Shown here piece after piece: positions 1-64,000 of a stretch of DNA of 64,000 nucleotides. The notes below the pieces were generated by a model. That model had not been told where the DNA came from. It was given only the letters and a program-made list of their open reading frames with translations, and ran no database searches. The DNA is taken from contig BCKZ01000010.1 in the NCBI GenBank assembly GCA_001600815.1, forward strand, positions 1 to 64,000. The letters are read 5' to 3'. The stretch is from Alloascoidea hylecoeti (lineage: Eukaryota). Made by a program: the position numbers and the translations under genes. How positions within the stretch are numbered: the first letter of the stretch is position 1; every line of letters starts with the position of its first letter.

Positions 1-1121
1 GATTTCTTTACCTACAATAATCATTCAATTTCCTCATTCCATCAAAACAATTTTTTATCTAAATATATAATCTAAAGTTCTTCCACCTTTACTAGACCTC
101 GTTTTGAAAATAATTGGCCTTACCACTGCGAATTAATTACTCTTCTCTTATGTAATCAATTAAAATTATTTCAGATAATTAATTAGTGATCCTCCAGATA
201 ATTATTTAGTCCTATGTGTTGGCTTATGGGCTCATCAGTGGCGATATTCTTGAATTGTTTCGGAGGCATAGNTGGTAATAAATTTATATTATAAAGAACG
301 TGTNTTTTTCTAAAACTAAATAATGTGGCAACTCGCTAATATATAAGGGAAATGAAGATCTTCATAAATATCACCCCATATATATGAAACTATGTAATAA
401 AAAAAACTATTTTCATTTAATTATATAACTATATATCCAATACTATGTGTGGTTAATTGGTTACAGGATACCATTATTGTTAAAGTTCAAAGTGCCTGCT
501 CTCCCAATTGCGCCAAAAAGCCAATCGACTCTTTAGTGAGCTGTTCTAAGAGTGTGATATATATCCAACAATGATATTTGTAAATTTAATGACGCTATAA
601 TTTTTAATAAATTATTTAGCAATCGGTAATTAGCTAGTTATGTCTGCGAGAATAAATTAATGATGGTGGCGAAACTTAATGAGCCATGACTTTGTTTTAA
701 GTTACATGAGAACCTAACAATCCAACTTTCGTCCTTTATTCCGTTGACTGAATATATCTTAGGGAAAGATATCAGCTGAATCAGATATTTCCTCTAATTC
801 ATCTTATCTGAATGATATAACCCCCTACTTTATAAATACATGAACCTAATTACTAACGTCATGATATAATAAATTGACTTATTTTAGAACTTCAATAAAT
901 TTACTAACGTGTTCCAGAATAGACTAATTCTTTTTTTCTTTAAAAAATATTAAATAAGAAGAAGAGTTCTTAAACCAACATTTGCAAACGAATCGGATTA
1001 TTCAGTTGCATCTCATCCATTCATCTTTCAACATGTGTCGAGGAGATACTAGTTTAGATTTCGTTAACAATTTTTGGAGTTTTGGTACAAGTAAGCACGA
1101 AACACCTCTTCTCATTGAATC

Positions 1122-1956
1122 NNNNNNNNNNNNNNNNNNNNNNNNNNNNNNNNNNNNNNNNNNNNNNNNNNNNNNNNNNNNNNNNNNNNNNNNNNNNNNN
1201 NNNNNNNNNNNNNNNNNNNNNNNNNNNNNNNNNNNNNNNNNNNNNNNNNNNNNNNNNNNNNNNNNNNNNNNNNNNNNNNNNNNNNNNNNNNNNNNNNNNN
1301 NNNNNNNNNNNNNNNNNNNNNNNNNNNNNNNNNNNNNNNNNNNNNNNNNNNNNNNNNNNNNNNNNNNNNNNNNNNNNNNNNNNNNNNNNNNNNNNNNNNN
1401 NNNNNNNNNNNNNNNNNNNNNNNNNNNNNNNNNNNNNNNNNNNNNNNNNNNNNNNNNNNNNNNNNNNNNNNNNNNNNNNNNNNNNNNNNNNNNNNNNNNN
1501 NNNNNNNNNNNNNNNNNNNNNNNNNNNNNNNNNNNNNNNNNNNNNNNNNNNNNNNNNNNNNNNNNNNNNNNNNNNNNNNNNNNNNNNNNNNNNNNNNNNN
1601 NNNNNNNNNNNNNNNNNNNNNNNNNNNNNNNNNNNNNNNNNNNNNNNNNNNNNNNNNNNNNNNNNNNNNNNNNNNNNNNNNNNNNNNNNNNNNNNNNNNN
1701 NNNNNNNNNNNNNNNNNNNNNNNNNNNNNNNNNNNNNNNNNNNNNNNNNNNNNNNNNNNNNNNNNNNNNNNNNNNNNNNNNNNNNNNNNNNNNNNNNNNN
1801 NNNNNNNNNNNNNNNNNNNNNNNNNNNNNNNNNNNNNNNNNNNNNNNNNNNNNNNNNNNNNNNNNNNNNNNNNNNNNNNNNNNNNNNNNNNNNNNNNNNN
1901 NNNNNNNNNNNNNNNNNNNNNNNNNNNNNNNNNNNNNNNNNNNNNNNNNNNNNNNN
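1122..1956. other. Assembly gap (run of N)
   Basis: Continuous N run; the five ORFs that span it are artefacts. Confidence 0.99.
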
Positions 1957-2534
1957 ACATCGAAAAAACAGAGCAAAAGCAATCCCCACATATTTTTGCA
2001 AACTTCAAAAGTTAAGAAATGTAGCGAAATAAAAGATTCAAGTACCACCCATATAATCATCCAAAATTATTTTACAGTGTATANATAATATTGATATACT
2101 TTAACAATAATTTATTTTAAAATAATATTTCAAATATATTGACTCATTCACACACAATTGGTGTCTTTAATATATATTAACAAATTACGTAACTTTCAGA
2201 CACTATTGAGGAGTAAGACCTTAATAGTTAAACCAATATTTGTATACGAATTCTAAAAATACTCATCTATCCACAATTCTAAATAATAAACTAATTTTAA
2301 AATATATGATTATAATTCTNAGGATGCCAGATTTATTCTCGTTATTTTATATATAAATATTTTTAATGGTGAGGTGGAATAATTTCAATTTCAAGTTATG
2401 GATAGGACTGCATAGTCCGTTGTGATTAAGAGAATTGATGCATATATTAACTATGAATATGCTTCACGGCAGCGGAATACATAGTATGTAAATACGGCAT
2501 GAGGTTCAGTTTCGCATGTTAAAGTCTTTCAGAT

Positions 2535-3338
2535 GTGCTGACAATTAATACCAAAGAAGCAAAACTAGAAGCTAAACAATACCGACTACAGATCCATCAT
2601 CTTCTAGAGAACCATTTGGACGGAAAATCAACAAGTTTTATACGAAGAGATTTATGTTTAAATAAAGATGTTTTGATACCGTTTAAATTGGAGAAATTAA
2701 TTGTGCAATATTCACGCAACAGAGAGTATCATTCTCAAGTTCTTAGGGTTTCTAAAGAAACCTTAGAAGATATGAGTTATGGTAATGGTGTGTCGTCCCT
2801 TCCATTGGAAAAAAATACCAAATACATACTAAAAATTTATGATCCCTACTGCGCGAATCAAGGAACTGATGGTATTGAAAATATGCCTAAGAAATGTATG
2901 GAACATTTTGCTACAGAATATGACACCTATTGCTTGATACAGAAATGTGAAAATCCGATTAACTTTGTTCCAGACTTAATCTGTTTTGGATCTATTATAA
3001 TTAAATCTGATTCTGACAAGCATCATAAAGATGGAGGCATTTATATCTTAATGAAGAATATAACGGGAAAGACACCAGATTTCACAAAGCGAGATAATTG
3101 CCAAAAAGTAGTATCAAATTTAAGAATATTACTTTCTCAAAATATTGTCCATGGAGATATCCGAAAAGAAAATTTAATTGAAAGTTCAGATGGAACTATT
3201 TACTTTATCGATTTTGGATTCTCCAGCAATAAACCACAAGCTATAGGAAAATCAAATGAAGAAATAGAAAAACAACTGAAAATTGGAAAAGCAAGAGATT
3301 TTGAAAAATTAAATAATTTATTTTGTGATGATTATTAA
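2535..3338 (+). CDS. Atypical protein-kinase-like ORF (RIO/Bud32/'fungal-type' kinase-like fold), possibly N-terminally truncated
   Basis: 267-aa ORF with a YILKIYD (VAIK-like) motif, catalytic loop HGDIRKENL and YFIDFG. No clear Gly-rich loop and a very short C-lobe. Embedded in transposon debris. Confidence 0.7.
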   Translation: MLTINTKEAKLEAKQYRLQIHHLLENHLDGKSTSFIRRDLCLNKDVLIPFKLEKLIVQYSRNREYHSQVLRVSKETLEDMSYGNGVSSLPLEKNTKYILKIYDPYCANQGTDGIENMPKKCMEHFATEYDTYCLIQKCENPINFVPDLICFGSIIIKSDSDKHHKDGGIYILMKNITGKTPDFTKRDNCQKVVSNLRILLSQNIVHGDIRKENLIESSDGTIYFIDFGFSSNKPQAIGKSNEEIEKQLKIGKARDFEKLNNLFCDDY

Positions 3339-3699
3339 ATAATTTATTATTATTGTTGTTATTATATTTTTGTATACCTGTGATAATTTTGCTATTTAAT
3401 GAATTTGTGTAGTTTTTGGTTATTGAAATGTATATATATATAAAATAAATAAATATTGTAACGGTGTTGATTGCATTAATTAATGATAGTATAAGATTCA
3501 CCACCTCTATATCTATATTCAAACTTATTATCATCACAAGTTTTAAAATGATCATGATCAGTGATTTTTTCTTCAACTTCTGCATAAGGGTTTCCAATGT
3601 CATTGAGGATATTTTAAAAGTATTACAGTTTGTTGAGTTGTTTTTAATGAAGTCCAAACAGTTAATTCTGGGTAATAATAAACTGTTGAAGATATCGGG

Positions 3700-6450
3700 T
3701 ATGATATTTTAAGAGAATTGGAATCTGGGAAAGTAAGCTTTCTAGTAGAATTTCAGAATCTGTTGCTTCTTAGGTCATTGGAAGGGAAATATGAAATCAT
3801 TGTTGATGAGTTATTGGCAGGTGAAAATGAAGAGAAGATAACAAGAGCAATTATGGAAATGCTTTAGAAGATGTACAAAAACAAAAATGGCGAATGAACT
3901 ATATGTGAATAGTATTCAGTCCAAGAACAAAACTGAAGCTGATGAAAATAATCATAACAAAACAAATATAGGAAAATGCTATAATTGTAGATAAAGAAAT
4001 CATTATCCATCCGAGTGTAGATTCCCAGAACAGTGCCTAAATTGCAAATCTCCTGACCACTACTTGCGCGAGTGTAATGAAAAAAGAAAGTAACAAGATC
4101 AAAATAAAAATTATGACCAGAAATATAAATATGAGAGTGATGTTGATGCTGATGCAGAAAGTATATGGAATATTAATATTGTGAACTATAATGGTGAGGT
4201 AGTATTAGATACATAATATATATCAACGAAAAATATAAACATTATATCACGATTTGAAATATACTACTCATGGGAGAGTTGATAATTTGCCAAAACTAGT
4301 TAGTGCAACTGGTCGCAATCTTGAAATAGTTGCGACTGGTAATTTGAAATATTGTGTCTATGAATTGTCCAAATCTTGTATCTATAAGATATTAGAAAAA
4401 ATATGGATACTGTATTCAAGAAAAAAAATAAAGAGACAGATATATTAATCAATAGTATAAGTGTCAATGTTGCTCATATTTAACTGTTAATATGATTTTA
4501 AATTTAAAAAGAGTAATTAGAAACGAAGTTTTGAATATTAATTCAATTCACGAAACATATAGCTAGTTTAACAAATATATTATTATTGAAATCAAATAGT
4601 TTAACTGAAGGAAATTTTTAAGAAAGGAACATAATTGTGAATCATGTTTGATAGGTAAGTTCAACCAGAAAAAAGGCTGTTTCAAAAGAAATAAATAAAC
4701 AGATGAAGAGTGAGAGAAAAGGAAAGTAAATAAATTATTAAATAATTAAACTGTAGATGAATTGATAAATAAAGGAGACATGAGTGAGAGAAAAATGAAG
4801 ATGAAATTCAAAAATTATAAATATATCTTGATATTTTAGGTCTATTGAAAACTTCAAATATCAATAAAAGGTTTATATTAGTTGGAAAAGAGAGAAAAAC
4901 AGGTCTGTTAATAAATTTCTGTTTGAATGAAAAAGTGCCGAAAATTTCAATGATGTTTTAAAACGTTGACATATTTGAAAGCTCAAACTGGAAAATTAAT
5001 AACAACTGTTGCTAGTGATCAAGTTAAGGAATTTGTCAACTCTCAATTTAAGGAAACTATGAGTCAATATGGAATAACTCAGATCCTAAATTCACCAGGT
5101 CACAGCTCATCCCAAGCTTCAGTAGAAAGGAGTACTGGTCATTGATGGTAAAGTATATAGTTTCTGTATAATATAGTGAAATTTTGATAAGATTGGCTCA
5201 TATAGAATTCCCAACAGCCAAAAAAAAGGATTCTAATGGAGATTTTGGAACTTATATTGGAATATCAATTAATTCAGAGGAAGTCAATATTGATATTGAT
5301 AATATTGAAGTGAATCCAGAGATAGAAGTTGTTGATGAAAACATAACTGATAATATCGAAAATATTGTTACCGAAAATGAAGGAGACGTTATTGGTACAG
5401 ATAGAAAATATAATTGATAGGCTGAAATTAGAATCACTGCATGTGTAATTAATTGCCCTAAGGAGAGGATATAAGCTTACATGAACAACGAAACTCCTAA
5501 ATATTGAAGTGGCAATTGGGTGTATATAATTAAAACTGTTTGCTCCCCAGAAAAATTGAAATTCATGTCACATGAATGTGTATTTCTTTAATTAGATTCG
5601 CGCAACAAAAAAATCATTTGACACGAATTTTAATTTTTCTGAGGAGCTTATGGTTTTAATTATAAGCACCCAATTGCCGCCAAAATAAATACGAAGTTTG
5701 TTGTTTAGCAATTTTACTTATTTGTGGCTATTTCATGTACTAAAATAGTGGTGTACATGGCACACATATTCCATCATATTGAAGATAAAAATATTGGACA
5801 GTTAATAAGTTAGTTTTCGACCAAAAATTGACTGATATTCGGCTTCCCATATAAACTTAATTGCGAAAAAATAGTCCCAAAAAAGTTTGAATGTTAAGAG
5901 GTAGTTAGATCTCCAAACTAAAAACTGACATTTTGGGGCATGAACTACTTAATTATACACTTCATTTGGTAATTATCTTAAATGTATAAATATTAGAAAT
6001 TTTCAAAATAAAAACTGCTACATGTAGTTTTAAAATGATGAAAGTCCAATCAAATTCTAAGTTTGTAGCTAAGTGCAATCATTTTTATATGAAAATATTC
6101 TTGAAAAGGTGGGATATGTTTTAGTTTGTAGCAAAATTAATGGGTAGTTTTAAAAATGGTTATTGAATAAATTACATCCAAGAAGACAAATATTCGGAAG
6201 TTTTCATAATGAAAACTATTAATCAATCATGGGGAGGATCCTAATTGATACAAAGGATTCTATTTTATACTTAAGTTGTAGCATACTTAGATCCAGGGAA
6301 TGTTAATGATTTATCTAATCAAACGTACAAGAGAAATACAGTCAAAATGGTTTAACAACGACGGTAGATATAGCTACTTGTACCAAAAAAAGAGTGTAAC
6401 TAATTAGGAAGGCTTGATTCTCTAAAGAAAACTAAATAAACACTGAAATA
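3700..6450 (+). mobile_element. Degenerate Ty1/copia LTR-retrotransposon remnant
   Basis: Two CCHC knuckles (CYNCR*RNHYPSEC, CLNCKSPDHYLREC) at ~3977-4076, protease-like VVLDT at ~4198, integrase CESCLIGK at ~4636, integrase core SDQVKEFVNSQF...GITQILNSPGHSSSQASVER at ~5010-5130, and weak RT-like KFVAK at ~6060. Many stops and frameshifts; boundaries approximate. Confidence 0.8.
5470..5721. mobile_element. MITE-like fold-back element with ~100-bp imperfect inverted arms
   Basis: 5470-5575 (...gtggcaattgggtgtatataattaaaac...gctccccagaaaaattgaaattcatgtca) is the reverse complement of 5614-5721 (tgacacgaattttaatttttctgaggagc...gttttaattataagcacccaattgccgc), with a ~38-bp spacer. Confidence 0.7.
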
Positions 6451-7367
6451 GCCCCAATAATCAATATATGCGGAGAAAATGAAAGAAAAGTTAAGAGCCA
6501 CCTTCTATTTTAAAAAAACGTTATTATATATCGACAAATATTAATATTCTGACCGTTTTAACAAGAGGGAAACGAGTATTATTCCTCTCGCTCGAAATAG
6601 CAACATAGAAGCGTCAAGATGTAAGACAAAGAAGGTTAATAACTGTGAAGTACAGTCTGAGAGGAAATTGAGTCCTCACAAAACTAAAGCTGCATTTTTA
6701 CTCTCCCAATGGTAGGAAACTTTATAGACTATTGTCGTAGCTATCCTAAAGTCCAACAATTCGTTCAAAAACTTTCACAGAACTTTCGTAGGGTTTCACC
6801 CGGGTTTGAATACCCACACCCAAAAAAGACTCATGACTATTCATCAAATCCGGATATTTGTGAAATTTATGAGAAATAAAAGAACTGAGTTTTAGTTAAA
6901 TGAAAACCAAGATGATGTTGGATCCTACAGTATGTGAACACCAATAAGTATATGTTATTTTAAAAAGTGGAATTCTTTACAGCTCAGGAATAACCGTTTC
7001 TTAAAATTGGATACGAGGAAGATTGAGATGATAGGATATACAAAAGTTGTTAAGGGGAGAAAAGGCATTTGTAGGCATATAGTAATATTATTATTATTAA
7101 TATTTATGAGAACGCCTTTACAGTGATAATATGATAGCATTAAATCACCACCTTTGAATATTATATATTTGTGATGGTTCTTAAATGCTCTGAGTTAAAA
7201 TTCCACGACCAACCAATTAATATTAATTCAACTTAGATAAATATGAGTATAAAAAATATGCAAACGTCATCTGCTTATCTAAACATATAACTTTTAATAT
7301 AGAATGATCATTATTATATCAATGAATTATGTTTTTTTTTTTTTAAAATTTGTTTAAATTAAATTTA

Positions 7368-7553
<186 letters not shown>

Positions 7554-7802
7554 CTAAAGCCATACGGAAAAAGAAAAGTTAGTTAACAATATATAACTAG
7601 AGTATTCGTATATAATTAACATACCATTTTCGCTTACTGTCAGTTAGAACTGTTGATGATGACGGATGGATGAGCAGAAAAATTGTTCTGTTGAAAAGGG
7701 CAGTTCGTAGGGTTTAGCCCTGTGTTCAAGTTCACCATAGGATACATATAACATTAATTGAATTTTATTCATACAGAATAAACACCATACGTTAAGACTA
7801 AA

Positions 7803-8654
7803 ATGATAGAGGAGGATAATGATATAGATATTAATGTTGACCTCTTCGAAGAACCAAGCGAGTTTTATAAATCTCCTCCTAAGCCAACTTTTATAACTTA
7901 TGAACGACAATCTCAAACACAAACGCAAACACAAACACAAACAGAATCACAGATCCAATTACAACCATCAAGTATAGAGATTCGATTAGTGGGAAACTCA
8001 CCATTATATGGCCATATACTTTCAAATGCCGGTAGATCTACAGCAAAGTATTTAGATACAGAAATAATTGCAAATGAATTATATAAAGATAAAAATGTTC
8101 TTGAAGTTGGAGCTGCAGGTGCATTACCAAGTTTAATAACTATATTAAATGGTGCAAAAAAAATTGTTATTACAGATTATCCTGATCCTGATTTAATTGA
8201 AAACATAAAATATAATGTTAATAATTTAAAAACTATTGGAATTAATAATGATATATTAAAAAAAGTTTCAATTAATGGTTATATATGGGGAAATGAAACA
8301 AATAAACTATCAAATTTTATAAATAATGAAAAATTTGATCTAATTATTTTATCAGATGTTATATTTAATCATACAGAACATTATAAATTATTAAATACAT
8401 GTAAATCATTAATATTAAATGATAATGATAAAGATAAAAGAAAAGGTAAAGTTTATGTTACTTTTAGTCCACATAGACCAAAATTATTTAAAAATGATTT
8501 ATTATTTTTTGAAATTGCTGAAAAAGAATTTAATTTTAAATCAATTAAAATTTATGAAGAAAAATGGTCACCATTATTCAAAGATGATAAAGATGAATCA
8601 ACAAAGGAATTAAGAAGTATGGTTTATGGTTATTATTTAATTCCAAATTGGTAG
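7803..8654 (+). CDS. EFM7: Protein N-terminal/lysine methyltransferase Efm7 (Nnt1)
   Basis: IRLVGNSPLYGHILSNAG, SAM motif VLEVGAAGALPSL, ITDYPDPDL, LSDVIFNH and FSPHRP motifs. Confidence 0.9.
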   Translation: MIEEDNDIDINVDLFEEPSEFYKSPPKPTFITYERQSQTQTQTQTQTESQIQLQPSSIEIRLVGNSPLYGHILSNAGRSTAKYLDTEIIANELYKDKNVLEVGAAGALPSLITILNGAKKIVITDYPDPDLIENIKYNVNNLKTIGINNDILKKVSINGYIWGNETNKLSNFINNEKFDLIILSDVIFNHTEHYKLLNTCKSLILNDNDKDKRKGKVYVTFSPHRPKLFKNDLLFFEIAEKEFNFKSIKIYEEKWSPLFKDDKDESTKELRSMVYGYYLIPNW

Positions 8655-8834
8655 CATAGCAAAAAAAAAAGCTATTATTTTTAATGAAGATTATCATCAT
8701 ATTTAAACATTTATTATTACTTATTTATATTATTTATGTGTGTGTATAAATTTAAAAGTCATTAAAATCAAAACATTATATAAAATAAAATAATCAACCA
8801 CCTGTATCTTTTTTTTCCTAAATAAAAAACATAT

Positions 8835-11498
8835 TTAAATATAATTACATCCAATATTTATTATCTTATTATCAATCGTTGAAGCATAACATGCTGTACC
8901 TAAAGGACATTGGAATTTAACCCATTTTTCAAAATTACACATTGCAAATTCTCCACTTCCTGAACATGCTAATGATCCTTCTTCAACACATGAATTTGGA
9001 TCATCACCACCTAGATAGAAACCTGATATGAAATTGTTATTGAGACAGGTTACTTTTTCTTCACCTTTTTTATCTGAACAATCATGGTAGTAACTTATGT
9101 CTATTTCTAGGGTTGAAGTTGGTGAAGGTAAATTAATAATAGGAGAAGGTGAATTATTAATAGATGGAGGAATGGTCGATGTGGTAGTAGGGATGTTGCT
9201 ACTAGTGGGAGCGACAGGCATTGTAAGGGTTATGGTAACAACTGATGTTGCAGAAGCAAATGAAGTAGTAGTAGTAAAAGTAGTTGCAGAATAACTTATT
9301 AGGATATCAGATGTATTAATATCTTTTTTTATTGACGTGGATTCTGTACCAGTGGCTAGGGAAAATGAAGGAGCAGAAGTAGTAGTAGCTTTTTCAGTAT
9401 TAACATCAATTTCAGTAAATGTAGTAGTGATAGTACTAATAGAATTAGTTATTTTTTTGGTAAATATGGTGGTAATATGAGGAGCAGCTGTAGTGGTCGC
9501 AGTAGAATCATCAGTTATAATAGGTGGTATAGACTGCTCACCCTCCTTAAAGTCACTTGTAGGTTCAATATTTGAACCAGTAGATGCATATTCACTTGTA
9601 GTAGAGATATAAATACCTTTTGTCATCGGAGTTTTGGTTAGAATCGATGTATCATAGTCCTCCTTAAAGTCACTTGTAGGTTCAATATTTGAACCAGTAG
9701 ATGTATATTCACTTGTAGTAGAGATATATATACCTTTTGTCATCGGAGTTTTGGTTAGAATCGATGTATCATAGTTCGAAAATGTATAACTGGAACTAAC
9801 GGGTTTAACATCAGAACTAAGGGGTTGGATATGAGTAGTTTCAGTAGATGTAAAACTAACGGGTTTGACATCAGAACTAAGGGGTTCGATATGAGTAGTT
9901 TCAGTAGATGTAAAACTAATGGAAGAAATCGTTGAAGTAATAGAAGGAAAAAAATAAGTAGAGTTGCTGAATTGTGAAGTTGATTCGATTTTTCCCATTG
10001 TTGTTGGAATAAAAGTACTGAAACTAGATGTAGAAACTGATGGAGATGGAATTTGAGTACTACTCTCAGATATTGAAGAACTCACACTTGTTAAAGATGA
10101 GGAACTATACCTTGTTATATCTGAAGTAGGCAGAGTTGTTGATGTGCTTGAAATTGAGTCTGTAACATTAGTTGTGGGAATAAGAGTACTAGAACTTGAT
10201 ACAACAATAGTACTAGAGCTTGATACAGTGATAGTACTAGAGCTTGATACAGTAATAGTACTAGAACGTGATAAAGTAATAGTTGTTGTTACAGTACTAG
10301 TCAAGGTTGTTGTTCTCTCAGTACTGTAACTTGTAAATGTATTTGTGGCTGTTGATAAATAATTAGTGCTTGATACACTTGGAATCCTGGCATTTGATGA
10401 TGATAAAGGAATATAAGATGAAGGTGCATAAGATGAATATGGTGAATAAGAAGATGGTGAATGAGAAGAAGAAGCCGAGTAAGATGAAGCCGAATAAGAT
10501 GAAGCCGAATAAGATGAAGAAGGAGAAGGATTACCTTTTGTGGAAAGTAAAATATCTTTTATTTGATCAGCAAATGGTTCCCCACCTTCATTATTTGTAA
10601 AAGCTTGACTTGCATCCCATAACATTATACCACCAAAATAAGGATCAGATGAAATTTTTTCAACTGTTTCTTTAATAGTTGAAGGAGGAATATAACCAGA
10701 ACTAGCAGCAGATAGAGAACCAGGTAAACCAAGATAAATTCTAATATTTTTATTTGGAGAAGTTTTTGCATAATCTGACCATGTATCCCAGTTAAAACCA
10801 CTTCCAATTGAACAATAATTATTATAAAATTGTACAAACACCCAATCAATATCAGATTGATCTAAAACTTCACTTAAATTTGCATCAGGATAAACACATT
10901 GTGGAGCAGCACCAATAAAATATTGTTTTGTTGATGATTTAAAATATTCTCTTAATTTTGAAACTAAAGCAACATAACCAGTTTGTTGATTATTTTCAAT
11001 ATCTAAATCAAAACCATCAATTATAGCATCATCAAATGGACGTAATGAATCACCTTTTCCTTCACCAAAAAGATTCCAAAGAGTTCCAGCGAAAGCAATT
11101 GCTTCATCATTACTTGAAAAGCCATAAGAACCTGAAGCACCTCCTAATGATAAAAGGATTTTCTTACCACGTGATTGGCATGTTTTAATATCATCAGCAA
11201 TTGTTGGACAATGTAATAAAGAATTATCAGGAAATGGAGTTTCACAAGCATTTGCAAAATTTAAACCTGGATTACCATCTTGACCATTTGGAAATATATT
11301 CATAAAAGATAAAATAATAATATCAACTGAATCAGTACAATAATAAGCTAAATTTTGTTGATTTTGGGCTGAATTTTGACCCCAATAAATAACATTATTT
11401 GTTTTTCCAAGAGCATCAAAAGCATTAATTGATGTCAGAGAGGTGAGTATTAATAAAAGAAATAATGTAATATTTGATGAAAATTGAATTGATAACAT
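8835..11498 (-). CDS. CTS1: Secreted GH18 class III endochitinase with Ser/Thr-rich linker and C-terminal Cys-rich chitin-binding (CBM19-like) domain
   Basis: Signal peptide, IYWGQNS, LLSLGGA, catalytic DGFDLDIE, VQFYNNYC and GGIMLWDAS; six-Cys C-terminal module. Confidence 0.93.
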   Translation of the reverse strand: MLSIQFSSNITLFLLLILTSLTSINAFDALGKTNNVIYWGQNSAQNQQNLAYYCTDSVDIIILSFMNIFPNGQDGNPGLNFANACETPFPDNSLLHCPTIADDIKTCQSRGKKILLSLGGASGSYGFSSNDEAIAFAGTLWNLFGEGKGDSLRPFDDAIIDGFDLDIENNQQTGYVALVSKLREYFKSSTKQYFIGAAPQCVYPDANLSEVLDQSDIDWVFVQFYNNYCSIGSGFNWDTWSDYAKTSPNKNIRIYLGLPGSLSAASSGYIPPSTIKETVEKISSDPYFGGIMLWDASQAFTNNEGGEPFADQIKDILLSTKGNPSPSSSYSASSYSASSYSASSSHSPSSYSPYSSYAPSSYIPLSSSNARIPSVSSTNYLSTATNTFTSYSTERTTTLTSTVTTTITLSRSSTITVSSSSTITVSSSSTIVVSSSSTLIPTTNVTDSISSTSTTLPTSDITRYSSSSLTSVSSSISESSTQIPSPSVSTSSFSTFIPTTMGKIESTSQFSNSTYFFPSITSTISSISFTSTETTHIEPLSSDVKPVSFTSTETTHIQPLSSDVKPVSSSYTFSNYDTSILTKTPMTKGIYISTTSEYTSTGSNIEPTSDFKEDYDTSILTKTPMTKGIYISTTSEYASTGSNIEPTSDFKEGEQSIPPIITDDSTATTTAAPHITTIFTKKITNSISTITTTFTEIDVNTEKATTTSAPSFSLATGTESTSIKKDINTSDILISYSATTFTTTTSFASATSVVTITLTMPVAPTSSNIPTTTSTIPPSINNSPSPIINLPSPTSTLEIDISYYHDCSDKKGEEKVTCLNNNFISGFYLGGDDPNSCVEEGSLACSGSGEFAMCNFEKWVKFQCPLGTACYASTIDNKIINIGCNYI
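9542..10520 (-). repeat. Coding tandem repeats in the chitinase linker (117-bp x2, 60-bp x2, 24-bp x3, 15-bp x3)
   Basis: 9544 and 9661 both begin tccttaaagtcacttgtagg (117-bp period). 9795-9919 has a 60-bp period (SFTSTETTHIxPLSSDVKPV). ~10186-10275 encodes SSSTITVS repeats and ~10470-10520 encodes SSYSA repeats. Confidence 0.9.
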
Positions 11499-12687
11499 TT
11501 TTGTATGATAGATCTATAGTTAAAACGCTAATATATTAATGAGTGTATGTTATTTATAAACGTAAATGAACGAATTGGTATATTTGGTAAAAAATATTAA
11601 AGAAGGATCATTACTACTTTATACATTTTTTGATCATTTCATATGTTTACTGAGAAACGTAATGGAGCTTTGATCTGTCGTTAGCATTATGGTAAGATAG
11701 GTACGGCTGATTATAATTAAGGTTGCATACGACATTTGGGGAAGGCAAGTCATGCATGTGTCCCAATTAGGAAATATATATGTCGTTTGGTAGAGCAAAA
11801 TGACTTATTTGCAAAGCAAAAGGATCAAAAAGAATATTCTGAAGATATTATAGTTTGGAATATTGATAAAAAAGTGTAGTTATTTGCCTTTTACGTAAAT
11901 CTCAGCTGATATGACATAAACTATAATCTGATTTGATCCCACTAGAGTGTAGGTTAGGGACATAAGGGTTAACAACTTCACGGAAGAGGATGGGTATATC
12001 ATCATATTTAATCTAAAGAGGTAATTGATTATTCGATTTCAATGCAAGTGAAAATGTTTCGAATGCTTGGCATCTTTTGCGGTTGTATATCTGGTACGTA
12101 ATTATAAGTTTATACCTAGATCTATACTTATAATTGTTCCAGTTATCATTCTGCACTGGTCTTTATAATTAAGATTTATCTAAAATGAAACCTCAAGAGA
12201 TAATATTAGTTGCTAGGATCTATTGGAGAAGGAAAGATCAATGTTACACTAGTATGACGTTTTAAGCAATAACTAGAAGAAGGGGCAGGTTCACTGCCTG
12301 GTAATTTCTAGAGAATAATAAGTAGCATTATCATAGGATAATTGAGCAAATTCGATTAGGTCTAATTCAACTAACTAAATGTATATATATGAATCAATAG
12401 AATTAAAAATGACATAAAAATAATATAAAATTTTGATATGAAAGTTGAAGATGTAAGGATGTATTCACGTGATCTGAGTGTGACTTTTTTTACAAATTCC
12501 AAAGGAAACCCTTTTATGAGATGAAAACATCCAAAAAACTTTGAATTTTCACCTTGTTTTTATTCAAATTTTAATCATTTTTATAATTTTACTGTTCGTT
12601 TGAAGTTTTAGAAATTGTGCACTTTTTCACTCTTTTCATAAAAGTTATTTTCAAAAGAAAGGACATTTTTTATTTGTGAATGGAACA

Positions 12688-15600
12688 ATGGAAGAACAGA
12701 TCGAACAGGTAGTAGAAATCGTGTTGAGTGGCGCTGCTGACCAGCAGTTAAAGAAACAGGTATTTATATGTCTTTTTATGATTATTTTTGATAACTGAAA
12801 AACCTAATGAACATTTTATTTTTTTCAGGCAATGGATGTTTGTAATCAAATTCGAGAAAGTTCTGAAGGTTTCCAAATGGCATTAATTCTTATAAAAAGT
12901 CAAAGATCTCAAAATACAAAATATTTCGCCTTACAAGTTTTAGAATATCAATTACCAAAAATAAATGAACAACAATTATTATATGTTAGAGATGAATTAG
13001 TTCCTTATATTTTTTCCCGTTTTGATTCAAATTCTGGTGATATTGATGCTTCATTTATGAGGAATAAATTTGCTGAAATATTATCTTTTTTATTCAGTAT
13101 TACTTATATTAAAACTTGGCCAAGTTTTTTCACTGATTTACTTCAAACTGTTGAAAACAATTCAAGAGCTGTTGATTTTTATCTTCGAGTTTTACAAATT
13201 ATACATTCTGAAATTGGTGATAATTTAATCATTAGAGATCAAGCCACAACTAAAAATAATAATTTATTAAAAGATGCAATTCGAGAAAGGGATATGGTTA
13301 ATTTAGCAGCTTCCTGGAAAGAAATCTTATCAATTTATATTTCAAAAGATACAACTAATAATAATGAAGAAGATGGATTAAGAAATGTAATACTTGAAAA
13401 TTGTTTAAATGTAATTGGTGGTTGGATATCATGGATTGAAGCTAGTTTGATTGTTGATAATGAATATTTATCATTAATTTTTCAATTATTAGGTGATGAA
13501 AATCAAAGATTAAATGCATGTGATACAATTTGTGAAATTGTGTCAAAAAAAATGAAACCAATTAATAAATTAAATTTAATTCAAATTTTAAATTTAACAA
13601 ATATAATTAATCAAATTCCTGGTGATTTAACTGATTTAGATTTTATAGAAAAAATTGCAAGGTTATTCAATATTGTTGGTGTTGAATTAATTTATATATT
13701 AGATTCAACTAATAATTTAAATGAAAAAATTGAAGAGTCTGAATTAATTAAAGCAGAAGAAGAATTAAATAATTTATTCCCATTCATATTACAATTTTTT
13801 GAAAATGAATATGATGATATTACAATTCAAGTTTTACCAGTTATAACTGATTATTTAACATTTGTAAGAAAAGTTTCAAAAGATTTAAAAACAAATTATA
13901 TTAATAATAATTTAAATAATACAAATTCAAATTTAATTAAAAATCCAAGAGGTGGTTATCTTAATTTTCCAAATGATTCGAATTTTATAAATCAAACAAG
14001 AAGAGAAATAATTATTGAAATTTTAAATAAAATTATAATTAAAATGAAATATGATAATGATTCAAATGGTAATTCAAATAATGAAGAAGATTCTGAATTT
14101 TTAGAATTTAGAATGAAATTAAGAGTTTTACAAGATATGATTGCAAATATTGATTCTGATTTATTTATTGATAAAATTTCAATTATAATTTCTGATTCAT
14201 TAGATAATATAAATAATAATGATTGGAGAGAAATTGAATTAGGACTTTATGAATTATCATTATTTGGTGAAAGTGTTAAAAATGGTTCAATTAATTCAAT
14301 TAAAGGTATTGAAAATAAAGGTCTTAAAGTAAATGAACAATTATTTATAAAAATGATCAATTCAAATATTTTAAATTTTAATAATCATCCAATTATACAA
14401 TTATTATTTATGGAATTAGTTGTTAAACATCATAATTTTTTCATTTCTTCTTCACAAGCTTCTTCAACAACTTCTAATTCAAAATGGTTAACAATTAATG
14501 AAAAACAAGAATTAATTTTAAAAGTTTTACAATTATTTGTTTCTGAATTTGGCTTAAATAATAATAATGAAAAAGTAAAATTAAGATCATGGTATTTATT
14601 TTATAGATTTATAAAATTAACAAAACCAACTTTTAATGATAATAATATTATAAGAAATTTAATTATTTCAATTAGTGAATCATTATTGATTATTAAAGCT
14701 GAATTTGCAAATAATTTAGATTCTAATTCAACTACATCCGATTCATCAATTGAATTTATTAATAATGCTGATCAAGATACAAAATTTACAAGTCAATTGT
14801 ATTTATTTGAATCTGTTGGTTTATTAATTGCAAATGATAATTGTGAAATTGATGAAAAAGTTAAATTAATTGAAACTATTTTAAATCCAATTTATTTAGA
14901 TTTAGAAAATAATTTAAAAAATGTAACAACAAATAATGATCAACAACAATTATTAATTTTTCAAATTCATCATCATTTAATGGCAATTGGTACATTTTCA
15001 AAAGGTTTTGATACAGATGGTTCATCATTAAAAATTCCAACATCATCATCAACTATGAATGAAAATGATAATAGTAAAATTGAAAAAGTTTACGATCCAA
15101 GGATTTTACAAGAATTTTTAAATGCTTCACATGTTGTTTTAGTTGCATTAGAAACATTATCAAATTTTCAAATTATAAGAGATTCAGCAAGATTTTCTTT
15201 TTCAAGATTTATACCAATTTTAAACTTTAAAATTTTAGAAAATATTAAAAGATTAATTTTATTATTATTAAATCCAAATTGTTTAAGAATTGAATTAATT
15301 GATTTTTTAGGATTTTTTGGTCAATTAATTCATAAATTTAAAAATCATTTTGAAATTTTTGATATATTAAATTCTTTAATTATACCAATTTTTGAGCAAA
15401 TTTCCTTTCAATTAAATAATAATGATGTTAATTCTGATGAATTAATTAATTCAACTGATATAACTGTTGAAAAATCGCAATTAAGAAGATCATATTTTAC
15501 ATTTTTATTTAATATTTTGAATAATGGAAATATGGGAAATTGTTTAGTATCTGAATCAAATAAATCAATTTTAGAAAATATAATTGATATGACATTAATT

Positions 15601-16044
15601 AGTGCTTTTACAATTAATGATTCAACTACTGCAAAATCTGCATTTGCTGTTTTAAGTAAAATGACATCATTATGGGGTTCTTCATCTTCAAGATACACAC
15701 CAATTACATCAGATGATAACAGTAACAATCAAGAATTAGTTGGAATAGATCAATTTTTAATGGAAAATTTTACAAGATTATGTTGGGAAACACCATTTAA
15801 ACCTGATTTTGATATAAAAGATGCACAATGTCGAGTAATCAGTGTTGAGATTGCAGGATTGATGAAGACAATGTTTGAAGTTAAACAACAAGAATTAATT
15901 GTTTATTTGAAAAATATTTATTTCCCAAGTGTTCCAATTCCAGAAGATGTTGGAGATGAATATTTAAATGCTTTAACACAATCTCAACCAAAACAATTTA
16001 AGAAATTTTTTGTTGATTTTGTAATCAGATTAACTGGAAAATAA
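12688..16044 (+). CDS. LOS1: Exportin-T (tRNA export receptor); join(12688..12759,12829..16044)
   Basis: Upstream exon MEEQIEQVVEIVLSGAADQQLKKQ, then a 69-nt phase-0 intron GTATTT...CCTAAT...TTTCAG in frame with the ORF. Motifs LLKDAIRERD, EIVSKKMKP, RSWYLFYRF and QLYLFESVG. Confidence 0.9.
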
Positions 16045-16294
16045 TCATCATTATCTTGATAAATGATTAAAAAAAAATAAAAAGTATATAGAAAAGTAAT
16101 AACTATCAAATATAGATTTTAAATAATTTGTAATATATATATTTTATATTTATTGCATAAGTGGAACAACGTTAAGGTATTGGACGTATGCACGTGATTC
16201 CCCCTTTTTCTTCTTCTCCAATTCTCAACGCAAAAAAACAGCAAACCAAAACTTACAAACACAATCAGAAATAAAATAAAACACACACTCAGAA

Positions 16295-18523
16295 ATGGAA
16301 ACGGCGATACTAAGGTCTGAAAATGATGATCCTGCAATTATTACTATTGGTAAAAATATAAATAATGATAATTCATCATCAAATAAAATTGGAAATCCAA
16401 CATCAATTTTTGAATTATTTGAGTCGGCGAAAAAAACTGATGAATCTACAATTTTAAATAATTCAGAAACAAATAAAATTGAAAAAATATCATATTCTAA
16501 TGTTATTTTACGAAAATTAAGAAAATCTCCATTGATCGTAGTTCCTGAAGATTTACCTGATCAGTCTTTCTTTAATTTAAGATTAAAAACAAATAACAAT
16601 AACAATAGTAATAAATTAAATAATCATAATCATAATAATTCAACAAAATTAACTGGTTCAATGGGTAATTTTTCAATTCAAGGAAAACAAAAAAGTTCAT
16701 TTTCAACTACGAATTCAAATTTAAAAAGAGGCTTAAATAATAAACTTGATAATAATAATAATTCAAAATTTAATTCGTTACCAAGAGAAAGAAGAGAAAG
16801 AATTGATAATAATCATAGAAATTCAAAACAATTCAATAATAACAATAATAATAATAATAATAACTATAATGATGAATCAAATGAAGATCCGGAATGGTTA
16901 GATATTGAAGTTGATAAAAATGCAGCTCCTTTACCATTAACGGCTTTTACGCAGACTATCAATGGTCATACAGTAAATGAATTAGAAAATTGGAAAGCAG
17001 AAATGAAAAGAGAAGAATTAAGAAGAGCTGGATTATTACCAGATGAAGATGACAAAAAAGAAAAAGAAGTTGAAATTGAAAAGGAAAAAGATATACTTAA
17101 TGAATTGAAACAAAATGAAAATTCAGTTGATAATTTCTTCTTTTCTGATAAACCAAAGCATAGGGTTGCTAATTCAACATCAATTCTTGAAACGAAATCA
17201 TCACTTAGATCATTAACAAATTCATCTAATACTCAAGACAGTTCACCATCTTCATCATCAAAGCAAGTTGATACGAGAGCGTCAAGATTCTCAACTTTCT
17301 TTGTCAAAGAAAGTCCAGAACTTACAAATGGAGATATTTCTAATAATCATCAAGATAAGGATCGTGAAGGATTTAATCGTATTTTAACAATGCTTGACAA
17401 TAATAGAAAACAATCGGTATCCTCTAGTCATACTCCTTCTCCTCCAATTTCAAATCCAATTTTACGTCCTCAACCTCAATCTCAACCTCAGTCTCAACCT
17501 CAATCTCAACCTCAATCTCAACCTCAGCCTCAATTTCAACAGCAATCTATTCCCCAATTTCATCAACAATCTCAACTACAACAGCAAGGGCAACCGCAAC
17601 AGCAACAGCAAGGTGGGAATGATTTATTCTTCATGTCATTATTGAACAAAAATCATTCTGAATCATCTCAGAATTCACCTTTGGGAAACAATTCCCCTCA
17701 ATTACAATCATCCCATAATTCACGAAGTAGTACACCTCAATCAATTCGTGGTAATATAAATCAAAATCAATTTCCACCAAGATCAAGACAGGCTTCTGAA
17801 GCAAGCTTGAATTTCCAACAACAACAACAATTCTCTAATAATCCTGGTAACAAAATACCAATGAGAGCCGTAAGACAGGGATCAATACCAAATGTACCAC
17901 AGTTACAACAACAACAGCAACAACAGCAGCAACATCAACAGCAACAACAGAATTTCGTTGCACAGAACTTATATCAAAATGATAGAGGTCGACCCCAATC
18001 ATTACCACCTCAATTACAACAAATGTTAGCAAATGGATTGCCAATAAACTATCCGGGTCAACCAAGGCCAGCAAATATGAATAACATGAATAATATGAAT
18101 ATGAATATGAACATGAATAATCCATCATTTCCATTCAATCAACAGGTCCCACCTCCTCCAATGCCACCACAATTTATTCAACAACATCATCATCAAAATT
18201 CAAATCAAAGATCATCAATATCAGGCGGTGGATTTAATCCAGGACAACCAAATTTCCCAGGTATGCCAATACCACCACAATTACCAATGGGTCAATTTCC
18301 ACCTGGTATGTTACCACCTGGTTATTTTCCTAATATGAATGGTATGAGACCAGTTAATGGGAACAACAATAATAATAGTAATCCTGTGACTCCTACAAGT
18401 GCAAATGGAAATGGATTACCAATACCTCCACCATTTGGGATGTTTCCAGTGAATAGACATCCTCAACAACAAATTAATGGTCAACAATTTCCAGTTAGAT
18501 ATCCATCAAATGATCGTAGATAA
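16295..18523 (+). CDS. EAP1: eIF4E-associated protein Eap1-like, with Q/N/P-rich C-terminus
   Basis: Y-x4-L eIF4E-binding-like motif (YSNVILRKLR) plus EDPEW, HTVNELENWKAEMK and SRFSTFF blocks that I recognise from fungal Eap1. Confidence 0.65.
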   Translation: METAILRSENDDPAIITIGKNINNDNSSSNKIGNPTSIFELFESAKKTDESTILNNSETNKIEKISYSNVILRKLRKSPLIVVPEDLPDQSFFNLRLKTNNNNNSNKLNNHNHNNSTKLTGSMGNFSIQGKQKSSFSTTNSNLKRGLNNKLDNNNNSKFNSLPRERRERIDNNHRNSKQFNNNNNNNNNNYNDESNEDPEWLDIEVDKNAAPLPLTAFTQTINGHTVNELENWKAEMKREELRRAGLLPDEDDKKEKEVEIEKEKDILNELKQNENSVDNFFFSDKPKHRVANSTSILETKSSLRSLTNSSNTQDSSPSSSSKQVDTRASRFSTFFVKESPELTNGDISNNHQDKDREGFNRILTMLDNNRKQSVSSSHTPSPPISNPILRPQPQSQPQSQPQSQPQSQPQPQFQQQSIPQFHQQSQLQQQGQPQQQQQGGNDLFFMSLLNKNHSESSQNSPLGNNSPQLQSSHNSRSSTPQSIRGNINQNQFPPRSRQASEASLNFQQQQQFSNNPGNKIPMRAVRQGSIPNVPQLQQQQQQQQQHQQQQQNFVAQNLYQNDRGRPQSLPPQLQQMLANGLPINYPGQPRPANMNNMNNMNMNMNMNNPSFPFNQQVPPPPMPPQFIQQHHHQNSNQRSSISGGGFNPGQPNFPGMPIPPQLPMGQFPPGMLPPGYFPNMNGMRPVNGNNNNNSNPVTPTSANGNGLPIPPPFGMFPVNRHPQQQINGQQFPVRYPSNDRR

Positions 18524-18711
18524 AAACAATACATATATATATTTCTATGATTAAATAAATCTTTAAAAATGTTTTTTTCAATGTCTTTTTTTAATTATAA
18601 TTTAATAAGTGTATCACGTGTAGTGTGGGTTTTTGGTAACAAGCTAATTATAATACGTATATTATTCATCTTTACAAACCTCTTAAAAACATAAAAGAAA
18701 GCAACTAGAAA

Positions 18712-20541
18712 ATGACATCCAATAAGTTTACAAAACATATACATAAAGATGATACAAAGATAAAAAATTCCACTGTTGTTGTTGAAAAAGAAGTATCTAT
18801 AGATTTGAATAGACATACACCAACAGAAAATATAAATTTGAATAACTCAGAATTTAAAACAAATCTTAGCATTAACGGTTTAATCTTTTTAACAATCATT
18901 TTAATTATTGGTATGTTCATATCATTTTCAAAAGAAATTAAATCTTTTAATATTAAAGATATACTGGAGAGTCCATGGCAAATACAAAAAGGTAAATCAA
19001 ATGATCCTCCTTTAAAAGAAATTTCAAATGATATACCAAATGATTTTTGTAGTCCATCAACAGAAAAAGATAAATACGTTTTAATCATAGATGCAGGATC
19101 TCAAGGTTCAAGAATTCATATATATCATTTTAAAGAAAATCAAAGAAATACTTTAGATCAAATAATGAAGCAAGATGGTTTGGTTTTTCCAAAACTTGTT
19201 AATGAAACGTATTATCATGTGATACCTGGTTTGTCATCATATGCTGATGATAATGATAATGATAATGAATTTGCAATTAAAGCATCAAAATCATTAAATC
19301 AACTTTTAAATAAAGCATTAAATATAATTCCAAAAGAATTTCATGATGATATACAATTAGCAATTAAAGCAACTGCTGGGTTAAGATTGATTGGAGTTGA
19401 AAAAAGTGAATTAATTTTAAAAGAAATTGAAAAAAATATAATTGAAAATTATTCATTTTTAAAAATTGATAATGGAAATGAAGATAATAAAAGAATTGAA
19501 GTTATGGATGGGAAATACGAAGCAATTTATTCATGGATTACTTTAAATTATTTACTTGGTAGAATAGGTCATGATTATGATAAAGAATTTGATGATATTA
19601 ATAATGATAATGATGATAATCAAGAATTATATATTAAAGGTTCAGATTTAAATACAGCTGCAATAATTGATCTTGGTGGTGCATCAACACAAATTGTTTT
19701 TGAACCAAAATTTCCAAATGATAATTATTTAAAAAATCAATATTTATCATTATTAGAACCTGGTGATCATAAATATGAAGTTGAATTTAGTGGGTTAAAT
19801 TATACTTTATATCAACATTCTCATTTAGGTTATGGTATAATGGAAGCAAGAAAAATGTTAAGACAATTATTATTTAATAATGAACTTGAAAATAGAAATA
19901 GCAGTTCATTTGAAGAAGAAGATGGGTTAAAAGTTATAACTAATCCTTGTATTGCTGTTAATCTTAAAAGAGATGTTAAAATTTCCAAAAATAATGGGAA
20001 ATCAGAAATAATAAGAATGAAAGGACCAACATTAAATGATAATAAACAAGAATCTCTTAATAATTGTTATGAATTAACAAAAGAAATATTAAATTTAGAT
20101 ACTCATTGTTTACATGAACCATGTAGTTTTGATGGTATTCATCAACCATCAATAAATGAATTTTTTAATAAAGAAGAAGATATTTTTATAATATCATATT
20201 TTTATTATAGACTTACACCATTAGGTATATCATCAGAATTTACACTTATTGAATTATCAAATTTAATTGAAAATGTATGTTATGGAAAAGAATATTGGAT
20301 TAAAAACATAATTAAAAATATTAATAATAATGAAGATATTTTATTTGAATTAAATGATAGACCAGAATGGTGTTTTGATTTAACATTTATTTATTCAATG
20401 TTAAGATTTGGTTATGGAATAAATGAAACTAGAAAATTAAACGTTTTATCACATATAGATAATAATGAAATTGGTTGGAGTTTAGGGAATGCTTTAAGTT
20501 TATTAACTGAAGCTACAAGAATGGAAGATTATACGATATAG
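18712..20541 (+). CDS. GDA1: Golgi guanosine diphosphatase (GDA1/CD39 family), type II membrane protein
   Basis: N-terminal TM segment; apyrase conserved regions IDAGSQGSRIH, ATAGLR, MDGKYEA, DLGGASTQIVF and GWSLG. Confidence 0.85.
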   Translation: MTSNKFTKHIHKDDTKIKNSTVVVEKEVSIDLNRHTPTENINLNNSEFKTNLSINGLIFLTIILIIGMFISFSKEIKSFNIKDILESPWQIQKGKSNDPPLKEISNDIPNDFCSPSTEKDKYVLIIDAGSQGSRIHIYHFKENQRNTLDQIMKQDGLVFPKLVNETYYHVIPGLSSYADDNDNDNEFAIKASKSLNQLLNKALNIIPKEFHDDIQLAIKATAGLRLIGVEKSELILKEIEKNIIENYSFLKIDNGNEDNKRIEVMDGKYEAIYSWITLNYLLGRIGHDYDKEFDDINNDNDDNQELYIKGSDLNTAAIIDLGGASTQIVFEPKFPNDNYLKNQYLSLLEPGDHKYEVEFSGLNYTLYQHSHLGYGIMEARKMLRQLLFNNELENRNSSSFEEEDGLKVITNPCIAVNLKRDVKISKNNGKSEIIRMKGPTLNDNKQESLNNCYELTKEILNLDTHCLHEPCSFDGIHQPSINEFFNKEEDIFIISYFYYRLTPLGISSEFTLIELSNLIENVCYGKEYWIKNIIKNINNNEDILFELNDRPEWCFDLTFIYSMLRFGYGINETRKLNVLSHIDNNEIGWSLGNALSLLTEATRMEDYTI

Positions 20542-20588
20542 ATATAGATATAGATATAGATATAGATATAGATAGAGATATAGATATA
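20534..20588 (+). repeat. (GATATA)n microsatellite overlapping the GDA1 stop codon
   Basis: About 9 near-perfect gatata units. Confidence 0.95.
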
Positions 20589-20599
20589 AATATTAAATT

Positions 20600-21455
20600 A
20601 AAATTTTACTATTATTTTATTTAAAATTTTTGTCAACTGTGCAAATAAATTTAATAATTGATTATGTTCACTTAATCTTATTAATAAAGTATTTGAAATT
20701 TTATTTGTATCAATTAAATTAATTTCATGATTTAAAATTAATTTATCATGAATTTGATTTATAATTTGTGAACCACTCCAACCAGATAAAACAATATTAT
20801 CAATTAATTGAATTAATTTTAAATATAATTTATTATTTGAAATTGAAATTGATTTAAATTAATTAATGAATATAATTGATTTATAATTGGATCTGATTTA
20901 ATTCCTGCGATTTCTTGTATACTTTCAATTGTAATTGTTGTACTTTTATCATCAAAATATTTACATCTTTTACTATTAAATCACCATCTTCATCATATTC
21001 ATTTGTATTTGGATTTGGATTTTTTTGTAAATGTAACCTTGCAGCAGATTGTAAATAAGTTATTGCTTTTCTTAAATCATCATTTAAAACTTTTAAGATA
21101 CCTTTTAATGCATTATCATTATATGATAAATTTTCATTATTGGTAATAAATTTTAATCTTTCTAAAGAATTTAATTCATCTAATTTTTTAAATCTAAATT
21201 TTGAACATCTTGAAGCTAATGGATCAATTATTCTTGTTATATAATTACAAACCAAACAAAATCTTGTAATATTTGAATAAGTTTCAATTATTCTGGGTAA
21301 TGCAGATTGTGCATCGCTTGTCATTAAATCTCCTTCATCTAATATAATGATTTTATATGGTAAACAAGAATACTTTGATTTTTGTTCAGGTGTTGGTTTT
21401 GATACTGTTAATTTTGCAAACTTTTTAACTTTTTCTCGAACTATATTATAAACTC
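20600..21455 (-). pseudogene. RFC2: 5'-truncated, frameshifted replication factor C subunit 2 fragment
   Basis: IVREKVKKFAKLTVS...YKIIILDEGDLMTSDAQSAL.RIIETYSNITRFCLVCNYITRIIDPLASRCSKFRFK. The C-terminal part (SGWSGSQIINQIHD...EHNQLLNL) is in another frame. The N-terminus with Walker A is absent. Confidence 0.85.
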
Positions 21456-22039
21456 TAAAACTCGATATTTCATCAATTCGATTTTTTGGACGACTAATAA
21501 ATATATGAGTTTTAATATTTAGTACTTGGTATATTTTTCAACCTATGGAACAACACGAGGTTCCCATTTTTTGGCACCTTTTACCTTTCTGCTAGTTTAA
21601 ATGAATATTATCAAATTTATTGGAACTTATATATAATTATGAAAGATTATATGAAATTGTATCAAGATTAAGCACAAGTTTGAACGTTATAGTCTCTTAT
21701 CAATGGTGGAAATTCGTGATTTAGGAGTTTTACCAATTACTATATATTATATTCGATGAACTTGATAAAGAAGCTTATAATATTGGAAGGTTAATAATTT
21801 GGATAATAGAAGTAGGCCAAGAAGAGTATCTATTGTCGTTCCATTTGATTAATTGTTTACAGGGTCGATGACAGGCACTATCATATATTTCAACTACAGT
21901 TTCGGATGCTAATTATAAGTCATCTAGTTGATTACATAGAAGTTATAATTAAGGAAACCGTATCTTTTACCCAAAGAACTTTTTAACCCAGATAAGTCAA
22001 TTTTGTGTGCATATGGTATATTGGGAATCACAAATATAT

Positions 22040-22260
22040 ATAGGTAGAACTGTTTTAATATCTGCTTATTGTACTTCATTCTGCTTCGCTTAAAAAACGT
22101 CTGGATAGAATTTAAAATGGTAACATTGCTGACTTGAATTTACCCACTGGTATTCCTTAGTTTATGAATTGAATCATGATTTAAAACAAATTAACCATCC
22201 TATTATTGCCATCATATTATTGGGATCCTGAAGTCGCTGCTGCTATCGTTGCTCATTGAA
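22040..22260 (+). pseudogene. GPM1: Decayed 3' fragment of phosphoglycerate mutase
   Basis: Across frameshifts it reads RTVLISA...NIADLNLPTGIP/LVYELNHDLK...SYYWDPEVAAA, matching the Gpm1 C-terminus (IAKLNIPTGIPLVFELDENLK...SYYLDPEAAAA). Confidence 0.75.
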
Positions 22261-22541
22261 AAAAAGAGGATGCTGTGGAAGATAACGAAAGTATTGGCAC
22301 TCACTTACGCGTTCTGATGCGATAACGGTGATAGCATGTAGCTATGCAATTGATCTGTTTAATCATGTCAACTAACAAATCTAGAATTAATAGCATTGCT
22401 AAGTTTAATTCAGTTATATATAAATGGACAATAAAAATAGAAATATAAAATATCCACACTAAACAAGTAAAAAATTCAACTTCTAATATTTGTAAGTCTA
22501 TATAATTAATAATAAAAGTATATAGCCCATAATTTCAGAGT

Positions 22542-23825
22542 TTAGTCTTTCTTTAACATTGAAGATCTTCCAGGTCCTGTACCAACCCAACCAACAGGAA
22601 CATGCAAGAAATCTTCAATATATTTAATATAATTCTTTGCTTCAATTGGTAAATCATTATAATCGGTAATTTTAGTAGTATCTTGTTTCCAACCAGGTAG
22701 TTTAACATATTCAACATCAACTTTGGCAACAACTGATAAATCTTCAGGGAATAATTCTAATTTCTTACCATTATAATTATAAGAAATTCCAACAGGGATT
22801 TCATCAAAACCATCCAAAACATCTAATTTTGTAATATTTAATTTTGTATAACCATTAATTAAAGTTGAGTATTTTAACACCACTAAGTCTAACCAACCAC
22901 ATCGTCTTTTTCTACCAGTTGTAACACCAACTTCAGCACCAACATCTTGTAAAGTTTCACCAAAATGGTTTAATTGTTCAGTTGGGAATGGACCTTCACC
23001 AACACGGGTTGTATAAGCTTTAACAACACCATAAATTTCATCAATAGATTTTGGTGGAATACCTAAACCAGTTAAGACACCACCAATACCAGTATTTGAA
23101 GAAGTTACATAAGGATAAGTTCCAAAATCAATATCTAACATTAAAGCATTTGCACCTTCAACTAATATTTTTTTCTTTGAATCAATTGCTTTATGAATAA
23201 ATTCAACAGTATCAATAACAAAAGGTTTTAATTGTTTTCTATAACCTTCATATTTTTTCAATTCAGTTTCATAATCACAATCAAATTCACCATATCTTTT
23301 CTTTCTTGAAACAATTAATCTTTCAAGTCTTAATTTAAATTCATTCCAAGCTTCAGGTTCATCAGAAACCAAATGATGAATTCTAATACCAGATCTTGAA
23401 GCTTTTGTTGAATAAGTTGGACCTATGCCTTTACCGGTTGTACCAATTGATTTTTTATCCTTAGATAATTCACCTTCTTTCAATTTATCAGTTCTTTGAT
23501 GGAAATCAAAAACAATATGACTTCTTGAACTTATAAACAATCGATTATCACAATTTAAACCCTGAGCTTTTAATTTATTCAATTCTTCAAAGAAAGAAGG
23601 AATATGAATAACAACCCCATTACCTAAAATATTGATACAATTTGGATTAACAAGACCAGAAGGTAACATATGGAAATCATATTTTATTTTATTGACAACA
23701 ATTGTATGACCGGCATTGTTTCCACCAGCACATCTCGCACAAACGTCAATATCCTCACAAAGAATATCAACAAGTTTTCCTTTACCTTCATCACCCCATT
23801 GGGAACCAAGCACAACGTTGACCAT
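22542..23825 (-). CDS. ADE12: Adenylosuccinate synthetase
   Basis: [36 protein letters not shown] and [14 protein letters not shown]. The true ATG is at 23825; the track start is non-ATG. Confidence 0.97.
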
Positions 23826-24006
23826 GTTTAGAGTGGAAACTAATAAATAATAAACTATAGGAAAAAAATCTATAGGACTTTCGAAACCGGAAAGTAACAA
23901 AAGTAAAAACCAAAAAAGAAAGAAAAAATATGTGGAGGTTAGGACAGCTTTATACTTTAAACTTACTTGCTAGCTGTCTGTAGCCAATAACAACCTAGTA
24001 CATCAA

Positions 24007-24080
24007 TGACTCAACAACTTATTTTCCAATTTTCAGAGACATTCTTTATTTTATGATTAGTTATTTATTAAACTGAGTCA
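24007..24080. promoter_or_regulatory. Two TGA(C/G)TCA Gcn4/Bas1-type sites upstream of ADE12
   Basis: TGACTCA at 24007-24013 and TGAGTCA at 24074-24080; a further TGACTC at 24714. TGACTC is the known Bas1/Gcn4 element of yeast ADE genes. Confidence 0.65.
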
Positions 24081-25150
24081 TATTTAATGAAGTGGGAATT
24101 GTAAGCGACTTTCCGGAAGTCAGATTTTAAAAGCCGTTTCCATTTGAAATCTAATTCCATTTGAAATCTAAAGTTGGCACGCCAAAAGTATGTTTGAAAT
24201 GGCACACTGTATATTATCACGAAGCCCTAATTTCCCCCAGACTTTACCCGGATCTAGAAAACTATAAAAGAACCCAATCTGTTTTTCCTTTTGGTTTCTT
24301 TTTCTTTTTCCTTTCTTCATACTTACCTGGAAACGTTACGGGAGATCAAGAAGTCCTTGTGACCGGTGGGATTTGATATGCATTGCACAGCGCAATTAGG
24401 TCCCATTGCCAGCTATCTTCGGGTAGCGTGGGTTTTATAATTTTTGATTTCATTCTCTGATTTTTATATTTTTACTTCGGTTGAGATTTAAAATTGGGGA
24501 TTTATACTATTTAATGTTTGGTTTCTTTGGAAGTATGAAGAAGAAATCAATCGTTTTATCCTTTTGCAGTATTGGGCCAGGAGGCGTCTTATTGGAAAAG
24601 AATAGAATGATACTTTAATTGTGTATTTGTAGATGATGGAGATGAGTACTAAACTATTTGGCATGGAAAGTGAAAGTTCACTCAAAGTTCACTCACCGGT
24701 CTTGTCTCGACCGTGACTCTAGATGTAACCCTGAAGTCCTATCTTTTAGAAGTACTCAAATGTTTGCGCGTGTTGAAGAGTATTCCTTATAAACGCAAAC
24801 AATTGCAATGTTTTATTTATGAAAGCAGGTTGCCAAGTACCATTTATTATGCTTGCGCTAATTAAAAGTAAAGACGTTGCAATTGCAATTGCAATTGTAG
24901 ATATAATTGCCACCTCCTACTGAGTTCTTCGCCCAGCGATATACCTTCTATTAGTAGGCATCAAGAGGAAGAGACATCCAAATGAATGATCTCCTATCTC
25001 TGATTATTTCTCTCACGGCGTGTTGGAAAATATTTGGATCAATATTAGCGGCGGAGATGGCCGAAGGTGTCGATAGATAGTTTTAAGTCTTGGATAATAG
25101 CTATATAAAATATTATTCCTTCAATTTTTTTTTATTTCTGTTGCAAAACA

Positions 25151-26632
25151 ATGACGATTTCAAATTCTAGATCCATCACAGTATATTTCGGCCCGATTGT
25201 TCATTCCATCAACTTAACCTCTCTACAGAAATTGCCATGTGCGATTCTTGGTGTCAACAATGACTCTGGAATCATAGAATTTATGGAAGAAGATGTTTCT
25301 ATCAATTCTGATCCCATCGATTTTGGTTTAAAAAACGGTTATAAAAAAGAAAATATCAATGTTTTTTCTTTTATTGATGACAACAACTCAAAAGATAATA
25401 TAATTAATACTTCAAATGATTCAAAAGATATTGAATATAAATCCTACAGAAATGGGAAATTTTTATTTCCTGGATTTATCGATACACATATTCACGCTTC
25501 ACAATATCCAAATAATGGTATATTTGGTAAATCAACTTTATTAGACTGGTTAGAAACCTATACATTCCCATTAGAATCATCAATTTCTTTACCAAAAAAT
25601 AAATTAAAATGTGAAAATATTTATAGAAAAGTAATTGAAAGAACTTTACAAAATGGTACAACAATGGCAAGTTATTTTACAACAATTAATTCAGAATCAA
25701 CTAAAATCTTTGCTGATTTAATTAAAAAATTAGGTCAAAAGGCATTAATTGGTAATGTTTGTATGAATCAAAATTCTCCATCTTATTACATACAAAAAAA
25801 TGATGAAGAATCAATTAATGAAACTCAAAATTTAATTGATTATTGTTCAAAAATTGATCCATCAAAAGATTTAATAACTCCAATTATAACTCCAAGATTT
25901 GCTCCATCATGTACTGAATCATTATTAAAAAAATTAGGTAATATTTCAAAAAAAACAAATTTACCAATTCAAACTCATGTTTCCGAAAATAGAGATGAAA
26001 TAGCATGGGTTAAAAATTTATTTCCAAATTATGATTCATATACTGATATTTATTATAAAAATAATTTATTAAATGATAAAACTATTTTAGCTCATGCAAT
26101 TTATTTATCAGAAGATGAAAAAAATTTAATTCAAAAACAAAAATCTTCAATATCACATTGTCCAATTTCAAATTCTTCAATAACAAGTGGTGAAGCAAGA
26201 ATTAGATGGTTATTAGATAATGATATTAATGTTAGTTTAGGTTCTGATTGTTCTGGTGGGTTTGAAGTTAGTTTATTAGTTGTTGCAAGACATGCTTTAT
26301 TAGTATCAAGACATGTTTCAATGAAATCAAATAATGATAAAGATAAATTATCAATTGAAGAAGTTTTATATTTAGCTACTTTAGGTGGTGCAAAAGCATG
26401 TAATGTTGTTGATAAAGTTGGTAATTTCAAAGTTGGTAAGAAATTTGATGCTCAATTAATTGATGTTTTATCACCTGGTTCAAAAATTGATTTATTTGAT
26501 TTTCAAATAAATGATAAAAATATTGATGATGACATTTATTTTGATACAATTGTTGCAAAATGGTTATTTAATGGTGATGATAGAAATACCAGAAAAGTTT
26601 GGGTTAATGGTATTCAAGTTGTTGATAAATAA
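25151..26632 (+). CDS. GUD1: Guanine deaminase
   Basis: PGFIDTHIHASQY, LLDWLETYTFPLE, ITPRFAPSC, QTHVSEN, HCPISN and LGSDCSGG. Confidence 0.95.
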   Translation: MTISNSRSITVYFGPIVHSINLTSLQKLPCAILGVNNDSGIIEFMEEDVSINSDPIDFGLKNGYKKENINVFSFIDDNNSKDNIINTSNDSKDIEYKSYRNGKFLFPGFIDTHIHASQYPNNGIFGKSTLLDWLETYTFPLESSISLPKNKLKCENIYRKVIERTLQNGTTMASYFTTINSESTKIFADLIKKLGQKALIGNVCMNQNSPSYYIQKNDEESINETQNLIDYCSKIDPSKDLITPIITPRFAPSCTESLLKKLGNISKKTNLPIQTHVSENRDEIAWVKNLFPNYDSYTDIYYKNNLLNDKTILAHAIYLSEDEKNLIQKQKSSISHCPISNSSITSGEARIRWLLDNDINVSLGSDCSGGFEVSLLVVARHALLVSRHVSMKSNNDKDKLSIEEVLYLATLGGAKACNVVDKVGNFKVGKKFDAQLIDVLSPGSKIDLFDFQINDKNIDDDIYFDTIVAKWLFNGDDRNTRKVWVNGIQVVDK

Positions 26633-26678
26633 ATAAAAATAAAAAAAATTGTATAAATCTATAGCTAGATAATAAAAC

Positions 26679-27326
26679 TTAATAATAACAAACCGAATAT
26701 ATAGCAGGTAAATTTAAATGATTCTTTTGCCATTCTGTAATTATATCCATTACCTTATCTTCAACACTTAAAACACCATCAGTACCATTATCATTGTTAG
26801 TGATTTTTAAAAAATTTTCATATTCATCTTCTAACATTTTTGCTAATCTTAAAATTGCTTTACCACCAACTTTAGCTTCCTCATGATTATCCTTAATATC
26901 AACATTTATAACATGAACTATTTTACTCAAATTTTCTCCCCTTGTTAACAAATTATCAACAACTGCATCAAAACACCGTTCCTCACACGTAAATATAAAA
27001 TCAAATATAGGTTTTGATTCATCCCATCTTTCGGGGAATTCTTTAATATTTCTATTCCTATCCAGCATATTCAACACACCATTTATAGAATAAAGCCTTG
27101 CGTCCTGGGCTTCTAAGTCTCTATGCATCTTATCATAAGGTGTTCCAAATGTATAAATGTTTGGTTTGTCATAAGCTGGGCCTGGTAAACGAACAGCTGA
27201 ACCAGTACCAAATGATTCAACGTTAAATCCAGCCTCTTGAAGCACCTTATGTGCTTCCATTGATCGATTGTTATTTGATGCGCATACTGTACAAAATCGA
27301 AGACCAGTTTTGACTTCCGATGACAT
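26679..27326 (-). CDS. SSU72: RNA polymerase II CTD phosphatase Ssu72
   Basis: CTVCASNNNRSMEAH (CX5R), GTGSAVRLPGP and TCEERCFD. Confidence 0.97.
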   Translation of the reverse strand: MSSEVKTGLRFCTVCASNNNRSMEAHKVLQEAGFNVESFGTGSAVRLPGPAYDKPNIYTFGTPYDKMHRDLEAQDARLYSINGVLNMLDRNRNIKEFPERWDESKPIFDFIFTCEERCFDAVVDNLLTRGENLSKIVHVINVDIKDNHEEAKVGGKAILRLAKMLEDEYENFLKITNNDNGTDGVLSVEDKVMDIITEWQKNHLNLPAIYSVCYY

Positions 27327-27678
27327 TTTTTGGGTTCTTGATATTTCAGGTGGAGAGGTCTACTACTACTGGTGTTTATGTGCACGTGATGAGAGAAGAG
27401 GTTTAAACCTCAATAAATATCTAAATATTACGTAACATTGGATCCTCGGAATACTAACTTATTATTCACTAAGAGGATTTTGATTATTAGTATTGCTTTT
27501 TTACTTATCTTTTTCTTAACGGAACCCATTTTGAGTCATATTTATTTTTATTATATATATATATATATATATACTGGATCATAAAGCCAAACATTACCCG
27601 GATTCTCTCTCGGAAACTATTAGCAAATTGAAAACTTCTAATCATTAAATTCATCTATATTTATTTATAAATAAAAGA

Positions 27679-29406
27679 ATGAAAACATGCTACTATGAAC
27701 TATTGGGTGTCGAATCCAATGCAACTGACACAGAAATCAAAAAGGCATATAGGAGGCAGGCAATAATACATCATCCTGATAAGAATCCAAATACAATTGA
27801 TGAATCAACCGAAAATTTTAATTTAATAAGGAGTGCTTATGAAGTATTATCTGATCCTCAAGAACGGGCTTGGTATGATTCACATAAAAATCAAATTTTA
27901 CAAGATGATAGTGGTAATGGTTATAATGGTTATGATGATGATGGATATGCTCCTATTAATGTAGGAACATCTGTTCAAGACTTATTAAAATTCTTTGATC
28001 CAAGTTTATATTCAATTTATGATTCAAGTCCTGCTGGGTATTATGGAATTATAAATAAAATATTTGATCAATTAATGAAAGAAGAAATTGAAGCTGGTAA
28101 ACAAGAAGGTTTAAAAGGTTTTGATTTTTATGAAACAAGTAAAGAATATATCCATGATTGTGATTTCTATTTATATAAATTCGGTAATGAAAACTCTGAA
28201 TGGAATGAAGTTGTTAGGAAATTTTATTCAACTTGGGGTGATTTTCAATCTGTTAAGAATTTTAATTGGTTTGATGAATATCGATATTCAGAAGCACCTG
28301 ATAGAAGAGTAAGAAGAGCTATGGAAAAAGAAAATAAAAAATTAAGAGATGATGCAAGGAAAGAATATAATGAAACTGTTAGATCATTTGTATATTTTAT
28401 TAAAAAACGGGATCCAAGGGTTAAAGCAAATGCAAATCATGAGAAAGAATTAAGAAAGAAAAAACTTAAAGAACAAAAGGAAATGTCAAAGATGCAATCA
28501 GCTAAAGATCGCATGAAACATGCTGAAAAGGTAAAGAAATATGAATTACAGGATTGGCAAAAAATTGATGATGATGATTTAGAAGAATTTTATAATAATA
28601 ATGGTGTTAAACTTGATAGTGATGATGATGATAATAATGAAAAGATTGACATAACTCAGAATATTAGTGATGATGAAGAAATAATCGAGCAAGAAATTTT
28701 TGAATGTGTTATTTGTGATAAAGTATTTAAGAGTGAAAAACAATTATCTGCCCATGAAAAAAGTAAGAAGCATCTAACACAGTTAAACGCTTTAAAAAGA
28801 CAAATGAAGAAGGAAGGAATTCACTTAGGTCTAGATGAAGATTTAACTTACGCAGATGAAGAGACATTTTATGATGCTGAAGAAGAAGTTGATAAAACTG
28901 AAGAAACAACAATACCCGATATCAAATCTAACAATATACCACAAGATCACGATGAAATAGATCACAGCCTTAATAGCGATGATTTCTCATTAACTGAAAC
29001 CATTGATATCCTTGTTGAAGATGATTATGCTCCTTCATCAAACAAATCCAAAAAGAAGAAGAAAAAGAAGAAGCAACAACAACAAAAACAGTTTGAAAAC
29101 ATTTTCAATGATGATCCTTTAGAAGATAAACCACTCGATGATCTTCTTGCGTCATTAGATAAAAAGTTGAAAATTCAAAAAGATGAATCAATCACAGAAG
29201 AAGACAATGTGGAACAAAGTCCTGAACCAACAGCATCGACAAAAAAATCTAAAAAGAAAAAAAATAAAGAAAGTGTTAATGAATTAAAATGTTCTGTTTG
29301 TCAGGAAATATTCCCAAGCAGGAATAAATTATTTCAACATGTCAATTCAACTGGACATGCAGCTCCACCTCCTAAATCAAAGAAATCAAAATCTAAAAAG
29401 AAATAG
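27679..29406 (+). CDS. JJJ1: J-domain co-chaperone Jjj1 (DNAJC21) with two C2H2 zinc fingers
   Basis: [11 protein letters not shown]...HHPDKNP...[41 protein letters not shown] and [17 protein letters not shown]. Confidence 0.95.
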
Positions 29407-29788
29407 AATACATATCTTACAACATTATATGTTATCGTTATAGGCATTCTTCATCTGCATTTGAATTGTATAGAATTAGAATTATGAAAAGACAATTAAA
29501 GGAATATTTTGGACCTCAATTGCAATCCATGGTAATTATATTTTTTTATGAACGCAAACTACATTAAGGAATGATTATATTTACTCAGGCTTAATGCTAT
29601 GTTATATATTTTTATAACTTTTTCATGTAGCTATAATAATAATATTAATCTATCTGTATCTCAGTAGATATATGTATAGTTGTACGTAACCAAAAAGTGT
29701 TACTATGTTATATGTATAGGCCTATTATATTCACAGTAGTGAATTATTCCTCTATGGTATCACATTATAAAACAATTGTAAAATTCTA

Positions 29789-32608
29789 TTAATTTACACG
29801 AATTCCCAATCTAGTCTTCTTGACTTTGGCAACAATAGGCAATGCAATTCCTTGATTACCACTAATACCAAGACCAAGTCCTGGATTCCAACCAAGTTTT
29901 TCCAACATCCTTCTACCAATATTATTTTGTGCAATTTCAGGAGCGTCTTTTCCAACAATATCTCCTTCTTGGAGATTCATTTTTGAAATTGTAGACATTA
30001 TATTTCTTTCTGTCTGTTTTCCTCTTGATTTTTCAACCGCAATTATTTTAGGTTTTTGATTTTCTAATTGTCTAATATATTCATAATCTGGTTCAGCGGA
30101 ATTAGATGTCTTCTTTGTTGTAAATACAACTAAAGTTGTATTCGGACCATTATTAATTTTTCTTGTTTCAAGATTATAAGCATCTGCAAAAGCTTTAACA
30201 ATTTTTCTTCCAATTGGAATTAAAGGTGGGAACTTAATACATTTATTGGATTGGTTATAAAATAAGTGAGAAATTTCATTTTTAATATGAGTCCTATGCA
30301 TATTGTGAGGATATGCTTCAGATAAATCATTATTCTCAGCACGTAATTCTTTCTTTCTAAGTTGTTTCAAGTTCCTTTTCTCTGTCTTTCTTTTTTGTCT
30401 TTTATCCCATTTACTTTCCATGGTTTGTCGTAATGATTCATCATCTATATCAAGATTTGGGAACGCTTTATTTTTACCTTTGCCATTAACGGTTTGAGGT
30501 AAACAAGTATCAAGATAATCATTTATACTATTGTCCAATTCCCGAAGAGCAAATGCTTGTCGAGCCTGTGTTAACATTTCAATATCTAGTCCTTCGTCAT
30601 CATCATCATCGTCATCATTATCGCTTGAATCATCATCGTCAGCATTTAAATCATCTTCAAATTCAGAGTCAGAGAAAACTAGATCATCATCATAATAATC
30701 AGGTTCATCTTCTTTCCCGATAAATTGATCATGAACAAATTGAATATAGGCTGATATTCGATTCTTCTTCATACCTCTATTACATAAAATTTGTTTCATT
30801 TCATCTAAATTAATCCATTGTGGTTCACCAATATTATCGTTATTATCAAGATTATTTTCAAGCAATAATATTAAAAATTCAGTATTACCAAATCCATCTC
30901 TTCTCAATCTTTCAATTTCAAATCCATTAAAATCAACTTTGTAATCTTCTTCTAATTTAGTAAACGGTACATTTATTTCAATATCTTCGTCTTTATCACC
31001 TAATTCAAATAATGATAATTTTTTCATTGATGATAATTCTTCAGAACCAAATTGTTGTTTTGATTTCTCACTCATATTATTACTATTAATACTGTTTTCC
31101 CCTGCTTCTGGTAATTCACTACCTGTAAGTGAGCCAATATAATCCTTATATAACTCATCAGCTTCTGCCTGCTGTCCTTCATCGTCGTTTGTAGATAAGT
31201 CAATATATTGTTTCTTGGTCTTTTTAAATTTTTGTTTTGATTTAGATTGGGATTTGGATGATGTAGCTAATGAAATAAATGAATCTCGTTGATTCCTAGA
31301 ATTATACTTTGGATTTGTATTGATTATAGCACCACCAATCTTAAAAGTCGGATCATATTCGGTACAGCTGGTGAAATGATTACTAGAATATCTGGTATTT
31401 TCAATCAGTGTTCCTGGTTCATCTGAGGTGTTTTTGATTGTTGTTCGTTTTATTTCAGAATGGGAACCAATTTGATATTCTGTAGTTGATGAAGATTTTA
31501 GGGATTTGGATATACTTTCATCACCAGCTCTATCGAAAAAAAAATCTTCATCATTAAAGCTGGTCGAACTAATATCAATTTCAGGTTTTGAATGAAGTTC
31601 ATATTCTAGTTTTATATTTTCTTGTTCGATTAAATCCCTATTGATTGTGGTTGTAAGGTCATCAAGGACCGGAGTTTTAACTTCAACCTGAATTTCAGCT
31701 TCGATCGACTTCATTTCCAATTCCAGTTCTAGCTCTTCTTTTAATAGTTTAGTTTCCAACGCATTGGACTCTGCTGAAGTTGCCTGATTGGGATTTGTAT
31801 TTAAATTATTAAAATTTATTTCCACTTCCTTAATTTCAGAATTTTGAGTGGTTTCCTCATTCTCCGTGTCGTGATTAGAGAAATTTTCTAATATTTCTTC
31901 AATGGGGAGGGATGTGACAGGTTTTGAACTTTCGAAAAAGAGTTCTTTATTCTCTCTTGGTGTTATACAGATATTATCTTCTTCACCTTTTAAAAGATTT
32001 AACAATTCTTTACTACGTTGATTCATTGTAGCTTCGTTTTCCATTAAAATGTCTTCATCTGTATTTTGTAGGGGGTTTATTATAGGTTCTTGTGAAGGGT
32101 CTTTAGGTAGTCTGTTATTTTCAGCTAATAGGTTTTTTACCATAGCAGATGGGTCATAGACTTCAGATGATTTTATAAAATCAATTGGTTTATTTCTTAA
32201 AGTTTTATCGAAGGCACTTCGAGATGAAGTTTCCCTTGCTTCGTCAAACATTGATTTTTTCTTCCTCATTTTATCATTATTTGGTAACTTCTTTTCATTA
32301 TTATTAGTTACAGTACCGTTAGATGTATGAACATTTTGTTTCTTCAAGCTAGAATTCCCCTTCTTTTTATTCTCTTTATTTTTATGTCTAGGAGGTAAAA
32401 AAACAGTATCATCCATATCTAAGTCTAATAGTTCCTTTGAAGAAAAATTGAAAAGTTCATCATAACCATGATTAACAGTTGAGGCACCATATCCTGAACC
32501 AGCTCTACCTCCACCTCGTCCTCTTCCTTGGCCCTGGCCACGTCCTCTGTATCCTCCCCGTGCACCACCTCTATTTTTCCTGGTTCCATTTCTTTTGGGT
32601 TTAGTCAT
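29789..32608 (-). CDS. SQS1: G-patch/R3H protein Sqs1 (Pfa1), Prp43 cofactor
   Basis: RG-rich N-terminus, LRNKPIDFIKSSEVYDP, R3H-like FPPL segment and C-terminal G-patch VGKDAPEIAQNNIGRRMLEKLGWNPGLGLG. ATG taken at 32608. Confidence 0.88.
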   Translation of the reverse strand: MTKPKRNGTRKNRGGARGGYRGRGQGQGRGRGGGRAGSGYGASTVNHGYDELFNFSSKELLDLDMDDTVFLPPRHKNKENKKKGNSSLKKQNVHTSNGTVTNNNEKKLPNNDKMRKKKSMFDEARETSSRSAFDKTLRNKPIDFIKSSEVYDPSAMVKNLLAENNRLPKDPSQEPIINPLQNTDEDILMENEATMNQRSKELLNLLKGEEDNICITPRENKELFFESSKPVTSLPIEEILENFSNHDTENEETTQNSEIKEVEINFNNLNTNPNQATSAESNALETKLLKEELELELEMKSIEAEIQVEVKTPVLDDLTTTINRDLIEQENIKLEYELHSKPEIDISSTSFNDEDFFFDRAGDESISKSLKSSSTTEYQIGSHSEIKRTTIKNTSDEPGTLIENTRYSSNHFTSCTEYDPTFKIGGAIINTNPKYNSRNQRDSFISLATSSKSQSKSKQKFKKTKKQYIDLSTNDDEGQQAEADELYKDYIGSLTGSELPEAGENSINSNNMSEKSKQQFGSEELSSMKKLSLFELGDKDEDIEINVPFTKLEEDYKVDFNGFEIERLRRDGFGNTEFLILLLENNLDNNDNIGEPQWINLDEMKQILCNRGMKKNRISAYIQFVHDQFIGKEDEPDYYDDDLVFSDSEFEDDLNADDDDSSDNDDDDDDDEGLDIEMLTQARQAFALRELDNSINDYLDTCLPQTVNGKGKNKAFPNLDIDDESLRQTMESKWDKRQKRKTEKRNLKQLRKKELRAENNDLSEAYPHNMHRTHIKNEISHLFYNQSNKCIKFPPLIPIGRKIVKAFADAYNLETRKINNGPNTTLVVFTTKKTSNSAEPDYEYIRQLENQKPKIIAVEKSRGKQTERNIMSTISKMNLQEGDIVGKDAPEIAQNNIGRRMLEKLGWNPGLGLGISGNQGIALPIVAKVKKTRLGIRVN

Positions 32609-32814
32609 TTCTAATCTTTTAATTTCTATCAATTCTTGTTTTACTGTAAAGAACAAAAATTATGAGTAACGAATTTTACGTAATCATATAATTATCAACA
32701 CGTGATGCGATTTGAGTAACACCCAATCACCCATTGTCCTTATCCAAAACAAAAAAGACTGGTATTCATCTTTCTTTTTAAATTTCTCTTTCTTATCACT
32801 GATCGGAAAAGATA

Positions 32815-34917
32815 ATGTCTTCTTCCAAGGGATTTCATAGAATGATTCAATTCTTCTGGGATCCGGAGCCGAAAAATACAGATCATATCAGCCCGTTAGT
32901 ATGTTTAGGGAAACAGTATTCTCCCTTGCCTGATAGTGTGGAGGGGCAACAATATGATACAAATGTTAAAGGTAACGACAATACAGATAGTAGTAATCAC
33001 AGCAATAAAAGTGCTGATAATGATGATGCTAGTACAAAGATATTAGAAGCTGAACAAAACATGGAAGAATGGCCTGGGATATTTCTATCAGACGTTGAAA
33101 CTAGGCTTTTATTCACATATAGGACTGATTTTACTTTAATACCAGCTGTTAAAGATGGACCAAGTCCAATATCTGTTAAATCATTATTTAGGGGACAAAA
33201 AATTGATTTTAGTAAACAAGGTTTTACATCGGATGTTGGATGGGGGTGTATGATAAGGACCGGACAATCATTGTTAGGAAACACATTAATAACTTTAAAA
33301 TTGGGTAGGGATTGGAGGTTTAATAACGATAATAACACTAATTTATTAATTTCAGACAATAATAAAGAAATGGAAAAAACAAGAATAAAAAAACACAAAG
33401 AAATTGTGAATTGGTTTATAGATGATCCATCATCTCCATTTTCAATACATAATTTTATACATGAAGGTGAGGTCTGTGCCGGTAAAAAGCCAGGTGAATG
33501 GTTTGGTCCATCAGCTGCCGCAAGAAGTATTGAATCATTAGCCAATAAATTTTCAAATTGTGGTTTAAAGGTCTATCTTGGTGGTGATAGTGGGGATATT
33601 TATGAAAACAAATTAAAACAATTAGCAATCACTTATAAGGATGGTCATAGTGAATGGAAACCAATTTTAATTTTATTAGGTGTTAGACTGGGCATGGAAA
33701 AAGTGAATCCATTATACTGGGATTCATTAAGACAAGTTTTATCATTATCTCAATCAGTCGGAATTGCTGGTGGAAGACCTTCTTCTTCACATTATTTTTA
33801 TGGTTATCAGGGTGATTATTTATTCTATTTAGATCCTCATCATCCAAAACCAGCTCTTTTAAAAACGACAATTAATAATAATGGTAATATTAATAATAAC
33901 ATTACACAAGATGGAATCGATGATCTGGATATTGAATCTGTGCATTCAACAAGAATACGCAAACTGCATATGAATGAAATGGATCCAAGTATGTTAATTG
34001 GATTTTTAATCGAAAGTAAAGCAAGTTGGAAAGAATGGAAGACTGAAATGACAAGGAAATCAAAAGGTCCTAAAATAATTCATATATATGATAAGCAACC
34101 AACGATAATACGAAGACCATCAACAAGTATAGAAAATAGCAATTTAGATATCGGTGATAATGATGACGATTATGTTGATGTTGGTTTAGAATCCTCAGAA
34201 GATGATGATGATGAATATGAAAATGATGGCAGTAATGTTGTTCAAAGCCTAAAAAGCGATATTGATTATGCGGAGGATTGTTCAGAGGAAGGAAATTTTA
34301 ATCGTGATCCTTTAGCGGATGTTAATACATTTGGAAGTTTCTCAAGATTAGGCTCAGAATCAGGATCCGAATATAATTCCCATTCCCATTCCCATTCCAA
34401 TTCCAATTCCAATTCGCAATCTCAACCTCAATCGCTTGATACTTTAAATAAACCTTCCGCAATTTCCGATGGATCAAGTGATATTGTTGCAATCTCTAAT
34501 TATACACAGGATTCACAGCAAGATCAATATTGTACTGAAAGTTCAGATGAAGGAATTAAAATTCATATTATTGACAAAAACAATAACGTTCTCAACAACA
34601 ATCGTGATAATGATAATGATATTCAAAGTAGAAGTTTTGAGAGTAGTATTAATATCATTGAAACCCCTATTTTAAAACAGAGTTTTGAAAAACATGAACA
34701 TGATAATGATCAACATTATGATTCATTTAAAAATGATAATAGTAAATTTGAAAAATCTTTAAATTTAAATTTTGATAATAGTACAGTTGACTTTTGTTCT
34801 TCTTCTTACAATAATAGGTTATCAAAACCTTCAGATGATATGATAGTTATTGAATCAAGTGAAGTATTAAGACCCTCACGTCGTGTAAGTGAAGAATGGG
34901 AAACTAAATTAATGTGA
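32815..34917 (+). CDS. ATG4: Autophagy cysteine protease Atg4 with long acidic C-terminal extension
   Basis: FTSDVGWGCMIRTGQSLL (catalytic Cys), GEWFGPS, GIAGGRPSSSHYF and YLDPH. Confidence 0.95.
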   Translation: MSSSKGFHRMIQFFWDPEPKNTDHISPLVCLGKQYSPLPDSVEGQQYDTNVKGNDNTDSSNHSNKSADNDDASTKILEAEQNMEEWPGIFLSDVETRLLFTYRTDFTLIPAVKDGPSPISVKSLFRGQKIDFSKQGFTSDVGWGCMIRTGQSLLGNTLITLKLGRDWRFNNDNNTNLLISDNNKEMEKTRIKKHKEIVNWFIDDPSSPFSIHNFIHEGEVCAGKKPGEWFGPSAAARSIESLANKFSNCGLKVYLGGDSGDIYENKLKQLAITYKDGHSEWKPILILLGVRLGMEKVNPLYWDSLRQVLSLSQSVGIAGGRPSSSHYFYGYQGDYLFYLDPHHPKPALLKTTINNNGNINNNITQDGIDDLDIESVHSTRIRKLHMNEMDPSMLIGFLIESKASWKEWKTEMTRKSKGPKIIHIYDKQPTIIRRPSTSIENSNLDIGDNDDDYVDVGLESSEDDDDEYENDGSNVVQSLKSDIDYAEDCSEEGNFNRDPLADVNTFGSFSRLGSESGSEYNSHSHSHSNSNSNSQSQPQSLDTLNKPSAISDGSSDIVAISNYTQDSQQDQYCTESSDEGIKIHIIDKNNNVLNNNRDNDNDIQSRSFESSINIIETPILKQSFEKHEHDNDQHYDSFKNDNSKFEKSLNLNFDNSTVDFCSSSYNNRLSKPSDDMIVIESSEVLRPSRRVSEEWETKLM

Positions 34918-35549
34918 AAAGGAAGAAATGCAAAATTAATCTCATGTGATATATTCAAAAGGAGCAAGAGCGGAAATGAAATGAACGTATAACTGGTATA
35001 TTTTTATAGAGCCTAAGTAAAATGTTGTAATTTAAGCATGTTAAGATTTGAAATTGTAATTAATGATTATATATTGTAAGACTAGTAAGCCATCATTAAT
35101 ATCTTTCAAATTCACATATTTGCTCCAGAACAATATAAAAAGCGAGGTTTTCACTTGCGAAAACTCAATACTTTTTATAAAATTGAAGTTCTGTGCTAAA
35201 TCTGATAACCGTGGACATGAACAGTTCACTAGTATAAAAAATTCAGTAAAAAAATCTCTACGTAATGATGACCCAGTAAAGATACAGAGAGTTCAAGTGA
35301 GTTCTCGAAATTTTCTGGGTGCCGTTCGTTTTATTAAAATTGGATATAAGAAAGATTTAAATGAGAAGATTTTATTTGCTCAATTTTTTGAAAGTAGAAA
35401 TTGGAGAAAAATGTGTGTATTTTATCTTATATCAGCAACAGTAACAGACATTTAAAGTATTATATTATTTCATCCAAGGTACACATTATAAAATAAGTCA
35501 GAGCTGAATACACTTTGAATTTGTATATTGGAGGAAGTATTCAATGGTA

Positions 35550-35686
35550 TCTACCCTGAATTCGCCATTTTATAGAGAGGATTTTGCCCGAACCAAGTGA
35601 CTACACTGCTGCAGATAGGAGTTTAAAAACTACCCGTATTACCGAGTGGCTAAATCCTCTCTACAAAATGGCGAATTCAGGGTGGA
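35550..35686. mobile_element. Small MITE-like element with 39-bp terminal inverted repeats
   Basis: tctaccctgaattcgccattttatagagaggattttgcc (35550-35588) matches the reverse complement of ggctaaatcctctctacaaaatggcgaattcagggtgga (35648-35686) with 3 mismatches. Confidence 0.7.
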
Positions 35687-36400
35687 AAAACTGTAAATGT
35701 TTTAAATCAGAATTGCAACTAGATTACCGTGGTTCTGTTAAAATGATTTTTCAACAGAATGTGTATTCCAATGATTAAATACTATTTAAACAGAAGATAC
35801 GGCTATATAACTACATTTCGATAAACTACTTGCACTGTGGCAACATATAGTAAATTTATGAACATTTGCAGATTAAAAAACTATCTACATTTACCATTTA
35901 TATTTACAATCACTTCATGATCACAAATTCCAATCAATATGTCAGATAAAGTCGATATTGATACTTTTGAACTGAATAACCTCCCCTCTCAAATCCCAAT
36001 TTTCTCTTGATTACAAGAAATAGCACAACATGCTGCTTGCAATGGAATTTAGCGATCATTCTCAAATTTTTATTTGCCGACTCTTTTTTAGAAATTTAGT
36101 ATTGATTTGTCCAGAAATTATTAGAGCCACGTCTTGATAATAGTTGATGTTAGTTAGATACTGGAAGGCCCGCTGTTTAAATGTTAACTTCAATGGAGAA
36201 CTTGAGGATTGCTCTTCCTCCACAATATATTGAAATTCAGTAATCATTCAAAATGAATCTAAATTAAATATGAAAGGGCTGCAATTAATATAAAAAAAAT
36301 TCAAAATTAATATTATTTTAAATTTGAATGTTTTATTTTCTGAGTTGGGAAAGTTCATATTTGTTAAAGTATCGAACACAATTTTAAAAAGACTATTCTA

Positions 36401-36475
36401 GATAGCCATTAGTATAGCCGTAACATCGTAAGTCGTGTAACTGTTGAAAGACGGGGTTCGATCCTGACGACTAAC
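36401..36475 (+). pseudogene. tRNA-like relic (isotype not assignable)
   Basis: 75 nt long; gatagcc/gactaac acceptor-like pairing with 2 mismatches, A-box-like TAGTATAGCCG, B-box GGTTCGATCC. The anticodon stem does not pair well. Confidence 0.4.
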
Positions 36476-37194
36476 TTTTCTAGTAAAATGAATTCCCAAT
36501 CACTGTTCCTTACTTTCACAGACAGTACATTAACGAAGCTTGTGGAAGCTGCACCACTAACAGCCTTCAAAAAGTACACATCAATTACAAAGAATTCCGA
36601 GAAAACAAACACCAACACAAAAAACTAAATAATTAAATAAAAATATAATAAAAATTAAAAAATTTACATTTTTAAATATGAATGTTGTAACTATTAACAA
36701 TATATATAAAATATAAAAATTTTCTCAATTTCATTATCTTTGGATAATAACATTTGGGTGTAACTAGTTCCAACAAGTTCTTTAATGGTGAAAGCATATA
36801 TGATAATTTTATTATTATATTTAAACACTATGATATGGATTAATATCCTTCTAATATCTAGATTAATTATTTATAGTTAGAGTGACAGTCTGATACCATC
36901 TAATCTTGTGAAGATTATAGTTTCAAGATGACTGGTAGCAGCTTTGTATAATTAAAAATAAATAAAAGCTATGCATACTTAATCAAACAAATATAGCTCT
37001 TTTAAATTGAGCTAATGTGGTTCGAAATTTCGTGGTTTTGGACTTGATTAATTCTTAATCAATTTTTTGAGTCACAACTTATTTGTGAGTGATATGAGGT
37101 CAATAGTGCTTAGGACAAAATTTAGTTTCCCATATTGCTAATATTAGCTTGTTATATTATCTACGTTTATATCTAATGTTAATTACAATTATTT

Positions 37195-38208
<1,014 letters not shown>

Positions 38209-38724
38209 TTATTGAATATAGATAATTGCGATTAAGTAAAAGTAGAATATTTCTTTATAGAGATCAATTGAAATTATAAGTGTAATCAATTAGTAGGTGA
38301 ATAGTATCAAAGGAACGGGAGGAAAGGTGACTTTATATAATCTCTTCATATGTATATTTCCTTGCTATTTTATTGATGTTCTTGATAGACGTAATAATTA
38401 ACAAAGGTGATGTCGCTAAAACCTTAACCTTATTGTGACCACTTTCATTCGCAAATAATATAATATACGTTATCTTTATAATTGTAAAGTTGCTTCTAGA
38501 CATTGAATTTATAAATCTGTTTTTGTACTATTCGTCATCGTACTGTCTAATTCATTAGCGCCATGAGATGACGAATGATTAGTTTATATACTTAAGGAGT
38601 TTTTCTAGAAGTTGATATTGATATTGTTTGGAAATTATTGCTTGATCGTGTATAAAAAGTACTATATGATGAGTCTATGATACTAATATTCATATAATAA
38701 GTAAGTACTATTATAATAAACGTA

Positions 38725-39208
38725 AGGAACCTATCCCAAGGATCACCAATCTCAGGATTCTGCTTTAGGATGATAGGAGGAGCCGGAATTGAAGAATCAA
38801 AAAGCATTGCCGCTATGAACTCTTCACAGCCACAACCTAGTTCTCAGTGTAGCAACTTTTCAGGTACCTCTAACCTCAAATTCCGCGGGCTATAGCTAAA
38901 GGGATAAGCCATACTTTCATTGTTGGTATTCATACTGAAAATCAAAATTTAGGGGGGCTTTACTCTTTTGCTCCACCGGAGATTCCATGGGTTCATATTG
39001 GGGCACCTGTCTTATTGTTAAGTATATGTACGCCCCACCTGGCAATGCCTTCAATCCGAATCGGCTCCTAATATTAGAACGTGGGATGAATTCCAGCTCT
39101 GCTTAAATAAGTAGAAAATGATAAAAGGAGTGAAACTCACAGATTTAAGCCTCTGCATGGTCAAACTACTCAACAGAGTCTTCTTTCTCCGTTGATTCTA
39201 CCAAGGAA
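38725..39208 (-). pseudogene. Decayed orphan fragment of 25S (LSU) rDNA
   Basis: The plus strand resembles the antisense of conserved LSU domain IV/V: atgataggaggagcc...aatcaaaaagc...gctatgaac...gccacaa; acctctaacctcaaattccg; catactgaaaatcaaaat; ctcaacagagtcttctttctccgttgattct. Many substitutions and deletions. Confidence 0.85.
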
Positions 39209-40218
39209 GGGACCTTGGTGGGTGCGTATTTCTGGTACTGGGTAATTCTCATCACCAGACCCAGTCAGCACGTGCCGAGCTTTAAGGTTTCTTCTATTAA
39301 CGTTGTAATTAAGACCTCTCTGAATATGAATATGACTTATGAGCATTTGGGGGAACTGATTGGTTTTTGTGTGGATGCAAAATGGAAGACCCAGAAAGGC
39401 AGTTTTCCAAGTCATAACATTTGTTCCACATACTTTGTTCTGTTAACTTTTGGTTACTTATGAATATTTCAAAGTTGTGCATGTAGTTCCACTTCTAATT
39501 CTAAATTCCAATTACATTCGATAAAGCCGGCGGTTTAAGGATGCGTATCATATCAGTTTGGTTTAAGAAAGAACCAGATTTGAACGATTTGAAGCGAAGT
39601 CAAAACGGTACAAATAACGTATCAACGGCTGAAAAATAAATATATTTAGGGCAATAAGGGTATTAGCTTTTCTATGTATCAGCGTTGCAAGGAATATTAC
39701 GCGCATCCACCCTTTATCACTATTATTTCAGTCAATTGATATTGCAATTGCAATCGGAAGGAGGGTCAAAGATGGTTGTGCTTATAATTTATAATTAACT
39801 CATGTAATATTAATTGTGTTTTGATGTCAAAGCTGCAATTGATCCATATTTTAATAAAACAGTGTCTAGAAGCCATTAATATTTATAAGCTGCGGTGATG
39901 ATGGAACATGAATCTATGGGAATCTCCTGAATATCTATGACTATACACTATATCGATCAACTAACTATCCATCAGACCAAAAGGTTGATAAAATGGAGAT
40001 GGAGCATGTGGAGTATAAGTAAAAATAGAGTTAGAGATATGCAGCACCCAAAGTTATATAATTTTTGTTTGATTTTCTCATTTTTCTTTTTCTTTTTTTT
40101 CTCCTTCTTCCTTTTTTCTCTTCTTCTTTTTCCCACCCCATCCATCTCCGAATCTTACTGTGATATCACAAGTCCGCCCCCCGTCCCCCGTCTGTACTAA
40201 CACCGTCCCCATACATCC

Positions 40219-43200
40219 ATGGTATGTATCTTTCACTTTCGCTTCTTCTTGTGCACGTGCCCGTTGATATCCATTCTTCATTGCTAACCTTTGTTCAAAA
40301 TATAAAGGTTCTATTCAAGCGTAAAGAGGTTACTTATGCTCAACCCGAGGTCTCTAATCCTGACTTGAATTCAAAGGTTTGGTTCATTCCTGAGACTGGT
40401 GAATATTTCTTCTCCTACGAAAAATATTTGACTCGGTATGTATATATCAATCCATCGGAATCCCATCTTAATATAACATTTCATTTGAAATATCTTAAAC
40501 TAATCTCTTTTCTATCTTTGTAGGATGGATTTTTATAATCGAAAAAAGTTCGTTTGTGAAATTACTGGCCACTCGTGTTTTACGTTTTTTGAAGCATTAC
40601 GTAGTGAAGTAAGTATTATATTAAAATCACTATCAATCAACATCACAAAAAAGAGAAAATTTAAAATTATTATTACAGTCACCTAATTATTATATTTATT
40701 AGAAACATGAAATATCTGAAGTTGAAGAAAACTTCCCAGAATCACTTCGAGAACCTGTTCTACGTTATATTCAATTTTCAACAGTATCACGTCTTGATAT
40801 GTTAGTTGATGAAGTCTACAATAAATTCAAACATGATTTTTATCCTGGTGAAACTGTTATTGTTAAACTTAATGATGAAAGATTAAAAGGTTTAATCCGT
40901 GAAAAAGCTCGATTTAATTCTGTTAAATTGACAAATGGTGAAAAGAAACAATCATATTGTCAATATAGAGTCATGTTAATAAAAGGAAGTGTTGAAACAA
41001 CTGTTAATGAAAATGAAGTTACAAGAGATCGTAAAGTTTTTACAAAATGGTATATGAAAACTTTTATAAAATTAACCGTTAAAAGAGATTTAAAAGCTGG
41101 TTCACCATGGTTAATTCGTGATAAATATGCAAATAAATATCGTATTGATCAAACTTTACCAGCACATTTATTAAAATCAACACAAGATTCAAATGATTTA
41201 GAAGAAATCAAAAAATCAAAACAATTACAAAAATTACATAAAAGAGAACAAAAATTAAAAGCAAGAGAAATTGCAAAAGGTGAATTAAAAAAGAAGAAAA
41301 AAATTGCAAAAAATGCTGCAAAATTTGCTGCAATTTTAAATAATAATGATTTAAAAAATAATACCAAAAATAGTGAGAATTTAAATTTAAATGGTTTAAA
41401 TGATTTAAATGATATTCATTATTCTTTAAATACAACAAAAAATAATGATTTAACAAATGAATTATTAACAAATGGAAAATTAATTTTTTCATCATCTGCT
41501 TATAAAAATGTTGTTAAAAAAATGATTCAAGAAGATTTAAAATTTCCTTATAATTATGCAAATATGATTAAAAAACCATTACCATTATTACAATCCGATA
41601 TTATTAATAATCTCAATAATAATACTAATCATAATAGTCATCATAATGATGAAAATGAGAAAGAAAATGAGAAAGAAAATGAAAATGAAAATGAAAATGA
41701 AAACGAAAATGAAAATGAAACTTTTAATAAATATATTCATAATCCAAATTTAGATTCAACATTATTAGAAACTTGGTCATTTTTAAATATTTATAGAGTT
41801 CCTTTATTAATTGATACATTTACATTTGATGATTATGTTGCAGTTTTAAATTTTAATGATTCTTCGTTAGAATGTAATTTATTAAATGAAATTTTTTGCT
41901 CAATAATTTCTTGTTTTATGGGTACAAATTCAAAAGATTTATTAATTATTTTACCTGCAAAAGAATTATATGGTAAAAAAATTGAAAATAAAAAATCGAT
42001 TAAAAAAATTAAAGATGAAAATGATATGGATATTGATGAAAGTGAAGTTGAAAAATCTATTAATGAATCTGGATCTGAAGATGAGAATGAGAATGAAAAT
42101 GAGAATGAGAATGAAAATGAAAATGAAACAGAGAATGAGAATGGAAATGGAAATGGAAATGGAAATGGAAATGGAAATGGAAATGAGAATGGAAAATCAA
42201 ACAGTAACGGAGAGGCTAATGATAGTGATGCCGATGATGAAACTGAAAACGAAACACAAAATGAAGAAATTGAAAATGATAATCAAAATGAAGATGAAGA
42301 TGATTCAATTCAAACTGAAATTAAAAACAATCGAAAATGGAAAAGTAAACTTCGTTCATTAATAAATAACAAAAAATATGATTGGAAAGATCGATTAATG
42401 AATCGTGATTTTAAAGATGGTAGTTGGCAAGTTATATTAGCAGGTATATTAGATTTAATATCATATGTTGAAGAATGGTCAAAAACATGTGAAGAAATTT
42501 TAATGATTTTATCACCATTTAATAAACCATCAAATCAATCAACGAGTTATTATCAATTTATTGAAAATTTAAATTTTGAAAATCGTCTAAAAAGTATTGA
42601 AATTTTAATTAAATTATTAACAAATTCAACAATTATAAGATCATATATTGATTCATGTATGGAAAAAAGTACACAATATAGAAGGGATAGATTAGAAAAT
42701 ATTAGAGAATATAAACAATTGGGTGAATCATTAAAATTATTAGAAGATGAAAAAAAGAGATTTTTACCAGATTTAGAAATTTCAAATAATAATACACCAG
42801 AACCACAAATTAATAATACTCAAGAAGAAAGTGATCAAGATCATGAAAATAATAATGAAGAAGTTAAATCATCATCATCATCTCATAAAAAAAAAAGAAA
42901 TAAAAAATCTAAAAAACAAATTGATTCTGAAATTTTATTATCAAAAACAAATTTAGAATTTAAAAAAATTTATGATAAAATTGAAGAAATTAATTTAAAA
43001 ATGGAATATTATTTAAATTTAAATAGAAATTTAGAAAAAAAATTAAATGAGATTGATTGTCAAAGAGTTAAATTATTAGGTAAAGATCGTTTATATAATA
43101 GATATTGGTGGTTTGAACAAAATGGAATGCCACATTTAGAAAAAGACGATGAAAGTGATGATGAAGAGAAAGATAAAACAAATGAAAAAGCGACTGATAA

Positions 43201-44551
43201 ATCAAAAGAAAGAGAAAAATCAAAATCAAAAGATCGTGAATCAAGTGAAGAAATCTTTGATGATACTTATATCATGGGGAGATTATGGGTTCAAGGTCCA
43301 ACAGATGAAGATCGAATGCATTATTTAGATATATCAGATAAAGAAGTTTTAAAATGGAAATCAAATCATTTAAAACTAATTGAAACTGGTAGAGAAAATG
43401 CAATTAAACAACAAGAAATTAACAAGGAATCTCAAAATAATAATAATGATTTTATCGATCCATCAAAAGAAATTATACCAGTTTTAAAAGCTCATAGTAT
43501 ATATCCACAAGGTGGTATAAATGGAGATTTATCAATATTAAATGAAAATAATGAAGTTATTGTAAATTCTCTTGGTGAAACTACAAAAATTGTTAAACCC
43601 AAAGAAAGAAAAATTTTAGAGGAAGCACCAATAATATTATTAGATTCAAATGATTGGGGTTATTATGATACACCATTACAAATTGAAGAATTTTTAAAAT
43701 GGTTAAATCCTTTTGGTATTAGAGAACATAAATTAAAAAAAGAATTAAATAATATTAAAAAGAAATTATTTGCAAGTATGGCAGCAAGACGTAAAGAATT
43801 GGAAGTATGGGAATCTGAAAGTAAAGAATCTAATATAAAAGATGATAAGAATGTTAAAGAAAAAGAAAAAGACAAAGATGATGATAATAATGATAATCCT
43901 GAAAGTGTTAATAATAATGATGATGAAGTGAAAGATGAAGGATCAGAAGAAATTCATAATACAAAAATATTAACATTATCTGATATTTCTGATTCTGAAT
44001 CATCAGAGTCAGAGTCAGACAGTGATTCCGAAGATGATGAAACAAATAAAGATGATTCTGATGAACCAGTTTCAAAGAAACGAAAAACAAGAAGATCGTC
44101 AGGTAAAAGTGTTGAATCATCAGTATCAAATAGTCGGAAACGAAGAAGTACACGATTAAGTAAAAGAGCAGAAAAAGAAGCTAAAAGAGAAATCAAAAAG
44201 AAAGCAAAGGCGGAACGTCGTCAACAACGTAAAACTGAAAAATTAAAACGAAAACTTGAAGAAATTGAACAACAAGAAAAACATGAAGCAAGAAAAAAGA
44301 GAAGGTTACACAAAGAGGAAGAAGAAAAGAAAATTCAAAATGAAAGTCTAAATCAACATCAAAATCAAAATCAATCAGTTGATGATGAATCAAATGATGA
44401 AAGTGAAGAAGAGATTCCTCCAAGTGTTCGAAGATGTTTATCATGGGTTAATTCAGTCGCAATTGATACTCTTGGTTATAGTCATTATGAAGGAGGAAGT
44501 AAAGCAAAAAACTCTAGAAAATCCGGGCATAGTAATGGACGTAAGAAATAA
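40219..44551 (+). CDS. ITC1: ISW2 complex subunit Itc1 (WAC, DDT and WHIM domains); join(40219..40221,40308..40435,40524..40608,40703..44551)
   Basis: Splicing gives MVLFKRK...VWFIPETGEYF...RMDFYNRKKFVCEITGHSCFTFFEALRSE KHE...FPESLREPVLR. Donors are GTATGT/GTATGT/GTAAGT with CTAAC/CTAAT branch points, and phases are consistent. DDT LLETWSFLNIY and LGKDRLYNRYWW are present. Confidence 0.92.
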
Positions 44552-44731
44552 ACTACATATATTTCGAAATGTAATGGTATACGTAATTTATTATGAGTAT
44601 TATGAACTATAAGATCTAAAGTTAGATCCTAATATTTCAATTCCAGTTATAAATTTAAATAACTATTTGTAATTGAAACAACTATATAAAAATAAAAAGT
44701 ACATGTAAAATAAAAATAAAATTTAATATAT

Positions 44732-45421
44732 TTAAAAATAACCATTCTTTAATGCTAATTTAATTTTTTCGATCTCAGCTAAACTTGTTGCAGTTTGTAA
44801 ATCATTTAATAATTTCTTTTTATCATCTTCAGTTAATGTATTAGTAACATATTGTTTTTCAATAGAAGTTGTTATATTTATATTTGATTTAATTGATAAT
44901 ATAGAATTAGTTAATGAAGTTTTTAAATCCCAAGTACCAAATAATTCAATTGATCTTTTCCTTTCAATGTCTTTAATTTTTTGAAAATCAATTATTCTTA
45001 AAGATGGAATTAACCAAATTAACCAAAGTCTATAATTTTCTTTTAATATTACTTCATTTGAAAGTAAAGTTATATAAATTAATTTTTTAAAATGTCGTAA
45101 AGGAATTAAATCAGATAATTCAGATAAATTATTTGAAGATAACACTAAAGTTTGTAAATTTGGTAAAGAAGATGCCATATTCTCTTCAATCTCACATATT
45201 CTGTTACGAGAGATAAGAAGAGTTTTCAAATGTGGTAAAGAAGGAAAATTACCTAAAAACAAAATATCATTATCCGTCAGGTTAATGGAGGCATTTATAT
45301 CTCTGGTGACACCCAAGTTTTCTATTTGCGGTGCTTTCAAGCCTCTTAGCAGCAATTCTCTGTCGCCGTCGGGATTTGTGTGACTTGGAGCGTATAAAAG
45401 CACATCCGGTGTTAATTTCAT
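44732..45421 (-). CDS. LEA1: U2 snRNP A' leucine-rich-repeat protein
   Basis: MKLTPD...RELLLRGLKAPQIENLG, INLTDNDI, LKTLLISRNRI and YRLWLIWLIPSLRIIDFQKIK. Confidence 0.92.
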   Translation of the reverse strand: MKLTPDVLLYAPSHTNPDGDRELLLRGLKAPQIENLGVTRDINASINLTDNDILFLGNFPSLPHLKTLLISRNRICEIEENMASSLPNLQTLVLSSNNLSELSDLIPLRHFKKLIYITLLSNEVILKENYRLWLIWLIPSLRIIDFQKIKDIERKRSIELFGTWDLKTSLTNSILSIKSNINITTSIEKQYVTNTLTEDDKKKLLNDLQTATSLAEIEKIKLALKNGYF

Positions 45422-45514
45422 TGCTTTGGTTTAAATTTGTGAATACCATTTTGTTAAAAATGATGGGGTTTAGTTACCCGGATCTCATCTCCAACAAGTT
45501 CAATTTCTGTTAAA

Positions 45515-45792
45515 TTTTCAGAATATCTGATAGAAATCAATCTGAATATTTATTATATGGTGAATTTGCTATATTTTGTAATCCATATGGCTTGATTTCA
45601 AAACCTTTAACTATAAATTATCAATGTAAAGTAACATCAGTTACTTAAGAAGAAGTTTTTTTGATTGTTGCTGATACAGATATGTTAGAAATTAGAAAAT
45701 TTACAAACGAAAATTCTGGTACAATTAAAAAAATTGATAAAATTGATGTAAAATAACAGTTAAACAAATTATAACTGGCACAGATATTAAAT
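45515..45792 (+). pseudogene. Inverted partial copy of the CNH-domain gene at ~63080-63430
   Basis: Reads NQSEYLL-YGEFAIFCNPYGLISKPLTINYQCKVTSVT*E...DMLEIRKFTNENSGTIKKIDKIDV..VKQIITG, nearly the same as the 62989..63936 ORF, with stops and an internal deletion. Confidence 0.92.
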
Positions 45793-45826
45793 AAACATGA
45801 AAAAATAATAACAATAAAAAGTTTAA

Positions 45827-47066
45827 CTATTCTTCCGGTTCTGGTTCAACAAATCTGAACTCTTCGTCAGTATATTTCTGCCAGAAAAAATAGATTGCAC
45901 TTAAAACTAGGAGTGAAAGAGAATGGGCTATAAAGGACCAAGCAACCCCAATCTCACATTCTATGTAATAAAAAACAAAAGGTGATGAAGCGTATCCAAT
46001 GTTCTCTGCTACTGACCCCATACACTCAGCAACAAACCAGCCAAGATCAAATTTTTGCAACCAGAAAATGGCTGTCTCCACAAAAACTTGGAATGAAATT
46101 AGCTTAAAAAGTTTCCCTGTATACAAATAGGTAACATTAATTCTATCATTGTGATATTTCAAGGCAAGACCTGAAGAAAGGTTTACGAAAAACAATTAAT
46201 CCAATGAGATTTTTTCGTCTTCTCAAGCATCTCACTCTTTCTATGGTTTCATGAATTATTAATCGGATGAAACCGTACATTCCTTGATAGACCAATATTG
46301 TTGTCGTCCATAATATCAGATTATTTGTGAACGTTTCATGGATCAAAGGAATTGATTTTGTGTTTGAATTTGTACTTTTTTGTTCAATATATTTGCAAAT
46401 TCGGTGATCTCTGGCGTTTTCTTCAATTGATGAAGAAACACAAAAATCATATATCAAACAAAGTATAAGAATAATCCCAATTATTGTCTTCCAATTTAAT
46501 ACTATTTTTACTTTTTCTTTTGATTTTAAGTTTAATATAATATTTTCCTGTTCTTCTAACATTGTGAAACAGAAGAACAAAGAATTTATTAAATCTATTG
46601 ACCTTGAAAAGTAGTGTCATTTTCAAAGTCAATAGAATTAATAAATTCTTTGTATTCTTCTGTTTCACAATTCAATCCTCTAGAGTGTGTTGATTTATTT
46701 GATGATATTCTTGCATCCATTACTTTCTGTGGTATCAATATCTAAATTAGTACTTGTAGATGGATAGGCTTCTTCAGTATCCACCTGGATATCTGGTAAT
46801 GGGGTATCATTGTTTTTCTTATCGCTATCGACTTTGTAACTCAAATTTGTATCTTTTATAATAATTATCTTTTCTTTTCCATTGGAATTTTGAACCATTG
46901 AAACTAATTTATAAGATTCTGTAGTCTCAGCATTTGAAGGTATCATCATTGTTGAACAACTTTTATTATTGTTGTTATCACTTTCACAATTGGTATTCAT
47001 CTCTAACTCCATATCTCTTAAGGTATCATCTACTTTTATCTTGTTGTTATTAGTAGTTTGAACCAT
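45827..47066 (-). pseudogene. Fragmented gene for an unknown multi-pass membrane protein
   Basis: Three consecutive minus-strand ORFs (47066-46695, 46580-46146, 46195-45827), with a hydrophilic N-part and hydrophobic segments downstream, broken by frameshifts and a palindrome. Confidence 0.5.
46561..46671. repeat. Near-perfect palindrome (~50-bp arms, ~9-nt loop)
   Basis: attgtgaaacagaagaacaaagaatttattaaatctattgaccttgaaaa / ttttcaaagtcaatagaattaataaattctttgtattcttctgtttcacaat. Confidence 0.95.
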
Positions 47067-47324
47067 TGTATCTAATTCATTAGCTATAGAAAAAGAAATA
47101 AATCATATACGACAGTTACACATTTGTTTTGTGACCCGTAATCCTATATGTAGGACTTACATAATATATATAGTGATTGTCTAATAACAAGAAGTGTAGA
47201 GGTTTATAACACGAGAGTAGATGTAATCCCAAAAAAAGCAGTTGCAACAACAGAAGTGACAATCAATCCGGGTTAAGAATAACTACTATATAAATACATA
47301 GCTACATACTTTTGATATTTTTCA

Positions 47325-47640
47325 GAAAGTGAACTTATTGTTCTTTCAGAAACAACGAGATATGCATTATAGATTAGAGGTGTGTTAAAGTTTTTGAATG
47401 TTACGTTTAATGTTATAATCAACATTTATGAAGATAACGAAAACACACCCTAATTGGCATCTGGAGATGTGTTAGAGAGTAAGCGTACAAAACATTTGGA
47501 TGTAAGATACAAATATATTTTCATGTGAATGAGATTAAATTGGTATCATATTGCAGAGTGAATTCTGAAGACAATTATGCTAATGGGTTTAAAAAACCAT
47601 TAGAGAGAAATACATTTAAAAAATTCAGAAACCAAATATC
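47325..47640 (+). mobile_element. Ty1/copia RNase H C-terminal fragment
   Basis: SELIVLSE...IYEDNE...KRTKHLDVRYKYI...VNSEDNYANGFKKPL, with in-frame stops. Confidence 0.85.
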
Positions 47641-47849
47641 AACTATTGAATATCCAGGACATTAAACTTGTTTTTTTATTATTTTTTGTAATTTTTTGTA
47701 ATTTTTTGTTATTTTTTTTTTTTGTTATGAAATTTTGTATGAGAAATAATTTGATAAAATTTGAACATGAATACTTTGGTGGAAATTATACTGGTTATTA
47801 TTATTAATTTTGTTTGTTATTGTCAACTTTATAATAAAACTGAACCTGG

Positions 47850-48740
47850 AGAATTAGAAACCATTAGTACAAGCAGTGCATTCAAAGATGTTTTTAGATC
47901 AATTAGAGAAAACCCTGATATTGAATCTGGTAATCAAGCAACTAATAGGGTCTATACAATTCAAAAAGACAATAATAGAAAATTTTTAATTAGAATATTA
48001 AATATATTGGTAACATTAAAGTCAAATTCCAAAAGGAACACAAGTTTAATGGAACAAATACTGTTGAGTGGGACAATGCTCTGGACACAATTTGGAATTA
48101 TATCCCTCATATGGTAGAATATATCAAATCTGAGAGTGAGAAATACAAAATTTATTCAAGTCTTAATGGTCCTGCACTCAAAATAATTAAGGAGATCTAT
48201 ACGGATGAAATTAAACTCACGATTTTTCAACCTCTTCAAATGTTGGAAAATGAAGATGCTGATGCTAGAACTTTCTTGTTAACTTTGGTTTCTGCATTCA
48301 AAGAATCACCAATTCAATTTTTCCAGGATTTAATTCATAATCTAGCAAAATCTTTTGAACCAACTTCAGTTGAAGATATCATTCAAAGGTCACTTGANGC
48401 AAAAAAGATTGCGGTATTTTTTAGGCACTACAAAATCACAAGTAATTTGATGATGAGTATGGTTCGCTTACAAAGTAATCAAAGATGGTGCTGACTATGT
48501 CAAAGATTATGGAATAAAAGAAATGTTTACCTATACAAAAGGAAGATATAATAGACTTGGATGATTTGGATAAATGGACTGCTAAGTTAGTATCAGAGAC
48601 CACCCAAAATAAAATATTTTTTAATAAATCAAATACTTTACATAACAGAACTCATAAAAATAACAAGAATAACAAGAACAATCATAAGTACCTGAAAATA
48701 AAAAACTTCCCTAAGAATTTATATCTGGAGGATATTTAAT
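47850..48740 (+). mobile_element. Possible degenerate retrotransposon gag-like remnant
   Basis: Chain of short frameshifted helical-looking ORFs right after the copia RNase H piece, ending in an N/K/H-rich tail; no diagnostic motif. Confidence 0.3.
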
Positions 48741-48747
48741 TAATAAA

Positions 48748-49322
48748 TTATTTGACATCTCTACTAGATGCTTTTACTATTATTGGGAGGATCCCACCAT
48801 TCTTGAAGTTGAAAGGTCGATGTCCAGTTACAGCTAGAATCCCATTTATCACATTAGGGTGACAAGTCACACTGATAAATAGATCCTCAATCTCTTCAGG
48901 ATTTTGGAGTTTACCTTCATCATCATCGTTGTCGTAAGTTTTACTTCTTCTCATCAATTCAGCGTTAAATAACATTCTTAAAAATTTCATAGCTCTCTTT
49001 TCCACATGAGCATCTGTTTCCCTAACATCAGGTTTCCAGCCTAAGCCCTCTTTTGTAAATGGCTCAACCGCCAATTTTGGGTAATTAACTTTAAAATAGG
49101 CGCAAGATCGTTTTCTGTCACAAGTATGAACACCAATTTTTTCATGTAAGGCATCCACAATAGTTGGGCGTGTTTTATCATCATCAGGAAAAGAAAATCG
49201 CCAATTTTATCAAGTGTTATATCACCCCAAGTAAGAATCACTGTGTCCAACGCCCTTTTAAAAGGCGAACTATACCGTACTGATTCAAAACGCCAGTCAC
49301 TTCTTTTTGCTTCCATTTTCAT
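48748..49322 (-). pseudogene. PMU1-like histidine-phosphatase/phosphomutase pseudogene, copy A (N-terminal region deleted)
   Basis: MKMEAKRSDWRFESV is fused directly to YSSPFKRALDT; HEKIGVHTCDRKRS, RETDAH, FISVTCH and GGILPIIVKA follow. There is a frameshift near 49160 and the RHG-motif region is missing. Confidence 0.75.
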
Positions 49323-49804
49323 TACAAAATAATAGCTCTCTGATCTCTTATATGTGTAAGCAGATTGCTAGCAACGAAATTAAGCAAGATATTTAATGTA
49401 AACTTTATTTGCATTATGCACCTTCTCAGTTCCGAATAATGCATGAATAACAATAATAGTAACAGATTATTTTGTACAACAATATTAATATCAAATTGCA
49501 ATTAATAAACCTTTTAAATTTTTAAGATAACAGGGTAATAAAAATAGTTACCTTACTTTAAAACTCTGATATAATTATACAGAGTAAGATACCTTGGAAG
49601 TGAAGTAATATACCAGCAATTTATTTATTATTAGAATCTAGGATTCAAAATATTATTAATCTGAATCAACAAAAACAGCTTTAAGGTTATAAGCCTTATT
49701 TACGTATTATATACTACGATATCTTATATTTATTTCCTGGCCAATCTATTTACAGTTCTATTACTTGTAATTATGTAAACTTAAAACTAAACCAACTCAT
49801 AACT

Positions 49805-50215
49805 TTATTGTATATGCCTCCAAAGATAGCGGTTTGGATTACGCATCATAAGTTGAACATTCGACCCATCTTGGGTATCCTTAGATAACTCCGATTTATT
49901 TAATTCACTATCATCAATAGTCTTGAAAGCCAAAACAAATCGTGCTAATGCGATATAAATAGCATTACTGGCTAAATTATGACCCATACACATTCTACTT
50001 CCCGCTCCAAAAGAAAACTGAATCAAATCATTTAATTCAGTTTCATCTTCATTTAGGAATCGTTTGGGCTCAAATCGTAAAGGATCAAAAAATGCTTTTT
50101 AATTTCTATTTGCCAGATATGCGTTTAAAATAATCATCGTTCCTTTGGGAATAATTGAGCCCTTGTAATTAATAGCCCTAGTAGTTTCACGAGGTAGAGA
50201 AAGAGGTAGTGAAGT
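49805..50215 (-). pseudogene. 3' fragment of a cytochrome P450 (CYP504/phenylacetate-hydroxylase-like)
   Basis: TSLPLSLPRETT...IPKGTMIILNAYLANRN*...FEPKRFL...FSFGAGSRMCMG (heme-binding motif). In-frame stop; the 5' part is replaced by ITC1-derived sequence. Confidence 0.85.
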
Positions 50216-51411
50216 AAGTATTATATTAAAATTACTATCAATCAACATCACAGAAAAAAAGAAAATTTAAAATTATTATTACAATCATCTAATTATTATA
50301 TTTATTAGAAACATGAAATATCTGAAGTTGAAGAAAACTTCCCAGAATCACTTCGAGAACAAATGGTGAAAAGAAACAATCATATTGTCAATATAGAGTT
50401 ATGTTAATAAAAGGAAGTGTTGAAACAACTGTTAATGAAAATGAAGTTACAAGAGATCGTAAAGTTTTTACAAAATGGTATATGAAAACTTTTATAAAAT
50501 TAACCGTTAAAAGAGATTTAAAAGCTGGTTCACCACGGTTAATTTGTGATAAATATGCAAATAAATATCGTATTGATCAAACTTTACCAGCACATTTATT
50601 AAAAATCAACACAATTACAAAAATTACATAAAAAAGAGCAAAAATTAAAGGCAAGAGAAATTGCAAAAGGTGAATTAAAAAAGAAAAAAATTGCAGAAAA
50701 TGCTGCAAAATTTGCTGCAATTTTAAATAATAATGATTTAAGTGATATTCATTATTATTCTTTAAATACAACAAAAAATAATGATTTAACAAATGAATTA
50801 TTAACAAATGGAAAATTAATTTTTTCTTCATCTGCTTATAAAAATGAAAATGAAAATGAAAATGAAAATGGATGAGAATAGAAAATCAAACAGTAACGGA
50901 GAGGCTAATGATAGTGATGCCGATGATGAAACTGAAAACGAAACACAAAATGAAGAAATTGAAAATGATAATCAAAATGAAGATGAAGATGATTCAATTC
51001 AAACTGAAATTAAAAACAATCGAAAATGGAAAAGTAAACTTCGTTCATTAATAAATAACAAAAAATATGATTGGAAAGATCGATTAATGAATCGTGATTT
51101 TAAAGATGGTAGTTGGCAAGCAGGTATATTAGATTTAATATCATATGTTGAAGAATGGTCAAAAACATGTCTATAATTTTCTTTAATATTACTTTATTTG
51201 AAAGTAAAGTTATATAAATTAATTTTTTAAAATGTCGTAAAGGAATTAAATCAGATAATTCAGATAAATTATTTGAAGATAACCCTAAAGTTTGTAAATT
51301 TGGTAAAGAAAATGCCATATTTTCTTCAATCTCACATATTCTGCTACGAGAGATAAGAAGAGTTTTCAAATGTGGTAAAGAAGGAAAATTACCTAAAAAC
51401 AAAATATCATT
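50206..51411 (+). pseudogene. Collapsed segmental duplicate of ITC1-LEA1 (source 40601-45271)
   Basis: Near-identical collinear blocks matching 40601-40754 (including intron 3), ~40931-41510, ~42183-42490 and ~45028-45271. Confidence 0.97.
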
Positions 51412-52599
51412 TTATGAGAAATATAAGGGACATAAAGGATTGGGTTTATTAGAAGTATGTAGCTATGTAAGACTTATATTTGTTGCTTCATAGTAGAAAA
51501 ATATGTAAGTCTGGCTAGAATTATCAAAGAATATCAAATAATTAGCTATTTAACAAACACCATTCCAATTCAGAATAAATATGGCCTATACAATATTTCA
51601 AATTTACAATATTATAAATAAACATATTTATATTGATATATATATCTAATATAATATTTCAAATTATTAATACAAAATTTCAAATAAATATAATTAATAT
51701 ATAAATTACTTTAATCCACCATCATTAATACAATACGTGATAATGAATCAAAGCAATATAGAAAGTGAAACACTAGTTGATAAATATTCAAATAACACCA
51801 AACAAATAGCATATTTAACCGCTACTGTTTTCGACCACTTGCGCACCGTTATAATCTAGGACTTTAAATTTCTAGAAGAACGCTTTCAACCAGGACTCCT
51901 TCAGAAAATATCAGCCTTCAATATCCCCTCGGGAAAGACCTAGAATTCCTGCTATAGTAGCGACCACATCAATTCCTACTTTCAATTTTAAAGAAAGCAC
52001 CTACTACACTTAAAATGATATGTGATGAGTATAAATACCCATGTCGAGAGCCTTTATCAATCGAGTAACTAGATCAAAGATATAAGGCAAAGTGGAGAAT
52101 GAGGGCTGATATTTGTAAGAAATATTCACGCAGAAAAAAAACTACACATCCATGATTATGGGTATTTCTAAAGCCCTTACTGAGACTAGATGTTTGCAGC
52201 TATTGGAAAGGAAGTTAATTCCAGATGAGCTGAAGTAGGACACGAATATATTTCATATTTTATATTTTTTGTTTGTATATTTTTTTTTATATTGAAGGTG
52301 ATATTTATATAGTAAATATTTATAATAATGTAGGTGTATAACGATCTTCAGAAAGTTAGTTTTTAAAATGTAAAATAGTGCTATTTAAATTCAAGTCTAC
52401 GCAATTAGATATTTGTATTATAAATGGGTGGTATATTTAACCTGCGCGCGGGTCTTACACACATGTGTGTGAACATACAGCCGCAGAGGTCTGAAAGTTT
52501 GTTAGGTAAAAAGTCAAATTTTTCTGGGACGATATAAGTATTTATATAGTAGCTACGCTTACCCGGATTAACAGTTTATGATCTATAAAACAGAAATGT

Positions 52600-52646
52600 A
52601 GTAACAAAAAGTGTAACAAAAAGTGTAACAAAAAGTGTAACAAAAG
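52600..52646 (+). repeat. 12-bp tandem repeat (gtaacaaaaagt) about x4
   Basis: Direct reading; lies just 3' of the hydrolase stop codon. Confidence 0.9.
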
Positions 52647-52661
52647 TATTGAATATCAATT

Positions 52662-54101
52662 CTATTTTTTGCCCCATCCAAGAAATGAAAGAACTAAATC
52701 ATCAAATTTTCTTGGATTATCTAAAAAAACATTATGTCCAGCTCCATTTAAAATTTCAATTTTTGCTGAATCTTTTTGATTTTTATTCATTTCATTAACT
52801 GCAATTTTACCAGCTTCTGAATTCATCCAATCAACATCGCCATACATCCATAAAGTTTTGGATTTTAATTGTGATACTTTATCTAATATTGGTGATCTTG
52901 CTAATACACCAGGTGCTAATAATCTTGTTATAGCATATTCACCACTGGCTTTTCCGGTAAATGATTTGTATGTGTATGAATGTAATGCTTCAATTTCTGA
53001 TATGCTACGGGAATCATGAGGTTCAGTCTTTAAATATTTACCAAATCTATAATATGTCCAATTAGAAACAAGTTTGGGTCCAATAGGTCCTAATAATCGT
53101 ATCACAGATAGCGGAGAGATGTGTCTATTCCAAGCAGTTATGAACCAGCTTGGAATTTTATCTAAACGTCCAATATATTGATAAGAAGAAGGATCTTCAG
53201 AAGGTTGCAATTCAACACGTTTCTTATCCTCTTTAGTTGATAAATCATGAAACGAAGGAGCGCTTAAAGAATATGGACTTCTTTCAACACCCATAGGAGA
53301 TGCTAGAATTAATTTATCAACACGTTCTGGATGTTTTAAAGCATATGAAACAGCAAGATAACCACCCATTGAATGGCCTAATAGACTAAATTTATCTATA
53401 TCTTTAGCTTTCCTCCATTCTTCAATTTGATCAACAAACCAATCTTCAGTTTTAGTTACCATTTTTTTTGTTTCATTTTTTGATTTTTCAAAATCATCTG
53501 GATTTAAATAATATTTTGATTCATTAGAATAATGAATTTTAGTAGAAATTTCACCAGATTCAAGATTTTCTAAATTTGGTTGCTTTTCTTCTTGTTTTGG
53601 AGGTTGAACGATTTTGATTTGTGGGCTTGGCACAGAACCAACGTTGAACTTGTTTCGAGATGATAGACCATGGCCTGGTAAGTCTAAAGCAATGACCCTT
53701 GTATTGTTAAACTGTGATAAGGTAGGCAAGTTCCGATAATAAAATCCTAATGCGGCACCATAGCCATGAAGTAATACCAAATTATCCAGTTTTGATACAT
53801 CTGTAGACGAATCATTAGTGGAATTTATGATTTCGAATTCGTTTATCCAACTATCAGGCCCTGTAGGGATTTCATGAGACTCAGCCCTCCGTTTCCCATT
53901 AAGGTCCGGTTGTGGGTAGAATGGAAGAAGCGAGAGAACGCGATACTCGGCTTGTTTTAAAGAAGGAGATTTACACCACTGATGGAAGGATTGGGAGTAG
54001 GTTACGCGGGGCAGAATCGGAGCAGAAACAGTGGTTATGGAAGTTGAGGACATTATATTCTGAGCTCGAAAGAAAGTTAGAGAGGCTCCACGCACGGACA
54101 T
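52662..54101 (-). CDS. Alpha/beta-hydrolase of the Ict1/Ecm18/Cld1 (ABHD4/5) family, likely mitochondrial
   Basis: LHGYGAALGFYYRN, DLPGHGLSSR, nucleophile GHSMGG, MYGDVDWM and HX4D motif HNVFLD. Basic/hydroxylated N-terminus. Confidence 0.88.
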   Translation of the reverse strand: MSVRGASLTFFRAQNIMSSTSITTVSAPILPRVTYSQSFHQWCKSPSLKQAEYRVLSLLPFYPQPDLNGKRRAESHEIPTGPDSWINEFEIINSTNDSSTDVSKLDNLVLLHGYGAALGFYYRNLPTLSQFNNTRVIALDLPGHGLSSRNKFNVGSVPSPQIKIVQPPKQEEKQPNLENLESGEISTKIHYSNESKYYLNPDDFEKSKNETKKMVTKTEDWFVDQIEEWRKAKDIDKFSLLGHSMGGYLAVSYALKHPERVDKLILASPMGVERSPYSLSAPSFHDLSTKEDKKRVELQPSEDPSSYQYIGRLDKIPSWFITAWNRHISPLSVIRLLGPIGPKLVSNWTYYRFGKYLKTEPHDSRSISEIEALHSYTYKSFTGKASGEYAITRLLAPGVLARSPILDKVSQLKSKTLWMYGDVDWMNSEAGKIAVNEMNKNQKDSAKIEILNGAGHNVFLDNPRKFDDLVLSFLGWGKK

Positions 54102-54406
54102 GGCTGATTCTTATAATTCAAATTGCCACCATTTTGCAAGACCCTGTGCCGCTTTTAGCGGTGTTAACAATGCAATGCTTCTACAACTGTTAAATGTCAA
54201 ATTTTACAGTAATATTTATATTCTTCCTAGTTATATTCCACACTCTTTCAATAAAATTTTGTTATGATAGTCAATTATAAATTTATACTGCTTGAAACCC
54301 AAATATGTAGAAACCTCTTCTGTTGTACCATTTAAAACCGCTTTCAGGCTGCGAAATATGAACGAGCCACCTGCAGCCCTACATATTGTTCTCGTTATTG
54401 TTAACG

Positions 54407-54640
54407 TTACTTGGAATAAGTAAAATCAACCTCTCCTTCCATAAGTTGATTTTCTTCAGCAGCTCTTTCACAGGTACATTGATGGAATGGTCTTCTTCCA
54501 CAAGAACAGGTGTGTTCAGATTGAACATTTTCAACGCTAGCTCTAGAGCAATTGCAATCCATTGCTGCTCTGGCTCCACAAAAGCATCTTGCCGTTTTAG
54601 CACATGTACAGTTCTCACTTTTCCCATTACAGCAGGCCAT
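54407..54640 (-). CDS. CRD2: Crd2-type Cys-rich metallothionein-like copper-resistance protein
   Basis: Repeated CxC pattern, CNCSRASVEN, CSCGRR...CTC and C-terminal GEVDFT, as in Candida Crd2. Confidence 0.8.
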   Translation of the reverse strand: MACCNGKSENCTCAKTARCFCGARAAMDCNCSRASVENVQSEHTCSCGRRPFHQCTCERAAEENQLMEGEVDFTYSK

Positions 54641-56118
54641 GTTTAAATCTCAAAAAAATGTAATTTGAAGAAGGTGTTATGAATTGTTGTATCAAATATT
54701 AATAGTGTTTATTTGATTGATGATTCTTAAACGGAAGATGGGATATTTGATTGTTTTATAGTCGTATTGTATATCTCATGATAATAGGAGTGGACTTAGC
54801 GTTGATTAATCTCCACCAATAAACACTCTCATATTTATAAGCAGATGAGATAAATGCAATTATAAATAATTATAAGCACTGTATATATCCAAAATTATAT
54901 ATTTAACTTATTAATATCAGACACTACTAGTAATTGGCCTAAATATAAATTAAACTATGGGCCTAGGTACATGTATGATTTCAATATGATCTGTCTTTTT
55001 CGTACTATTTGAGATCTTTGCAATTGATATTGATTACAATTATATTTTACCAATATTAAACATATATCCAACATGGTACATTTCAGGTCACTCATCTTTT
55101 TTTTTCTTTTTTAATCAGAATTGACCCATGTAGATGATCAATTTAAAAGTAGATACTAGAATTATAGTAGATCTACAGCTGGGATATTGATTATGACATC
55201 AGGATTAGACATCAATAATTCTATATTTGCTATAATTAGTTTGTATCAAACCCTATAAGTTTAAACCTATAGCTATGTAATGTAAGTTAAATTACTAAAA
55301 TTACATTTATATACTGCATACTTTAGAGCCATTGAAATTGTAATTGATTTGTAGAACAATAATAAGATTGTTTACTATAAGAGCGTTTATTGTAAGGACC
55401 TTATAAATGTGGTAAGAGTTGCTATGTAAGAGTTACTATAGGCTTTAAACTAAAATCCAGTTTGAGTTTCGCAACATAACATAGTTGAAGTTTATTCATC
55501 ATTTCTCATAAAATTATAGAAATCTATTAATATTAATATTGCATAATTAAGTCGATCACAATACATCGATCTATAAGCGCTCTATAATAAAAAAAACTCC
55601 ATTTGCTACGCCGATCACCATTGTGATACAACTAAGAATGGCTCACAAATGTGGTTAGTTCTAAACCTAATACTTTGGATTAATTTAATTTCAGAGTAAA
55701 TAGATGACTCTAAAAGAAAAGTATTACATGTACTTTATTATTATGAGCAATTACAATATCAGATAGCTATAACTAGATAGATTTAAGAAAAATTCTTCTT
55801 ATTAATTGAAATTTAAGTATATTAAAGGATTCTCTCGAGCTCTACAGCGCGCTAACTAATTAACTTCAATTTTAATTGCAACCACCGCTTGAAATCTCTT
55901 TATAAAATTATTTAAAAGCAACATCTTTAAAAAGCAATATCTTTAAATTGAAGACTTCTAAGCCGTTGCTGCTATAGATCTGATATACCGTGTATCTATT
56001 CATATAATACTTAAAATACTTAAAGGTAGCGTCGTTGATTTATGCGATGTCTAGGCCTATAGGAAGCAACAATAATTTGTAGCGAATTATGGAACTACGA
56101 AATAAATTATTGATATCT

Positions 56119-56711
56119 TTACCTAGAAGCTTTAACTATTATTGGGAGAATCCCACCATTCTTGAAGTTGAAAGGTCGATGCCCAGTTACAGCTAGAATC
56201 CCATTTATCACATTAGGGTGACAAGTCACACTGATAAATAGATCCTCAATGTGTGTGTGTGTGTGTGTAAGAATCATTGTGTCCAAAGCCCATTTAAAAG
56301 ATGGACTAAGCCATACCTGTGATAATGGAACCCTCTTTTTAGTTGTTCTTTCCAGGAAACATTACATTTTAGGACTTCCTTCAGCCCAGTCTCGGTTAAT
56401 TCTGGATCCGGGCCAAAGGTAATTGACTTATAGTTAATTTTCAAGGCCCATTCCATGTTCCACTCTTTTTAGGAAGTGAAGTTACGCCACCCTTCTCCGT
56501 CACTTGCAAGAAACAGCATCCATCTTGTAAAATATTGACCTATCATCATTGTTGATAACTAGACTTTTGAAATTTTCGATTATGGTCTTCCAACACTAAA
56601 ATTTGAGTCGATATAATTAAAGCTGATATCATCAGTTGATTCATTGTCTTGACGAAAATAACCAGGTACTGATGTAAAACGCCAGCCACTTCTTTCTGCT
56701 TCCATTTTCAT
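56119..56711 (-). pseudogene. PMU1-like phosphomutase pseudogene, copy B (central region deleted)
   Basis: MKMEAERSGWRFTSVPG/YFRQD...LFLASDGEG (degenerate RHGEG)...GPDPELTETG...FKWALDT, then a (TG)n tract, then IEDLFISVTCHPNVINGILAVTGHRPFNFKNGGILPIIVKA, almost identical to copy A. Confidence 0.75.
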
Positions 56712-57659
56712 TACAATTTTAATAAGAGCTATATATCTGATCTCTTATATGTGTAAGTAGATCGCTAATAACCAAGTTAGAATAAGATATTCATATGTGT
56801 GTAATACACCTGTAGGAGACCAAAAAAAGAGAGGCATAATTATGCACCTTCTTAGTTCCGAATAATGCATGAATAACTGTAACAGATTAAAGAGGTTGTA
56901 CAGAATATTTAGTGCTTCAAGTGTCCGATTATTTTAGTGATCACATATCCGAATAATTAGTCCTCCAAGTATCCAATATTAAGTGAAAATGCTGTATCAG
57001 GCCATGTAATAATGAGTCCGTAGTAGAGTCCGTACTACAACGGTGACTAACTTAAGGGTTTATCTACGGACCCCTCCACTTTTGACTTAATGCAAGTTGG
57101 TGCTTTCGGTAAAATTTAAGCTATATTACATATCACTAGTCCTAAAGCATCAATATGCATTAAAAAATCATGTGCATATTTCTTGTTATGTGCAGTTCCC
57201 AAACAGGGAATTTCCAGATCGTTGATCCATCCCACTATGTATGCAGTGACAATTTCGGTGAGCCGCACCATATGCATAGTCAATCTCTCAAAAAATGTTC
57301 AAGTTCCCTGTATTCTACAAAACACTTTGATATTTACTTTTTAGTAAATAATTCTTATTGAGAGTTAATGTTACTTGCTTATCACTATTTTTTGAGGAAA
57401 TAAATATAACAGTGACATACATCATTGTAGGTAGACTTTCCCGAACCCGGATCCTGTACATACCGAATATTCCTTACTGATAACCGATCAACGGATATCA
57501 ATAGTTCGTTTCACATTCCATTGAGAGGTACGCATTGTGTAATATACAACTTTTCAAGAATTCGTCTTCCGATAAAGCATACCTATATGGTGAAGTGATA
57601 GCACTCGTTTTTTAATTATATAGGGACCTTTAAATCAAAACAATATCTACTGGAACATA

Positions 57660-59110
57660 ATCAGCGTTACTTCTATTGGTATTAGAACCACGAATGGCTT
57701 GTATTTTCACTAATACTTTTTTCAACACATTTATGCTTGGTACTTTTGATTGTGGATTTAACTTGATTTTAAATTCTATTTCATAAAATCTTGATAAGTA
57801 ACAGGTTTTAGAATTTGGAACTAGATAAGAACTTTAAGAAGATATTCTGATATTTAAAATTTTTTCATAAATGGTTTTATCCGTTTTAGGATCGTAGTCC
57901 GCTGTCCATCCATTCCAATTATGAATATCTTCTTTGTAACCAAGTTTACTATCACTGAAGTCATCCAAATTTAAAGTGTCCTCCGTATCAAATTTCACAG
58001 AACGACCAACAATATCATTAGCATCTCTAATCTTATATTCTAGAGAGTATTCTCTTAAATCCTTATATGTGTTTAAAGATAACTCGGACATTCCAATGGT
58101 AGTATGGACTTATAAGTGTGGTTCCACTAATGTGATAAGTGGCGGAGCCTCTGGTACTCCATCAATCAATCTTGGAGTAAAAATGAACTTCATCGGATAT
58201 ACCAAATATCTAGTCGGGTTAGTTGTTTAAGTCTTAAACCATACATAGGAGTATTACTTTTCTTTATAACCTCATAAACATCTGGGAATTTTTGAACAGG
58301 TTTTCTTAATTCTTCCTTTCGGATGTACTTTAAATTGTCATAAATTCCTCTGGCGAAAATAGAATTGGATTAGGACGAGGTGTGATCACTTTGATTGTTG
58401 ACATGGATTGATTCCTGGTGGAAAATATCTTTGGTTTCTCCGCTAGCCATTTAAAATGTTTATAAAAAAAATATAACTTCCCTATTTTAGAATCTATGTA
58501 ATGAATAGTTTTAAATTTCATGCTATCATTTGAATTTCCATAAATAATAGTAGCCGATATATATTTAGTCATATCGAGATACGATTGCAACAGGTAAGGA
58601 GAAAGTGCAGGATATGAAGGGATAATTTTAAAAGAACGATATGCCGTCATTGATTTAATTTGTTGTGTGTCTTCATGTTCATTATCAAGTGTAACACAAT
58701 TTTCGATTCTGGCTTCAAAATAATAAGTATTGCTAACATTGATATGTGGGCGATTATATTGTCGGAGAATATCATGCTTAAAATTATTAGTTAAAGCGTC
58801 AACTGCAGAGGTACGACACATATAAGATCGAGGCCTCCTCGTGAAATTGTCTACCTTGGAACCAAGATCACGGTTACGGTTCGGTTGGCAATTATTTGGT
58901 CTAAGAATGGAGTAGTGATGCATATTATTTTGAGAATATTTATTGATAATCATAGGATCATAATAGAAATTTCCTTCAAAACTAGGAGGTAATCGATTAT
59001 GGAGCTGGTTATCAAGGCATGGTTCCAATAGTTTCTCAGGAATAAAGGTAAATTTTATGAAATACCTCTTACAAGCTAAAGTAATAATTTTTGCAACCAT
59101 CAGTTCCAGT
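57660..59110 (-). pseudogene. Bul1-like (Rsp5 adaptor, arrestin-related) gene, frameshifted and 5'-truncated
   Basis: FTFIPEKLLEPC...HNRLPPSF, YYFEARI and YRSFKIIPSY, plus C-terminal LVPNSKTCYLSRFYEIEF, resemble Bul1 N and C domains. Split across several ORFs; the 5' end abuts the retrotransposon. Confidence 0.55.
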
Positions 59111-59119
59111 AGTTGTTTT

Positions 59120-62100
59120 TGTTGTTATTTCAATTTTAATTAACTTATTACATGCCTTGCATATTGGATATGCAGGGAGTACTTGGTAATTCATATACTA
59201 CATACAGCAAGCCCCTTAATATTACTACCACCTCCTTATTATTATTTAGCCTATATAGTTACATATATAAAATAGTTAAATCCATTGGATTTAACTCTCT
59301 ACTTTTTCTTATTCCTATTTAATATANTATTTACTTTATCTTTTTTACTTTATTAGTTTTACCGATTATTAGATTTCCAATCTTTTCGTCTGTGAACTAT
59401 TCAAACTACTCAATAACTACTTTAAAACTATTTAAACAAAATGTCCGATAACAAATTTGAATTTGGAAAAGACTTCGATATTTCAAANGAAGTCTTCAAA
59501 GCTACTAAAACAGGTGTTACTGCTGGTGAATTCGCAAAGTTTGAAAAAGGATACTATCTTCCTGTTGTCATTAAATGGCTCAAGATTAAACTGGTAACAA
59601 TTGTNAACTCTACTGATATTGATATTCAAAAATTTTTAGACTGCACTTCTGTNAATTTTTATCCACCCAATTTTGCTCTTATTCTGGAATACTTATTAAA
59701 ATTACGATTTTCTACAAATCAAAGTACTACGAAGAAGACTTGAATGGTATTGATCTGTTTTTTACTTTGAAAAAGGATTATAAAATTTTGGATAATGGAA
59801 CTAGAATTGGATTGTTAAAAAATTTCTTTGATGAAACCGTTAAATCTGGCTGTAATGTAAAAAACTTCAATGAAAAGGTTAATGTAATTGTCAATTATTT
59901 TCCTCACTTGAAAAAATGTATCCCATTAATCACTATGTTCAATCTGTCTTCTGCCCAACAAGACCAAGTTCTAATGAGAAAAGACCTTAATGGTGANAGT
60001 GAAACTGATAATATNAAATTTGAAGCAATGAAACATACAGANATTCTTTCTTATATTCGCAAGCTTACTGATAAAGGAGTTCTCCCAGAATCTTCAAACA
60101 TTGAATCAAATANNACTGATGAAGTGAACTACNGAGAACATAAAGCAAAATTCTATAAAAATGTCCGCTGTTATCGCTGTCACAAATTTGGTCATGTCAT
60201 GAACGATTGTCCACTCAACAAGATGAGAAAGCATCCAAAAAGATATGAGGTTATTCAATATGTTGAACTTCCGAGCGGCGCTGATATATACTATTCTGCT
60301 AGAAATGATTCTGATGAAGATGATGAAGAAGCAAATCTTGTTGAACATGAAGAAGAAGTATTTCTTNTCTCTGATGTGGAATTTATTATCGATTCAGGAG
60401 CAACTTGTCATGTTGTGCATGATAAATCGATTTTGGACAATGTTTCTACCTCTAAAACTTCTATTCTTCTCGTAACTTATACCTTTGCTTTTAGTTTGAA
60501 TTAAATAATGGATAACCCTATGTGCAGCCTTAAGGTGTTGTTGTGTTGGATTCGTTAGGAATCTAGACAATAAAGAAGCACTGAAAGAGATATCTGGTCT
60601 GCAAGTATTTGAAGTAAAGTTGATAACACCAGCTTTGAAAATTCTTATGATCTTTATCATTCAACAATGGAGATTCCTTATATGGATTAAAGCCTTTGAC
60701 AAGAGGAGTATTAACTTTGGATTCTTTATGAAGATTGTAGTCACTTTGAATTTTAGTTAAGAAATCATTCAAGCAGATCTTAATACCACCAGTTTCNGTC
60801 CTATTGAGATTCATACCAAGAAATAGTTTTGGAAAACCCGAATCCTTAACCGGAAATTTTGCCTTGATACCCATTTTGATTTCATTCATAACTTTTTCAG
60901 GAGCNCCAATTAATGAATCATCAACATAAATAGGTAGGAGACTATCATTCTTGAAGAATAAACAGGGTTCTAATTCACTTTGAGAATAATTCAAATTTCT
61001 AAGAACTTCAGATATTGTCTTGAACCAAACACTTGGAGCCTGCTTAAGACCATATACAGCACGTTTCAACTTCCAAACCTTGGATGAATCAACTCCTGCA
61101 CCATCTGGAGGATTTAAGTAAACCTCATGATCNATAGGTCCATGCAAAAAAGCAGTTGTAACATCCAGTTGACACAACTTCCAATCATTCTGTACTACTA
61201 TGTTGAGAACAAATCTTAGCATCTCATAAGAACAAACAGGAGCATAGATATCGAGGTAATCTTTTCCAAGCTCTTGTTTAAANCCCTTTGCAACTATTCG
61301 AGACTTGAATCGTTCATTATCACCTTCGGATTTCACAACATGTACCCATCTTGAAGGAATTATTTGTTGGGTAACAGTAGATCTATCCACAAGTTCAACA
61401 ACATCACAAGCCCTGAAAGAATTCAACTCTTGATTCATAGCATTAATCCATTGATCTTTTTGAGGTGACTTTAGAATATCTGAAAAAGACACAGGAATAT
61501 CATACTTTGATTTGTTGACTAACAAGTTGACATCTTCATAATCAGAAATGAATTCATTGTCATCTGTAGAATCAGTCAATAATTTCGAAGGAGTTTGTGC
61601 AGTAGANATTGGCTTCAGATATTTCTTTACAACCTTAAGACCATTGGAGTTTTCAGTAAGTCTAGCTTTATCATGTCTTGGTTTGGTGAGAACATTAAGG
61701 GAATCAGAAGAATTTTCAAAGCATTGTAGGTGTTATCAACTTTACTTCAAATACTTGCAGACCAGATATCTCTTTCAGTGCTTCTTTATTGTCTAGATTC
61801 CTAACGAATCCAACACAACAACACCTTAAGGGTTATCCATTATTTAATTCAAACTAAAAGCAAAGGAGAAGAATAGAAGTTTTGAAGAATATAAAGATTT
61901 CCAGCTATTAAACACTACAAAAGCAGTTACTATCCATAACTATCCTCAATGTGAAAGATTTACAATCAAGGTGATCTCAGACTCTGATCATGGTTCAGAT
62001 ATTAATGACAGAAAGTCTCAAAGTGGTTACTGTGTCTTTGCCAACAATAATCTTATTGGATGGGGTTCTAGAAAACAAAAGAGTGTCAGTATTTCCAGTT

Positions 62101-62190
62101 GTGAAGCAGAATATTATGCATTATCTGAAGCTACTAGAGCAGCTCTATTTTTTAGGAATATCATGAATGAATTAACACACTTGTGGGTAA
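59120..62190 (+). mobile_element. Rearranged Ty1/copia element: putative 5' LTR, gag and protease (+), inverted RT (-), RT end and RNase H start (+); integrase missing
   Basis: CYRCHKFGHVMNDC knuckle and IIDSGATCH protease. Minus strand has RWVH...KSRIVAK, QLDVTTAFLHG, YGLKQAP and IYVDD. Plus strand has RPDISF and SDSDHGSDINDRKSQSGY...SSCEAEYYALSE. Scattered single N's. Confidence 0.93.
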
Positions 62191-62215
62191 CCTTGATTTA
62201 ATTGAGTTTATGTCT

Positions 62216-62601
62216 ATATTAAATAATAATAAATAACTAAGAAGAACTCTAATCTATAAAATGAGAATACTCCCTTGTATTTATAATAAAATAATGAAAT
62301 AATATCTTATTGATATTTATTTCCTAATATGGACATCCAGCTGTGTTTGTTTACGTAAATACCATCTTCAAGCTGTATTTGTTATTATTATCGCGTTTTC
62401 TATTTGCTTTGATTGTTTATATGAATGTAAGCTTTGAGTTGTCAATGTATATAAACTTCTTATTATAAGCAAAATATGAACTTCTAGTTTTAAATGAATT
62501 TAGGCTTCTTATTGTATTGGAATATAAGCTTTTATTATTAATTACCATTTGAGACTGTGACATTTATTATAGCTGTCTAGTCCTTCTAATACTCGTTAAC
62601 A
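62216..62601 (+). mobile_element. Possible solo LTR of another family
   Basis: ~385-bp non-coding block that truncates RNase H, has a TATA-like tatataaa, ends in ttaaca and is followed by a weak PBS-like cattaagcccag. It does not match the 59120 LTR candidate. Confidence 0.25.
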
Positions 62602-62988
62602 CATCATTAAGCCCAGTATTTAATATTTTTTTTTACAAAAATTAATTTCTACTATTAATCAAACGGTTTAACCATACATAAGGTTTAAAATTTAATAAAG
62701 GATGAGGGTAGGCTCGGTGGAGGAACAACAATATAACAATTATATATAACAAATTTAAATAAATAAATAAATGAATAATTAATAAAAAAATAATATAAAA
62801 AGTTTATATGATATAGGTTGAATAATAATGATAAAAGAACATGAACAACAAAAGACACAATGAAACAACCAACTGAGAAAAATAATACTGAAAACATCAT
62901 TCATTATATTTATAACTGTATTAATATTAATATTTAACTTTTTATTATTATTTGTTTTTTTAAATTTGTGGGGCAACTTTAAAAAATA

Positions 62989-64000
62989 TTAATTTACACC
63001 TAATCCATCAGAAGAATCATCGATATAAGAATTATTAGCAATTAATTGTACAACAATTTGTCTATCAGGTTCTCTTGGATGACAAAAGGACACAATTATT
63101 TGATTTTCTTTGGTATTTAATAATTTAATGTTTTTACCAGTAATTATTTGTTTTACAGATCCTATAGTTGAATCTAATATTAATAGTTGTTGATTTACAT
63201 CAATCTTATCAATTTTTTTAATTGTACCAAAATTTGCATTTGTAATTTTTCTAATTTCTAACATATCTGTACCAGCAACAATTAAAAAACCTTTTTCATA
63301 AGTAACTGATATTGCTTTGCATTGATAATTTATAGTTAAAGGTTTTGAAATTAAACCATATGGATTACAAAATATAGCAAATTCATCATAACATAATAAA
63401 TATTCAGATTGATTTTTACCAGATATTTTGAAAACACCTAAAGGCTTAACAGAAATTGAACTTGTTGGAGATGATGATAATTTCCTTTTCACTTGTTCAA
63501 AGCTAAAACCTTGTCTTGTTTGAATATTTTTCCTATCAGATGGAGAAGAATACTCAGAATTTGCCAATTCTGGTAAACTATGAGGTTGTAAATTAGTTAT
63601 TGACATAAATTCAATACCTTTTGAACCATGAACAGCAATAGTTGAATTAAAAATACTTAAACCATAACATTCACATTGTACATAAAATTTTCTTGAATTT
63701 TTAAAAATTTCACTTGATTTTTTATGTCCGTGTTTATCAATAATTGGCTCCATTACTTTAAATCTTGCACCAGTCATAACAGATTCTTTTTTCATATAAA
63801 TTAATTTTAAACCATCAGACATTTGACCAATTTTATATAAATAAACATCATGTTTTGAAATCTTTTTAAATAAATTTAATGGTAATGATTTATTTTTTTG
63901 AAAACATGAAACTAAATCATTTAATTGAAAATACAATAATGATTTATCAGCTAAAACAATTAATAAATTGAATTGTATTAATACTTCTATATCAGTAACG
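62989..64000 (-). CDS. C-terminal CNH domain of a Rho1 GEF (Tus1/Rom2 family; Tus1-like); gene continues beyond the window
   Basis: IVLADKSLLYF, KPLGVFKI, EYLLCYDEFAIFCNPYG, DMLEIR and HPREPDRQIVVQL. The frame is open to the window edge. Confidence 0.75.
   Translation of the reverse strand, partial: VTDIEVLIQFNLLIVLADKSLLYFQLNDLVSCFQKNKSLPLNLFKKISKHDVYLYKIGQMSDGLKLIYMKKESVMTGARFKVMEPIIDKHGHKKSSEIFKNSRKFYVQCECYGLSIFNSTIAVHGSKGIEFMSITNLQPHSLPELANSEYSSPSDRKNIQTRQGFSFEQVKRKLSSSPTSSISVKPLGVFKISGKNQSEYLLCYDEFAIFCNPYGLISKPLTINYQCKAISVTYEKGFLIVAGTDMLEIRKITNANFGTIKKIDKIDVNQQLLILDSTIGSVKQIITGKNIKLLNTKENQIIVSFCHPREPDRQIVVQLIANNSYIDDSSDGLGVN

Follow-up and report, generated by a model that had tools for sequence, protein, structure and literature searches.

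The shortened ITC1-LEA1 copy at 50206-51411 of the window (the whole stretch of 64,000 nucleotides analysed here) is the right half of a larger compound insert, whose left half went unnoticed in the earlier note. The halves come from two donors, both located on C10, the contig carrying the window. The donors are joined base to base, which favours template jumping among the mechanisms that had been offered, MMBIR/FoSTeS being one of the options. In the reading that we prefer, with a probability of about 0.5, one switch-prone repair synthesis built the insert and probably its large forward jumps, while the small gaps were added later by ordinary decay. Judged from its sequence, the locus is likely a templated insertion of the MMBIR/MMIR type.

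Self-comparison of the window and exact alignment agree with the earlier note that 50206-51411 is a collinear copy of 40601-45271. The copy aligns over 1,202 bases with 21 substitutions (1.7%), slightly more than the 15-20 previously counted by eye. The parental genes and the blocks of the copy, as placed by alignment, are the following.

40219..44551 (+): intact ITC1-like gene with the Pfam domains WAC_Acf1_DNA_bd, DDT and WSD (reading frame and sequence)
44732..45421 (-): intact LEA1-like (U2A') gene, convergent with ITC1; Pfam LRR_9, E 1.5e-47 (reading frame)
50206..50358 (+): block 1, matching 40601-40752; holds ITC1 intron 3 (~50214-50308); then a 178-bp gap, overlap AC
50359..50600 (+): block 2, matching 40931-41172; then the 38/39-bp gap within an imperfect 14-nt repeat
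50601..50731 (+): block 3, matching 41211-41344; then a 54-bp gap, overlap 11 nt
50732..50845 (+): block 4, matching 41399-41509; then a ~165-bp jump into GAAAAT tract 1
50846..50870 (+): block 5, four GAAAAT units matching 41675-41699; then a ~482-bp jump to the end of tract 2
50871..51168 (+): blocks 6-7, matching 42182-42488; 9-bp gap at 51118 (overlap AG), then a 2,539-bp gap (overlap GT)
51169..51411 (+): block 8, matching 45028-45271; middle of LEA1, without start or stop (alignment and reading frame)

The last exon frame of the ITC1-like gene (40703-44551) encodes 1,282 aa; its putative upstream exons and the ATG at 40219 were read by eye from splice signals. We take the gene at 44732..45421 to be LEA1, the LRR_9 domain itself having been tested. 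A search of the 24.8-Mb genome matched this donor as the sole other ITC1/LEA1 locus. The copy lacks 178, 38 (or 39), 54, ~165, ~482, 9 and 2,539 bp of the donor and shows 4 further indels of 1-3 bp. Its length is reduced from 4,671 to 1,206 bp, a loss of 74% that matches the previous estimate of about 75%; the single 2,539-bp gap accounts for 73% of the 3,465 bp lost. All gaps run forward, with no duplication among them. There are six or seven gaps, depending on how the jumps at the GAAAAT tracts are read. The earlier minimum of six therefore stands, although the passage through (gaaaat)n had been counted as one event: the four perfect GAAAAT units of the copy match the first donor tract and are followed by sequence matching the end of the second, which makes two jumps (~165 and ~482 bp) the simpler reading. 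Intron 40609-40702 (GTAAGT...CTAAT...TAG) is retained in the copy, so the template was DNA, as the earlier note had argued against a retrocopy. At 50844-51176 the GAAAAT tract, in another frame, appears to supply ATG codons that enter the ITC1 frame; the predicted reading frame of ~110 codons ends at the 2.5-kb junction.

The copy is free of selection—its 21 substitutions comprise 5 synonymous, 12 non-synonymous and 4 intronic changes, it has no start, and its frames are broken. Divergence from the donor is alike among the blocks.

The other half of the insert and its surroundings consist of the following features.

47214..50208 (-): left half, an inverted copy of C10:117962-115492 (genome matches and alignment)
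47614..48907 (strand not assigned): mismatch-free tract of 1,294 bp against C10 ~117560-116260, with an N at the matching site in both copies (alignment)
50206..50208 (+): long-range junction from P450 (C10:115492) to ITC1 (40601) via three shared bases, GTA (match overlap and sequences)
51412..51465 (-): right flank, an RNase H-like remnant ~80% like that of the donor, broken off at the junction and resuming at ~52536-52570
51466..52459 (+): decayed repeat-family copy with 8-bp inverted ends (TGTAAGAC...GTCTTACA) and gaps of 21-466 bp against the copy on contig C43

The left half contains a retrotransposon RNase H-like remnant, a gag-like frame, a fragment of a histidine-phosphatase gene and the 3' end of an intact P450 gene; Pfam matches P450 on the second donor and His_Phos_1 on a relative of the phosphatase fragment on contig C8. 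The RNase H-like label of the left-half remnant comes from a weak similarity (E 2e-4) to a frame that neighbours an RVT_2 frame, and from characteristic motifs; Pfam and PDB searches with the RNase H-like remnants gave no match. The ITC1, LEA1 and P450 frames of the donors are all open. Taken alone, the GTA junction is within chance, overlaps of at least 3 nt arising in 9-17% of random joins. Comparison with paralogues suggests an overlap of 3-5 nt (TCA/TCATT) at the right junction. The genic halves differ from their donors at 13/430 (left) and 21/1,202 (right) positions, which is compatible with one age (Fisher P 0.12). The non-coding parts of the left half are more divergent, with, for example, 13 changes in ~150 bases at 49534-49698. 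The mismatch-free 1,294-bp tract lies within a pair of inverted copies that are 68 kb apart and differ by 3-9% elsewhere; it reflects either later gene conversion or homogenisation by the assembly. Both members of the left-half pair have lost DNA since the copying, as polarised by paralogues: 18 and 470 bp from the donor and 25 bp from the copy.

Several other features were noted. The repeat family of 51466-52459, which we take to be a Crypton-type DNA transposon, carries GCR1_C and weak NDC10_II domains (Pfam) on its C43 copy. It is usually found after TA and is present on at least 6 other contigs, and its aligned copies (including L064:6290-7860 and one at locus L066) carry internal gaps. 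A short near-palindrome resembling fused ends of this transposon lies 60 bp left of the insert (47144-47162), and may be an excision footprint or chance. An imperfect fold-back palindrome at 46561-46671, with core arms of 34 nt at 94% and a 9-nt loop, separates frames 46146-46616 and 46695-47102, both without a Pfam match. Two decayed histidine-phosphatase copies (48748-49469 and 56101-56889) each miss a different part, with a (TG)n run in one gap, while an intact relative lies at C8:433185-434168. Diverged copies of a kinase-like frame (weak Pkinase/RIO1) occur at 2523-3338 of the window, at C10:118421-118788, just past the second donor, and at C22:362709-363606. Capture of the insert by a Pack-type transposon was considered and rejected: only one copy exists, and the apparent inverted ends are decayed RNase H-like paralogues rather than termini.

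The deletions were claimed to be joined through short shared sequence. The aligner gives exact overlaps of 2 (AC), 4, 11, 1, 2, 2 (AG) and 2 (GT) nt at the internal junctions; the 4-nt overlap of the 38/39-bp gap sits inside a 13-of-14 imperfect repeat, and the two GAAAAT-tract junctions (overlaps 1 and 2) are also readable as 5-6 nt. We compared the sum of overlaps with that of deletions of equal lengths slid along the parent. The observed sum is above chance, which bears out the claim: P is 0.0006 for all 7 junctions, 0.0005 for the 5 unambiguous ones and 0.003 with values capped at 4. The three 2-nt junctions are weak by themselves, with P 0.16 for their sum and 0.02 for all three reaching at least 2 nt; at a base composition of 24% GC, 23-33% of random deletions show such an overlap.

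The background rate of deletion was estimated from 813 kb of the 24.8-Mb genome, a non-random sample consisting of C10:1-534,000 and loci from earlier searches. Among 163 chained paralogous pairs, 33 show at most 6% divergence, and 18 non-redundant pairs were kept after dropping the ITC1-LEA1 locus and 14 rows (a repeated LTR family, a palindrome on contig C25 and a shared event). These young pairs display 26 indels of at least 8 bp per 300 substitutions (0.087), with a median of 25 bp and a tail to hundreds of bp, although selection may act on some of the pairs, the indels are mostly unpolarised and the sample under-detects large deletions. The earlier note had called for a genome-wide ratio of deletions to substitutions; the ratio is obtained here, within the limits of the 813 kb. 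Indel rates show strong overdispersion from pair to pair (chi2 60 on 16 df).

A very young duplicate (C10:337094-337878 against 341334-342170) has 1 substitution and two gaps, of 11 bp with overlap 2 and of 42 bp with overlap 9. In a duplicated block with 85 substitutions and 6 indels of at least 8 bp, the loss is reciprocal: the copy at 19992-21590 of the window has an intact GDA1/CD39-family gene and a broken RFC small-subunit gene, while C8:991892-993694 has an intact RFC and no more than the tail of the GDA1-family gene. The C25 palindrome (C25:242759-245572) is large and near-perfect, its 905-bp arms showing 2 differences, with a third identical copy of 683 bp between the arms. A Copia-type remnant at 59119-62201 (RVT_2, zinc knuckle) has halves facing each other around the inverted repeat 60454-60651/61883-61703, and its LTR-like end misses 76 bp found in young identical copies elsewhere. 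The sequence at 57400-59124, compared with C10:93923-95436, belongs to a Bul1-like gene family that is present in many copies on C10 and other contigs, and is itself broken.

With 7 deletions per 21 substitutions, the ITC1-LEA1 copy lies above the pooled rate (P 0.003-0.005, values that correct neither for overdispersion nor for having picked the most striking pair), and the earlier note had seen an unusual excess of deletions. Substitutions in the lost DNA are invisible, however, so the ratio only looks high: when 4,671 bp are left to decay in simulation at the background rate until divergence reaches 1.75%, 6.4 junctions result on average. Another neutral pair, the transposon copies on contigs C39 and C43, has 6 indels per 21 substitutions, three absent from each copy, and those absent from C39 can be seen in further copies of the transposon. 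For a 4.7-kb start, the deletion count of the ITC1-LEA1 copy is ordinary. The three gaps below 100 bp per 21 substitutions are near the background of 26 per 300, and only the four large gaps stand out.

The simulated junction count and the C39/C43 pair speak for the strongest rival, in which the insert was copied at full length (~7.7 kb) and all seven gaps followed serially, in a lineage where neutral DNA would lose pieces of 10-2,500 bp, bounded by short repeats, far faster than in Saccharomyces. We regard this as possible and clearly less probable than the preferred reading. The losses on both sides of the left-half pair suit it, as does an indel density that climbs through 0.42, 2.25 and 3.04 per kb at 0-1, 1-3 and 3-6% divergence, although over the 18 pairs this rise is not significant (rho 0.35, P 0.16). 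The amount of DNA lost, by contrast, is difficult to reconcile with serial decay alone: 165 bases per substitution at the ITC1-LEA1 copy, or 44 if the largest gap is left out, compared with a background of 5.6. In simulations of serial decay, where the size sample under-counts large gaps, four gaps of at least 150 bp arise with P 0.001-0.002 at the pooled rate and 0.04-0.09 at the highest rate, and a loss of at least 70% with P at most 0.005. Most comparison pairs are shorter than 1.5 kb, so kb-sized gaps are invisible in them and the size test is biased toward rejection.

Under the preferred reading of switch-prone synthesis followed by decay, a repair event would have copied ~3 kb of C10:118-115.5 kb in inverted orientation and then switched template via GTA to ITC1, 65-75 kb from the second donor and 6-10 kb from the insertion site. 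From there synthesis would have run along ITC1 into LEA1 before returning to the chromosome within a retrotransposon remnant, the product being a templated insertion of the MMBIR/MMIR or SDSA type. Some or all of the four large jumps (178, ~165, ~482 and 2,539 bp), two of which lie between low-complexity GAAAAT tracts, probably belong to the same synthesis. Without a promoter or a start, the copy would have been neutral from birth, and would have gained its 21 substitutions and the 9-, 38- and 54-bp deletions between short repeats at the background rate. Arguments for this sequence of events are the base-to-base join of two donors from one contig with its 3-nt overlap, the single age that fits both genic halves, the rarity of such large losses in simulated decay, and the forward direction of all gaps, as in S. 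cerevisiae repair synthesis (PMC12891019, in its accessible part). Other observations weigh against it: the simulation under-counts large serial deletions, gaps of 222-983 bp are present in older pairs, and 470 bp disappeared from the donor itself once it had been copied. The repair-synthesis deletions in the accessible part of the same study lie mostly within ~80 bp, so a 2.5-kb jump requires full template switching. The higher non-coding divergence of the left half could also mean an older or two-step origin.

MMBIR/MMIR is expected to depend on Pol32, to be independent of Rad52 and NHEJ, and to show mutations clustered at junctions. Error-prone synthesis might have left such clusters, but the substitutions in the copy show none (median distance to a junction 42 bp, P 0.45-0.64), in a test of low power after later drift. 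Another rival reading, in which a single template-jumping event of the FoSTeS/MMBIR kind produced all gaps including the small ones, appears improbable. It would agree with the overlap at every junction and the forward direction throughout, and the 38- and 54-bp gaps fit the size and overlap of repair-associated deletions in the available text of PMC12891019. At 1.7% divergence, however, ~1.8 small deletions per 21 substitutions are expected anyway, and the neighbouring neutral DNA of insert and donor acquired gaps after the copying.

The earlier note also suggested a deletion analogue of RIP, that is, a homology-aware process stripping pieces of 10-2,500 bp from duplicated DNA faster than from single-copy neutral DNA. 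RIP leaves an excess of C-to-T changes in the CpA context and involves a C5 cytosine methyltransferase-like gene, RID/DIM-2. The likeness of our locus to RIP of filamentous ascomycetes is that a duplicate is degraded, and nothing more. C:G to T:A changes make up 11 of the 21 substitutions, in the contexts CpA (4), CpT (5), CpC (1) and CpG (1) against an availability of 140:90:29:28, so a CpA bias is absent from the copy (4/11 compared with 49% available). A profile search, which detected 9 of 14 controls, found no PF00145 candidate for a C5 methyltransferase in the genome, absence from an assembly being no proof. Near-identical repeats are left untouched: 5 of the 6 pairs below 1% divergence (217-1,341 aligned bp) are without any indel of at least 8 bp, as is the 1,294-bp identical tract, and many repeats persist in the genome. 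The suggestion draws some support from the very young pair on C10, with 2 gaps per 1 substitution, from the overdispersion of rates among pairs, and from the fact that the measured pairs are duplicates by definition and offer no single-copy contrast. We consider it highly unlikely.

Inspection of the repair genes, which the earlier note had proposed for KU70/KU80/LIG4/POL4 and mismatch repair, makes gene loss no explanation either. The genome contains two Ku genes, two ATP-dependent ligases, one with ligase 4 as its best match, and one Pol X. There are four MutL genes and six MutS loci, including MSH2 and an intron-containing MSH3, both confirmed by comparison with solved structures; GT...AG introns account for the split match of MSH3, and the names of the remaining MutS loci are putative. 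A DNA2 domain is encoded in an open frame of 1,041 aa. A repair-deficient mutator lineage was accordingly rejected, the genes for end joining and mismatch repair appearing to be present, some of them seen in part. A deletion process targeted to duplicates, if true, would act with a full set of repair genes and without the RIP methyltransferase.

An artefact of assembly is very improbable. Ns at matching sites in both left-half copies indicate repeat trouble in the assembly, but 21 substitutions in a neutral pattern are unlike mis-joins, and 50206-51411 contains no N. Runs from three studies contain 0.77-0.86 of the sampled words of 49500-52500 (run X5, with 0.19, was left out), with 0.85-0.86 in the probable source runs and 0.84 in X3, a metagenome run of another study. 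Among the 31-mers of this region, 30% occur elsewhere in the DNA compared; words found in the insert part and nowhere else make up 38%, and those confined to the ITC1 copy 22%. X3 therefore carries the insert, single junctions amounting to 9% of words and falling below resolution, while the 0.77 of run X4 fits the ITC1 copy being present or absent.

A chimeric cDNA, made by a retrotransposon reverse transcriptase switching between RNAs, with gaps as switches or splicing, is largely refuted and about as improbable as an artefact: retrotransposon remnants do lie at both flanks and the 178-bp gap is readable as GT...AG on the minus strand, but a true intron is retained, the copied DNA comprises ITC1 in sense, LEA1 and P450 in antisense and intergenic sequence, in-register splice ends are missing from the remaining six gaps, and no poly-A or target duplication was seen on reading the locus. 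Cryptic splicing was rejected as well, since GT...AG is confined to the 178-bp gap, where it lies on the minus strand and lacks a yeast-type donor.

Duplications of the MMBIR/FoSTeS type are described in S. cerevisiae. The deletion process had been put forward as undescribed in budding yeasts, but template switching (PMC2518615), multi-fragment insertions (PMC11724301) and a 12:1 excess of deletions (PMC12891019) are all published for S. cerevisiae, as the accessible parts of these papers attest. The literature searched, with most subscription papers outside its reach, held no natural yeast duplicate with serial internal microhomology deletions.

The implications extend to the genome as a whole, where a hint of mid-sized DNA loss in a repeat-rich yeast genome of 24.8 Mb is the more useful by-product of the analysis. 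Mid-sized deletions seem commoner here than in Saccharomyces. In the available part of one survey, Saccharomyces intergenic indels are mostly 1 bp, and the longest deletion is 73 bp among 1,175 (PMC2817411), compared with our 25-bp median for indels of at least 8 bp and a tail to hundreds. Dead DNA here loses pieces of at least 8 bp at ~0.09 per substitution; the corresponding ratio for S. cerevisiae mutation-accumulation lines, with indels of every size counted, is 0.04-0.07, as we computed from the rates in the accessible text of 10.1101/250365. A genome-wide rate of mid-sized deletion several times that of Saccharomyces, without targeting, is a tentative conclusion, at somewhat less than even odds. 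If true genome-wide, this would be a yeast, open to genetics, where gain by transposons and duplications is offset by plant- or fly-like DNA loss. Redundant DNA decays by short deletions through illegitimate recombination in maize, with Drosophila also cited (PMC2893956, in the portion available); the likeness is that dead genes and transposons become shorter through deletions bordered by short repeats, some of them imperfect. Truncated pseudogenes make up 34-64% in eight yeasts (PMC2876123), a survey that, in its accessible part, counted end truncations and not internal deletions per substitution.

The nearest relatives of the locus are found among repair products of S. cerevisiae, here described from the accessible parts of the respective papers. 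Microhomology/microsatellite template switching (MMIR) yields segmental duplications there (PMC2518615), which resemble our insert in being duplicated at the DNA level, mostly intrachromosomal, with junctions at short overlaps or low-complexity tracts and with chimeric genes. Laboratory MMIR differs in having one junction of 5-10 nt and duplications of tens of kb, whereas this insert, a natural relic that has become fixed, has overlaps mostly of 2-4 nt, draws on two donors and contains as many as nine junctions. Double-strand breaks in yeast capture multi-fragment templated insertions (PMC11724301), similar in joining several distant fragments, including inverted pieces, at one site with short overlaps. 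Such insertions are frequent only in rad27, RPA or dna2 mutants or in stressed cells, with 5-7% being complex, and same-orientation pieces from one locus are very rare among them, while here the pieces are collinear and the DNA2 domain lies in an open frame. In repair synthesis, microhomology-bounded deletions outnumber tandem duplications 12:1 (PMC12891019), which accounts for forward-only jumps. With a mean of 56 bp and a mean overlap of 6 bp, these deletions are like the 38- and 54-bp gaps; only ~2% exceed 400 bp in one set, whereas this copy has four gaps of 165-2,539 bp, several in one tract. The locus is a clean fossil, left in nature by template-switching repair in a yeast, whose two donors and as many as nine junctions can be read to the base. 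Known processes explain it well, and it is a good example of them rather than a new mechanism.
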